A stretch of DNA of 52,857 nucleotides from a virus (taxonomy: Duplodnaviria; Caudoviricetes), in IMG/VR virus record IMGVR_UViG_3300020220_000072, positions 1 through 52,857 of that record. One strand, given 5' to 3'. This document shows positions 1 to 52,857 of the stretch, one piece after another. Under the pieces are notes generated by a model. That model was not told the DNA's origin. It searched no databases and was given only the letters and a program-made list of their open reading frames with translations. The position numbers and the translations under genes were made by a program. The stretch's first letter is position 1. Each line of letters begins with the position of its first letter.

Positions 1-2
1 CT

Positions 3-140
3 CAAAATCCAGGTTATGAGATTGATTTGACCGAATATTCAGTTGAAAATCGTAGAAAAATTGAGACTTCAGACGATTTTATGTACGAAATCAAAGAAAT
101 TCGGGATAGCAACCCCGTAAAAAGTTCTGATTTTCACTAA
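3..140 (+). CDS. 3' end of hypothetical protein (partial, runs off window start)
   Basis: Frame 3 is open from the window edge (QNPGYEIDLTEYSVEN...SSDFH) to TAA at 138-140. Confidence 0.6.
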   Translation, partial: QNPGYEIDLTEYSVENRRKIETSDDFMYEIKEIRDSNPVKSSDFH

Positions 141-147
141 TCAGGAG
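101..147 (+). promoter_or_regulatory. Two-hairpin RNA element; second hairpin sequesters the AGGAG Shine-Dalgarno
   Basis: CGGG(102-105)/CCCG(114-117); TTCTGATT(125-132)/AATCAGGA(139-146); SD AGGAG 143-147 before ATG 153. Confidence 0.55.
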
Positions 148-152
148 AAAAA

Positions 153-317
153 ATGGACGAAAAATTGATCTTATCGGAAATTTTACATGATAATTTGACA
201 GAAAAGAAGCACGATCTCAAAAAACAGACTGAGTTGCATGAAAGAATTCGCAATGATGAGGATTATGATGATTGGGAGTATGGAACAGAACCTTATTACG
301 GTAAAATAACCATGTAA
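153..317 (+). CDS. Small acidic hypothetical protein, 54 aa (MDEKLILSEILHDN...DEDYDDWEYGTEPYYGKITM)
   Basis: Strong SD AGGAG, ATG 153, TAA 315-317; below the ORF-track cutoff. Confidence 0.75.
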   Translation: MDEKLILSEILHDNLTEKKHDLKKQTELHERIRNDEDYDDWEYGTEPYYGKITM

Positions 318-323
318 TTGGAG

Positions 324-331
324 TATAAATA
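324..331 (+). promoter_or_regulatory. T4-type late (gp55) promoter
   Basis: Exact TATAAATA upstream of gp25. Confidence 0.85.
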
Positions 332-356
332 CAAAAAGATTTGTGGAGAATAGTAA

Positions 357-755
357 TTGGCATCTATTTCTAGAGCATTTAAAGACATTAATTTGTCTTT
401 TAAAAAGCATCCAGTTACTAAAGATCTTTTAACGATTCGAAATGAAGATGCGATTAAACGATCTGTCAAAAATATTATTTTCACAAAACTCGGTGAAAAA
501 TTTTTTGATCCTGATTTTGGTTCAAGAGTCACTGATGCACTATTTGAGTTAGATACAACATTTCCAGAGATACCTTTGGAGAATGAAATTAAATCAGTTT
601 TAGAAGCATATGAACCACGTATTGATAACATTAATGTAGAAGTAACTGTAAACGGAGAAGATCACGAATTGTTAGCAGTTATTCAATACGACATTGTTGG
701 TCTTCCCGTTGACACACAAATTATAGAGGTTGTTCTTTTACCTACTAGGGCATAA
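357..755 (+). CDS. gp25: Baseplate wedge subunit gp25 (TTG start)
   Basis: FKDINLSF, AIKRSVKNII, GEKFFDPDFGS and YEPRI motifs; GGAG SD; directly before gp6. Confidence 0.93.
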   Translation: MASISRAFKDINLSFKKHPVTKDLLTIRNEDAIKRSVKNIIFTKLGEKFFDPDFGSRVTDALFELDTTFPEIPLENEIKSVLEAYEPRIDNINVEVTVNGEDHELLAVIQYDIVGLPVDTQIIEVVLLPTRA

Positions 756-757
756 TA

Positions 758-2638
758 ATGGCATTCGGTCAGTACACAAATCTAGATTTTGATCAGATAA
801 AAGTTTCGATTCAGGATTACCTGAGAGCAAATAGCAATTTTACTGATTTTGATTTTGAAGGTTCGAATCTTTCGGTCCTGATTAATACCCTAGCTTATAA
901 TACATACATCACAGCGTACAATACAAATCTTGCAGTTAATGAATCATTTCTCGATTCTGCAATTCTAAGAGAAAATGTCGTCTCTCTTGTTAGGGGTATC
1001 GGATATGTTCCAAGATCAAGAAGATCGGCAATTGCAAAAATTTCATTCAGAGTCAATAACTTAACATCTCTTACTGCAACATTAAAGGCAGGAGTTGTTT
1101 GTAATGGTTCAGCAAATAATACTAATTTTATTTTTTCAATTCCTGAAGATGTAACCACAAATGTTATAAATGGAATTGCAAGATTTGATAATGTTGAAAT
1201 TTATGAAGGAACATTTGTTCAAACGAAATTCACAGTCAGTCAATCAGTTTACGATCAAAAATACATTTTACCAAACTCTTTTGTAGACACAAGTACAATC
1301 AGAGTCCTAATTAAATTATCCGAAAATTCTTCAGTATCTTCTGAATATAAGCAAGTTGATAATATTTTAAAGATTGATGGTCGATCAGACATTTATCTAA
1401 TTCAGGAAGTTTCTGACGAAAGATATGAATTATTATTTGGTGATGGAATCATCGGCAAAAAACTAGAGAATGGAAATGTTATTGATGTTTCATACATTAC
1501 AACATCTGGTAGAGGTGGAAATGGTGCCACTCAATTTAATTTGGTAGGAATTTTGAGAGATGAAAATAATACTATAATTGATCCAACAAATGTATCAAGA
1601 ATTACTACATCTCAATCATCAAGAAATGGTGATGAATCGGAATCAATTAATTCAATCAAACATTTTGCTCCAAGAATTTATTCCTCGCAGTATAGAGCAG
1701 TTACTGCATCTGATTATGAGTCAATTATCGGATACATCTATCCAAATGTAGATTCTGTGACTGCTTATGGTGGAGAAGAATTAAGTCCTCCACAATACGG
1801 AAAAGTTTTTATTTCAGTTAAACCAAGAAATGGTGATAAACTTCCAAATTCTACAAAAAGAGATCTTCTGTTAAAATTAAAAAATTATTCAATTGCAGGA
1901 ATTATTCCCCAATTTATTGATGCCAAGTATCTTTATGTTGAAATAGTTTCTTCAGTTTATTTTGACTATAATAAAAATAATAGAGTTTCTGATTTAAGAA
2001 CATTGATTTTAAGTTCATTGACGCAATATTCGCAGTCTATTGATTTGAATAAATTTGGAGGTAGATTTAAATATAGCAAAGTTTCATCATTAATTGATAA
2101 TGTTAATTATTCAATTACTTCTAACATAACAAGTGTTCTTATTCGCAGAGATTTAATTGCCGAAATTGATTCAAATGCTCAGTATGAAATTTGTTTTGGA
2201 AACGCATTTCATACATCAAAGGACACATACAACATTAATTCAACATCATTTAAAATTGTAGGAATTAATGATGATGTCTATTTGGCAGATAGAAGAGTTT
2301 CATCGACAACCGGTGAAATTTTCTTTTTTACTTATAAAGATTTAAAACCAAAAATTATTAAAAGAAATGCTGGAACTGTTAACTATGATACTGGAGAAAT
2401 TATTATAGATACTGTAAACATATCTTCAACAGCAGCACCAAATAATGTTATAGAAATTCAAGCCGTTCCACTTTCCAATGATGTCATTGGATTAAAAGAT
2501 TTATATGTTAGATTTGACGTTGGATCATCTAAAATTAATTTAATTCGTGACGTAATTTCTTCTGGAGAAAATACCTCTGGAACAAGATTGACCACACAAA
2601 CAAGTTACTATCAACCAGGATTTATAAGAGAACTCTAA
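758..2638 (+). CDS. gp6: Baseplate wedge subunit gp6
   Basis: LDFDQIK, FTDFDFEGSNLS, ESFLDSA..RENVVS and RAVTASDYE motifs. Confidence 0.96.
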   Translation: MAFGQYTNLDFDQIKVSIQDYLRANSNFTDFDFEGSNLSVLINTLAYNTYITAYNTNLAVNESFLDSAILRENVVSLVRGIGYVPRSRRSAIAKISFRVNNLTSLTATLKAGVVCNGSANNTNFIFSIPEDVTTNVINGIARFDNVEIYEGTFVQTKFTVSQSVYDQKYILPNSFVDTSTIRVLIKLSENSSVSSEYKQVDNILKIDGRSDIYLIQEVSDERYELLFGDGIIGKKLENGNVIDVSYITTSGRGGNGATQFNLVGILRDENNTIIDPTNVSRITTSQSSRNGDESESINSIKHFAPRIYSSQYRAVTASDYESIIGYIYPNVDSVTAYGGEELSPPQYGKVFISVKPRNGDKLPNSTKRDLLLKLKNYSIAGIIPQFIDAKYLYVEIVSSVYFDYNKNNRVSDLRTLILSSLTQYSQSIDLNKFGGRFKYSKVSSLIDNVNYSITSNITSVLIRRDLIAEIDSNAQYEICFGNAFHTSKDTYNINSTSFKIVGINDDVYLADRRVSSTTGEIFFFTYKDLKPKIIKRNAGTVNYDTGEIIIDTVNISSTAAPNNVIEIQAVPLSNDVIGLKDLYVRFDVGSSKINLIRDVISSGENTSGTRLTTQTSYYQPGFIREL

Positions 2639-2642
2639 AGAT

Positions 2643-5600
2643 ATGATAAGCACCTCATCACAAAGAGTCAAGATTAGTCAGGTAGTTCAAAACCAACTAC
2701 CAGAATTTATTTTAAATGAAAATCCACTGTTTTCTGATTTTTTAAAAAGTTATTATACATCGCAAGATCATCCAGGTGGTCCAGCAGATCTTGCTGAAAA
2801 TTTAGATTATTACACAAAACTTGATTCTTTGGTTGGATCTGCTTTAAGTAGTTACACTAGATTAAGTTATAGAATAGAACCATATACTAAAACGATTGTA
2901 GTTAATAGTACAGCAGGATTTCCAGAATCTTATGGATTAATTAAAATTAATAATGAGATTATCACTTATACTGGATTGTCAGCGACTAATCCAAATCAAA
3001 CATTTAAAATTACTGTAGAAGGAAGTGAATTATCAAATGAAGATGTTAAATTTTTTGTTAATGGTGTAGAGTCTGGTGAATTGAATTTAAAGAAGGGTGG
3101 AACTTATATCTTTGATCAATCTGATTCAAGCAATGATGGATATGATCTCAAAATTTCAACAACTCAAGATGGAACTTGGAATGCCGGAATTGCTTATACT
3201 ACAGGAATTACAGTTACTGGTGTTCTTGGTGCAAACAGAAAAACAACATTTATTGTTCCAGAATCTGCTCCTAATAATTTTTACTTATACAGTCCTACAA
3301 TTTCCAACATGTATGGAAATTCCGCAATTAATGTTGAGGTATTGCGAAAAAACACTTTTACTGGATGTATAAGAGGATTCAGTGGAATTGAAAAATTATC
3401 CAGAACCAATGTACCAGAATCTTTATCTTTTACAAAAACTTCTGCTCAATCTCATACAGAAAATTCACTTGTACAAAACTTAAGTAGTTTATTTGCCAGG
3501 GAATTCTTTAAAAAATTAAAATCACTTTATGCTCCAGATTTTCAGGGAGTTGAATTTGATTCAGATTTAAATCATGTTCAATTTATAAAGCAAATCAAAG
3601 ATTTTTATTCTTCTAAAGGAACTAATGAAGCAATTAAAATTTTGTTTAGAGTTCTTTATGGTGTAGAATCTGATGTAATTAAGCCTCAAGACTTTTTAAT
3701 TAAAGCATCTGATGCTGATTATTTGACAACTAAAAAAATGGTTGTTCAACATGCGAATCCTCTTTATAGAGAAAGATCTGCAAGAGAATTAGTAAATGTT
3801 CCTGATATTAAAAGAATAGAAGGATCCTCGTTAATACAATCTGATCCTAGAGCTACAACTTCTATTTCTAGAGTTGATGAATTTAGATATAAAAATCAAA
3901 GTTATTATCTGCTCTCACTACCAAATGATGAAAATTTAAGTCAATTTAGAATTACAAAAAAAACTAGATTAACTTCACCATTATCTATAAATTCAAAAAC
4001 AATAACTGTAGATTCTACATTAGGATTTCCAAATAAAGGAAGTTTAATCGTCAATGGGCAAGATGTTGTTTCTTACACGGACAAAACATTTAATCAATTT
4101 TTAAATATTTCAAAAATAAGTAGATCGTATACAAATGGTGATGAAGTTTCTGAAATTATTGATACGTATGCTTATGCAGCAGATGATTCTTCATTAAAAA
4201 TTAATGTTCACATTACTGGAGTATTATCTGATTTTGACATTCCTTCAGATTATTCTTTATTGAGACCTGGAGATACAATCAAAGCAGGATCTCAAGGATT
4301 TATAAAAAATGAAAAAGATGTTCTATTTAATAGTTGGTTAGTTAATACCAGTGTTAATTATCAAATTAAAGAAATTGAATCTACAACATCTTTTGGAATT
4401 TATAATGTGATTACAAAATCAAGTCACACATTCAATGAAAAGGATGCTGTGGAAATTGTTTTTACAGATTTAACTACAAAATCATGTATTATTAACACAA
4501 TTACAAATTCAAATTCATTTTCTATTTCAGAAGCAGGAACTCTAAATTTAAATAAAATTTTATATATTAGAAGAAAAATTGCATTTGCAAATAGCAACAT
4601 TTATGAAAATGTCAAATCTTTTTCTGCGGATGTTCAAAATGTTTACGACAGTAATGGTGATGCATATGTTGCCTCTGGATCTATACCATCTTTAGGTGGA
4701 AAAATAATCTCAGCAAAGAATAGATCTGTATCTTGGACTGGAACAACTGTTGATGTAAATATTCAAGTTACAACAGGATCAGTTGATCATGGGTTTTATA
4801 GTGGGGAAATTGTCAAATATACATCAATCAATGGATCTTTAGGTAATTTGATAAGTGATAAAAATTATTATGTGAGAAGAATTAATTCAAATGAAATTAA
4901 TCTTGCAAATAGTCTTGTAGATCTTGCTAACGATAGATTTGTAAATGCTTCTGGATCTGGTACATTTAAATTACAAATTCCAAAATTTGTTGATAAACAA
5001 ATACAAACACAAAGATTTTTAAAAAAAATTCCACAAAATCCAAATTTTGATGGTGGATTTTATGAAACTACTCCAGGAACCATTGGAATTTTGATTAATG
5101 GTGTAGAAATCAAAAACTATAAATCATCTGATAAAGTTTATTTTGGGTCAATAAATTCTATAGAAGTTTTGGGTGGTGGAAAAGATTACGACGTAATCAA
5201 TCCACCAAAAGTAATTTTTGAAAGTGAAAATGGAGTTGATGCGTCAGCTATTTGTTGTGTTAAAGGAGAATTGAAGGAAATAGAAATTCTTGATCCAGGA
5301 TTTGATTATGTTTCCGAACCAAAAATTTCTATTTCTGGTGGAAATGGATTTGGAGCAACTGCTGAAGTTAGACTCGAATCATTTTCACATTCCATGAATT
5401 TTAATGCAGGATCAATTGATTTAACTAATAACTTAATAGGATTTTCTACATTTCATAAATTTGAAAATGGAGAGGATGTTATTTATAGATCATTTGGTCA
5501 GCAAGAAATTGGTATTGGAACGACAGGCACTTTAATAAACAATACAATTTATTATGTTTCTAGAGTTGGTCCAAGTAGTATTGCGTTATCAAATAATTCT

Positions 5601-8600
5601 ACTGATGCTATAAATCAAACAAATTTAATTGATTTGAGAGAGGTTGGAAGTGGCATACAAAGATTTGATAGCGTTTCATTAAAGAAAAGAATTGGAGAAA
5701 TTATTGTTACTAATTCTGGCAGTGGGTATGCAAATAAAAAAAGACTCATTGCATCTTCTGGAATTATAACTTCAACCAATACATTATTTTATAAAAATCA
5801 CAACTATAATGATGGAGATTTAGTTTTATACAAAACTACGGGTATTCCAATTGGAGGATTATCAAACAATAATTATTATCATGTAATTAAAATTAATGAA
5901 AATAATTTTAGATTATCTTTTGCAGGATCCACAGAACTCGATGTTTCTAGAACTAATTATATTACAAATCAATTCATTGGCATCTCATCAATTGGGTCCG
6001 GATCACACATATTTAATTATCCACCAATTTCAGTTTTAGTGTCTGGAGAAATTGGAATTAAAAAGTCAGATACAGAAGATTATTCATCTAAAATAAGACC
6101 AATATTCGGAGGATCAATTACATCAATTGATTTGGAAAATGTTGGAAAAGGATATGGATATAGTACGATTATAAACAACTCTAAAGCAGTAAATGTAAGA
6201 GTTTCTGCTGCAGGAACTCAAAGTTTTTATAAAGCAATTTTAGATAAAACTGGATCAATTGTAGATGTCATTATTACAAAAAAAGGTGCTGATTACACAT
6301 CAGCACCAAAACTTAAAGTCATTGGTGATGGAGTGGGTGCAGAATTAGTTGCAGTTTCTTCTGGTAGTAGCGTTACTGGAGTAAAAATTAAGAATGGTGG
6401 TGTTGGATATTCTACATCAAATTTTGTTATACAAGAAATTCTTCCTGGATCTGGCGCAAAATTTTTAGTTAACTTAAAATCTTGGACAGTCAATGATGTT
6501 AAAAGGTACGAAAATAGTTTTAATGAGGATGATTTATTTTTAGAAGAAGGTGATGAGGGAAGAGGAATTAAATTAACTGCTTTGTATTCTCCAAGGGAAC
6601 TTAGAAAAAATTTAAAGCAAAAAAATAGCGATGGCAGCATTAATTACACACAAAATGATCTTATTTTTAAAAATAATACAGAAAAAATATCAAATTCACA
6701 TTCACCAATTATAGGATGGGCATATGACGGAAATCCAATTTATGGTCCATATGGATATTCTAACAAAAATGGCGGTAATATAAAATTAATGGTATCTGGA
6801 TATTCATTGAAATCTGCTCGTATAGATGGTCCTCCAACTTCAACATTTCCTCTTGGGTTTTTTATAGAAGATTATGAATTTTTAAATAATGCAGATCTGG
6901 ATGAAAAAAATGGTAGATTCTGTATTACTCCAGATTTTCCAAATGGAACCTACGCATATTTTGCAACAGTTAATCAATCTTTAAGTACTAAAGGTGTTTT
7001 TAAAAACTATAGAGAACCTCAGTTTCCTTATTTAATAGGTGATAAATATGCAGCAAATCCTGATGAGTTTAATTTCTCTAAAAAAAATTCGCAATATTCA
7101 AACATAAATTTAAACAATTATCATAGAAATACCTATCACTATAAACTAAATGATAAATTTACTTTTTATGATGGAATTTATCAAAATAATTTAGAGGAGG
7201 AATCTGATGTTATATTCACTTCACTTGGAGAAATTGATAAAGTTAAGATTTTAAATTCAGGTGAAAATTATCAAATTAATGACAGACTAGTTTTGGATGA
7301 AAAAAGTATCAATAGTGGATCTGATTTTTCTGCAAAAGTAAAGGAAGTTATTGGTGCAAAAACAATCTCTATAGGATATACTGCAGTTGATGTTGAAAAC
7401 GTCGTCTTCACGTACGATAATTTTAGTGGTAATGTGACTGGGCATTCACAGTCTCCACATAATTTATCGAATGGTGATGTAATTTCTATTAGTGGTGTAT
7501 CAACGAATTCTTTAGATAATTTAAATGGACAGCATTTGATTAATGTGTCTGATTTAAACTATTCGCTTTCAATTGGAATCGGAACTACTGGACAAACAGG
7601 AATCGTAACATCAATTTCAGTAGTAGGTCCAAGTATAACAGACTTAAATAATGTATCTCCAAATGATGTATTATCATTTGGAAATGAACAAATGTTGGTA
7701 TTAAATATAGATGCTGCTAATAGTAAATTAAGAGTTTTAAGAAGATATAGTGGAACTGGAGGAACTTCTATTTCTGCTGGAAATAAATTAAAAGTTTCAT
7801 CCAAAAAAATTAATTTTAATTTAGGAATTAGCACTAATGTTGAAACATTTAGAAATCTTTCATATTATTTTAATCCAAAGGAACATGTAGCAATTGGCAC
7901 TGCTTTTGGTGTTGGAATTGGATCAACTATTGTATACACTCTTAATGTTCCAGGTAACATCGGAAGAGAAAGATTTATACCAACAAGAACGATCTACTTA
8001 GAAAATCATCAATTTACAACAGGACAAGCATTAACATATTCAAATGGGTCGGGATCATCAATAGTTGTATCAAATGGATCTACAACATTCTCTCTTCAAG
8101 ATAATTCAACAGTTTATGCAATTAAAGTTAGTTCAGATCTGTTAGGAATTTCTACAACCACTGTTGGAATTGGTTCAAGCGGAAAGGTAGAGGGCATTGG
8201 TGCTCCCGGAGTTCAATTAAGATTTACTTCTATTGGTTCTGGTCAATACCACAGTTTTACTCCTCTTAAACCAGAATTCAAAGGAACTGTAAAAAAAGTT
8301 GTTGCAACGGTTGTTTGTGATGAAGATCATAATCTTTCATTAAATGAAGATGTAAAAATTTCTTTAACTCCTGGGATATCGACAACATTTTATGTTAAAT
8401 ACGATCAAGATACAAAATTAACTACATTTAATGAAATTACATTCAATTCGTCAGCAATTAGTTTGGATCAAGGTAAAATAACAATTAATAGTCACAATTT
8501 AAATACGGGAGATAAAATTTTATATACAAGTGCAAATGAAGCATCTCCATTAAAAACTAAAAAGTCTTACTATGTCGTAAAAATTGATAAAAATAATTTT

Positions 8601-10448
8601 AAATTATGTGAAAACTATTATAAGGCAACAAAACAATTTCCAGAATTTATCAACTTTACTTCAATTGGAGGATCTAATCAAAAAATTTCTAAAATTAATC
8701 CACAATTAATAGCAGTTAAAGGAAATACCGTAGTATTTGATTTATCAGATTCATCACTGAGTCAATCATTATCTGGCAAAAAGATTGAGGTTTTTGATTT
8801 TAACTTATATAAAGATAAAAATTTCACAATTCCATATTATTCAAATAATACCGAAAATGAGAAGAATTTCAATGTGATTAAATTTGGACAAGTTGGTATT
8901 GGGTCTGCTAAAGTCAAGTTAGAAATTACTGAAAGTACACCAGAGCAATTATTTTATAGATTAGAACCAAAATCTATCAATCTAATCCAAGACTTATTTA
9001 AATCTCCATTGGTTGATAGAGATGTTATTAATTACTCATGTCTACAGTCAAAGCAAATTAGTTATTTCAATGTATTGGGAAAAGTCGTTGGAATTGGTTC
9101 TACAACATTCAAAATAAATCTTTTGGATGAACCAGAAAAAAATTCATACAGTCAAAATGAAGCTACTGTACTTAAATTTTCCACAAATTCTCCAAACATA
9201 AAGGGTCCTATAGAAAAAATTGAAATAGTTTCAAAAGGAAGAAATTATTTTTATCCTCCAGTGGTAGTTTCTGCTGGAAGTTCAAATAACAACACTGCTT
9301 TGATTGAACTTTTTGGATCTAATATTGGATTGTTAAAAAAATATAACTTAAAAAACGTTGGATTTAATTATTCAGCAGATTTAACTTTGAGACCATTTGC
9401 TATTTTTCCACAAGCAATAAAATTAAAATCTTTGTTAAAAGTTGTTGACGTATCTTTACTAAATGGTGGATCTAAATATACAGTTTCTCCAGACTTAATT
9501 GTTGTAGATTCTATAACAAATCAATCTATACCTGGATTTTTATTTCAAACTTCTCTGAATGGAACATCCATTACAGATGTAAAGATTTTACAGATTCCAC
9601 AAAATCTTTTTTCAATTCCTCCAAAAATTATAGCAACAAACAATTCAAATGGAGTGGGAGTTCAAACAGTATCATTTAATTCTTCATTGAGAAGAGTAAC
9701 ATTAAAACTTAATGAAACTTTTTCTAATACTAATTTTCCATTTTTTGTTGGAGATAAAATTTTTGTAGAAAACATTGGTATTGTGTCTACAGGAAATGGA
9801 TATAATTCATCAGATTATAACTATAATCTATTTTCAATCGTTGGTGTAAATACATCAAATAGTGAAATTTCATATATAATAAACAATCAATCACCAGGAA
9901 CTTTTAAATTTAGTGGTTCTTTTCCAAAAGTAATTTTGGAAGAAGATTTGCCAATAATTACTCCTATCACAGAAAAAACTAAATTTAATAAACAGGAAGA
10001 AATTTATGTAGGATCTTCAAACTATGGAAAAATAATTTCCATAGATGAAGATAACAATGTCGCTAAAGTGATTATGGAAGTTGCTCCTATAAAATCTGGT
10101 GATGTGTTAATAGGTCAATCTTCAAAATCTTCAGCAATCGTTAGTGATGCTAATTATATAGAATCTTTCTTTAAAGTGTCTTCATCGTCAAAAACTGTTG
10201 ATGGATGGCAAAGAGACACTGGAAAATTGAGTGATGAAGTGCAAAAAATACATGATAGCGATTATTATCAATTTTTCTCATACTCAATTAAAAGTTCAAT
10301 TCCAAAGTCAAAATGGCAAAATATTGTTGATGCTACAACACACTCTGTCGGATTTAAAAATTTTGCAGATCTTGAAATTATTTCTGTTCCGGAAAATAAA
10401 GCAACAATACAATCTGCACTTATTAAACAAGAACCGACTATTTTTTAG
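2643..10448 (+). CDS. gp7: Baseplate wedge initiator gp7-like, N-terminal part (2601 aa); contains a YHYH-like segment and repeated beta-domains
   Basis: QLPEF/FLKSYY, IKDFYSSKGT..ILFRVLYG, HSPIIGWAYDGNPIYGPYGY, IHDSDYYQFFSYSIKS..HSVGFKNF; lies between gp6 and gp8. Confidence 0.88.
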   Translation: MISTSSQRVKISQVVQNQLPEFILNENPLFSDFLKSYYTSQDHPGGPADLAENLDYYTKLDSLVGSALSSYTRLSYRIEPYTKTIVVNSTAGFPESYGLIKINNEIITYTGLSATNPNQTFKITVEGSELSNEDVKFFVNGVESGELNLKKGGTYIFDQSDSSNDGYDLKISTTQDGTWNAGIAYTTGITVTGVLGANRKTTFIVPESAPNNFYLYSPTISNMYGNSAINVEVLRKNTFTGCIRGFSGIEKLSRTNVPESLSFTKTSAQSHTENSLVQNLSSLFAREFFKKLKSLYAPDFQGVEFDSDLNHVQFIKQIKDFYSSKGTNEAIKILFRVLYGVESDVIKPQDFLIKASDADYLTTKKMVVQHANPLYRERSARELVNVPDIKRIEGSSLIQSDPRATTSISRVDEFRYKNQSYYLLSLPNDENLSQFRITKKTRLTSPLSINSKTITVDSTLGFPNKGSLIVNGQDVVSYTDKTFNQFLNISKISRSYTNGDEVSEIIDTYAYAADDSSLKINVHITGVLSDFDIPSDYSLLRPGDTIKAGSQGFIKNEKDVLFNSWLVNTSVNYQIKEIESTTSFGIYNVITKSSHTFNEKDAVEIVFTDLTTKSCIINTITNSNSFSISEAGTLNLNKILYIRRKIAFANSNIYENVKSFSADVQNVYDSNGDAYVASGSIPSLGGKIISAKNRSVSWTGTTVDVNIQVTTGSVDHGFYSGEIVKYTSINGSLGNLISDKNYYVRRINSNEINLANSLVDLANDRFVNASGSGTFKLQIPKFVDKQIQTQRFLKKIPQNPNFDGGFYETTPGTIGILINGVEIKNYKSSDKVYFGSINSIEVLGGGKDYDVINPPKVIFESENGVDASAICCVKGELKEIEILDPGFDYVSEPKISISGGNGFGATAEVRLESFSHSMNFNAGSIDLTNNLIGFSTFHKFENGEDVIYRSFGQQEIGIGTTGTLINNTIYYVSRVGPSSIALSNNSTDAINQTNLIDLREVGSGIQRFDSVSLKKRIGEIIVTNSGSGYANKKRLIASSGIITSTNTLFYKNHNYNDGDLVLYKTTGIPIGGLSNNNYYHVIKINENNFRLSFAGSTELDVSRTNYITNQFIGISSIGSGSHIFNYPPISVLVSGEIGIKKSDTEDYSSKIRPIFGGSITSIDLENVGKGYGYSTIINNSKAVNVRVSAAGTQSFYKAILDKTGSIVDVIITKKGADYTSAPKLKVIGDGVGAELVAVSSGSSVTGVKIKNGGVGYSTSNFVIQEILPGSGAKFLVNLKSWTVNDVKRYENSFNEDDLFLEEGDEGRGIKLTALYSPRELRKNLKQKNSDGSINYTQNDLIFKNNTEKISNSHSPIIGWAYDGNPIYGPYGYSNKNGGNIKLMVSGYSLKSARIDGPPTSTFPLGFFIEDYEFLNNADLDEKNGRFCITPDFPNGTYAYFATVNQSLSTKGVFKNYREPQFPYLIGDKYAANPDEFNFSKKNSQYSNINLNNYHRNTYHYKLNDKFTFYDGIYQNNLEEESDVIFTSLGEIDKVKILNSGENYQINDRLVLDEKSINSGSDFSAKVKEVIGAKTISIGYTAVDVENVVFTYDNFSGNVTGHSQSPHNLSNGDVISISGVSTNSLDNLNGQHLINVSDLNYSLSIGIGTTGQTGIVTSISVVGPSITDLNNVSPNDVLSFGNEQMLVLNIDAANSKLRVLRRYSGTGGTSISAGNKLKVSSKKINFNLGISTNVETFRNLSYYFNPKEHVAIGTAFGVGIGSTIVYTLNVPGNIGRERFIPTRTIYLENHQFTTGQALTYSNGSGSSIVVSNGSTTFSLQDNSTVYAIKVSSDLLGISTTTVGIGSSGKVEGIGAPGVQLRFTSIGSGQYHSFTPLKPEFKGTVKKVVATVVCDEDHNLSLNEDVKISLTPGISTTFYVKYDQDTKLTTFNEITFNSSAISLDQGKITINSHNLNTGDKILYTSANEASPLKTKKSYYVVKIDKNNFKLCENYYKATKQFPEFINFTSIGGSNQKISKINPQLIAVKGNTVVFDLSDSSLSQSLSGKKIEVFDFNLYKDKNFTIPYYSNNTENEKNFNVIKFGQVGIGSAKVKLEITESTPEQLFYRLEPKSINLIQDLFKSPLVDRDVINYSCLQSKQISYFNVLGKVVGIGSTTFKINLLDEPEKNSYSQNEATVLKFSTNSPNIKGPIEKIEIVSKGRNYFYPPVVVSAGSSNNNTALIELFGSNIGLLKKYNLKNVGFNYSADLTLRPFAIFPQAIKLKSLLKVVDVSLLNGGSKYTVSPDLIVVDSITNQSIPGFLFQTSLNGTSITDVKILQIPQNLFSIPPKIIATNNSNGVGVQTVSFNSSLRRVTLKLNETFSNTNFPFFVGDKIFVENIGIVSTGNGYNSSDYNYNLFSIVGVNTSNSEISYIINNQSPGTFKFSGSFPKVILEEDLPIITPITEKTKFNKQEEIYVGSSNYGKIISIDEDNNVAKVIMEVAPIKSGDVLIGQSSKSSAIVSDANYIESFFKVSSSSKTVDGWQRDTGKLSDEVQKIHDSDYYQFFSYSIKSSIPKSKWQNIVDATTHSVGFKNFADLEIISVPENKATIQSALIKQEPTIF

Positions 10449-10479
10449 TAATAAATAATTAAAAGTCGGCGGTTCAATG
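10431..10479 (+). promoter_or_regulatory. Late promoter inside a hairpin that occludes a GGCGG RBS-like sequence
   Basis: GAACCGACT(10431-39) pairs with AGTCGG-CGG-TTC(10464-75); AATAAATA at 10450-57; ATG at 10477. Confidence 0.7.
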
Positions 10480-10620
10480 GAAGAAGACATTTTTATTATA
10501 GAAGAAAATACTCAAGTTAGTAGTAAAATTGAACTTGATACTGTTATTTCAGTCAATCACCGTATTGACTTTGATTTTTGTGCTGAAAATACTATAAACA
10601 TTTTGACTCAAAATCAGTGA
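10477..10620 (+). CDS. Middle fragment of gp7-like protein, 47 aa (MEEDIFIIEENTQVSSKIELDTVISVNHRIDFDFCAENTINILTQNQ)
   Basis: ATG 10477, TGA 10618-20; DFDFCAEN resembles the DFDxxxEN segment I recall just before the DYxE..NRV.IDDIS motif in continuous cyanophage gp7. Confidence 0.65.
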   Translation: MEEDIFIIEENTQVSSKIELDTVISVNHRIDFDFCAENTINILTQNQ

Positions 10621-10631
10621 GGTAAATTTCA

Positions 10632-13600
10632 ATGTCATTTAAAAAAATTTCAAATGAAATTTATCTAGAAAATAAAGTTGTTAGTGATTATATAGAATGT
10701 ATTACTAATAGAGTTATTCCTATTGATGACATAAGTTTTGCCTTTAGGGATGAATCCAGACTTACAAATTTTTCTATTTTAGATAGTATAGATTTAAATT
10801 TATTTGATTCTATTAAGTATTATTTTTTAATTTATAACGTTAGATTTACTGGAGAAAGTCAATTAATTCAAATAAATTTTACCCATGATGGAGTAAATGG
10901 ATTTTTAGTTCCATTCGGAAGAATAGAATCGTTATATGATCTAGGAAATTTCGAATTTAGTCTTTCAGAAACATCATCAAATACCGGACAATTACTTTTT
11001 TATCCATCAAATCCAATTTTCAGTAGTTATTCAATTCGATCTGTAAAAATACCATTTTTAAGCAATGTTGGAGTTGGCACTACTGGAATAACTATTGGAA
11101 ATTCGTTTAGTATTCAATCAACCAATACTGGTATCACTTCTTCAGTTTCTCCAACTCCAGTTGGAATTGTATCATTCTCTGCATCCGAATTTACATCTTC
11201 AAAATTTTCTATTCAAGTTAAAGATTTAGAAAACACATCAATAAAACAATTTAATGAATTTATTTTAGTTCAAGATGGTGCATCATCGATTCTCCATAAT
11301 TTAGATTATGGGACAATTAATACAGATAATCCACTGTTTGAATCATCATCAATTGGTCTCGGAACATTTGGATCATCTATTTCTGGTGGAAATGTATTTT
11401 TAGAATTTACTCCAATTGAAAATAAAACCCTCAGTGTAAGCGTTTTTCAAACATCAATTGATAGTTCTAAAACTGGAATAAGTAGTTTAGCAATTGGTGA
11501 AGCAAAGTACTTAACCTCATATACATCAATAGCATCCACCTCATCACCTATACCAACAAGATTAAGTGGATTTAGCAGTTCAATTTATAATGCTGCCGAT
11601 TATTTCATAGAAATTAAAAATGTAACCGATAGTACATTTGAATCATCTCAGATTTTACTATTGCATAATACATCTAATATTTTTTATAGTGAATTTGCTA
11701 ATGTATCTACTTCATCTGGAATTGGATCTTTTTCAGCACAATTTAATGGATCTGAGGTCGAACTTTTATTTACACCACCACAAAATAAAGCAGTAGAAGC
11801 AAGAATAATTCAATTAAATTTACCCAATCAATCATCAGTAGGAATTACATCCTTTCAAAATAATCAAATACAAAGTTTTGATGCAACATACCTCGCATCA
11901 AATGATGATACTTCAAGAACATTTAATTTAAAACATAAAGGAGATGACCTTTTTTATAAGGAATTTGTAGGATCTAGTTCAACCGTAGTTGATACCACAA
12001 ATGATGTAATCACGATCAAAAATCACTTTTTTACTACCGGAGAACCAATTTTATATTTGCCACCAAAAGATATTGCTACTGCATCTTTAATTCAAAATGC
12101 TAGAATAGGTATAGCAACGACATCAATTGCTGGTATAGGAACAACAGATAAACTTCCTTCAAATTTATATGCTGTAAAAATTTCCGAAACTAAGTTCAAA
12201 GTTGCAGACACTGCAGAAAAGGCACTTGCTATTCCACCAATAACAATTGATATTTCAAATTTAGCACCAATCACAGATTTAAAGCATTCATTTGAAAGCT
12301 CAGTAAACGCTACAACAAAATCAATAATTTCTATTGATAATACAATTCAGTCTCCACTTACCAAAACAAATTTATCATTTAGTTTGGGTGAAAATATTAC
12401 TGATTTCCAACCATCATTTTCTGTTGTTGGTGTGGTATCATTTTTTGCAGGTGATTTGTTAAGAATTGAAGAAGAATACATGAGAGTTAAAACCATTTTT
12501 GAAAATGTCGTAAATGTTGATAGAGGATGGCTTAATTCCACATATTCACCACATTCAATTGGTTCAACCATAACAAAATACATCGGTGACTATCTAATTG
12601 CTAAAAATAAAATTTCATTTTCAGATCCTCCCAAAGGATTAAAAGGATTTTCTGGCATTCAAACATCTTCTTCATTTGCTGGTAGAGTATTTTTTAGGCA
12701 AAATTCTGAGGATTCATCAACACAATCATACGCAGAAAATTATCTTTTTGATAATATTGCTGAGCAATTTAATGGAGTTACTAAAATTTTCAATTTGACA
12801 GAAGATCAACAAAATGTAACTGGAATTTCAACTTATGGTGGAATTATTTTAATTAATCAAGTTCTACAACATTCTCCAGAAAATTATGTTTTGGGTGAAA
12901 ATAGTGGAATCACTACAATAACATTTGTTGGCACAGCTTCCTCAACAAACTACGATGTAAATACAGCAAGCATTCCAAAAGGTGGAATTATAGTATCTGT
13001 GGCAAGTAGTGTTTCTTATGGATATCAATCATTAGTTGCAGCTGGTGGCACGGCAATTATTTCTGGCATTGGATCAATTTCATCTATTTCGATAGGAAAT
13101 AGTGGATCTGGTTATAGATCTGGTATACAAACTAGTGTCATAGTAAAAGCAATAACAAATTCTGGTATTATTACTGTTGGAAATGCAAACGTTTCATCCG
13201 GTATAGTTACTTCAGTAACTATAACAAATGCAGGAAGTGGATATACATCTTCAAATCCACCAAAAATTGTAATAGATGATCCTCTTCCATATGCAAATTT
13301 ACCTTTAATAGGCAGTGCAACAGGAATTGGTGGTTCAGTGTCTATTGTTGTCGGATCTGCTTCAAGTATTGTTAATTTCGAAATAACAAACTATGGAAGT
13401 AATTATAAAGTTGGAGATGAATTAACCATAGAATCTGGAGGATCTGTTGGTGTTCCAACAGATCCTATAGTTGGAGTTGCTTTCTCTTCATTTAGATTGT
13501 CTGTAACCAGAACTTATGATGATTCATTTAGTGGATGGAGTCTTGGAGAACTTTTAAGATTAGATTCAATTTCTGATCAATTTGATGGAATGGAAACTGT

Positions 13601-15101
13601 ATTTAAAATCACAGAACAAAATGGAATTCCATTTTCATATGCAGCAACAAAAGGTTCTCAAATTTTCATAGATCAAAATTTCTTAGTTTTTGTAAATGAT
13701 GTATTACAAATACCAATAGAAAGTTATAAAATTATTGGTGGATTAATACGATTTACTGAGGCACCAGTTGCAGATGATACCTGTCAGATTTATTTTTATA
13801 AAGGTTCTGATTCTGATGTAAAGTCTAAAAAAATAATTTCTCCTATAAAAATTGGAGATAACATAAAAATTTCAAATTTTCCGGAGTCTAATAATTTTGA
13901 AGACTATCAAACTGAAAGAACTATTGTTGGTATAGAAACTAGAACTACAAATATTTTTAACACAAATACTTATGGTGGAGATGGAATTTCAAATTCCAAG
14001 GATTATTTGAGACCTTTAGATTTATTAAAGCAATCATCAGACTTAATTATAAATGGTATTGAATTGCCAAAGGATAGACCTTTGATATCTTCTAGAATTT
14101 ATCCAGTTTGCTATTTAATTAATAATGTTAGCTCTGCTTCAACTGAAATTTTTGTAAATTATCTTGTGCCTCTTTTTAATGAATATGATGATTATCCAAA
14201 AAATTTATCAAAAATAAAAATAATCAAACAGCAAGAAAAATCTGGAGCAATTGCAACTGCGATTGTATCAGGAATTGGTTCAATTTCATCAATTAAAATT
14301 AATGACGGTGGAATTGGTTTCAGCACTTCACCAGTTGTATCAATCGCTTCAACAATTGGAGTAGGAACTGTTAATGACGGTATTGTTGTTTATACTTCTA
14401 ACGCATCAGCAACGGCAATTATTTCTGGAGTTGGAACAGTTTCGTCAGTACAAATAGTAAATGGTGGTCTTGGATATACTTCATCAAATCCACCAAAAGT
14501 TTTAATAGAGTCCGAAGCACAATTTTCAGAGTCAATTAGAAATCTAAGTTACGAAGGAGATTTTGGAATTATTACGGGTATTGCTTCCACATCAATCGTA
14601 GGTATTGCTACAACCGGTATTAATTTTGATTTGTTTGTACCAATTGATTCACCTCTTAGAGATTCTTCTCTTATGACAACTGCTATTGAATATAGCGGTA
14701 TCAAAACTGGGTATTACTTTGTGGTTACTGATTCAAATTTAAATTCTCCAAACATTTCATATTCTTCAGCATCTGGATCATCTGGAACAATTGTTGGAGT
14801 TGGAACTACTTTTATTGATAACATTTATGAAGTTGTTGGAGTTTCTACTATCATTGGAGATGCTATTGGTATTGGATCCACAGTATTGACAAGAGTTACT
14901 GTTAGTGTTAATGATAATAGTTTAATTTCAACTGGAACTAGCGATTTCTACGGTAATTATTCTTGGGGTAGAATTTATGACTATAAACGAGAAAATCCAA
15001 AATCATTCGAATCTTATACAACTAACGGATCTATTGGAATAGAAACTGGACCATTAGTAATTAGAACAGTTGAGTTGTTAGATTCTTATGACCTATATTA
15101 G
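10632..15101 (+). CDS. gp7-like protein, C-terminal part (1489 aa)
   Basis: Starts with DYIECITNRVIPIDDIS and ends with FYGNYSWGRI; SD GAGGT at 10619-23; GSGY/GIGT repeats. Confidence 0.85.
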   Translation: MSFKKISNEIYLENKVVSDYIECITNRVIPIDDISFAFRDESRLTNFSILDSIDLNLFDSIKYYFLIYNVRFTGESQLIQINFTHDGVNGFLVPFGRIESLYDLGNFEFSLSETSSNTGQLLFYPSNPIFSSYSIRSVKIPFLSNVGVGTTGITIGNSFSIQSTNTGITSSVSPTPVGIVSFSASEFTSSKFSIQVKDLENTSIKQFNEFILVQDGASSILHNLDYGTINTDNPLFESSSIGLGTFGSSISGGNVFLEFTPIENKTLSVSVFQTSIDSSKTGISSLAIGEAKYLTSYTSIASTSSPIPTRLSGFSSSIYNAADYFIEIKNVTDSTFESSQILLLHNTSNIFYSEFANVSTSSGIGSFSAQFNGSEVELLFTPPQNKAVEARIIQLNLPNQSSVGITSFQNNQIQSFDATYLASNDDTSRTFNLKHKGDDLFYKEFVGSSSTVVDTTNDVITIKNHFFTTGEPILYLPPKDIATASLIQNARIGIATTSIAGIGTTDKLPSNLYAVKISETKFKVADTAEKALAIPPITIDISNLAPITDLKHSFESSVNATTKSIISIDNTIQSPLTKTNLSFSLGENITDFQPSFSVVGVVSFFAGDLLRIEEEYMRVKTIFENVVNVDRGWLNSTYSPHSIGSTITKYIGDYLIAKNKISFSDPPKGLKGFSGIQTSSSFAGRVFFRQNSEDSSTQSYAENYLFDNIAEQFNGVTKIFNLTEDQQNVTGISTYGGIILINQVLQHSPENYVLGENSGITTITFVGTASSTNYDVNTASIPKGGIIVSVASSVSYGYQSLVAAGGTAIISGIGSISSISIGNSGSGYRSGIQTSVIVKAITNSGIITVGNANVSSGIVTSVTITNAGSGYTSSNPPKIVIDDPLPYANLPLIGSATGIGGSVSIVVGSASSIVNFEITNYGSNYKVGDELTIESGGSVGVPTDPIVGVAFSSFRLSVTRTYDDSFSGWSLGELLRLDSISDQFDGMETVFKITEQNGIPFSYAATKGSQIFIDQNFLVFVNDVLQIPIESYKIIGGLIRFTEAPVADDTCQIYFYKGSDSDVKSKKIISPIKIGDNIKISNFPESNNFEDYQTERTIVGIETRTTNIFNTNTYGGDGISNSKDYLRPLDLLKQSSDLIINGIELPKDRPLISSRIYPVCYLINNVSSASTEIFVNYLVPLFNEYDDYPKNLSKIKIIKQQEKSGAIATAIVSGIGSISSIKINDGGIGFSTSPVVSIASTIGVGTVNDGIVVYTSNASATAIISGVGTVSSVQIVNGGLGYTSSNPPKVLIESEAQFSESIRNLSYEGDFGIITGIASTSIVGIATTGINFDLFVPIDSPLRDSSLMTTAIEYSGIKTGYYFVVTDSNLNSPNISYSSASGSSGTIVGVGTTFIDNIYEVVGVSTIIGDAIGIGSTVLTRVTVSVNDNSLISTGTSDFYGNYSWGRIYDYKRENPKSFESYTTNGSIGIETGPLVIRTVELLDSYDLY

Positions 15102-15107
15102 ATAGAG

Positions 15108-15115
15108 CATAAATA
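15108..15115 (+). promoter_or_regulatory. Late promoter
   Basis: CATAAATA in the intergenic gap before gp8. Confidence 0.75.
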
Positions 15116-15136
15116 AAAACAAAAAGTATAATTAAA

Positions 15137-16693
15137 ATGCCTGCAATTATTACTGATCAATTTCGTATTAAAAGTGCAGAATCTTTTGTTTCAGGTATCA
15201 CTGGAATAGGTTCTACTTCTAATAATTATTATTTGTGGATTGGGTTGCCAAATTCCTCAGAAATTTCAGCAACATGGGACGATAATCCACCAGCACCAAA
15301 GGATGCAATTGCTGAAGAAAATGATTATTGGGATACAATGATGGCATTAAAAAAAATTAATGCCGATGATGTAGTCAGAGTAGTAAGAAAGAATGTTTGG
15401 AGGTCTGGAACATTTTATGACTATTATAGACATGATTATAGTAGAACAAACTTATCCAATGTGACCTCGGCAACAAATTTGTATAGTGCAAATTATTATG
15501 TTGTAAACTCCGACTATAGAGTATATATTTGTCTACAGAATGGGACTGATCCAGAAAATCCTCTTGGCAGACCTTCTTTAGATGAACCAACATTCACTGA
15601 TTTAGAACCAAGGTCTGCTGGAACTAGCGGTGATGGATACATTTGGAAATATCTTTATACTATTAAGCCGAGTGAAATTATAAAGTTTGATTCAACAAAT
15701 TTTATGCCAGTTCCAAATAATTGGGAAACTGGGGCACAATATCAAGCAGTAAGGAATAATGCTTTAGATAGTGGTCAAATTAAAATTATTACAATTAAAA
15801 ACCGTGGAGTTGGATATGGAACTGCTGCAACATACAATAATGTGCCTATTAGTGGAGATGGTAAAGATGCCACATGTTCAGTTATTGTTAATAGCGCAGG
15901 AACCATTGATGCAGTAGAAATTACAAATGGTGGAGTTGATTATACATTTGGAACCGTTGATTTAGATGTTGCAGGAATTACTAATGGTGGATCTACTGAT
16001 GCTGAGATGGAAGTTATTATTCCACCATCTCAAGGGCATGGATATGATGTTTACAAAGAACTCGGAGCATATCGGGTTTTAATTTATTCTAGATTGGAGA
16101 ATGATACTTTAAATCCAGATTTTATTGTTGGAAATCAATTTTCAAGAGTAGGAATAGTGAAAAATCCTATTGCATATAATTCTACCGAATTATTAAATTT
16201 ATCAAAGGCAAGTTCTGTCTATGCATTAAAGTTAAGTGGATCAAATGTTACTACAACATCTTTCACTCCAGACTCATACATTCGTCAAACAGTTGGATCT
16301 GGAGTTACTGCTGTTGGTAGAGTTATTTCATGGACATCATCTACAGGTATTTTAAAATATTGGCAAGATAAAAAATTGGCAAGTGGTGCTACGGCAACAT
16401 ATGGGTATAAATTACAAAGATTTACATCTTCACCAGAATCTGGTGGAAATACTACAATTTTAGGTGGATCTAATAGTTTAACAATTGACACAAATTTTGG
16501 AACAACATCAGAACCAGGTATTAAAACTACAATAAATAGTAAGACATATTATTTGGGTCAAGGTTTTGTTAATGGAATTGCAAATCCAGAAGTTAAAAAG
16601 TATAATGGTGAAATTGTTTATGTTGACAATCGTGCAGCAGTAACTAGATCTTCCACACAAAAAGAAGACATCAAAATTGTATTGGAATTTTAA
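15137..16693 (+). CDS. gp8: Baseplate wedge subunit gp8
   Basis: MPAIITDQFRI, YRVYICLQN, DGYIWKYLYTI, C-terminal QKEDIKIVLEF. Confidence 0.95.
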   Translation: MPAIITDQFRIKSAESFVSGITGIGSTSNNYYLWIGLPNSSEISATWDDNPPAPKDAIAEENDYWDTMMALKKINADDVVRVVRKNVWRSGTFYDYYRHDYSRTNLSNVTSATNLYSANYYVVNSDYRVYICLQNGTDPENPLGRPSLDEPTFTDLEPRSAGTSGDGYIWKYLYTIKPSEIIKFDSTNFMPVPNNWETGAQYQAVRNNALDSGQIKIITIKNRGVGYGTAATYNNVPISGDGKDATCSVIVNSAGTIDAVEITNGGVDYTFGTVDLDVAGITNGGSTDAEMEVIIPPSQGHGYDVYKELGAYRVLIYSRLENDTLNPDFIVGNQFSRVGIVKNPIAYNSTELLNLSKASSVYALKLSGSNVTTTSFTPDSYIRQTVGSGVTAVGRVISWTSSTGILKYWQDKKLASGATATYGYKLQRFTSSPESGGNTTILGGSNSLTIDTNFGTTSEPGIKTTINSKTYYLGQGFVNGIANPEVKKYNGEIVYVDNRAAVTRSSTQKEDIKIVLEF

Positions 16694-16699
16694 ACTACC

Positions 16700-19600
16700 A
16701 TGCCACAGGAAACTAATCTTAACAATAGTCCTTATTTTGACGATTTTAATCGTGACAATGAATACTATAGGGTTCTGTTTAAGCCCGGACTTCCAGTACA
16801 ATCTAGAGAATTAACAACTCTTCAATCTATTCTTCAAAATCAAATTGAACAATTTGGAAAACATTTCTTCAAGGAAGGTTCAAAAATTATTCCAGGAAAT
16901 TTGACATATGACAATGAATTTTATGCTGTTCAAATAGAACCAACTTCTTCTGGAATTGATGTTGAATTATATTTAAATCAACTCGTTGGCAAACAAATAC
17001 AAGGGTTGTCATCGGGTGTAACTGCCACTGTAAGAAAAGTCTTGTCATCTGCCGATTCTGAAAGAGGGACGAATACCCTTTACATTCAGTATCGTGGTTC
17101 TAATTCAACAAATCAATCAATTAGAGAATTTTCAAATGCTGAGCAGTTAGTCTGCACTTCTTTGATTCGTTTTGGATTAAGATCAATTCCAGCAAATCAA
17201 CCATTTGCGACTACTATTTCATCAAATGCAACGTCGATTGCTTCAGCAATGTCTGTTGGTGATGGTGTTTATTTTGTTAGAGGAACTTTTGTTGAAGTTC
17301 AAAAACAAACAATTTTATTAGATCAATATTCCCCAAATCCATCCTATAGAGTTGGATTTGATGTAGTTGAAAGAATTGTAACTGCAGATGAAGACCCAAA
17401 ATTAAATGATAACGCACAAGGATTTTCAAATTATACTGCCCCTGGAGCGGATAGATTAAAAATTAGTTTGATTTTTTCAAAAAGATCTTTAGAATCTTTT
17501 GAAGACAAAGATTTTGTTGAGATTGCTAGAGTAGAAGATGGCATACTTCAATCGTTCAAAAAAGATACTCAATATAGTTTAATTCGAGATGAATTAGCCA
17601 AAAGAACTTTTGATGAATCTGGTGATTATTATATAAAACCATTTGACGTATTTGTTAAAGAATCTCTTAATGATAGAGAAGGTAGTAGAGGAGTATATTT
17701 ACCATCACAAAAGACAGATCAAGGAAATACTCCATCAGACAATTTATTAGCAGTTGAAATTTCTCCAGGAAAAGCATACGTAAAAGGATATGATATTGAA
17801 AAAATAGCATCTTCAATTTTAGATGTTCCGAAAGCAAGAGATACGAAACAAGTTAAAAATTTAACGGTAGGTATAAATTGTGGTACTGATATTTTATTAA
17901 ATAATGTTTATGGATCTGCTTCAATAGGAATAGGAACTACTGCAAAAGTAGAGTTATTAAGCAATAGAATGGTGGGATCATCTTATCATTCTACAGGAAT
18001 TCCAATAGGTGAGGCAAGAGTTTATGATTTTAATTTAAATAAAGTTTCATATTTAAATCAAGCAACACCATTTAAAATTTCTTTATTTGATATTGAAGTT
18101 TATACACAACTTGAATTAAATTCAAATATTTCTCTTAATGAATCCGATTTTATTGAAGGGAATCGAAGTGGTGCTAGTGGGTTTGTTGTGTCTGCAACAT
18201 CAAATTCAAAAACGGTAAAGTTAACAAGCACCGTTGGTGAATTTTATAGAAATGAACAGATAAAAATTAATGGAATTATTAATTCAAGAATTATTCTTAA
18301 AGCAATAGATTATAACATTAATGATGTTAAAGCACTCAGAAGTTCTGTAGGTATAGTAACTTTTTCTGCAGACACTTCATTATCCAAGGAAAAATCATTA
18401 AACATTCAAAATTCTTCTACATATTTTATTACAAAAACAGGATCAAATTCTGGAATAATTACTGCACCAACTAGAGTTTTTAGTGGCATTGTAACTTCAG
18501 GAGACATTCTTTCATATAGAATTTCTGGATTAAAAGTTCCAACCTTTAATGTTGTAACTGGAATCTCAACAGATGGAGATACAATCAATGTTAGTGGTGT
18601 TTCAACTATTGCCAATGTGTGCGATGGAGCAGTTCAGGCAGGAACAATAAACAATTTGGTTTTATCATCACCCTTAATTGATGAGGGAGATAATAGTTTA
18701 ACAACTCCACTTCCACACAATAACATTAAAGATGTTGATATTACATCATCGCAAATTCAAATCAGAAAAAGATTTGACAATCTTACAATTTCTTTAAGTT
18801 CATTTACAACTCCTTCTGCAGGAACCGATTTACTTTTTCAACCATTCACAATAGATAGATACTTCATTAGCTATGATGATGGAACTATTGAAAATTTAAC
18901 TCCAGACAAATTTTCAATCTCTGAAAATAAAAAAACAGTCACATTTAAAGGTTTATCAAAATCAACCGGTAAAGCAGATTTACTTGCAACTTTACTTAAG
19001 AATAAAATTAGATTAAAAGAAAAAACTTTACAAAAAGCATCAACTTTAGTCCTTACAAGATCCCAGTTAACTTCATCAAAAAATAGTGTTGATGGATTAA
19101 CTTTTAATAGAATCTACGGAACTAGAATTCAAGATCAAAAAATTAGTTTAAATGTTTGTGATGCTGTAGAACTTCTTGGAGTTTTTGAATCTGATAGTAA
19201 TTCAAATCCAGATTTACCAGGTTGTGTTCTAACATCGTTTACTGGTCCAACGGCGAATACATCTGGAGTTTTAATTGGAGAAAAAATTATTGGTGAAAAT
19301 AGTGATGCTGTAGCAATAATTGCAGAAAAACCAAGTTTAAGTTCAGTGGGATTTGTCTATTTAAATAATAATGTTTTTTCTGTTGGTGAAAAAGTTACAT
19401 TTGAAAATTCAGGAATAACTGCTTTAGTTTCCTCCTGCTCCAAAGGAGATAAAAACATAACAAACTATTATTCTTTATCAACTGGTATTCAACCAACATT
19501 CTATGATTACAGTTATATAACTAGAAAAAAAGATTCTCCAATTCCATCCAGAAGACTAAAAATTGTATTCAATCATTTTATTGTTGAACAATCTGATAAT

Positions 19601-22600
19601 GGTGACTTTTTTACAGCATCAAGTTATGCAGAAAGTGATAGAAAGTATCTTGCTCTCGAAACGGTTCTTCCAAAAAAACAAGATTCTTTAATAGACATTA
19701 GACCTAGAGTATCTGATTATTCATTATCATCTTCATTCTCACCATTCGATTTTGATGGAAGATCTTTTACTTCTCCTGGAGCAAGCATTTCAGATCCTCT
19801 CTCAAACGATGAATATTTAATTTTAGACTATGATTACTATCTTTCTAGAATTGATAAAGTATACATTGATAAAGACGGAAAATTTTTACATCAAAAAGGT
19901 AGTTCTGGATTAAATCCTTCTGCACCAAAAAGTCTAGATGAAGCATTAGAATTAGCAACATTGGAAATTCCTGCTTACACTTATTCTGCATCTGATGTTG
20001 TAGTATCAAAAACTCCACATAAACGATATAGAATGTCAGATATTGCTAAGTTGGAGGATAGAATTTCAAACATTGAATACTATACACAATTAAGTTTGCT
20101 AGAAACTGAGACTGCAAATTTAAAAATAACTGATGCATCTGGATTAGACAGATTTAAATCAGGATTTTTTGTAGATAACTTTAGATCTCATGAGAGTCAT
20201 GATTTATCACATCCAGATTTTGAGGCATCCATTGATAAAACAAATGGAGAATTGAGACCATCACACTATACTACTGCTATTGACTTATTAGTTGGATCAG
20301 AGTCTTTAATAGGAATAGGAAGCACTGCAAATCCAGATGTAGATGCCAACTTTATTAATGACATTGATGGATCAAATATTAAAAAGAGTGGAAGAATTTT
20401 AACACTTAATTATACTGAAGTTCCTGTAGTTACTCAAAGATATGCATCAAGAGTTGAAAATGTAAATCCATTTTTGATTGTCTTCTATCAAGGAACATTA
20501 GAATTAAGTCCCCAATCTGATGTATGGATTGATCAAAAACGAATTTCTGCATTAAATCCACAGTTAACTAAATTTTATGACGATACAATTAAGGAATTAG
20601 GAGTAAATCCACAAACTGGATTTGCTCCTACGGAATGGGGATCATGGGAAACTTATTGGTCTTCAACAAAAGTAACTAACACAAGAGAAGTACCAGGATC
20701 TAGACTAACTTCAACCAGTACTTTTGAATGGGCTAATGACCGGGGCTCAGGGATTACGCGAACGGAAGCTATTGATCTCATGAAACAAAGTGGAATTCTT
20801 CTCCCTATTTCTAATAACACTTTTATTCCATGGGTTGGAAGACGTGGTGAAACTGACATAAGAACTACCACAGCATTAATTGAAACTACAAATACTACAA
20901 CGACCAAACAATCAAGAGATGGAATTCAAACTCAAGTAACACCTTCTATAGAAACAGTAAATCTTGGAGACAGAATCGTAAGTAGAGATATTATACCATA
21001 CATGCGTTCTAGAAATATTGAATTTAGAATTAGTAGATTAAAACCAAGTACAAGATTTTATGTATTTTTTGATGGCATTGATGTTACAAAGTATTGTACT
21101 CCCAAATTTATAGAAATTTCAATGAGATCTGGAAGTTCTCCTTTCAGAATTGGTGAAATTGTGGAAGCAAAATTAGACATTGATGGAGATAAAAAATTAG
21201 ATTTGATGACTTTTAGAGTTGCTCATCCTCAGCATCTTGAAGGTCGTTATAATTCACCAACAGATTTTGTTGGAGATAATCCCTACAATGATGGAACTTC
21301 AATTGGCAATGTTTATACATCAACATCAAATGTTTTGAATGTAGACATTTTCAGTCTTTCTAGTCAAATTACAGAATTTAATGGATATTTGGTAAAAGGT
21401 ATAAAATTAAGAGGTAAAACAAGTGGTGCTGAAGCAACTGTTAGAAATTTAAGATTGATTAGTGATGATGTTGGGGATTTGTATGGAAGCTTATTCATTC
21501 CAAATCCAAATTTACCAGGAAATCCAAGATGGGAAACTGGATCAAAAACAATAAGATTTACAACAAGTCCCACAAATTCAAAAGTTGGTGGAATTGTTCA
21601 AAGTTCTGCTGAAGCAACTTTCTATTCTCAGGGAGAGCAGGATACTGTTCAGCAGACAACTTTGAGCGTTAAATTGCCAATTGTAGAGCAGATTCAAAGA
21701 CAAGATACTAGAACAATAACTACAACTGATAAGAAAGTAGAAAGAGACATTGTAGCACAATCATCAACGACTTACTATGATCCCCTTGCACAATCATTTG
21801 CAGTTGATGAAGCAACTGGAATATTTGTAACATCTGTTGATGTTTACTTCAGAACAAAAGATACTAAATTACCTGTATCTTTACAAATTAGGGAAATGAG
21901 AGGTGGTACTCCAACCACTACAATTTTACCATTCTCGGTGGTAAAAATGATGCCAAATAAAATAAATGTTTCTGAGAATGCATCTGTTCCAACTAAATTT
22001 ACATTTAGTTCTCCAGTTTATCTCAAAGGACCAAATGTTGAATATGCGGTTGTTTTAGTATCACCATCAGATAAGTATGAAGCTTGGATTTCTAGAATGG
22101 GGGAAATTGACATCTCCACACTTAATCAACCAAATAGAGGTCAGTTGGTTATTACTCAACAACCTTATCTTGGATCTTTATTCAAATCTCAAAATGGATC
22201 TACTTGGGATCCAAGTCAATTGGAAGATTTGAAATTAACAATTTATAAAGCTCAATTCGACATTACACCAGGAATTGTTAGATTCTATAACCCAAAGTTG
22301 CACAAAGGAAATAAGCAACTAATTCAATTAGACAATAATCCAATTCAAACTTTATCAAGAAGAGCAGTTGTTGGATTAGGAACAACTTTTATAAATGGAG
22401 ATTTAGTTCCTGGTGTAACGGTTTCTCAACAGGGAAATACAACTGCTAAAGGTATTTTGGTTTCAACTGCGAGTGCTGTTGCCACTGGATCTACATCTTT
22501 AATCATAACCAATGCTGGAATTGGTTATACACCATCATCTGGAACAGAAACCTTTAATAATATTTCTTTAGTTGTAGTCAGAAATGCAAATGAAGAATCT

Positions 22601-24268
22601 ACAACTTCAGAAAGAGGATCTAATTTGGTTGGAATTGTCACGGTAACTAATGGTATTGTGAGTGGAGTTACAGTAACTGAAGGTGGTAAAAACTTTGTTA
22701 TTGGAGACGTTGTTGGAATTTCATCAATAGGTGATGGTAATGGATCTGGAGCAAGATTTTCTGTTGGAATTATTTCCGCATCAAATGCAATTGTTCTCAA
22801 AGACATTCAAGGTGAATTTAACATAGGAATTAATACAGTTAGTTTTACTGATCCTGATACTTTAGTGAGTTCTGCTGTCACCACAAATTGCTTAATACAG
22901 ACAATTGATTATAGCAGTAATTCTGACGGATTACATTTCAAGGTTAAGCATAGATCTCATGCAATGCATTCCTTTGCAAATTTAGTTGAAATTTCTGACA
23001 TTGATTCTGATGTTCCATCAACTAGAGTAACTCAAGAATACTCTATTAATTCTACAGAAAGTTTAAATGTAACTTCAACTTCAAATTTCACTACATTTGA
23101 AGGAATCGGAGTTGGTGCTACAAATCCAGGATACGTTTTTGTGGATGGTGAAATCATAAGTTATACTGGGACAACAGCAACATCTCTCACTGGAATTACT
23201 AGAGGAATTGATTCGTCTTCTAGAGCAACACACGAGGTAAATTCAACCGTCTTTAAATATCAATTTAGAGGTGTTTCTTTAAGAAGAATTAATAAAACTC
23301 ATAACATGACTTTTACTACTGTTCCAGATGCAATAGATCTTGATTTTTATCATGTAAAAGTTGACATGTCAACAAATGGAACTAATAGATCTTCTGGTGT
23401 TGGTTTTCCAAAACTTTACTTTACAAGAACTGGATCTGGTGGTGGAAATACTGTTTATGCATCTCAAAACATGCAGTTTGAAACCTTGACTCCCAATATT
23501 CAAACGATGCTTCCATCTGGAACAAATATTTCAGGAAGAGTTAGAACTATTAGTGCAACAAGTGTTGATGGAATTGAAGAATCATTTGTTGATCAAGGAT
23601 TTACAGAAATAAATCTCACATCACAAAATAATTTCCCAACACCAAGAATGATTGCATCAAGAGTAAATGAAGATTTTCACCTATCATCTCTTCCTGCAAA
23701 TAAATCAATAACTATGGAATTAATTATGACTTCTAATAATAGGAACATTTCTCCAGTTATAGACTTAGATCGAGTAAGTGTTATAACAACAACAAATAGA
23801 TTAAATGATCCAATAGTTGATTTCGCATCAAATGAATTGATTAGACTTAATGGACAAGATCCATGCATAGCTTCTTATGTTAGCAAAATTATAACTTTGG
23901 AAAATCCAGCATCGTCCCTAAAAGTATTACTTTCTGCAGTTTGTCCTGCAACAAGTGATATTAGAGTGATGTACAAAATTCAAAGAGTTGGATCTACAAC
24001 ACCATTTGATAATGAAATTTTTAGATTATTCCCAGGATATGACAATCTTAATTTTGAAGGAAACATTGAAAGAATTGAAAAATCTGATGGATTGCCAGAT
24101 TTACGTCCACGTTCTACTGGTTTACAGGGTGTGAGATATACTGATCATGCCTATAGTGCGAATCCACTTCCACCTTTTACAAAATTCCAAATTAAAATTG
24201 ACATGACTGGAACAAATCAAGCTGCTCCACCAAAGATTAAAGATCTTAGAACAATCGCATTGGCATAA
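16700..24268 (+). CDS. Giant virion structural protein, VrlC/DUF4815-like (2522 aa)
   Basis: MPQETNLNNSPYFDDF, VLFKPGLPVQSRELTTLQSILQNQ, APGADRLKI, RFKSGFFVDNF, DPLAQSF. Confidence 0.9.
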   Translation: MPQETNLNNSPYFDDFNRDNEYYRVLFKPGLPVQSRELTTLQSILQNQIEQFGKHFFKEGSKIIPGNLTYDNEFYAVQIEPTSSGIDVELYLNQLVGKQIQGLSSGVTATVRKVLSSADSERGTNTLYIQYRGSNSTNQSIREFSNAEQLVCTSLIRFGLRSIPANQPFATTISSNATSIASAMSVGDGVYFVRGTFVEVQKQTILLDQYSPNPSYRVGFDVVERIVTADEDPKLNDNAQGFSNYTAPGADRLKISLIFSKRSLESFEDKDFVEIARVEDGILQSFKKDTQYSLIRDELAKRTFDESGDYYIKPFDVFVKESLNDREGSRGVYLPSQKTDQGNTPSDNLLAVEISPGKAYVKGYDIEKIASSILDVPKARDTKQVKNLTVGINCGTDILLNNVYGSASIGIGTTAKVELLSNRMVGSSYHSTGIPIGEARVYDFNLNKVSYLNQATPFKISLFDIEVYTQLELNSNISLNESDFIEGNRSGASGFVVSATSNSKTVKLTSTVGEFYRNEQIKINGIINSRIILKAIDYNINDVKALRSSVGIVTFSADTSLSKEKSLNIQNSSTYFITKTGSNSGIITAPTRVFSGIVTSGDILSYRISGLKVPTFNVVTGISTDGDTINVSGVSTIANVCDGAVQAGTINNLVLSSPLIDEGDNSLTTPLPHNNIKDVDITSSQIQIRKRFDNLTISLSSFTTPSAGTDLLFQPFTIDRYFISYDDGTIENLTPDKFSISENKKTVTFKGLSKSTGKADLLATLLKNKIRLKEKTLQKASTLVLTRSQLTSSKNSVDGLTFNRIYGTRIQDQKISLNVCDAVELLGVFESDSNSNPDLPGCVLTSFTGPTANTSGVLIGEKIIGENSDAVAIIAEKPSLSSVGFVYLNNNVFSVGEKVTFENSGITALVSSCSKGDKNITNYYSLSTGIQPTFYDYSYITRKKDSPIPSRRLKIVFNHFIVEQSDNGDFFTASSYAESDRKYLALETVLPKKQDSLIDIRPRVSDYSLSSSFSPFDFDGRSFTSPGASISDPLSNDEYLILDYDYYLSRIDKVYIDKDGKFLHQKGSSGLNPSAPKSLDEALELATLEIPAYTYSASDVVVSKTPHKRYRMSDIAKLEDRISNIEYYTQLSLLETETANLKITDASGLDRFKSGFFVDNFRSHESHDLSHPDFEASIDKTNGELRPSHYTTAIDLLVGSESLIGIGSTANPDVDANFINDIDGSNIKKSGRILTLNYTEVPVVTQRYASRVENVNPFLIVFYQGTLELSPQSDVWIDQKRISALNPQLTKFYDDTIKELGVNPQTGFAPTEWGSWETYWSSTKVTNTREVPGSRLTSTSTFEWANDRGSGITRTEAIDLMKQSGILLPISNNTFIPWVGRRGETDIRTTTALIETTNTTTTKQSRDGIQTQVTPSIETVNLGDRIVSRDIIPYMRSRNIEFRISRLKPSTRFYVFFDGIDVTKYCTPKFIEISMRSGSSPFRIGEIVEAKLDIDGDKKLDLMTFRVAHPQHLEGRYNSPTDFVGDNPYNDGTSIGNVYTSTSNVLNVDIFSLSSQITEFNGYLVKGIKLRGKTSGAEATVRNLRLISDDVGDLYGSLFIPNPNLPGNPRWETGSKTIRFTTSPTNSKVGGIVQSSAEATFYSQGEQDTVQQTTLSVKLPIVEQIQRQDTRTITTTDKKVERDIVAQSSTTYYDPLAQSFAVDEATGIFVTSVDVYFRTKDTKLPVSLQIREMRGGTPTTTILPFSVVKMMPNKINVSENASVPTKFTFSSPVYLKGPNVEYAVVLVSPSDKYEAWISRMGEIDISTLNQPNRGQLVITQQPYLGSLFKSQNGSTWDPSQLEDLKLTIYKAQFDITPGIVRFYNPKLHKGNKQLIQLDNNPIQTLSRRAVVGLGTTFINGDLVPGVTVSQQGNTTAKGILVSTASAVATGSTSLIITNAGIGYTPSSGTETFNNISLVVVRNANEESTTSERGSNLVGIVTVTNGIVSGVTVTEGGKNFVIGDVVGISSIGDGNGSGARFSVGIISASNAIVLKDIQGEFNIGINTVSFTDPDTLVSSAVTTNCLIQTIDYSSNSDGLHFKVKHRSHAMHSFANLVEISDIDSDVPSTRVTQEYSINSTESLNVTSTSNFTTFEGIGVGATNPGYVFVDGEIISYTGTTATSLTGITRGIDSSSRATHEVNSTVFKYQFRGVSLRRINKTHNMTFTTVPDAIDLDFYHVKVDMSTNGTNRSSGVGFPKLYFTRTGSGGGNTVYASQNMQFETLTPNIQTMLPSGTNISGRVRTISATSVDGIEESFVDQGFTEINLTSQNNFPTPRMIASRVNEDFHLSSLPANKSITMELIMTSNNRNISPVIDLDRVSVITTTNRLNDPIVDFASNELIRLNGQDPCIASYVSKIITLENPASSLKVLLSAVCPATSDIRVMYKIQRVGSTTPFDNEIFRLFPGYDNLNFEGNIERIEKSDGLPDLRPRSTGLQGVRYTDHAYSANPLPPFTKFQIKIDMTGTNQAAPPKIKDLRTIALA

Positions 24269-24534
24269 TGAATAACTTTTATGATAGAGAATTGATTCCC
24301 GTCGAAGGGAAACTTGGAATGTTTAGAGATTCTGAAAATTGTGCCATTGTAAATACAAATAACATGGAATATAACGAATACATAAAAAGAAAAAATCTTC
24401 TTTCAAAAAAAGAAGAAATAGTAAAAAATACTTCTTTAGAGGTCAAAAACCTTAAAGATGATGTTGACGGTATAAAAAATGAATTGGGTGAAATTAAATC
24501 TTTGATTAAAGAATTAATTCAACAATCTAAATAA
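24268..24534 (+). CDS. Small hypothetical protein with coiled-coil C-terminus
   Basis: TAATG overlap with the upstream gene; usual position before gp13. Confidence 0.8.
   Translation: MNNFYDRELIPVEGKLGMFRDSENCAIVNTNNMEYNEYIKRKNLLSKKEEIVKNTSLEVKNLKDDVDGIKNELGEIKSLIKELIQQSK
24527..24533 (+). promoter_or_regulatory. Late promoter
   Basis: CTAAATA overlapping the upstream stop, 12 nt before the gp13 ATG. Confidence 0.65.
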
Positions 24535-24545
24535 TTTAAAAAACG

Positions 24546-25379
24546 ATGGCACAACCAAACAGTAGATCTGGTCTGATAGATTATGTAAAGAGGCAACTTG
24601 GTTATCCAGTTTTGGAAATCAATATTGCTGACGAACAGTTTGATGATTTGTTGGATGATGCCATTCAATTTTTCCAAGAAAGACACTTTGATGGTGTCGA
24701 ATTAATGTATTTAAAACATGTTCTCACTGAAGGAGACATTGTTAGGGGTAGAGGTTCTGGAAATGCTGGTATTACTACAACAACAGCAACATCAACAATT
24801 GTTGGCACTGCTACAACATTTTCCTTTCAAGAAAATTCCAATTACATTGAAGTTCCACCATCAGTAATAGGAATTAATAGAATTTTTAAAGTTGACACAA
24901 GTACAGTATCGGATGGATTATTCAATATTCGATATCAATTATTTTTAAATGATCTCTACTACTTTAGTTCAGTAGATTTATTGCATTATTCAATGGTTAA
25001 AACTTATCTATCAGACATTGAGTGGTTACTAACTCCTGAAAAACAAATAAGATTCAATAAAAGACAAGATAGATTATATATTGATACCGATTGGGAAAGA
25101 TTGAAAGCAGGGGATTACTTAGTCATTGAATGTTATAGAATTTTAGATCCTGCAGACTTTACTAGAGTTTATAATGATTCATTTTTAAAACGATATTTAA
25201 CTGCAACCGCAAAAAGACAATGGGGGCAAAATCTTATTAAGTTTAATAACGTTTCTCTTCCTGGAGGAATTACATTGAATGGAAGACAAATTTATGAGGA
25301 TGGACAAAGAGAACTTGATGCTCTTATGGAAAAAATGTCTTCTACCTATGAATTACCACCACTTGACATGATCGGATAA
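24546..25379 (+). CDS. gp13: Neck protein gp13
   Basis: RQLGYPVLEIN, KRQWGQNLIKF..LPGGITLNG, YELPPLDMIG. Confidence 0.96.
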   Translation: MAQPNSRSGLIDYVKRQLGYPVLEINIADEQFDDLLDDAIQFFQERHFDGVELMYLKHVLTEGDIVRGRGSGNAGITTTTATSTIVGTATTFSFQENSNYIEVPPSVIGINRIFKVDTSTVSDGLFNIRYQLFLNDLYYFSSVDLLHYSMVKTYLSDIEWLLTPEKQIRFNKRQDRLYIDTDWERLKAGDYLVIECYRILDPADFTRVYNDSFLKRYLTATAKRQWGQNLIKFNNVSLPGGITLNGRQIYEDGQRELDALMEKMSSTYELPPLDMIG

Positions 25380-25383
25380 TAAA

Positions 25384-26745
25384 ATGTTAAATCCATTTTT
25401 TACGCAGACTAGTCAAACAGAACAAGGTTTAGTTCAGGATCTGGTAAATGAACAGATTAAAATGTTTGGAATTGAGTGTCTTTACATTCCAAGAAAATTT
25501 ATTACTACAAAAACTATAATTGAAGAGGTTATTCAATCAAAATTTGAACAAGCATTTCCGATTGAAGCCTACGTAAATACTTTTGATGGATTTTCTGGTC
25601 AAGGAGATATTCTTTCCAAATTTGGATTAATGCAAAAAGATGAATTGGTATTAACAATCTCAAGAGAAAGATTTGAAATGGTTGTCGGTCCTTTTTTGGA
25701 TGAAAGCATTGACAAATATATTAGAGTTAGACCAAAAGAAGGTGACATAATTTATTTTCCACTATCTAAAAATTTCTTCGAAATAAAATTTGTAGAACAT
25801 GAAAAACCATTTTATCAATTAGGAAAACTTTACACTTATGAATTAAAATGCGAATTATTTGAATACGAGGATGAACTTATTGATACTGGAAATGAAGAAA
25901 TTGACACTGTAGTTAAAGATGAAGGATATGTTGCAAAACTAATTTTAACTGGAATTGGAAGCACTGCAACAGCATTCACTGGAATAGTAAATGGTGCAAT
26001 TCGTAATTTATTTGTTCAATATAGTGGTTATGGATATAGATCTTCACCAAATGTTTCAATCGGAACTGCTCCATCTGGAGGAATTAATGCGACAGCTATT
26101 GGAATAATTACTTCAAAATCATCTGGCATCAGCACATCCTCATCTATTCATAAAGCATTTTTAATCAATCCAGGTAGAGGATACGTTGGAATTCCAACAG
26201 TTACTGTTTCTGGAACTGGTATTATAACCGCAGGAATTTCAACACAAGGTTCAATTGGAATTGTTACAATTTCATCTGGAGGTAATAGTTACGTGACTGC
26301 ACCCACAGTAACTTTCTCGTCACCAAATGTTGGGTGGGGTATAACTGCAACCGGAGAAGCAGTTGTTAGTAGTGCAGGAACGATAAATCAAATTCGTATT
26401 CTTAATTCTGGACTGGGATATTCATCTGCTCCAACAATTACAATTGGTGCTGCTACTACTGTAGGAGTTGGAACGTTTATTATAAATGAAAAAATTATTG
26501 CTCAAACTTCTGGAGCAACTGCAAGAGTAAAATCTTGGACAAAATCATCAGGAATTTTAGAAATTGGGATTGTGAGCGATCATAAATTTAAACTTGGAGA
26601 ACTTATTAAAGGAGAAAAATCTGGTTCTTTATATTCTGTTAAACAAATTGTTTATGATAATGTAGAGGAAGATAACGACGATATTGAAACTGCAGCAGAT
26701 GAAATTTTAGATTTTTCCGAAAAAAATCCTTTTGGAACTTACTAA
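25384..26745 (+). CDS. gp14: Neck protein gp14 with inserted repeat domains
   Basis: MLNPFF, EQIKMFG, RPKEGDIIYFP, FVEHEKPFYQLGK, C-terminal ILDFSEKNPFG. Confidence 0.95.
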   Translation: MLNPFFTQTSQTEQGLVQDLVNEQIKMFGIECLYIPRKFITTKTIIEEVIQSKFEQAFPIEAYVNTFDGFSGQGDILSKFGLMQKDELVLTISRERFEMVVGPFLDESIDKYIRVRPKEGDIIYFPLSKNFFEIKFVEHEKPFYQLGKLYTYELKCELFEYEDELIDTGNEEIDTVVKDEGYVAKLILTGIGSTATAFTGIVNGAIRNLFVQYSGYGYRSSPNVSIGTAPSGGINATAIGIITSKSSGISTSSSIHKAFLINPGRGYVGIPTVTVSGTGIITAGISTQGSIGIVTISSGGNSYVTAPTVTFSSPNVGWGITATGEAVVSSAGTINQIRILNSGLGYSSAPTITIGAATTVGVGTFIINEKIIAQTSGATARVKSWTKSSGILEIGIVSDHKFKLGELIKGEKSGSLYSVKQIVYDNVEEDNDDIETAADEILDFSEKNPFGTY

Positions 26746-26748
26746 ATA
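26743..26748 (+). promoter_or_regulatory. Late promoter
   Basis: TAAATA overlapping the gp14 stop. Confidence 0.65.
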
Positions 26749-26765
26749 GATAAAAATGTTTTGAA

Positions 26766-27797
26766 ATGGATACTTATTTTTATCACCAAATTATAAGAAA
26801 AACCGTTATTGGATTCGGAACATTATTCAATGATATTGAAGTAAGACATCAAGATTCAAACAACGAAAGTTTTAGTATTATTAAAGTGCCTTTGTCTTAT
26901 GGACCTTCCCAAAAATATTTACAAAGAGCAAGACAAGAAGAACTCAATAAAAAGGTTGAAATTACTTTTCCAAGAATGTCATTTGAAATGGCAGGAATAT
27001 CTTATGATCCCTCAAGAAAAGCAAGCGTAACTCAATCATTTAAAGCGATTTTATCCTCAGATGGCAAGACCATGAGGAAAGTATACTTGCCAGTTCCATA
27101 TAACTTATCGTTTGAACTTAATGTTTTTTCAAAGTTAAACGATGATTCTTTACAAATTTTAGAACAAATATTACCATTTTTTCAACCGGCAATTAATGTA
27201 ACTATTGATTTAGTTTCCTCTATCGGTGAAAAAAAAGATGTTCCAATCGTATTAGAAAGTATTTCGCAAAGTGATGACTATGAAGGTGATTTCAACTCAA
27301 GAAGAATTCTTATTCACACTTTAAGATTTACTGCAAAAACTTATCTATTTGGTCCAGTTGCAGATACAACCGATGGTCTTATCAAGAAGGTTCAAGTTGA
27401 TTATTATACAAACACCAACATCAAAACAGCACAAAGAGCAGTAAGGTATACGGCAACTCCAAGAGCAATTAAAGATTATAATGATGATAATACAACTATT
27501 TTAAATGGGCAGATAAATGATGAGATTGGAAAAATTGTTGTGGCAGATGCATCAAATTTGACCACAAATACTATTATTAGAATAGATGAAGAAAACATGA
27601 GAATCATTTCTATTAATGAAAATGTTCTCACTGTAACTAGAGGATATGATAATACTACTAAGAAGGAACATGCACACGAATCTTCTATTGATGTTATAAA
27701 CTATTTGGATGATGCTCTAGTTCAACCAGAAGATGATTTTGGATTTAATGACGAAAAACTTTTTTTTGACATTGGTGGAAACTTTACTTCAATCTAA
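26766..27797 (+). CDS. gp15: Tail sheath stabilizer/terminator gp15 with an extra C-terminal domain
   Basis: YFYHQIIRKTVIGFGTLFN, KVPLSYGP, PRMSFEM, QILEQILPFFQP. Confidence 0.95.
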   Translation: MDTYFYHQIIRKTVIGFGTLFNDIEVRHQDSNNESFSIIKVPLSYGPSQKYLQRARQEELNKKVEITFPRMSFEMAGISYDPSRKASVTQSFKAILSSDGKTMRKVYLPVPYNLSFELNVFSKLNDDSLQILEQILPFFQPAINVTIDLVSSIGEKKDVPIVLESISQSDDYEGDFNSRRILIHTLRFTAKTYLFGPVADTTDGLIKKVQVDYYTNTNIKTAQRAVRYTATPRAIKDYNDDNTTILNGQINDEIGKIVVADASNLTTNTIIRIDEENMRIISINENVLTVTRGYDNTTKKEHAHESSIDVINYLDDALVQPEDDFGFNDEKLFFDIGGNFTSI

Positions 27798-27800
27798 ATT

Positions 27801-28241
27801 ATGTCAAAAAATAATTCAAAAAATTCAATGAATCCAATAGCAGAATCTTTAGAAATGGATTCTGTATCTTCTTCCATTGTTTCTAATAATTTGGAAGTAA
27901 TCCCAAAAAATTTATCATCTGCAGATTTAGATCAAATTGACAAAGACTACGAATATACTAGAGGAAATCTTTATTCTTTAGTTGAAAAGGGTCAAGAAGC
28001 AATAAATGGAATTTTAGAATTGGCTCATGAAAGTGATAGCCCAAGAGCATATGAAGTTGCTGGGCAGTTAATTAAAAATGTTGCAGATACTACAGATAAA
28101 TTAATTGATCTGCAAAAGAAAATGAAAGATTTGAAGGATACATCTCAAAAGGGTCCAACAAGTGTTACTAATGCGTTGTTTATTGGTTCAACCACAGAAC
28201 TTTCTAAAATTTTAAAGAATCAAGAGCAAAACCATAAATAA
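27801..28241 (+). CDS. gp16: Terminase small subunit gp16
   Basis: DYEYTRGNLYSLVEKGQEA, SPRAYEVAGQLIK, NALFIGSTTEL. Confidence 0.95.
   Translation: MSKNNSKNSMNPIAESLEMDSVSSSIVSNNLEVIPKNLSSADLDQIDKDYEYTRGNLYSLVEKGQEAINGILELAHESDSPRAYEVAGQLIKNVADTTDKLIDLQKKMKDLKDTSQKGPTSVTNALFIGSTTELSKILKNQEQNHK
28233..28240 (+). promoter_or_regulatory. Late promoter
   Basis: CATAAATA at the gp16 stop. Confidence 0.7.
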
Positions 28242-28255
28242 AATAAAAAAGAATA

Positions 28256-28588
28256 ATGGCAGCAGTAGTTAATTTAATTATTGAGAAGGGAACTGATTTT
28301 GAAGAATCATTTGATGTTACAAACCCCGATGGCACTGTAGTTCCCTTAACTGGATTTTCTGCAGTATCTAAGATTAAAAAATATCCAGAATCTTCAACTT
28401 CTACATCATTTTCTGTTGGTATAACATCGGAAACGGGAAAAATTGCTATTTCAATTGCCAATACAGTCACTGCAGCATTATCTCCAGGTAGATATTACTA
28501 TGATGTAATCATTATATCTCCAGAATCTAAAAAAACAAAAATAGTTGAAGGAATGGCTTTAGTAACATCTTCTCCATCAAACCAATGA
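28256..28588 (+). CDS. Small beta-rich virion protein (baseplate-upper-like domain)
   Basis: NLIIEKGTDF...T.AL.PGRYYYDV...IVEG pattern; follows a late promoter. Confidence 0.75.
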   Translation: MAAVVNLIIEKGTDFEESFDVTNPDGTVVPLTGFSAVSKIKKYPESSTSTSFSVGITSETGKIAISIANTVTAALSPGRYYYDVIIISPESKKTKIVEGMALVTSSPSNQ

Positions 28589-28911
28589 GTTATAAAGTAG
28601 TAACAACAGCAACCACAATTTATGCATCTAGAGCAGGTATCACCACATATTCTGATACTGCTGGAATTTCTACTAGTGTAATTGGTGGTATCGGATCCGT
28701 AACAAATTTCATAGTATCTGGGATAGCAACATTAGGAGTAACATCTACAACTCAATTTACATCAAAATCTATAAATGTTTCGGGTATTATAACTTCTACT
28801 GGTGGATTTATAAGTGTAGCAAATACAACCCCAGTCACAATTAAGATAGAAAACGGATTATTGGTTTTTTCTGCAGTTGGAATTGGATCTACAAGTTTTA
28901 CTCTTGCATAA
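28585..28911 (+). CDS. Short fibre-like Gly/Ser/Thr protein, possibly internally deleted
   Basis: ATGA overlap; AGITT/AGIST/SGIAT repeats; ends VGIGSTSFTLA. Confidence 0.65.
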   Translation: MSYKVVTTATTIYASRAGITTYSDTAGISTSVIGGIGSVTNFIVSGIATLGVTSTTQFTSKSINVSGIITSTGGFISVANTTPVTIKIENGLLVFSAVGIGSTSFTLA

Positions 28912-28912
28912 T

Positions 28913-28920
28913 AATAAATA
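28913..28920 (+). promoter_or_regulatory. Late promoter
   Basis: AATAAATA directly after the stop at 28911. Confidence 0.65.
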
Positions 28921-28939
28921 AACTTATTGCCAGAAGATC

Positions 28940-29176
28940 ATGCAAATGAAGAGGAATGTCGTAAGGTGGATGGAAAAAGATTGCGGTTGTGCCCATCAAA
29001 AGTGTAATAATACACCAAAGTCACCTTTCAGTGAAATGAATAATCCTCGCATTCCAAAAAAACCAGGACAACCAGATAAGTCTGATAAACACTCTAATCT
29101 CTGTACAGATGAAGATCCGAAGGGAACAATTCACGGATTGGGATTTAAGGATGTTGCAACTGCAAAACAAAAATGA
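28940..29176 (+). pseudogene. Truncated mosaic copy of modules from the 844-aa protein
   Basis: Last ~45 aa nearly identical to aa 41-86 of ORF 30424 (SDLY to SNLC changes), cut off mid-module. Confidence 0.6.
29032..29166 (+). repeat. Direct repeat, copy 1 (~135 bp)
   Basis: TGAAATGAATAATCCTCGCATTCC...GGATTTAAGGATGTTGC matches 30546-30680 with about ten substitutions. Confidence 0.95.
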
Positions 29177-29182
29177 TAAAAA

Positions 29183-30424
29183 ATGGACACAGAACTCAAA
29201 GAATTTTTCTCACTTATAGGTAAAGCCAAAAAAGAAAAAGAGGATGAGTTTAAGTCACTTGTTGGAGAAATTAATATTGATTCCCTTTTTACGCAAGTCA
29301 AAGAATCAGTAAAAGAGGAAAAAGAAAAGAAAAAGAAAAAAGAAAAAGAAATTCAAAAGCAAGTTAAAGCTTTAGAATCTTGGTTGTATGCTGAACCTCT
29401 AAAAATTAAAAAAGAAGAAATTATTAAAGAGATTTCAGTTAAACAAGTAGAGTTACTATCTGATCAAATTACTGAAGAAGAACAAATAATTGAAACAACA
29501 GAGCAAGAAATTTTGCAGGTAGAGGTAGATGTAAAAAAAGAAAGCACCGTAGATAATGCTCTTAAAATTTTGGAGCAAATAAAGTCAAAAGAAGAAGTGC
29601 AGGAAAATATAAAAGATCCAGAAATTGCGAGAATAAGAAAAGAACTTGAATATTTAAAAAATCTTATAAGCACTCAGGGAGGTGGTGGTGAGGTTCGACT
29701 TGAGTTTTTAGATGATATTGATAGAAGCACTGCAAAAACAAATGACTTTTATTTGAGATATAACTCATCTTTAGATAAGTGGGTTGGAGCTGCAGTAACA
29801 AGTAGTGGTGGAGGGGGAACACAAACTTTAGATCAAACACTTGGATATGGAAATACCTCAAATATTGGAATGTCTGTTGGTGTTGTCACGGCAACATCAT
29901 TTGTTGGACCTCTAACAGGTAATGCAACAGGTCTTTCAGGCACACCAAATATTAATGTTGGGTCAATTATTGCCTCCAGTGCGACAATCTCGGGCAATGT
30001 TTCTATAGGAGGAACTCTTATCTATGAAGATGTAACAAATGTAGACTCCATTGGAATTGTAACAGCTAGATCTGGTATTGAAATTGGAGCAGGTAGTGCT
30101 ATTTCGTTGGTTTCTTTGGAAGCTGCATCATCATCAACAACTACAACATCATCTACAAGTATTGATACTTTTGATATTACTAAATATCGCTCTGCTCAAT
30201 ATCAAATTCAAATAACAAGAGGATCACTTTATCATTTAACCACGTTAAATGTTTTACATGATGGAACAGATGTTTATATTAATGAATTTGGAACAATTAG
30301 AACTTCAGAGTCTTTAGCGTCTTTTGATGCTGATATTAATTCTGGGAATGTAAGAATTTTGGTTATTCCAACATCAAACACTTCAACAACTTTTAAAATG
30401 TCTAAAGTACTTACAAAAATCTAA
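29183..30424 (+). CDS. Virion-associated protein: charged N-terminus, GGGGEVRLEFLDD motif, fibre-like C-terminus
   Basis: 413-aa ORF; YEDVTNVDSIGIVTARSG and YRSAQYQIQI..HDGT motifs of cyanophage fibre proteins. Confidence 0.8.
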   Translation: MDTELKEFFSLIGKAKKEKEDEFKSLVGEINIDSLFTQVKESVKEEKEKKKKKEKEIQKQVKALESWLYAEPLKIKKEEIIKEISVKQVELLSDQITEEEQIIETTEQEILQVEVDVKKESTVDNALKILEQIKSKEEVQENIKDPEIARIRKELEYLKNLISTQGGGGEVRLEFLDDIDRSTAKTNDFYLRYNSSLDKWVGAAVTSSGGGGTQTLDQTLGYGNTSNIGMSVGVVTATSFVGPLTGNATGLSGTPNINVGSIIASSATISGNVSIGGTLIYEDVTNVDSIGIVTARSGIEIGAGSAISLVSLEAASSSTTTTSSTSIDTFDITKYRSAQYQIQITRGSLYHLTTLNVLHDGTDVYINEFGTIRTSESLASFDADINSGNVRILVIPTSNTSTTFKMSKVLTKI

Positions 30425-32958
30425 TGAAAACCTTTAAACAATTTCAAGAAGACTGGACGAATAAATATAAAAAGAGTATTGATTGCTCTAATCCGAAAGG
30501 ATTTTCTCAGAAAGCTCATTGTGCGGGAAAAAAGAAGTCTATGTCTGAAATGAATAATCCTCGCATTCCAAAAAAACCAGGACAACCAGATAAGTCTGAT
30601 AAACACTCTGATCTTTACACAGACGAAGATCCAAAAGGAACAATTCACGGATTGGGATTTAAGGATGTTGCTACTGCCAAAGAGAGTGTTTCTAAGATTA
30701 AAAATTCTGGTAGATCACATGCTCACAAAATTCAAGCAGCAATTGCCATGGAACAAAGAGCAAAGGTAATGGGTAAAAGTTCAGAGTCTGCAATTTTTAG
30801 GAGTTTTATTAATTCAATGAAAGAAAAAACAAAAAAAATAAACGAAGAATCTAAATCCAAAAAGTGTAAACCTGGATATTATTACTGTAATACCAACAAA
30901 GAGTGTAAACCTCTTCCAAGTGGATTTAATACTCCTGGACAAACAATAAAACCAACAGAGGTGGGCATCGGTGTGCCGGTAGAGGTCTCTTGCAATCATA
31001 CAAAAAAAGGGAAAATGTGTCCTAAGCATGGTATGAAAGATTGTACGCTCATAGGAGAAACATTAAATAGTGTAACAGAAGAAGGACTTCGTGATTGGTT
31101 TGGCAAATCCAAATCAAAAGAAGGAAAATCTGGGTGGGTTAATGTAGTTACTGGTGGAACTTGTGCAAGTGATGAACCTGGAGAAGGAACGCCGAAGTGC
31201 GTCTCTTCTGCAAAGAGAGCAAGTATGACAAAGGCAGAAAGACTATCTGCCGCAAGAAGAAAGAAGGCAGCAGATCCTGGACAACAGGCAAAAACTGGTG
31301 CTGCAAAACCAACTTATGTTTCAACCGATGTCAAAGAGGGTTGGAGTGATAAATATAAGAAGTCAATTAATTGTGATAATCCAAAAGGGTTTTCTCAAAG
31401 AGCACACTGCCAAGGAAGGAAAAAGAAAATGGATGAACAAAGTTTTCAGATTAATACTTCGGCACATAACTCTGCACAGAAGCAACAGAAGATTAGAAAT
31501 CTTGCTACTGGAACAAACAATCCCAATGAAAAATCTGCTGCTATGAGAAAACTCTCTGGTCCTTCTTTACCTCTGGTAGATGAATACATTAATGAGGTAA
31601 AAGATAAAAAAGGTAAAGGCAGTGGAACTAAAGATGCCTGTTATCATAAAGTCAAGTCTCGTTATGACGTTTGGCCAAGTGCTTATGCTTCTGGTGCCCT
31701 CGTAAAGTGTCGCAAAGTAGGTGCTGCTAACTGGGGAACAAAATCAGAGGAAACAGTGGTTGATGAAGCACAGAAGTGTTGGCCAGGTTATAAAAAGAAA
31801 GGAACCAAAAAGATGTTTGGTAAAACTTATAATAATTGCGTAAAAGAATCAGAAGAGGTGAGATACTGCCCATTATGTAAGAAAAATGAGTCAAAGACAG
31901 ATTGTAGTTTTGGACCTGCTCTGTGGGAAAAGTATTCTATTGCAAAAGTTCATCCTGCAAATGAAGAAATGAGCATGAATGAGGCACTTCGTTCCAGAGA
32001 AGAAAGAATGGCACGAATGGCAACACCTAAAACAAAAAAAGAGCAGGAGAAAAAAAGAGTATTAAGAAGCAAAGCAGAAGAAATTTTATCCGACATTCAG
32101 GCATTGAAAAAAGGTAAAACTAAATCTTCAACGAAATCACAAAAATTTACCACACCAGAAGCAGAAATTAGAAAATTAAAACCAGGACAAAGAAAAGATA
32201 CTCTTGCATTAAAGGCATCAAAAGCAATGCATGAAGAATCTAATCTTATGAGATATAATGAATATGGACAAACTTATGTGATTAGATTCACTTGGAGAGG
32301 TTTGATGTATAAAGTTCAAATTTTTATTCCATCTCTCAAAAGACCCAGTGCTCAAGAAATTAAAACACAGTTAAATAAAATTTATCCAGGTGCTCAATTA
32401 CTTCTTTTTCAACCAAAAGAAAATGATCCCGTAGATCCTACAATTGTTTTTGCAAAAGAAGATCGTGATTTAGATGAAGGTAAAGCAGATAAAAAACTTC
32501 CTGAGCATGAAAGATCTGCAGCAAGACTTAAGAGATACTCAAATCCAAGTGGTGCTTTAGCATTGGGTGGTGGTCAACAAAGAGCACGTAGAGCAGAGCA
32601 TGAGGCACGTAGAGGTAAATCAAAACGTTGGTGGGATGACGATGGAGATGGAATTGGTTATGAAAAAGGTGAGGTGTCTGGAAAATTCAAGGAAGATTTA
32701 GACATCAATGAAGTTGCAGCATGGCAACGTAGAGAAGGAAAAAATAGGAGCGGAGGCCTTAATGAGAAGGGCAGGAAGTCCTATGAAAGGGATAATCCAG
32801 GGTCAGATCTCAAAGCACCTTCAAAGAAGGTTGGAAACCCACGCAGAGCATCATTCTGTGCCAGAATGAGTGGTATGAAAAGAAAACTTACTTCTGCAAA
32901 AACTGCAAATGATCCCAATAGCAGAATTAATAAAAGTCTGAGAGCTTGGAATTGTTGA
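30424..32958 (+). CDS. Putative internal head polyprotein (capsid-targeting N-terminus plus basic modules)
   Basis: MKTFKQFQE resembles the T4 internal-protein CTS (MKTYQEFIAE); Lys/Cys-rich modules with hydrophobic-x-E linkers. Confidence 0.7.
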   Translation: MKTFKQFQEDWTNKYKKSIDCSNPKGFSQKAHCAGKKKSMSEMNNPRIPKKPGQPDKSDKHSDLYTDEDPKGTIHGLGFKDVATAKESVSKIKNSGRSHAHKIQAAIAMEQRAKVMGKSSESAIFRSFINSMKEKTKKINEESKSKKCKPGYYYCNTNKECKPLPSGFNTPGQTIKPTEVGIGVPVEVSCNHTKKGKMCPKHGMKDCTLIGETLNSVTEEGLRDWFGKSKSKEGKSGWVNVVTGGTCASDEPGEGTPKCVSSAKRASMTKAERLSAARRKKAADPGQQAKTGAAKPTYVSTDVKEGWSDKYKKSINCDNPKGFSQRAHCQGRKKKMDEQSFQINTSAHNSAQKQQKIRNLATGTNNPNEKSAAMRKLSGPSLPLVDEYINEVKDKKGKGSGTKDACYHKVKSRYDVWPSAYASGALVKCRKVGAANWGTKSEETVVDEAQKCWPGYKKKGTKKMFGKTYNNCVKESEEVRYCPLCKKNESKTDCSFGPALWEKYSIAKVHPANEEMSMNEALRSREERMARMATPKTKKEQEKKRVLRSKAEEILSDIQALKKGKTKSSTKSQKFTTPEAEIRKLKPGQRKDTLALKASKAMHEESNLMRYNEYGQTYVIRFTWRGLMYKVQIFIPSLKRPSAQEIKTQLNKIYPGAQLLLFQPKENDPVDPTIVFAKEDRDLDEGKADKKLPEHERSAARLKRYSNPSGALALGGGQQRARRAEHEARRGKSKRWWDDDGDGIGYEKGEVSGKFKEDLDINEVAAWQRREGKNRSGGLNEKGRKSYERDNPGSDLKAPSKKVGNPRRASFCARMSGMKRKLTSAKTANDPNSRINKSLRAWNC
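30448..30537 (+). repeat. Internal module repeat, copy 1 (EDWTNKYKKSIDCSNPKGFSQKAHCAGKKK)
   Basis: Recurs in diverged form at 31336-31425. Confidence 0.9.
30546..30680 (+). repeat. Direct repeat, copy 2 (~135 bp)
   Basis: Matches 29032-29166, offset 1514 bp. Confidence 0.95.
31336..31425 (+). repeat. Internal module repeat, copy 2 (EGWSDKYKKSINCDNPKGFSQRAHCQGRKK)
   Basis: Paralog of 30448-30537. Confidence 0.9.
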
Positions 32959-32960
32959 TT

Positions 32961-33134
32961 ATGAATCCTTCCGAAATTCAATTGGAAAACATTAGCAAAA
33001 TGTTTGAGTATGAAAAAATGGTAAGAACTATAGACGAATTATCAGAAACTCAGGCAAAGGATTTTGCAAAAGTATATCTTAAATTATATCTAAAACAGCA
33101 AGAAGTTCTTTCAACTATTGCTACCAACTTTTAA
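32961..33134 (+). CDS. nblA: NblA-like phycobilisome degradation adaptor (57 aa)
   Basis: KMF-x12-SETQAKDF aligns without gaps to cyanobacterial NblA as I recall it (QQF-x12-SHDQAKDF); helix-loop-helix size; ATG at 32961. Confidence 0.6.
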   Translation: MNPSEIQLENISKMFEYEKMVRTIDELSETQAKDFAKVYLKLYLKQQEVLSTIATNF

Positions 33135-33140
33135 TGATTT

Positions 33141-34817
33141 ATGAATGAAATTATAATAGATTTTCAACTCAAACATACTGAGGCATATCTTTCCAATCCT
33201 AATTTAAAAAAAGCAAACGTATCTGTAGAATTTACTCAGGAGCAAATTCAGGAATTTATTACATGTAAAAATGATCCCGTTTACTTTGCTAATAATTATG
33301 TAAAGATTGTTTCTCTCGATGAAGGTCTTGTTCCTTTTGACATGTATCCATTTCAAGAAAAAATGATTGAACGATTTCATAAAAATCGTTTTAACATTTG
33401 TAAAATGCCTCGTCAGACTGGTAAATCCACTACTGTGGTATCTTACCTTCTTCACTATGCTGTTTTTAATGATAATGTAAATATTGCTATTTTGGCAAAC
33501 AAAGCAAGCACTGCAAGAGATCTTCTTGGTAGATTGCAACTTGCCTATGAGAATCTACCAAAGTGGATGCAGCAAGGTGTTATAAACTGGAATAAACTTT
33601 CTTTGGAACTTGAAAATGGTTCTAAAGTGTCAGCAAACTCAACATCCAGTTCGGCAGTTAGGGGTGGATCTTATAATGTTATCTTTTTGGATGAATTTGC
33701 ATTTATTCCAAACAACATCGCTGATCAGTTTTTTGCATCAGTTTATCCTACTATTTCTTCAGGTAAAAAAACAAAAGTTATTATAGTTTCTACTCCACAT
33801 GGTATGAATCATTTCTACCGAATGTGGCATGATGCAGAACGTGGACAAAATGAATATGTACCAACTGATGTTCATTGGTCAGAAGTTCCTGGTAGAGATG
33901 AAGATTGGAAGAGGCAAACAATTGCCAACACAAGTGAGCAGCAGTTTAAGGTAGAATTTGAAACAGAATTTCTAGGGTCAGTTGATACTCTGATTGCTCC
34001 GAGTAAACTTAGAAATATGGTTTATGATGCTCCAAAGTCAAATGGTGAAGGAATGGATGTTTATGAAGAACCAGAAGATGATCACGATTACTTAATAACT
34101 GTAGATGTTGCTCGTGGAGTTGGTATTGATTATTCTGCTTTTCTTGTAATCGACATTACATCATTTCCACATAAAGTAGTTGCAAAATATAGAAATAATG
34201 AAATAAAACCAATGCTATTTCCAAGTATTATTTGTGATATGGCAAAAGCTTATAATGGTGCTTACATTTTATGTGAGGTTAATGATATTGGAGATCAAGT
34301 AGCATCAATTTTAAATTATGATTTGGAATATCCAAATGTTCTCATGTGTTCTATGAGAGGTAGAGCTGGACAAATTGTTGGACAAGGATTTTCGGGAAAG
34401 AAAACACAATTGGGTGTAAAGATGTCCAAAACTGTTAAAAAAGTTGGATGTTCTAACTTAAAAACACTAGTAGAGGAGGATAAAGTTACATTTAAAGATT
34501 ATCAGATTATTAGTGAACTTACAACGTTTATTCAAAAAAATAATTCATTTGAAGCAGAAGAAGGTTGTAATGACGACTTAGCAATGTGTATGGTTATCTA
34601 TGCTTGGTTAGTTGCACAAGACTATTTTAAAGAACTTACTGACCAAGATGTTAGAAAGAGATTATATGAAGAACAAAAAAATCAACTAGAACAAGACATG
34701 GCACCTTTTGGTTTTGTGGTCGATGGAACAGAGGAAACATTTTTTGTTGATAATCAAGGAGATCGTTGGTATACCGATGAGTATGGTGACATGAGTTACA
34801 TGTGGGAATATAGTTAA
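33141..34817 (+). CDS. gp17: Terminase large subunit gp17
   Basis: Walker A MPRQTGKST, Walker B IFLDEFAF, VDVARG..DYSAF, NDDLAM. Confidence 0.98.
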   Translation: MNEIIIDFQLKHTEAYLSNPNLKKANVSVEFTQEQIQEFITCKNDPVYFANNYVKIVSLDEGLVPFDMYPFQEKMIERFHKNRFNICKMPRQTGKSTTVVSYLLHYAVFNDNVNIAILANKASTARDLLGRLQLAYENLPKWMQQGVINWNKLSLELENGSKVSANSTSSSAVRGGSYNVIFLDEFAFIPNNIADQFFASVYPTISSGKKTKVIIVSTPHGMNHFYRMWHDAERGQNEYVPTDVHWSEVPGRDEDWKRQTIANTSEQQFKVEFETEFLGSVDTLIAPSKLRNMVYDAPKSNGEGMDVYEEPEDDHDYLITVDVARGVGIDYSAFLVIDITSFPHKVVAKYRNNEIKPMLFPSIICDMAKAYNGAYILCEVNDIGDQVASILNYDLEYPNVLMCSMRGRAGQIVGQGFSGKKTQLGVKMSKTVKKVGCSNLKTLVEEDKVTFKDYQIISELTTFIQKNNSFEAEEGCNDDLAMCMVIYAWLVAQDYFKELTDQDVRKRLYEEQKNQLEQDMAPFGFVVDGTEETFFVDNQGDRWYTDEYGDMSYMWEYS

Positions 34818-34830
34818 AAAAATATTTTTT

Positions 34831-34858
34831 TATAAATAATCTTAGAAACATGAGATTA
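34831..34858 (+). promoter_or_regulatory. Late promoter with adjacent leader hairpin for gp18
   Basis: TATAAATA 34831-38; TAATCTTA/TGAGATTA stem 34837-58; SD AAGGAG downstream. Confidence 0.8.
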
Positions 34859-34874
34859 CCGCAAGGAGAATTAA

Positions 34875-37106
34875 ATGGCAAACTTAGGATTGGTATCTCC
34901 AGGAGTATTGGTCAGAGAAGTTGATCTGACTCGGGGTGGCATTACTGCAGAAATTGATAATATTGGTATTATGGGAATGCCCTCCGAAAAGGGTCCAATT
35001 GAACAAATTTTTGAAGTAAGAAACGAAAATGATCTGATTAAATATTTTGGTCAGCCAAGATCATCTTTTGATGAATATGAATATTGGTTCACCGCATCAA
35101 GTTTTCTTTCTTACGGTGGAAGATTAAAAATTATTAGATGCGATGATAAAGATTTAAGAAATGCTAATGTAGTTGGATTAGGAACAACTAATTTAACAAC
35201 ATTAAAAATTAAAAATGATCGTGATTATGAGGATAATTTTAGCACCAATACGACATTTTCATACGCTGCCAAAAACCCTGGGTCATGGGCTAATAATTTA
35301 AAAGTTTGTGTAATTGATAATGCTGCGGATCAAATTTTAACAGTTGGTGCTGCTGCTACGGGAGCAATTGCAGTAGGATATGCTGTAACCCAAGCTTTTC
35401 CATCTGGTGCAGTAATTGCTGGAGTTGGAACAACATCTGTTCTTAATGGTTATCTGCAAGGTATTGTTACAGGAATTGGTTTTAGTACAATTGATGTTAA
35501 AATTACCAACAGAGTTTCAGCTGCTGGAACCATTTTCCCAGCATATTATAATCCTGCGTTAGATTCACATTTTAATTTTAGAGTTGGAACAGCAAGCAAT
35601 GTTGGATTTGGAACTACTGCTATTCCAGGAACAGGGATTGCAGTTCTTAGTTCAACTTCAACAAATACAAACCCATCTGCAGGTTTAGTTACTGCATTTT
35701 CAATTGCACAAAATCAAATTCAAGATTGGTACTCAGAACAACAATTGAATCTGGTTAATATTGACGTTAACTGGAAAACAATCGCACCAAAACCAGGTAC
35801 ATCAAGATTCTCTTCACAAAGAAGTTCTGAAAATGATGTAATGCATGTTGTTATTGTTGATGATAACGGTAGAGTTACTGGAACTCCTGGAACGATTCTT
35901 GAGAAGTTTTTAGATCTAAGTAAAGCATCCGATCCTGGAGTTTCTTTTTACAAGAGAGTATTAAACAATAGATCAAATTATCTTTTTGTTGGTGGATCTC
36001 CAGAAGGAGATTCTTCAAACTTCCAAGGAACTTTAAAAACTACTTTAATAGATTCTCCAGAATTCGATGAAATTGCGGGATTACAATTTACTCCAACTGA
36101 TACATCAAGCAATGTTGCTCAACAATTAACTCAAGATGTAACATTTAACGTTTTTGGAAATACAAATTACACACTGAAGGGTGGTGCTGACTACGGAGAA
36201 CAAGTAGATCTTGGTGGAATTATACAAGCATATCAAATCATCTCAGATAATAATGATGAATCGGTTGATTTTATTTTAGGTGGTCCTGGTTTAGGAAGTT
36301 CTATCAAATCAGCAGCAAAAGCAAATTTCTTAATTTCACTTGCAGAACAAAGAAAAGATTGCATTGTAACAATTTCTCCAACAAAACAAGCAGTTATTGA
36401 TACTGTAGACTCAAATAAACAAACTGAAAATGTTGTTGGGTTCTTTGATACAATTTCTGCATCATCTTATGCAGTATTTGATAGTGGTTGGAAGTACATG
36501 TATGACAGATTTAATGACACTTTCCGTTGGGTTCCTTGCAATGGAGACATTGCTGGAATCATGGTAAGATCTGCTGATCAATCGTATCCTTGGTTTTCTC
36601 CTGCAGGTTCTCAAAGAGGTCAACTTTTAAATCTAGTAAAACTTGCATACAATCCAAATCAATCTCAAAGAGATGATCTTTATACAAACCGAATTAATCC
36701 AATTATCTTTAGTTCTGGTCAAGGAACAATTTTATTTGGTGATAAGACAGCTCTTAACTATGTAAGTGCTTTTGATAGAATTAACGTCAGAAGATTGTTC
36801 TTATTTATTGAGTCTCAAATTGAAAAATTTGCTAGAACGATTCTTTTCGAATTTAACGATGAAATTACAAGAGCAAACTTTAGAAATGTTACCGAACCAT
36901 TCCTTCGTGATGTTCAAGCGAAGAGAGGTATTATTGATTTTGTAGTAGTTTGCGACGATACAAACAATACTCCAGAAGTAATAGATGCTAATGAATTTAG
37001 AGCTGACATCTTCATCAAACCTGCACGTAGCATTAACTTCATTGGTCTTACCTTTGTTGCTACAAGAACCGGAGTTTCGTTTGAAGAAATTTTAGGTACT
37101 GTTTGA
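34875..37106 (+). CDS. gp18: Tail sheath protein gp18
   Basis: SPGVLVREVDLT, PWFSPAG..RG, FDRINVRRLF, IKPARSINFI. Confidence 0.98.
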   Translation: MANLGLVSPGVLVREVDLTRGGITAEIDNIGIMGMPSEKGPIEQIFEVRNENDLIKYFGQPRSSFDEYEYWFTASSFLSYGGRLKIIRCDDKDLRNANVVGLGTTNLTTLKIKNDRDYEDNFSTNTTFSYAAKNPGSWANNLKVCVIDNAADQILTVGAAATGAIAVGYAVTQAFPSGAVIAGVGTTSVLNGYLQGIVTGIGFSTIDVKITNRVSAAGTIFPAYYNPALDSHFNFRVGTASNVGFGTTAIPGTGIAVLSSTSTNTNPSAGLVTAFSIAQNQIQDWYSEQQLNLVNIDVNWKTIAPKPGTSRFSSQRSSENDVMHVVIVDDNGRVTGTPGTILEKFLDLSKASDPGVSFYKRVLNNRSNYLFVGGSPEGDSSNFQGTLKTTLIDSPEFDEIAGLQFTPTDTSSNVAQQLTQDVTFNVFGNTNYTLKGGADYGEQVDLGGIIQAYQIISDNNDESVDFILGGPGLGSSIKSAAKANFLISLAEQRKDCIVTISPTKQAVIDTVDSNKQTENVVGFFDTISASSYAVFDSGWKYMYDRFNDTFRWVPCNGDIAGIMVRSADQSYPWFSPAGSQRGQLLNLVKLAYNPNQSQRDDLYTNRINPIIFSSGQGTILFGDKTALNYVSAFDRINVRRLFLFIESQIEKFARTILFEFNDEITRANFRNVTEPFLRDVQAKRGIIDFVVVCDDTNNTPEVIDANEFRADIFIKPARSINFIGLTFVATRTGVSFEEILGTV

Positions 37107-37141
37107 TCTATTCAATTACAAAAACTAAGGAGTAAAGAACA

Positions 37142-37747
37142 ATGGCAATCACGAAACCTACAATTCAATATTCAACCAGAACGATTGATTCCTTTAAGGG
37201 TCAGTTAACTGGAGGTGGAGCTAGATCAAACCTATTTGAAGTTGAACTTCCATTAATTAATGGCACCGCTGCTGATGGAAATACTGAAACTTCAATTGAA
37301 GCATTGATGAGATTTATGATTAAAGCAACTAATCTTCCAGCATCAACAGTAGCTGCAATTCCAGTTCCCTTTAGAGGAAGACAACTTCAAGTTGCTGGTG
37401 ATAGAACATTTGACGATTGGAATGTTACTGTTATTAATGATTCAGACTTTACTATTCGTGCTGCAATGGAGAGATGGATGAATCAACTCAATCGTCATTC
37501 CAATACTACTGGTTTGATTAACCCAACATCGTATCAAAAAGATGCAACAGTTCATCAACTTGGAAGAGGTGCATTTGATGCCACACAAGTTCCTGTTCTG
37601 AGGAGTTACAAATTTTATGGTATTTGGCCAACAGCTGTTGATGCAATTGCACTTGATTATGGGTCAGATAATCAAATTGAAGAGTTTAATGTTACGTTTA
37701 AGGTGCATTGGTGGGAAGCAGCAGGTAATGGTGGAAATGTGGTCTAA
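37142..37747 (+). CDS. gp19: Tail tube protein gp19
   Basis: GGGARSNLFEV, VPFRGRQLQVAGDRTFDDW, IEEFNVTF. Confidence 0.97.
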   Translation: MAITKPTIQYSTRTIDSFKGQLTGGGARSNLFEVELPLINGTAADGNTETSIEALMRFMIKATNLPASTVAAIPVPFRGRQLQVAGDRTFDDWNVTVINDSDFTIRAAMERWMNQLNRHSNTTGLINPTSYQKDATVHQLGRGAFDATQVPVLRSYKFYGIWPTAVDAIALDYGSDNQIEEFNVTFKVHWWEAAGNGGNVV

Positions 37748-37750
37748 ATA
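37744..37750 (+). promoter_or_regulatory. Late promoter
   Basis: CTAAATA at the gp19 stop. Confidence 0.7.
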
Positions 37751-37775
37751 GAACATAGTCTTCTATTTTTTAATA

Positions 37776-39464
37776 ATGGCATCACTTTTTGGTTTTTCTA
37801 TTGATGATTCATATAAATCTAAAGCAAAAGGAGTAGTCTCTCCAGTCCCCGAAAATAATGAGGACGGAGCAGACTACTTTTTGTCTAGTGGTTTTTATGG
37901 ACAGTATCTTGACATTGAAGGTGTTTTTAAGACTGAATACGATCTCATTCGTAGATACAGAGAAATGGCATTGCACCCAGAAGTGGATGGTGCGATCGAA
38001 GACATTATTAGTGAAGCCATTGTATCAGATTTAAATGATTCTCCAGTTCAAGTTGAACTTTCAAATTTAAATGCAAGTGATAAAGTAAAAGAAATTATTC
38101 GAAGTGAATTTCAATATATCAAAGATATGATGGACTTTGATAAGAAAGCGCACGAAATTTTCAGAAATTGGTATGTAGATGGACGAATTCATTATCATAA
38201 AGTCATTGATTTGGATAATCCCCAGGAAGGAATTAAAGAACTTCGTTACATTGATGCACTTAAAATTAAATTTGTGAGAGAGCAAAAAAAGGAAAGCAAT
38301 AATGTTGCTCAATTCTCAGCATCCGTTCTTTCAACAAATTCAAAGTCTTATCAATTTTCAGGTTTAGAAGAATATTTTGTTTTTAATCAAAATGCTACAA
38401 ATACCTCAAGAAATCTTGGGGGAATTCAATTTGGTCTTCAACAAAAAGATAGTGTAAAAATTGCCAAGGATGCAATTGCATACTGTACCTCTGGATTAGT
38501 AGATAGAAATAAATATACTGTTTTATCATACTTACACAAATCAATTAAAGCACTTAATCAACTTCGTATGATTGAGGATGCTCTGGTTATCTATCGTCTG
38601 TCTCGTGCTCCAGAGCGTCGTATTTTTTATATTGATGTGGGCAATCTTCCTAAAGTAAAGGCAGAGCAATACCTCAGAGAAGTAATGTCACGATATCGTA
38701 ATAAGTTGAGTTATGATGCAGGAACTGGTGAGATACGTGATGATAAAAAGTACATGAGTATGCTTGAGGATTTCTGGCTACCACGCAGAGAGGGTGGTAG
38801 AGGTACAGAAATTACAACTTTACCCGGTGGTCAAAATCTTGGAGAATTGACGGATGTTGAGTATTTTCAAAAGAAACTTTATCGTGCTCTTGGAGTTCCT
38901 GAATCAAGACTGAACTCAAATGATGGATTTAATCTTGGTCGTTCTTCTGACATCTTAAGAGATGAACTTAAGTTCAGCAAATTTGTTGGAAGAATGAGAA
39001 AAAGATTTAGTAATCTTTTTCACGATATTCTCAGATCTCAACTGATTCTAAAAAATGTAGTTACTCCAGAAGAATGGGATCAAATGAGTGATCACATTCA
39101 ATATAATTATCTGTATGACAATCATTTTGCAGAACTTAAAAATGTTGAGATTATGCAGGAGCGTATGGGTGTTCTTGCTGCAGTGGATCCTTATGTTGGA
39201 AAGTATTTCTCACTGAAGTATGTCAGACAAAATGTTCTCAGACAAACTGATAGTGAAATGTTAGAGATTGATTCTGACATTGATGTAGAAAGACAGGCAG
39301 GATTAATTCCTCCAACTGAAGCAGAAATGATGCAGATGCAAATGGATCAGCAAGCAGCAGCAGAAAGTGGTGGAGCAATGGGGCAAATTCCTCAAGATCC
39401 TGGAATTTCTGATGCAAAGACAGGAACAGAAGCACCATCAATTCCAAAGGGTGGAGAAATTTAA
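37776..39464 (+). CDS. gp20: Portal vertex protein gp20
   Basis: YRLSRAPERRIFYIDVGNLPK, EDFWLPRREGGRGTEITTLPGGQNLG. Confidence 0.98.
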   Translation: MASLFGFSIDDSYKSKAKGVVSPVPENNEDGADYFLSSGFYGQYLDIEGVFKTEYDLIRRYREMALHPEVDGAIEDIISEAIVSDLNDSPVQVELSNLNASDKVKEIIRSEFQYIKDMMDFDKKAHEIFRNWYVDGRIHYHKVIDLDNPQEGIKELRYIDALKIKFVREQKKESNNVAQFSASVLSTNSKSYQFSGLEEYFVFNQNATNTSRNLGGIQFGLQQKDSVKIAKDAIAYCTSGLVDRNKYTVLSYLHKSIKALNQLRMIEDALVIYRLSRAPERRIFYIDVGNLPKVKAEQYLREVMSRYRNKLSYDAGTGEIRDDKKYMSMLEDFWLPRREGGRGTEITTLPGGQNLGELTDVEYFQKKLYRALGVPESRLNSNDGFNLGRSSDILRDELKFSKFVGRMRKRFSNLFHDILRSQLILKNVVTPEEWDQMSDHIQYNYLYDNHFAELKNVEIMQERMGVLAAVDPYVGKYFSLKYVRQNVLRQTDSEMLEIDSDIDVERQAGLIPPTEAEMMQMQMDQQAAAESGGAMGQIPQDPGISDAKTGTEAPSIPKGGEI

Positions 39465-39470
39465 TAAATA
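39463..39470 (+). promoter_or_regulatory. Late promoter
   Basis: AATAAATA at the gp20 stop. Confidence 0.7.
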
Positions 39471-39493
39471 GTATAGTTAATTAAATAATACTT

Positions 39494-39691
39494 ATGGACG
39501 AATTAATGGATTTTATTGTTGGTGGTGAGTCTGCTGAAGCAAGTGATAAAATTAAAGAAATTCTTTTTGCAAAATCCGCAGAAAGAATTGATGCAGCTAG
39601 ACCAATTGTTGCAAATGTAATGTTCGATAACGGAAGTTATGAAGATTATGATGAATATTTTAATTCTTATGTAGAATCCGAAGAGGAATGA
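39494..39691 (+). CDS. Small acidic protein at the gp67 (prohead core) position
   Basis: 65 aa directly after portal; SDKIKEILFAKSAERID..RP; acidic tail. Confidence 0.75.
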   Translation: MDELMDFIVGGESAEASDKIKEILFAKSAERIDAARPIVANVMFDNGSYEDYDEYFNSYVESEEE

Positions 39692-39694
39692 TAG

Positions 39695-39858
39695 GTGTCT
39701 GATTTATCAGATTTTTTTCAAACAATCAGTATAGCAAAAAAACAACAAAAGGAAGAACTCAATCAAAGGTGAGTGAAGTATATACACTTGCAGTAAGAGT
39801 TGTTGACGGAACCACAACAGATTTCATAGGATCTACACAATTTTTTGACTTAACATAG
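39695..39858 (+). pseudogene. Deletion scar fusing the 5' end of one gene to the 3' end of another
   Basis: GTG 39695: VSDLSDFFQTISIAKKQQKEELNQR* resembles the N-terminus of ORF 29183; a second frame from 39751 reads GRTQSKVSEVYTLAVR...FFDLT*. Confidence 0.6.
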
Positions 39859-39859
39859 G

Positions 39860-39872
39860 TAAATAATAAATA
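39860..39872 (+). promoter_or_regulatory. Tandem late promoter motifs
   Basis: TAAATA-A-TAAATA before ORF 39896. Confidence 0.65.
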
Positions 39873-39895
39873 ACATATAAAGAGTTTTAATAGCA

Positions 39896-40417
39896 ATGTC
39901 AGTTTTAAAAATTGTTCAAAGTGTGAATACATTAGCTGTTACTGGAACAGCTGCAACAACTAATGGAATTACACTTCAAAGTGGTATCTTAAGAGTTTCT
40001 GCTGCCTCTACTGGTTGCCACATAGTAATTGATGGAAATCCAATTGCGACAACAAATAATTTTTATGTAAGCCCTAATCAACCAGAAATGATTAAGGAAA
40101 GAGTTGCAAGACAAAGAATTGGTGCTGCAACTACTGGAACATCAACTTTAATTACTTTTCAAGAAAATGCTGGTAATCCTTTTGTAGTTGGTGATTATGT
40201 AACAATTGAAAATACCAGTGCAGCAGGATTTAATACATCACATAATCAAGTAACTGCTACTACAGATAGTTCAATTACTATTGCATTTAATAGTGCAGCA
40301 ATTACTGGTATTGGTATTACCAATGCAACAGTAGCAAAAAGTGTAAGAATTTCTGCTATTGCTGCAGGCACCGCAACGAATCTTCATGTTTCTGAAGTTC
40401 AAATTGCAGGTGGATAA
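39896..40417 (+). CDS. Hypothetical (probably virion) protein upstream of gp21
   Basis: 173-aa Thr/Ala-rich ORF with a PFVVGDYVTI beta-module; late promoter. Confidence 0.8.
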   Translation: MSVLKIVQSVNTLAVTGTAATTNGITLQSGILRVSAASTGCHIVIDGNPIATTNNFYVSPNQPEMIKERVARQRIGAATTGTSTLITFQENAGNPFVVGDYVTIENTSAAGFNTSHNQVTATTDSSITIAFNSAAITGIGITNATVAKSVRISAIAAGTATNLHVSEVQIAGG

Positions 40418-40420
40418 TTG

Positions 40421-40428
40421 CATAAATA
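40421..40428 (+). promoter_or_regulatory. Late promoter for gp21
   Basis: CATAAATA. Confidence 0.75.
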
Positions 40429-40456
40429 AAACTATGTTGAGCTGGCGGAAAGAGCA

Positions 40457-41110
40457 ATTAAATTAATCACAGAAGAAATTGAAAATGTAGAAGTTATCGT
40501 TGAAAACCGTAACGGTAAAAGATCTTTGTACATTGAAGGTGTTTTTCTTCAAGGAAACATTTGCAACCGTAATGGTAGAATGTATCCAATAAACATCCTT
40601 TCTCGTGAGGTTGGTCGTTACAACGAAAACTTCATTCAAAAAGGACGTGCTTTAGGAGAACTCGGTCATCCAGATGGTCCAACCGTCAATCTTGACCGTG
40701 TTTCTCATAAGATTGTTTCTCTTCGTCAAGAAGGAAACAATTATATTGGTAAAGCAAAGATTCTCGAATCCACCCCAATGGGTAAAATTGCATCTTCACT
40801 TTTAAGTGAGGGTGTAAAACTTGGTGTTTCTTCTCGTGGTGTTGGTTCTCTCAGACAAAGCAATGAAGGTTATAGTATGGTAGGAGAAGATTTTACTCTT
40901 GCCACCGCTGCTGACATTGTTGCTGATCCTTCTGCTCCTGACGCTTTTGTTTCAGGAATTATGGAAGGCAAAGATTGGGTTTGGGATAATGGAGTTTTAC
41001 GTGAAAGAATGGCAGCAAAGACATATAAAAGAATAAATACATTGGTTGATCAAAAAAGGTTAGATGAACAGAAATTAAATCTGTTTGACGACTTTTTAGC
41101 AAATCTTTAA
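40457..41110 (+). CDS. gp21: Prohead core protease gp21; inferred ATT start
   Basis: N-terminus (I/M)KLITEEIENVEV begins at ATT 40457, in frame; NRNGRMYP, ALGELGHP, GVSSRGVGS, DIVADPSAPDAFV. Confidence 0.93.
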   Translation: MKLITEEIENVEVIVENRNGKRSLYIEGVFLQGNICNRNGRMYPINILSREVGRYNENFIQKGRALGELGHPDGPTVNLDRVSHKIVSLRQEGNNYIGKAKILESTPMGKIASSLLSEGVKLGVSSRGVGSLRQSNEGYSMVGEDFTLATAADIVADPSAPDAFVSGIMEGKDWVWDNGVLRERMAAKTYKRINTLVDQKRLDEQKLNLFDDFLANL

Positions 41111-41112
41111 AT

Positions 41113-41120
41113 TATAAATA
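41113..41120 (+). promoter_or_regulatory. Late promoter
   Basis: Exact TATAAATA before gp22. Confidence 0.85.
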
Positions 41121-41156
41121 AATATAGATTTTAATAGGAAAAATCGGAGAGTTCAA

Positions 41157-42212
41157 ATGTCCCGTGGTAAAAATTTACAAGAGATGGAAATAGGCACTGT
41201 TCAATCCAAGTCCGCAGTGAATGCATCGGCAAGTGCGCCAGATCAAATGCAAACTATGGCTGGTGTTAGTTATGAGGACTTAGGTGGTCCTGATCCATCA
41301 AACTACAGACCAGATGACGATTCAGCAAAGTTGAGAGACGCTGGTGGCGGTCTCAAAAAGGTTTCTCTTGTCGCTGCTCAACAAGTAGCAAAAGAAGAGT
41401 ATGAAGAGGTTGAAGAAGAGGATTTTGAAACCGAAGAAGAGTATGAGGAAGAAGTTTTTGAAGAAGAAGCACTTCCCGAAATCAACGACGATGTTGACAT
41501 CGAAGATGATGTCAATGCTCTTCTTGTAGGTGAAGAACTCTCTGAAGGTTTTAAAGATAAAGCAAAAACTATTTTTGAAGCTGCTCTCAAATCAAAAGTT
41601 ATTGAAGTGAGAGAAGCTTTTGAAGCACATTATGAAGCAAAACTTGTTGAGGAAGTAGAAGTCCTCAAAGAAGAATTAGTTGAGAGAGTAGATTCATATC
41701 TTGAGTATGTTGCAGATGAGTGGTTCGCTGAGAACACTCTTGCGATTGAAAAAGGTCTCAAGTCAGAACTCACAGAGTCATTCCTTGAGGGTCTCAAGGG
41801 ACTTTTTGAAGAAAATTATGTATCAATCCCTGAAGATAAGTATGATGTTGTTGAGAATATGGCAGATAAACTTGACGAAATGGAGACAAAACTCAACGAG
41901 CAGATTGAGAAAAACATTTTCCTAAACAAACGTCTCGCAGAGTCGGTTGCAGATGGAATCCTTTTTGATGTTTCTGAGGGTCTTGCGATTACTCAGAAAG
42001 AGAAGCTTGCTTCACTTGCCGAAAGTGTTGAGTTTGAGAGTGAAGAATCTTATAGAGAGAAGCTTGAAGTATTGAGAGAATCATACTTCCAACAAGCTGC
42101 TCCATACAGAAGTGAATCTGAAACACTTAACGAATCAGCACAAACAGGCATAGATTACTCTGATGCTATGAGCGCATACGTTAACGTGCTTTCTAAATCA
42201 GTTCAGAAGTGA
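41157..42212 (+). CDS. gp22: Prohead core scaffold protein gp22
   Basis: Acidic coiled coil; FKDKAKTIFEAA, VDSYLEYVADEW, LRESYF. Confidence 0.95.
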   Translation: MSRGKNLQEMEIGTVQSKSAVNASASAPDQMQTMAGVSYEDLGGPDPSNYRPDDDSAKLRDAGGGLKKVSLVAAQQVAKEEYEEVEEEDFETEEEYEEEVFEEEALPEINDDVDIEDDVNALLVGEELSEGFKDKAKTIFEAALKSKVIEVREAFEAHYEAKLVEEVEVLKEELVERVDSYLEYVADEWFAENTLAIEKGLKSELTESFLEGLKGLFEENYVSIPEDKYDVVENMADKLDEMETKLNEQIEKNIFLNKRLAESVADGILFDVSEGLAITQKEKLASLAESVEFESEESYREKLEVLRESYFQQAAPYRSESETLNESAQTGIDYSDAMSAYVNVLSKSVQK

Positions 42213-42262
42213 TTTTAATATTATAAATTGTAAAACCAAAACACAACAAGAGGTAAACGCAA

Positions 42263-43663
42263 ATGTTCAACGCAGAACATCTGCAGGAAAAGTGGGCACC
42301 ACTCTTAGACCATAATGGTCTGGATCACATCAAAGATTCCCATCGTAGAGCCGTAACCGCTGTCCTGTTAGAGAACCAAGAAAGATTCCTCCGTGAGGAA
42401 AGATCATTCCTTTCGGAAGCTCCAACTGTCAATACAAATACTGGAGCAAATGCTGGTTTCAGTGCTAATGCAACTGCAACTGGTCCTGTAGCTGGTTTTG
42501 ATCCAGTTCTGATCTCTCTGATCAGACGTTCAATGCCTAATCTGGTTGCTTATGATCTGGCTGGTGTTCAACCAATGAACGCACCTACTGGTCTGATCTT
42601 TGCAATGCGTTCACGCTATAATAATCAGTCTGGAACTGAATCATTCTTCAACGAAGTTGATACTGCATTCTCTGGTATTGGTACTACCAACGGAGCAATG
42701 GGTTCAACCACTCCTGGAATGGTTAATGCTGCGGTTGGTCTCGGTACTACTGGTCAAGGTGGAAGCAATCCTGGACTTCTGAATCCTTCAACAACTGCTA
42801 CCCAAGCTGCTTACAGCGTTGGTGAAGGCATGAGAACGGATGATGCAGAGAATCTGGGTGCTCCTGGTGGTCAGGCATTCAACGAGATGGCATTCTCAAT
42901 CGAGAAAGTCACCGTTACTGCAAAGTCAAGAGCTCTGAAAGCTGAATACTCGTTGGAACTCGCACAAGACCTGAAAGCAATTCATGGTCTGAATGCTGAG
43001 GCAGAACTGGCGAACATTCTCTCGACTGAGATTTTGGCTGAGATCAACCGTGAAGTTATCAGAACCATCTATAAGGTTGCTGAAACTGGTGCTCAAGTCA
43101 ACACCCAAACCGCTGGTACTTTCAACCTTGACGTTGACTCCAACGGTCGTTGGTCGGTTGAGAAGTTCAAGGGTCTGCTCTTCCAAATTGAGCGTGATGC
43201 AAACGCAATTGCACAAAGAACTCGTAGAGGAAAGGGTAACATCATCCTGTGTTCTGCTGACGTTGCTTCAGCACTGACCATGGCTGGTGTTCTCGATTAC
43301 ACCCCTGCACTCAATGCTAACCTGAACGTTGATGATACTGGCAACACCTTTGCTGGTGTTATCAATGGTAAGTATAGAGTCTACATTGATCCTTATTCGG
43401 CAAACGTTGCTGCTACCCAGTACTACGTTATCGGTTATAAGGGCACCTCACCTTATGATGCAGGTCTATTCTATTGCCCATACGTTCCTCTCCAAATGGT
43501 TCGTGCCGTTGGTCAGGACACCTTCCAGCCCAAGATTGGCTTCAAGACCCGTTACGGAATGGTTGAGAATCCATTCTCGCAGGGTACTACACAAGGTTCG
43601 GGTACACTCACTGTTAATAGCAACCGCTACTACAGAAGAGTATCTGTCACCAACCTTATGTGA
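42263..43663 (+). CDS. gp23: Major capsid protein gp23
   Basis: EKWAPLL, GVQPMNAPTGLIFAMR, KSRALKAEYSLELAQDLKAIHG, FQPKIGFKTRYG; SD GAGGT. Confidence 0.99.
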   Translation: MFNAEHLQEKWAPLLDHNGLDHIKDSHRRAVTAVLLENQERFLREERSFLSEAPTVNTNTGANAGFSANATATGPVAGFDPVLISLIRRSMPNLVAYDLAGVQPMNAPTGLIFAMRSRYNNQSGTESFFNEVDTAFSGIGTTNGAMGSTTPGMVNAAVGLGTTGQGGSNPGLLNPSTTATQAAYSVGEGMRTDDAENLGAPGGQAFNEMAFSIEKVTVTAKSRALKAEYSLELAQDLKAIHGLNAEAELANILSTEILAEINREVIRTIYKVAETGAQVNTQTAGTFNLDVDSNGRWSVEKFKGLLFQIERDANAIAQRTRRGKGNIILCSADVASALTMAGVLDYTPALNANLNVDDTGNTFAGVINGKYRVYIDPYSANVAATQYYVIGYKGTSPYDAGLFYCPYVPLQMVRAVGQDTFQPKIGFKTRYGMVENPFSQGTTQGSGTLTVNSNRYYRRVSVTNLM

Positions 43664-43684
43664 TCTAAACTTACAAGATCATAC

Positions 43685-43711
43685 AAAGACCCCTTTGAGG
43701 GGTCTTTTTTT
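43685..43711 (+). terminator. Rho-independent terminator after gp23
   Basis: AAAGACCCCT-TTG-AGGGGTCTTT stem running into a T tract. Confidence 0.92.
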
Positions 43712-43716
43712 ATGTT

Positions 43717-43724
43717 CATAAATA
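43717..43724 (+). promoter_or_regulatory. Late promoter
   Basis: CATAAATA directly after the terminator. Confidence 0.75.
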
Positions 43725-43747
43725 ATAATAGCAAGCTAATTTAGATT

Positions 43748-44347
43748 ATGACTCAAGAACCTCCATTGTCATCACCTCTTTTTAAGCAGGTAACTAATAG
43801 AAATTTATTGTCTCCAATTGCATTTAAGTTTATTTTAACAAAGACTCCTAAAGTAGATTTTTATTGTCAAACAGCAGCAATTCCATCAATCACAATGGGA
43901 ACTGCTCAACAAGGTTCTTGGTTAAAAGATATTCCAGTTCCAGGGGATAAAGCAGTTTTTGAAGACTTATCTCTTCGTTTTTTAATTGATGAAGAAATGG
44001 AAAATTATGTTCAGATTTATAATTGGTTGATTGGTCTTGCTTATCCAGAAAGCATGGAACAATTTGCAAATCTAAGAGAATTGGATCCAATTAAATATCC
44101 AAGAGATGACAGAAATAGATTTGCTGAATACTCAGATGGAACTTTGCAAATTTTAAATAGCAATTTAAACGTAGTCAGACAAATAAAGTTCAAAGATCTT
44201 TTTCCAATTTCACTTTCAACATTAGACTTTGATTGCACTGCTAGAGATTATACGTATTTTACAGCTAATGTAAGTTTTAAATATACAAATTATGAAATAC
44301 AAGATAGTAAAGGGATTAGAATAGAAAATCGTCCATCAAGACCATAA
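43748..44347 (+). CDS. gp3: Tail tube terminator/completion protein gp3
   Basis: NRNLLSPIAFKF, PGDKAVFEDLSLRFLIDEEMENY, FKDLFPISLS; position after gp23. Confidence 0.88.
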   Translation: MTQEPPLSSPLFKQVTNRNLLSPIAFKFILTKTPKVDFYCQTAAIPSITMGTAQQGSWLKDIPVPGDKAVFEDLSLRFLIDEEMENYVQIYNWLIGLAYPESMEQFANLRELDPIKYPRDDRNRFAEYSDGTLQILNSNLNVVRQIKFKDLFPISLSTLDFDCTARDYTYFTANVSFKYTNYEIQDSKGIRIENRPSRP

Positions 44348-44363
44348 CTTATCTTAAATTATT

Positions 44364-44798
44364 ATGAATTTAGAAATGATACAAAGTATGTGGGAAAAAG
44401 ATTCTCACATAGATGTTGATGACATGCATCTTGAATCTTTAAATACACCAAAACTTCATGCAAAATATTATGACATTTTAAATAATTTGATTCTTTTAAG
44501 AGCAAAAGCAAAACAGCAAGAAAAAAACATTCGTCACGAAAGATATGAGTATTTTACTGGAAAAGCAGATCCTAATGTTTATGTGGAAAATCCATTCCCT
44601 AAAAAAATACGTGATAAAGAAACTCTTCAAAAATACTTAGATGCCGATGAAAAACTCTCAGAGGCATGTCTAAAATTAGAGTATTATGATGTAATGATTA
44701 ATTACGTAGAGAGTATTATAAAACAAATCTTTAACAGAACTTATCAAATTAAAAATAGCATTGAATGGCATAGATTTCAGGCAGGAATGACTACATGA
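44364..44798 (+). CDS. uvsY: Recombination mediator UvsY
   Basis: ESLNTPKLHAKY, RTYQIKNSIEW.RFQAG. Confidence 0.92.
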   Translation: MNLEMIQSMWEKDSHIDVDDMHLESLNTPKLHAKYYDILNNLILLRAKAKQQEKNIRHERYEYFTGKADPNVYVENPFPKKIRDKETLQKYLDADEKLSEACLKLEYYDVMINYVESIIKQIFNRTYQIKNSIEWHRFQAGMTT

Positions 44799-46258
44799 CA
44801 AATTTGATTATCAAGAAGAAAAACGAAGTATTTTTAACAATTGAATCAGAACCTCATGTTTACTATGAACTTTCAGATTATTTTACATTTGATGTTCCTG
44901 GTGCAAAGTTTATGCCTCAATATAGAGGTAAATACTGGGATGGAAAAATACGTCTTTTTGATCTTCGATTAAATCAAATCTATGTTGGTTTATTGGATAA
45001 AGTTATTTCTTTTTGCAAAAACCACGACTATTCATACGAGTTTGAAAATAATAAATTTTATGGTCTTCCATTTGAAGTGAATGATAACATTTCGTTAGAA
45101 GGGATTAAAGATTATGTAAAATCTATTAGTACACATCTTCCAAGAGATTATCAAATTCAAGGTGTTTACGATGCATTAAAACATAATAGGAAACTTTTAA
45201 TTTCACCAACGGCATCTGGTAAATCGTTAATGATTTATTCTATTGTAAGATATTTTGTTTCTCAGCAAAAAAAGATTTTAATTGTGGTTCCAACCACATC
45301 ACTGGTGGAGCAAATGTATAAAGACTTTCAAGATTACGGATGGGATGCTGAAAATTATTGTCATAAAATTTATCAAGGAAAAGAAAAAAGTACGGAAAGT
45401 TTTGTAGTAATTACAACTTGGCAATCAATCTACAAACTAAGTAAATCATTTTTTGAAGATTTTGATGTAGTAATTGGAGACGAGGCTCATTTATTTAAAT
45501 CAAAGTCACTAATCACAATTATGTCTCATTTGCATAATACAAAGTATCGTTTTGGATTTACTGGTACATTGGATGGAACTCAAACTCATAAATGGGTATT
45601 AGAAGGATTATTTGGTCCATCTTATAAAATAATTAGAACTGATGAGTTAATTGAAAAGGGTTATCTTTCAAAATTTAACATCAAAGTTTTAACTCTTAAA
45701 CATCCTTTTAAAAGATTTGAATCTTATGAAGATGAAATCCAATATTTAATCAGTCATGAAAAAAGAAATAATTTTATTAAAAATTTAACTCTAAATCTTA
45801 AAGGAAACACTTTAGTTTTGTATAGCAGAGTCGAAAGTCATGGACAAATACTTTATGATTTAATAAATAAGGATAAGAATGAAAACAGAAAATGTTTTTT
45901 CATTCATGGTTCTGTAGATGTGAAAGAAAGAGAATTAGTTAGAGAAATTACTGAGAGAGAAACAGATGCAATCATTGTGGCTTCCTACGGTACTTTTTCC
46001 ACTGGCATTAATATTCGAAATCTTCATAATGTTATTTTTGCTTCACCGAGTAAATCAAGAATTCGAAATCTCCAATCAATCGGAAGAGTGCTTAGAAAAG
46101 GAGAAGGTAAAATAAAAGCAACACTTTATGATATTGCCGATGATGTATCAAAAAATTCTCAACGAAATTATACACTCAATCATTTAATTGAAAGAATTAA
46201 AATCTACAACGAAGAAAATTTTAACTATGAGATTATAACAATCAACTTAAAACAATGA
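44795..46258 (+). CDS. uvsW: SF2 helicase UvsW
   Basis: SPTASGKS, DEAH, GFTGT, LQSIGRVLR. Confidence 0.97.
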   Translation: MTNLIIKKKNEVFLTIESEPHVYYELSDYFTFDVPGAKFMPQYRGKYWDGKIRLFDLRLNQIYVGLLDKVISFCKNHDYSYEFENNKFYGLPFEVNDNISLEGIKDYVKSISTHLPRDYQIQGVYDALKHNRKLLISPTASGKSLMIYSIVRYFVSQQKKILIVVPTTSLVEQMYKDFQDYGWDAENYCHKIYQGKEKSTESFVVITTWQSIYKLSKSFFEDFDVVIGDEAHLFKSKSLITIMSHLHNTKYRFGFTGTLDGTQTHKWVLEGLFGPSYKIIRTDELIEKGYLSKFNIKVLTLKHPFKRFESYEDEIQYLISHEKRNNFIKNLTLNLKGNTLVLYSRVESHGQILYDLINKDKNENRKCFFIHGSVDVKERELVREITERETDAIIVASYGTFSTGINIRNLHNVIFASPSKSRIRNLQSIGRVLRKGEGKIKATLYDIADDVSKNSQRNYTLNHLIERIKIYNEENFNYEIITINLKQ

Positions 46259-46650
46259 ACGAAGACTTTCTAGCAATTTTAAAATTAGTATCTGGTGAAG
46301 AAGTTCTTTCAATAGTAAATTACATTGATGATGAGAAACTTCTCATCTTAGATTGTCCTGTTTTAATGAACTCTAATGATCATGAACAAATGGGAATAAA
46401 TGTTGTTAGAGTAGAACCTTGGATAAAAACAGGAAATGAATCTTTATACATGATGTCAATGGATAAAATTATTACCATTAGTGAAGTTACAGACTCTAAA
46501 ATTATGAAAATTTATAATAAATTTATAAGTTGTTATTTTTACAAAAAAAATACTGATTACATTGACAACTCCAAACTAACAAAAGATCAAGGGTACATCA
46601 GTACAGTTGAAGAAGCAAGAGCTACTCTAGAGAAACTCTATAATAGTTAG
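46255..46650 (+). CDS. Hypothetical protein, Sm-like fold
   Basis: LKLVSGEEVL N-terminal motif; usual position between uvsW and gp55. Confidence 0.75.
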   Translation: MNEDFLAILKLVSGEEVLSIVNYIDDEKLLILDCPVLMNSNDHEQMGINVVRVEPWIKTGNESLYMMSMDKIITISEVTDSKIMKIYNKFISCYFYKKNTDYIDNSKLTKDQGYISTVEEARATLEKLYNS

Positions 46651-46680
46651 TATATATTATTCATCAACCTCCACAGAGTT

Positions 46681-46709
46681 ATTATAACAAGAATTGATAC
46701 TCTTGTCAA
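46681..46709 (-). promoter_or_regulatory. Consensus sigma70 promoter, antisense orientation
   Basis: Minus strand reads TTGACA-17 nt-TATAAT with a TG extended -10. Confidence 0.8.
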
Positions 46710-46711
46710 GT

Positions 46712-46740
46712 TTGTCAAAATCATTATTTTATGTTATCAT
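46712..46740 (+). promoter_or_regulatory. sigma70-type promoter for gp55
   Basis: TTGTCA-17 nt-TATCAT with a TG extended -10. Confidence 0.7.
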
Positions 46741-46764
46741 TTTGATAACGAAATATAAGTAAAA

Positions 46765-47262
46765 ATGTCAAAAGTATTTTTGCCGATGCCAAAGAAGAAA
46801 AAACCAGAGCATTATGTCAATAACAGCGACTTTCTTCAGGCAATTATTGTCTATAAAAGAGAAGTTGCTCAAGCAGAACAGTTAGGTCTTCCAAAACCTT
46901 TACTTACTAATTACATTGGTGAGTGTTTTTATAAGATGGCAAATCACCTTGCCTATAAACCAAATTTTGTAAATTACATGTTTAAAGACGACATGATTGG
47001 TGATGGAATTGAAAATTGCGTTCAATGTGTCACAAATTTTAATCCAGAGAAATCTACAAATCCTTTTGCTTATTTTACTCAAGTTATTTACTATGCGTTT
47101 CTTCGTAGAATACAAAAGGAGAAGAAGCAATTAGAAATTAAATCTAAAATTATAGAAAGATCGGGATATGATGAGGTTTTTTCTGTAGATGACTTGACAT
47201 CTGGTATGGGTGGAGATTATAATACTATAAAGGATAATGTTCATAACAGACTAAACCGTTAA
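46765..47262 (+). CDS. gp55: Late-transcription sigma factor gp55 (start may be 46786)
   Basis: HYVNN, YIGECF, NFVNYMFKDDMIGDGIENC, NPFAYFTQ..YAFLRRI. Confidence 0.96.
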   Translation: MSKVFLPMPKKKKPEHYVNNSDFLQAIIVYKREVAQAEQLGLPKPLLTNYIGECFYKMANHLAYKPNFVNYMFKDDMIGDGIENCVQCVTNFNPEKSTNPFAYFTQVIYYAFLRRIQKEKKQLEIKSKIIERSGYDEVFSVDDLTSGMGGDYNTIKDNVHNRLNR

Positions 47263-48302
47263 TGAAAGTCGCAATTATTACCGACCAGCATTTTGGAGCA
47301 AGAAAAAATTCTAAAGTGTTTCATGATTATTTTTTACAGTTTTATAATGATGTCTTTTTCCCAACATTAGAAAAAGAAAATATTAATACAGTGATTGACA
47401 TGGGAGATACCTTTGATAGTCGCAAAGGTATTGATTTCTCGGCACTTTCGTGGGCAAAAAATAATTATTACGATAGACTCCAAAAAATGGGAGTTAAAGT
47501 TCATACAATTGTTGGCAATCATACAGCGTATTATAAAAATACAAACGAAGTAAATGCGGTAGATTTATTACTTCGGGAATATAAAAATGTTACTGTGTAT
47601 TCAGATCCTAAAGAAATTGAATTAGATAATCTTAAGGTTCTTTTAATACCGTGGATTAATGCGTCTAATGAACAAAAAACTTTTCGCAAAATTAAAAATA
47701 CCACTGCTTTGGTTGCGATGGGTCATTTGGAACTAAACGGATTCTATGCTCATCGGGGACATGTCATGGATTGTGGAATGGAAACACAAATCTATGATAA
47801 ATTTGAAAAAGTTTTTTCTGGTCATTATCACACACGATCAAGTAATGGTAAAATTTTTTATCTTGGAAATCCTTATGAAATTTATTGGAACGATTTAAAT
47901 GATAAAAGAGGATTTCATCTCTTTGACACAGAAACGTTAGATCATCTTCCAATTAATAATCCTCACAGAATGTTTTATAGTCTTTATTATGAAGATACTC
48001 CGCATCAAACATTTAATAGTTCACCTTTTGAAGGCAAAATTGTAAAAATAGTTGTTAGAAAAAAAACCGATTCAAAACAATTTGAAAAATTTGTTGATAA
48101 ACTTTTTGAATCTAACGTTCAAGATTTAAAAATTGTTGAAACAATGGAACTTCCATCGGATGATAAATTTGAAGCAGAAGAGTGTGAAGATACTCTTTCA
48201 ATTTTAAATCGTTATGTAAATGAGTCAGAAACTCAAATGGATAAATCTAAAATTGTAAATCTTCTTCAAACTATATACAAAGAGGCTTGTGAAATGGTAT
48301 AA
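47262..48302 (+). CDS. gp47: Recombination endonuclease subunit gp47 (Mre11/SbcD-like)
   Basis: TDQHFG, GDTFD, VGNH, GHYH phosphoesterase motifs. Confidence 0.96.
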   Translation: MKVAIITDQHFGARKNSKVFHDYFLQFYNDVFFPTLEKENINTVIDMGDTFDSRKGIDFSALSWAKNNYYDRLQKMGVKVHTIVGNHTAYYKNTNEVNAVDLLLREYKNVTVYSDPKEIELDNLKVLLIPWINASNEQKTFRKIKNTTALVAMGHLELNGFYAHRGHVMDCGMETQIYDKFEKVFSGHYHTRSSNGKIFYLGNPYEIYWNDLNDKRGFHLFDTETLDHLPINNPHRMFYSLYYEDTPHQTFNSSPFEGKIVKIVVRKKTDSKQFEKFVDKLFESNVQDLKIVETMELPSDDKFEAEECEDTLSILNRYVNESETQMDKSKIVNLLQTIYKEACEMV

Positions 48303-48571
48303 TGTTCATCTTAACAGTAAAAGGAATGGAAGATGATGGTGCCTATGCTTTAGAAGCACGAGATGGTGAAAAAATGTTACTTTTGTTTGAAGAGGAAGAT
48401 GATGCTGAAAGGTATGCATTGTTGCTCGAAGAAGAAGATGAAGAGTATCCAGAAATGAGAGTTATTGAAGTAGACGATAAAATTGCAATTAAAACTTGCG
48501 AGATGTATAATTATGACTATAGTGTAATTACCCCAGAAGACATAATAATTCCACCCAGAAAAAGAATGTGA
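48302..48571 (+). CDS. Acidic protein, DUF3110-like
   Basis: LLFEEEDDAERYALLLE resembles the cyanobacterial DUF3110 core as I recall it. Confidence 0.65.
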   Translation: MFILTVKGMEDDGAYALEARDGEKMLLLFEEEDDAERYALLLEEEDEEYPEMRVIEVDDKIAIKTCEMYNYDYSVITPEDIIIPPRKRM

Positions 48572-48580
48572 GGTAAATTT

Positions 48581-50293
48581 GTGATTTTGTTTAAAAAAAT
48601 TCGTTGGAAAAATCTCCTAAGCACAGGAAACCAATGGACTGAAATTGATTTTCAAAAAAACAATAATACTTTGATCGTTGGTACAAATGGTGCTGGAAAA
48701 TCAACGGTTCTTGATGCTCTAACATTTTCACTTTTTGGAAAACCTTTTCGTAAAATTAATAAACCTCAATTAGTCAATACCACAAACGAAAGAGAATGTG
48801 TTGTTGAAATTGAATTTTCTATTAGTTCAACCGAATGGAAAGTAATACGTGGAATTAGGCCAGCAGTTTTTGAAGTTCATAGAAATGGAGTTTTATTGGA
48901 TCAATCTGCATCATCTATAGATCAACAAAAATGGTTTGAACAAACTGTTTTAAAAATGAATTATAGATCTTTCACTCAGATTGTAATTTTAGGATCTAGT
49001 ACTTTTGTACCTTTCATGCAACTTTCTGCTGCAAATCGTAGAGAAGTTATTGAAGATTTACTGGACATTAAAATTTTCTCTTCGATGAGTATTCTTATTA
49101 AAGATAAAATTCGTTCGTTGAAAGAAGAAATTAGAACTTTAGAGTTAAAAAAAGATTCTCTAAAGGATAAAATGAAAATGCAAAAAAACTTTATTGAGGA
49201 ACTTGAAAATCGTGGAAATGCCAACATAAATGCCAACCAAGATAAGATTGCCAAGTTAATGGACGAAGTTGGTGTTTATATGCTTGAAAATTCTAAAACC
49301 GAAGAAGATATTTTCCGATACACCAAAGATCAGGAAGAGGTTACTGGTGCCGCCGAAAAGTTAGGGAAACTTAACAATCTTAAGGGTAAAATCTCTCAGA
49401 AAGTATCCAGCACTACCAAAGAGCATAAGTTCTTTACGGAAAATACGGTATGTCCGACTTGCACTCAAACGATTGAAGAAGAGTTTAGGTTAAATAGAAT
49501 TGATGATGCTCAAAATAAAATAAAGGAACTTCAAAAAGGTTTTCAAGAACTTGAAAATACCATAAAGTTTGAACAAGAAAGAGAGCGTCAGTTCACAGTT
49601 CTATCTAAGGAGATTACTAAATTCAATCATGAGATTTCTCAAAACAACACTCGCATTTCTCTTAATCAAAGACAAATACGAGATCTTGAATCTGAAATTC
49701 AAACTCTTACCGAACAACTTGAAAACAGAAATTCTGAACATGAGAAATTAGAACAATTCAGAGAAAATCTCCAAAAAACATTTGAAGAACTTTCTGACAA
49801 AAAAGATGAAATCGTTTATTATGACTTTTCATACTCTTTACTTAAAGATGACGGTGTTAAGACCAAGATTATCAAAAAGTATCTACCATTGATCAATCAA
49901 CAAGTCAATCGTTATCTTCAAATGATGGACTTCTACATCAATTTTAAACTCGATGAAGAGTTTAATGAAACAGTCCAGTCTCCAATTCACGAAGACTTTT
50001 CTTATTCTTCTTTTAGTGAAGGTGAAAAACAAAGAATCGACTTGGCACTTCTTTTTACTTGGAGAGAAGTTGCTAGATATAAAAATTCAACAAACACAAA
50101 TCTTTTAATTCTTGATGAGGTATTTGATAGTTCTCTTGATGGATTTGGAACAGATGATTTTTTAAAAATCATTCGTTATGTAATCAAGGATGCTAACATT
50201 TTTGTGATTTCTCATAAAACTGGACTTGAGGACAGATTTGAAAGTGTCCTAAAGTTTTCTAAGGTAAAGGGTTTTAGTCGTATGGTGGTCTGA
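48581..50293 (+). CDS. gp46: Recombination ATPase gp46 (Rad50/SbcC-like), GTG start
   Basis: GTNGAGKST, zinc hook CPTC, FSEGEKQRIDL, LILDEVFD, ISHK. Confidence 0.97.
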   Translation: MILFKKIRWKNLLSTGNQWTEIDFQKNNNTLIVGTNGAGKSTVLDALTFSLFGKPFRKINKPQLVNTTNERECVVEIEFSISSTEWKVIRGIRPAVFEVHRNGVLLDQSASSIDQQKWFEQTVLKMNYRSFTQIVILGSSTFVPFMQLSAANRREVIEDLLDIKIFSSMSILIKDKIRSLKEEIRTLELKKDSLKDKMKMQKNFIEELENRGNANINANQDKIAKLMDEVGVYMLENSKTEEDIFRYTKDQEEVTGAAEKLGKLNNLKGKISQKVSSTTKEHKFFTENTVCPTCTQTIEEEFRLNRIDDAQNKIKELQKGFQELENTIKFEQERERQFTVLSKEITKFNHEISQNNTRISLNQRQIRDLESEIQTLTEQLENRNSEHEKLEQFRENLQKTFEELSDKKDEIVYYDFSYSLLKDDGVKTKIIKKYLPLINQQVNRYLQMMDFYINFKLDEEFNETVQSPIHEDFSYSSFSEGEKQRIDLALLFTWREVARYKNSTNTNLLILDEVFDSSLDGFGTDDFLKIIRYVIKDANIFVISHKTGLEDRFESVLKFSKVKGFSRMVV

Positions 50294-50307
50294 ACCACTC
50301 AAGAACA

Positions 50308-50529
50308 ATGCAAGTCCCAAACTGGAAGCACAATTCTGGGAAACCTCAGAAACGAAAACTTAAACCGCAAGCACTGAGGCAAGCAAAAGCACGACTTGCC
50401 CAGTTCAAGAAGTGTCACATGGGTCGTCCAAAAGGCGACCTTTCGTTTTATAATGGGTTCATACGAAAGGAAATCAATGCCTGTCTCTCACGAAATCAAA
50501 TCTCAACTTGCCAAACTGCTTGCTACTGA
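50308..50529 (+). CDS. Small basic hypothetical protein
   Basis: MQVPNWKH..KRKLKPQALRQAKARL; 3' half overlaps the promoter and start of the next gene. Confidence 0.55.
   Translation: MQVPNWKHNSGKPQKRKLKPQALRQAKARLAQFKKCHMGRPKGDLSFYNGFIRKEINACLSRNQISTCQTACY
50400..50454 (+). promoter_or_regulatory. Putative early-gene promoter: upstream motif, hairpin, TATAAT
   Basis: CCAGTT..AAGTGTCACA (50400-19), stem GGTCGTC/GGCGACC (50422-40), TATAAT 50449-54. Confidence 0.55.
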
Positions 50530-52663
50530 AGATCTGGTGGTTGAGCACAAGAAAGTTTCTACTGCTTGCTTTAATGTTCATACTCGTGTTCTTACGCTTC
50601 CTCTGTGGGAGAAGGCAAGTAATCTTGTGTATGACCTTCTCGTGGGTCATGAAGTGGGTCATGCTCTCTTCACTCCCGATGAGGATTGGTTGGAGACTGT
50701 AAAAGTTCCTCAGCAGTTTGTGAATGTGGTCGAAGACGCACGTATTGAGAAACTGATGAAACGCAAGTACATGGGTCTTGCCAAAACGTTTTTCAACGGT
50801 TATAAAGAACTGAATGAAGAGGACTTCTTTCAACTTGCGGATGAAAACATTTCAAAATTTAATCTTGCAGATCGTGCTAATCTTTACTTCAAGGTTGGAA
50901 ACTTTGTAACTCTTGATTTCAATCCAGAAGAGAAAGAAATCATTGATCTAATCGCTGCAACTGAAACCTTTGCAGATGTTCTGGTTGCTGCCGAAGAACT
51001 GTATAAGTATTGTAAGAAAGAAAAAGAACAGCAACAGAAAGTTTTTGACTTTGATTCTCATCAACAACAAGGTGACTCTAATTCTTCTGCGAATGAGATG
51101 TCGGAAGAACAACCAAATGATGAGCAAGAAGATCAATCTGATTCTTCACAACCAGAACAATCTGACGAAACTGGATCTTCTTCTGGAGATCAAACGCAAG
51201 ATAATTCTCAAGTTCCTGATAAGGATCCAGAGATTCGTACTGCTGAATCTCTTCAGGATAAAATTCGTGATCTTGTCGGTATGAACGATCAAGAGAATGT
51301 TTATGTGGAAATTCCTCAAGTAAATCTTGATACTGTGATTGCAAGTAATTCTGAAGTTCATGAAGAAATTGATAATTCTTTTAAGATGCAGCAAAAAAAT
51401 AATAATGAAATTGCAACTGAACGTAACATTTCTTCCTGCAATCTATTTGCGAAACCAGACTCGGAGTATCGCAAGTTTAAAGTTGCTGCACAGAAGGAAG
51501 TCAATTATCTGGTGAAGGAGTTTGAGTGTCGTAAGGCAGCAGATGCTTATTCCCGTGCTTCTACTGCTCGCACTGGAGTTCTTGATACCGCTCGTCTTCA
51601 TTCGTACAAGTATAATGAAGATCTCTTTAAGAAAGTTACTGTAATTCCTGATGGAAAGAATCATGGACTAGTTTTTATTCTGGACTGGTCTGGATCTATG
51701 CAAAATGTTCTTCTCGATACTTGCAAACAACTTTTTAATTTGATTTGGTTCTGCAAAAAAGTTGCGATTCCGTTTGAGGTTTATGCCTTTACAAATGAAT
51801 GGAGTCGTTGTCGGTATGATTATGATGAGCAACGTTATGTTCCTGCAGATTTTGATTGTCATTATCAAAAAAAGGAAGGTTTGCTTTGTGTAGAAGATCA
51901 ATTTTCACTCATGAATCTTTTTACCAGTAAGGTTTCTGGTAGAGAACTGGAGCATCAGATGATGAACATTTGGAGGCTTGCTATGTGTTTTATCAACACT
52001 TATACTTGCGAATACACTTACCCATCCCGTTTGTGTCTGTCTGGCACTCCTTTGAATGAAGCACTGATTTGTCTTCATCAGATTCTTCCCAAGTTTCAAC
52101 GTGAGAATAAACTTCAAAAGGTTCAATGTATTGTTTTGACTGATGGTGAAGCATCTTACATTCCTTATCATCAAGAAGTTAAACGTGCTTGGGAAAAAGA
52201 ATCTCATCTTGGAACTCGTCACGTAAATCCCAATAGTGCGTTTCTTCGTGATCGCAAACTTGGAACCACTTATAAGTTTGGTTATGGGTATCATGAATTT
52301 ACCGATATTCTTCTTCGTAACCTAAAAGATAAGTTTCCTACCACTAATTTTATTGGTATTCGTGTTCTTTCTGGTCGTGATGTAAATCGTTTTATTGGTC
52401 TTTATCATTCTCTTTCTGATAAGGACTACAAACAATACATTAAAATTCAAGAAGATTGGAAAAAACTGAAGAGTTTTACCATCACCAAATCTGGTTATCA
52501 TGCATACTTCGGTCTCTCTTCATCGGCACTTTCGCAGGATGCTGACTTTGAAGTTGCTGAATGTGCAACCAAGGCACAGATCAAATCTGCATTTGTTAAA
52601 TCACTTAAAGTCAAAAAGTTTAACAAAAAAGTTCTTGGTGAGTTCATTTCTCTTGTTGCCTAA
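50477..52663 (+). CDS. CobT-like protein: N-terminal HEXXH metallopeptidase-like domain, acidic linker, vWA/MIDAS domain
   Basis: HEVGH, NVVEDARIEK, LDWSGSM, LSGTPL, LTDGE; likely start ATG 50477 after AAGGA (MPVSHEIKSQLAKLLATE). Confidence 0.85.
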   Translation: MPVSHEIKSQLAKLLATEDLVVEHKKVSTACFNVHTRVLTLPLWEKASNLVYDLLVGHEVGHALFTPDEDWLETVKVPQQFVNVVEDARIEKLMKRKYMGLAKTFFNGYKELNEEDFFQLADENISKFNLADRANLYFKVGNFVTLDFNPEEKEIIDLIAATETFADVLVAAEELYKYCKKEKEQQQKVFDFDSHQQQGDSNSSANEMSEEQPNDEQEDQSDSSQPEQSDETGSSSGDQTQDNSQVPDKDPEIRTAESLQDKIRDLVGMNDQENVYVEIPQVNLDTVIASNSEVHEEIDNSFKMQQKNNNEIATERNISSCNLFAKPDSEYRKFKVAAQKEVNYLVKEFECRKAADAYSRASTARTGVLDTARLHSYKYNEDLFKKVTVIPDGKNHGLVFILDWSGSMQNVLLDTCKQLFNLIWFCKKVAIPFEVYAFTNEWSRCRYDYDEQRYVPADFDCHYQKKEGLLCVEDQFSLMNLFTSKVSGRELEHQMMNIWRLAMCFINTYTCEYTYPSRLCLSGTPLNEALICLHQILPKFQRENKLQKVQCIVLTDGEASYIPYHQEVKRAWEKESHLGTRHVNPNSAFLRDRKLGTTYKFGYGYHEFTDILLRNLKDKFPTTNFIGIRVLSGRDVNRFIGLYHSLSDKDYKQYIKIQEDWKKLKSFTITKSGYHAYFGLSSSALSQDADFEVAECATKAQIKSAFVKSLKVKKFNKKVLGEFISLVA

Positions 52664-52666
52664 ATA
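52661..52666 (+). promoter_or_regulatory. Late promoter
   Basis: TAAATA at the stop of the CobT-like gene. Confidence 0.65.
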
Positions 52667-52685
52667 CCTAAAAAAGTTCATACAA

Positions 52686-52857
52686 ATGAAGACCTTTAAG
52701 GAATTTATCTCTGAAGCAAGAGACTTAAATGAAACCTCACTTACTCGTGTAATGAGTAAATCAAAAAAGGGTGGCATGGCAATTATGTCAGCTCAACGTG
52801 GTGACAAATCCAAAGCAGAAAACAAAGCACGTTCACGGCAACTTGAACGTGATATTA
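52686..52857 (+). CDS. Partial ORF with capsid-targeting-like N-terminus (MKTFKEFISEARDLNETSLTRVMSK...)
   Basis: ATG 52686, open to the window end; late promoter just upstream. Confidence 0.75.
   Translation, partial: MKTFKEFISEARDLNETSLTRVMSKSKKGGMAIMSAQRGDKSKAENKARSRQLERDI

Follow-up and report, generated by a model that had tools for sequence, protein, structure and literature searches.

In cyanomyoviruses other than those described here, gp7 is encoded by a single gene of approximately 4,000 to 5,200 codons, and the giant protein ranks with the largest virion proteins of the abundant T4-like cyanophages and with the least understood ones. Single-chain gp7 proteins, annotated as "baseplate wedge initiator" and belonging to PHROG 2885, include those of P-SSM2 (5,195 aa), S-T4 (4,749 aa), Bellamy, S-SCSM1, and P-TIM68. 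Split genes are known in T4-type phages: a topoisomerase subunit is encoded by genes 39 and 60, and gene 43 and nrdA are split in some Aeromonas phages. The products of such genes are thought to reassemble, and several of the genes are associated with an inserted mobile element or a translational bypass. For cyanophage gp7, no description of a split form was found in the literature, including the available sections of PMC1079782, PMC3037559, and PMC2984593, whose supplementary tables might list gene fragments. The gp7 gene described here, together with that of a small clade of freshwater relatives, is best explained as having been cut at two points, so that it is now three genes; we regard this explanation as very probable.

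Layout of gp7 in the window

The window, by which we mean the whole 52,857-nt stretch of DNA that was analyzed, was assembled from lake-water metagenomes and represents part of the genome of a T4-like cyanophage of the family Kyanoviridae. It is placed in this family because its major capsid protein is 82.6% identical to gp23 of P-SSM2 and because its baseplate gene block has the gp6-gp7-gp8 order that is also found in P-SSM2. A blastn search of the junction region against the phage collection returned matches of 60 to 100 nt only and no close DNA relatives among the deposited phages.

Between gp6 and gp8, gp7 is present as three open reading frames (ORFs), referred to below as ORF1, the small ORF, and ORF3 (Table 1). 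The lengths of the three pieces and of the two spacers are those of the original prediction, and both the ORF listing and the sequence agree with them. The prediction had also placed the small ORF in a different frame. This part stood, with the correction that ORF1 and ORF3 share a common frame (10632 − 2643 = 7,989 = 3 × 2,663) and that the small ORF alone is shifted, by +1.

Table 1. Features of the gp7 region and its neighbors, in coordinates of the window
Feature	Position	Strand	Remarks
gp6, baseplate wedge gene, upstream neighbor	758..2638	+	Pfam PF21379 Gp6-like_1st (E 5.5e-17), PF21387; phrog_219 (E 3e-192)
gp7 piece 1 (ORF1), 2,601 aa	2643..10448	+	ATG start; N-terminal ~63% of the giant gp7 baseplate wedge protein
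ORF1 end, three consecutive in-frame stops (TAG TAA TAA)	10446..10454	+	Overlap the promoter-like motif
Spacer 1, 28 nt	10449-10476	+	Between ORF1 and the small ORF; contains AATAAATA
Late-promoter-like motif AATAAATA	10450..10457	+	Fits cyanomyovirus NATAAATA; ATAAATA core 26 nt before the small ORF ATG
gp7 piece 2 (small ORF), 47 aa	10477..10620	+	ATG start; carries the DFDxxEN motif; +1 frame
Small ORF stop (TGA)	10618-10620	+	
Shine-Dalgarno sequence GAGG	10619..10622	+	Overlaps the small ORF TGA; 9 nt before the ORF3 ATG
Spacer 2, 11 nt	10621-10631	+	Between the small ORF and ORF3
gp7 piece 3 (ORF3), 1,489 aa	10632..15101	+	ATG start; C-terminal part of the giant gp7
gp8, baseplate wedge gene, downstream neighbor	15137..16693	+	PF09215 Phage-Gp8 (E 3.7e-12); phrog_438

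Collinearity with single-chain gp7

In each of 10 named phage or SAG records and 80 IMG/VR relatives, the three pieces line up in order with a single uninterrupted gp7 chain at this site. ORF1 matches positions 114 to 2459 of the 4,179-position profile of phrog_2885 ("baseplate wedge subunit"; E 0), and ORF3 matches positions 2512 to 3360 (E 2e-253); the gap of 52 profile positions between the two matches is the place where the 47-aa ORF aligns. ORF1 possesses the Pfam domains PF23786 Baseplate_wedge (residues 309 to 350) and YHYH (residues 1347 to 1446) and is alignable with gp7 of P-SSM2 and S-T4 as far as the junction, while a tblastn search with ORF3 gave matches to gp7 of 17 phage records. 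Three motifs that had been predicted to be consecutive in one gp7 chain are indeed distributed one per piece, with HSVGFKNF in ORF1, DFDFCAEN in the small ORF, and DYIECITNRVIPIDDIS in ORF3, and they occur in identical order within the single chains of continuous gp7.

The pieces sum to 4,137 aa, compared with 4,067 to 5,195 aa for single-chain gp7, and the likeness extends to the neighboring gp6 and gp8 genes and to the conserved central motifs. The locus differs from single-chain gp7 in its two cuts, in its three ORFs with their own starts, and in the late-promoter motif at the first cut. Whereas gp7 of PHROG 2885 is encoded as one polypeptide, the locus has three ORFs with stops in all frames between them; it is accordingly a split variant and not a typical member of the family. 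Both cuts lie in variable loops flanking one short, highly conserved segment (..LNCxxDFDLxxEN..), which sits midway in the conserved central module of gp7.

The small ORF is a conserved middle segment of gp7

The small ORF aligns with the segment in the middle of 73 continuous gp7 sequences, with E37 invariant and F32 and D33 present in at least 90%. A profile built from this segment of the continuous homologs only was searched against all 1,373 six-frame stop-to-stop peptides of the window; it found the frame of the small ORF with an E value of 6.8e-5, the next best being 0.46. Conversely, a profile of four small-ORF sequences gave weak scores against five continuous gp7 proteins or segments, with the Bellamy match (E 0.0025) at the right place and the best P-SSM2 match at the wrong place. 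No fused form of the peptide was found among proteins of 84 to 2,000 aa, lengths outside which giant proteins fall. Off-frame 47-codon windows within ORF1 and ORF3 are open in 117 of 7,988 cases (1.5%). Counterparts of the small ORF are ORFs of 46 to 49 aa in three related loci (L003, L004, and L005) and also the proteins P0005 and P0006, two stand-alone 47-aa proteins that share 89% and 83% identity with it. A small duplication was rejected as the origin of the ORF: the likeness between PENxATV in the ORF1 tail and EENTQV in the small ORF is too weak, and the linker length falls within the range of continuous homologs.

It could be argued that the split is real and that the small ORF is nonfunctional, being either a relic or a short upstream ORF that loads ribosomes for ORF3, in which case the virion would do without the DFDxxEN element. 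In line with this, no Shine-Dalgarno sequence precedes the small ORF in any of the lineages, the peptide alone has no family match in Pfam or PHROGs, and its dN/dS of 0.18 to 0.51, calculated over only about 47 codons, is somewhat above that of the flanks (0.06 to 0.33, at dS of 0.5 to 1.2) and higher than in most flank comparisons. However, E37, F32, and D33, invariant or nearly so in 79 aligned sequences, are retained in all six known versions of the ORF, its start and stop positions are kept at a dS of about 1, and its length changes by whole codons only (46, 47, or 49 aa), whereas the flanking spacers vary by non-multiples of three. We consider a nonfunctional small ORF improbable. Judged from the substitution rates, every piece of gp7 is under purifying selection.

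Stops and open frames at the junctions

The open frames do not overlap at either junction. At junction 1, frame 0 closes at 10446 and the frame of the small ORF is open only after a stop at 10456-10458, while at junction 2, the frame of the small ORF closes at its TGA and that of ORF3 is open only after a stop at 10623-10625; therefore, no single indel bridges either junction. Spacer 1 has stops in all three frames in all four split loci (the window, L003, L004, and L005). Among the split loci, the frame relations of the three pieces are 0/1/0, 0/2/1, or 0/1/1, and the spacer lengths in the four loci are 28, 32, 22, and 22 nt for spacer 1 and 11, 14, 15, and 15 nt for spacer 2.

These properties bear on the recoding site that the original prediction had named as an alternative, in which a programmed frameshift or a bypass of the T4 gene 60 type across both spacers would yield some full-length, single-chain gp7. 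The common frame of ORF1 and ORF3 in the window, the shortness of its two spacers, and the T-rich stretch in which ORF1 ends (ATT TTT TAG) would all be compatible with such a site. In contrast, the frame relations and the spacer lengths (22 to 32 nt and 11 to 15 nt) differ between lineages, stops in all three frames are a constant feature of spacer 1, open frames nowhere overlap, and the ATG with which each piece starts is conserved in its aligned position. ORF1 also ends in different sense codons (TTT, ATT, AGA, and AGT), and thus there is no conserved pair of take-off and landing sites. No slippery site, frame overlap, or matched take-off and landing pair with a conserved gap was found in the split loci. 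Recoding is therefore disfavored and appears very unlikely. An intein or intron was ruled out by size, since the spacers are 11 to 32 nt long and no extra sequence is present.

The three-ORF layout is inherited

In contigs from all four runs covering positions 10200 to 10900, among which the source sample may be included, gp7 is broken in the same way, without a single difference or gap, at a depth of 25 to 88. Related loci L003, L004, and L005 (74%, 54%, and 53% identity on ORF3, respectively) each have a big ORF followed by the 46- to 49-aa ORF and an ORF of 1,478 to 1,490 aa. Stand-alone ORF3 proteins fall into six 90%-identity clusters (100, 74, 68, 54, 54, and 52% identity), are 1,478 to 1,490 aa long, and all begin at an identical residue, M[SQ]x[KR]KISNE. 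Each piece thus has its own start and stop, kept in relatives, as in a split gene. These comparisons show that the three-ORF layout has been passed down in lineages so diverged that their synonymous sites are saturated.

At the split site, gp7 is continuous in all 10 of the named phage or SAG records, in all 80 of the IMG/VR relatives, and in all but 1 of the 43 loci that make up a second set, and the split is therefore best read as the derived state. The split sequences form one clade (SH-aLRT, 99) in a tree rooted by assumption on P-SSM2 and S-T4, where long branches meet; for this reason, the direction of change, fission as opposed to fusion, is taken mainly from parsimony.

A sequencing or assembly error, or a defective population whose gp7 was recently inactivated, is hardly credible: plain frameshifts do occur in giant genes of metagenomic contigs, and loci L108 and L135 show overlapping open frames with no start codon at the break, but the junctions here are clean successions of stop, signal, and ATG, four runs gave identical contigs, the layout recurs in relatives down to 52% identity, and ORF3 is intact with a dN/dS of 0.06 to 0.33.

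Putative promoter and ribosome-binding signals

Spacer 1 contains ATAAATA, named as the cyanomyovirus late promoter in the available text of PMC2984593, in four of four split loci, 23 to 28 nt before the ATG of the small ORF. On the + strand of the window, the motif occurs 19 times, compared with 2 occurrences of its reverse complement, and 9 of the 19 lie 15 to 50 nt upstream of gene starts, in stretches amounting to 2.1% of the sequence; one of the 19 motifs precedes gp8, at 15109. Since the total of 19 is not above a rough composition estimate of ~26 per strand, a function is argued from strand and position bias only. Compared with the late promoters of cyanomyoviruses and T4 (NATAAATA and TATAAATA, respectively), the motif, its strand bias, and its distance of 22 to 44 nt to gene starts in the window match what the available text of PMC2984593 describes. 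Unlike usual late promoters, the predicted promoter at the split lies inside what other phages have as one coding sequence, and its A/T-rich sequence itself provides the stop codons of ORF1.

In spacer 2, equivalents of the Shine-Dalgarno sequence are found as GGAG, GAGGA, and GGGGA in L003, L004, and L005, respectively. Motif statistics and conservation among the split loci thus lend support to the putative late promoter and Shine-Dalgarno sequence of the original prediction, at the level of sequence. Among 22 runs listed, no RNA run containing the region was found.

Other split forms of gp7

Three other independent, clean splits of gp7 were found in other lineages, giving four types in all, and gp7 fission therefore recurs. 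Two-piece gp7 is seen in other Kyanoviridae, namely in the B23 group (phages B3 and B23, in which two "baseplate wedge initiator" coding sequences are annotated, and the IMG/VR loci L043 and L151), in the group of L129, L132, L136, and L148, and in L100; at least two of the two-piece types are kept among diverged loci. In each case, the giant gene is cleanly divided by a stop and a start, within approximately 450 residues of the same central module. They have one cut as opposed to the two seen here, and none of them has a micro-gene. In L100, linker 1 alone is cut, whereas the cut follows the IDDIS motif by about 30 aa in the L129 group and is located at about +381 to 385 aa in the B23 group. 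Their junctions are tightly coupled, with an ATGA or TAATG overlap in B23 and L151 and spacers of 1 to 6 nt in L100, L129, L132, and L136 and of 9 nt in L148; L043 is the exception, with a spacer of 30-odd nt and the Shine-Dalgarno sequence AAGGAG. The micro-gene form of the gp7 split is new.

Split genes of the T4 type are similar to the locus in that neighboring but separate ORFs encode what was ancestrally one protein. However, they encode enzymes, whereas gp7 is a baseplate wedge protein whose retained middle fragment is only 47 aa long, and, unlike several of them, the gp7 split has neither an inserted gene nor a bypass signature.

Structure modeling of the central module

Searches of PDB sequences and the literature found no structure of a giant gp7, and a profile of the junction alignment had 0 hits against PDB sequences at E values up to 1, and thus no relative of the central region with a solved structure. 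The junction was modeled with AlphaFold2 in the continuous relative L015 (600 aa; 73-row alignment), resulting in a mean pLDDT of 69, with residues 183 to 333, the conserved module, below 50. When the module of a continuous relative was modeled alone (181 aa; 96 rows), the mean pLDDT was 52, and only a hairpin formed by residues 122 to 129 and 132 to 140 reached about 74; the module as a whole received no fold assignment. The turn of this hairpin aligns with junction 2, which weakly hints at strand pairing between the small ORF product and ORF3 at this position. A three-chain complex prediction, in which the C-terminal 180 aa of ORF1, the N-terminal 150 aa of ORF3, and the 47-aa peptide were each supplied as an alignment of 70 to 73 rows, gave a score of 0.01 against a mark of 0.32, a result that speaks neither for nor against a complex.

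Discussion

The best reading of these findings is a real, inherited double fission of gp7 that would yield three separately translated polypeptides. A real gene fission, as originally predicted, is well supported because homologs are continuous at the site, the small ORF aligns to gp7, the contigs are identical, and the layout is inherited in diverged relatives. None of the three observations that would speak against it was made, namely homologs normally encoded as separate genes, a 47-aa ORF that does not align to gp7, or reads with a continuous frame. The pieces would then assemble in trans; that they bind one another is inferred because no part of the conserved module has been lost.

Under double fission, ORF1 would be translated from the late message of the upstream gp25-gp6 region, ending in the stop-rich motif TAGTAATAAATAA. 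The same motif may double as a gp55-type late promoter, from which a second message would start about 13 to 20 nt before the ATG of the small ORF. The 47-aa peptide would be translated from a short leader lacking a Shine-Dalgarno sequence, as gp8 appears to be, and ribosomes would be passed to ORF3, through coupled or independent initiation, by way of the Shine-Dalgarno sequence in front of it. The three polypeptides could reassemble noncovalently into the central module that elsewhere is one chain, with the peptide supplying the DFDxxEN element and its C-terminal strand possibly pairing with the N-terminal strand of ORF3. With an internal promoter, expression of the peptide and the distal 1,489-aa part may no longer depend on that of the 2,601-aa baseplate-proximal part.

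A more speculative extension, which we put forward tentatively and consider rather doubtful, is that the central module of gp7 acts as a joint that assembles by itself and connects a baseplate-anchored half to a distal one with a gp9-like domain, and that the middle element of this joint is now a free 47-aa "staple" made together with the distal half from their own late promoter. If this were true, the amounts of the distal half could differ from those of the proximal half, the distal half could be swapped between phages with the proximal half untouched, and the four fission types around the module would mark a general break point for the modular exchange of host recognition parts in the Kyanoviridae.

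Neighboring "gp7" fragments in a cyanophage contig need not result from a frameshift error, and the 47-aa gene is an example of a predicted functional microprotein that automated annotation would miss, originating as a leftover internal piece of a 4,000-residue protein and not de novo. Natural fissions show where a chain can be cut and still work and therefore mark real module boundaries; those of gp7 suggest that the strongly conserved central segment serves as a joint in assembly. In this clade, nature offers an example of a huge virion protein that seems to be put together from unlinked parts. The clade is also a ready-made three-part complementation system for assembly of the cyanophage baseplate periphery, and it allows one to ask whether an internal late promoter uncouples the expression of the distal, probably host-facing, part.

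The three pieces of gp7 and the phage that carries them

The window is a complete IMG/VR virus record of 52,857 bases, with every large ORF on the + strand. Because the giant baseplate wedge gene gp7 lies between gp6 and gp8 in the same order as in P-SSM2, and because the major capsid protein shares 82.6% identity with P-SSM2 gp23, the window phage is assigned to the T4-like cyanophages of the Kyanoviridae. The gp7 region was present in 20 runs labeled as lake-water or freshwater metagenomes, which are not independent since all were flagged as possible sources of the record. All of these runs carry such labels, yet the capsid protein is that close to a marine Prochlorococcus phage, P-SSM2, and G+C content is only 32.6%. 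In the window a second giant ORF (2522 aa) comes next after gp8, and P-SSM2 likewise has a very large hypothetical gene in that place.

The original prediction described a gp7 broken into three ORFs with their own expression signals, and the ORF listing returned the same coordinates and lengths. In the raw sequence, ORF1 ends in TAG TAA TAA and is followed by a 28-nt spacer (spacer 1) that includes AATAAATA; the small ORF ends in a TGA overlapped by GAGG, and 11 nt (spacer 2) lead up to the ORF3 ATG. The small ORF is indeed shifted (+1), with the correction that ORF1 and ORF3 share one frame. At both junctions the upstream frame is shut before the downstream frame opens, and a single indel therefore cannot bridge either. 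A 63-aa form of the small protein, in which TGA is read as W, occurs on 18 contigs; this appears to be a gene called with a different genetic code and does not count as evidence of read-through.

Features of the split gp7 locus and of other gp7 breaks (window positions unless a locus is named)
Feature	Position	Strand	Description
gp6		+	Directly upstream of split gp7; Pfam and PHROG matches
ORF1	2643-10448	+	2601 aa; ORF listing
YHYH domain	6681-6980		ORF1 residues 1347-1446; PF14240, E 4.5e-26
Small ORF	10477-10620	+	47 aa; ORF listing
P0004 (collection protein)	10477-10668		63-aa form of the small protein
ORF3	10632-15101	+	1489 aa; ORF listing
gp9-like domain	about 11080-11430		ORF3 residues ~150-265, by alignment
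gp8		+	Downstream neighbor of split gp7; Pfam and PHROG matches
Second giant ORF	16700-24268	+	2522 aa; directly after gp8
Two-piece gp7	L100:2983-3003		P0025, 1549 aa; TAA, one base, ATG; AGGAG ahead
Second split type	L129, L132, L136 at 3238; L148 at 3256		Cut ..SFNI(stop) / MTTK.., ~30 residues past NRVxxIDDIS
Third split type	L095 (phage B23) 2655-2658; L043:2154; L151:4264; phage B3 (hit H55)
Plain frameshifts	L108:2732; L135:4831		Overlapping open frames, without start signal

All three ORFs are homologous to single-chain gp7

PHROG 2885 ("baseplate wedge subunit," 4179 positions) is matched by ORF1 over positions 114-2459 and by ORF3 over positions 2512-3360. A single gp7 chain spans the equivalents of both junctions in P-SSM2 (5195 aa) as well as in S-T4 (4749 aa), and the gp7 motifs found on separate pieces in the window follow one another within one chain in continuous gp7, as the original prediction stated. 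In a junction alignment of four split sequences (breaks joined by X) and five continuous ones, the 47-aa ORF aligns between the G-F/L-K-N/K-F and NRVxxIDDIS motifs, and its DFDFCAEN coincides with DFDLxxEN in Bellamy and S-SCSM1. Across an alignment of the small protein with 73 continuous IMG/VR relatives, taken over their middle segments, E37 was invariant and F32 and D33 were present in at least 90%. As an unbiased test, a profile built only from these 73 segments was compared with all 1373 peptides from the six reading frames of the window; it recovered the frame of the small ORF (E = 6.8e-5; second-best, 0.46), bearing out the assignment of this ORF to gp7.

The split is inherited and each piece is under selection

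In all four runs for which Logan contigs were inspected, positions 10200-10900 were spanned with 0 differences and 0 gaps at depths of 25-88, and none carried a continuous frame. More tellingly, three homologous IMG/VR loci (L003, L004, and L005; 74%, 54%, and 53% identical to the window across ORF3 residues 1-400) possess a large ORF stopping at the matching aligned place, an ORF of 46-49 aa starting MEEE/D, and a 1478-1490-aa ORF starting M-S/Q-x-K-K-I-S-N-E. Since a further locus, L014, duplicates L004 at 99.98%, and the DNA of L005 is 95% identical to that of L004, the split loci represent three well-separated lineages. A search of 5.8 billion proteins yielded two further 47-aa proteins that stand alone (identity, 89% and 83%). 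It also gave six clusters, defined at 90% identity, in which ORF3 stands alone (1478-1490 aa; 100, 74, 68, 54, 54, and 52% identity) and always begins at one common residue; in the remaining 47 hits, none above 38% identity, the junction was internal or lost at the contig end. Synonymous divergence among the split lineages is ~0.5-1.2. The small ORF has dN/dS values of 0.18-0.51, and the flanks, taken as 300 codons, have values of 0.06-0.33. Of the 7988 off-frame windows of 47 codons within ORF1 and ORF3, only 117 are open. The shared layout in the three relatives and the agreement of the four runs support a real fission over a sequencing or assembly error.

The original prediction had also allowed for a recoding site, and a frameshift or bypass site would require conserved geometry. 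Across the four split loci, spacer 1 measures 28, 32, 22, and 22 nt and spacer 2 measures 11, 14, 15, and 15 nt; the frame relations are 0/1/0 for the window and 0/2/1 for L003, with L004 and L005 both showing 0/1/1; and the final sense codons of ORF1 are TTT, ATT, AGA, and AGT. Spacer 1 carries stops in all three frames in every one of them, and the small ORF varies only by whole codons (46, 47, and 49 aa). These features argue against recoding and are those of three independent cistrons.

Predicted expression signals are conserved at both junctions

ATAAATA lies 23-28 nt ahead of the small ORF ATG in all four split loci; PMC2984593 gives NATAAATA as the cyanomyovirus late promoter. The window holds 19 copies of ATAAATA on the + strand versus 2 of its reverse complement, and 9 of the 19 fall 15-50 nt upstream of gene starts, in windows making up 2.1% of the sequence. 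Among 21 permutations of its letters, only the overlapping TAAATAA performed equally well. The same arrangement precedes gp8 (ATAAATA 28 nt before the ATG), without a Shine-Dalgarno sequence. Upstream of the ORF3 ATG, Shine-Dalgarno-like GAGG, GGAG, GAGGA, or GGGGA occurs in all four loci. Both signals named at the outset, a late promoter in spacer 1 and a ribosome-binding site before ORF3, are upheld as predicted elements by their placement and conservation.

gp7 fission is recurrent

The homologs normally encode this stretch as a single gene. The two junctions of the window are continuous in all 10 named records inspected (P-SSM2, S-T4, Bellamy, S-SCSM1, P-TIM68, B23, SynMITS9220M01, S-B05, S-SM2, and the SAG-derived AG-345-E15), in 80/80 IMG/VR loci (28-37% identity; 79 stay open as far as the locus end), and in 42 of the 43 loci in a second set, which was retrieved with P0025. 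A quick-search maximum-likelihood tree of the gp7 parts beside the junctions (82 rows, no junction columns) places the four split rows in a single clade (SH-aLRT, 99), and the trait needs one change. If P-SSM2 and S-T4 are taken to be the outgroup, this clade falls among three unresolved lineages, where long branches meet. One fission in the ancestor of the split clade is the parsimonious reading, the direction not being proved by the tree alone.

Other gp7 genes are broken too. The break in L100, which arose independently in another lineage, falls in the variable linker of the window's first cut, and L101 and L124, 71% identical to L100, are continuous. The cut shared by L129, L132, L136, and the more distant L148 has spacers of 5-9 nt and frames that vary among loci, and is a second inherited fission type. 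The third type lies ~381-385 residues beyond the start equivalent to that of ORF3; the B3 and B23 annotations give two "baseplate wedge initiator" CDS that overlap in ATGA. In contrast to these clean splits, the frameshifts in L108 and L135 have the overlapping frames and missing start signal expected of errors, and are probably assembly errors or recent mutations. Collectively, the L100, L129-group, and B3/B23-group splits indicate that fission near the middle of giant gp7 is recurrent. Two cuts, a micro-gene, and an internal promoter motif were found together only in the window's clade among the splits seen.

The window's two cuts fall in a conserved central module

A central module of ~150 residues begins ~70 residues before the end of ORF1, takes in the small protein, and reaches ~35 residues into ORF3; it is the most conserved part of gp7 alignments (window 9700-10740), with the motifs GWxxxTGxL..DxDYYQxFSYSxKS..HxxGFKxF..DFDLxxEN..NRVLxIDDIS. 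No sequence relative of the module was found in the PDB. AlphaFold2 gave it a pLDDT below 50 within a 600-aa model of a continuous relative and a mean pLDDT of 52 alone, and the module may fold only within an assembly. The sole moderately confident element, in the model of the module alone, was a hairpin whose turn aligns with the window's second cut.

Downstream, residues 449-562 of a model of the homologous locus L015 (m62e17b17aae6, L015:601-2400) match the C-terminal domain of T4 gp9, the long-tail-fiber connector (1qex_A; Z, 12.8; rmsd, 2.3 Å; 111 residues). This gp9-like domain belongs to the C-terminal half of giant gp7 and is matched as well by C-terminal domains from Acinetobacter phage tailspikes; residues 336-435 of the model form an Ig-like sandwich that is not distinctive (Z, 5.7). 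Sullivan et al. 2005 (PMC1079782) had earlier proposed the giant genes to be gp7 fused to fiber-like parts. A YHYH domain lies inside ORF1.

Implications for gp7

The sequences establish the structure of the split gene, that it is inherited, that every piece is under selection, and that the signals are conserved. We propose that ORF1 would be produced from an upstream late message and would end at the stop-rich promoter motif, that a second late message would start in spacer 1, and that the 47-aa peptide would be translated from its short leader and ORF3 from its Shine-Dalgarno sequence. The three chains would then rebuild the central module noncovalently, and their stoichiometry might change. 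No description of a split cyanophage gp7 was found in the article texts searched. The split gp7 is a variant of a known protein family, and fission is a known event. What appear to be new are an internal 47-residue fragment kept as a conserved gene in its own right, a late-promoter motif that also terminates the reading frame before it, and independent cuts clustering around one conserved module. The split gp7 is not a new kind of system; it offers a solid natural experiment, open to testing, on a giant virion protein about which little is known.
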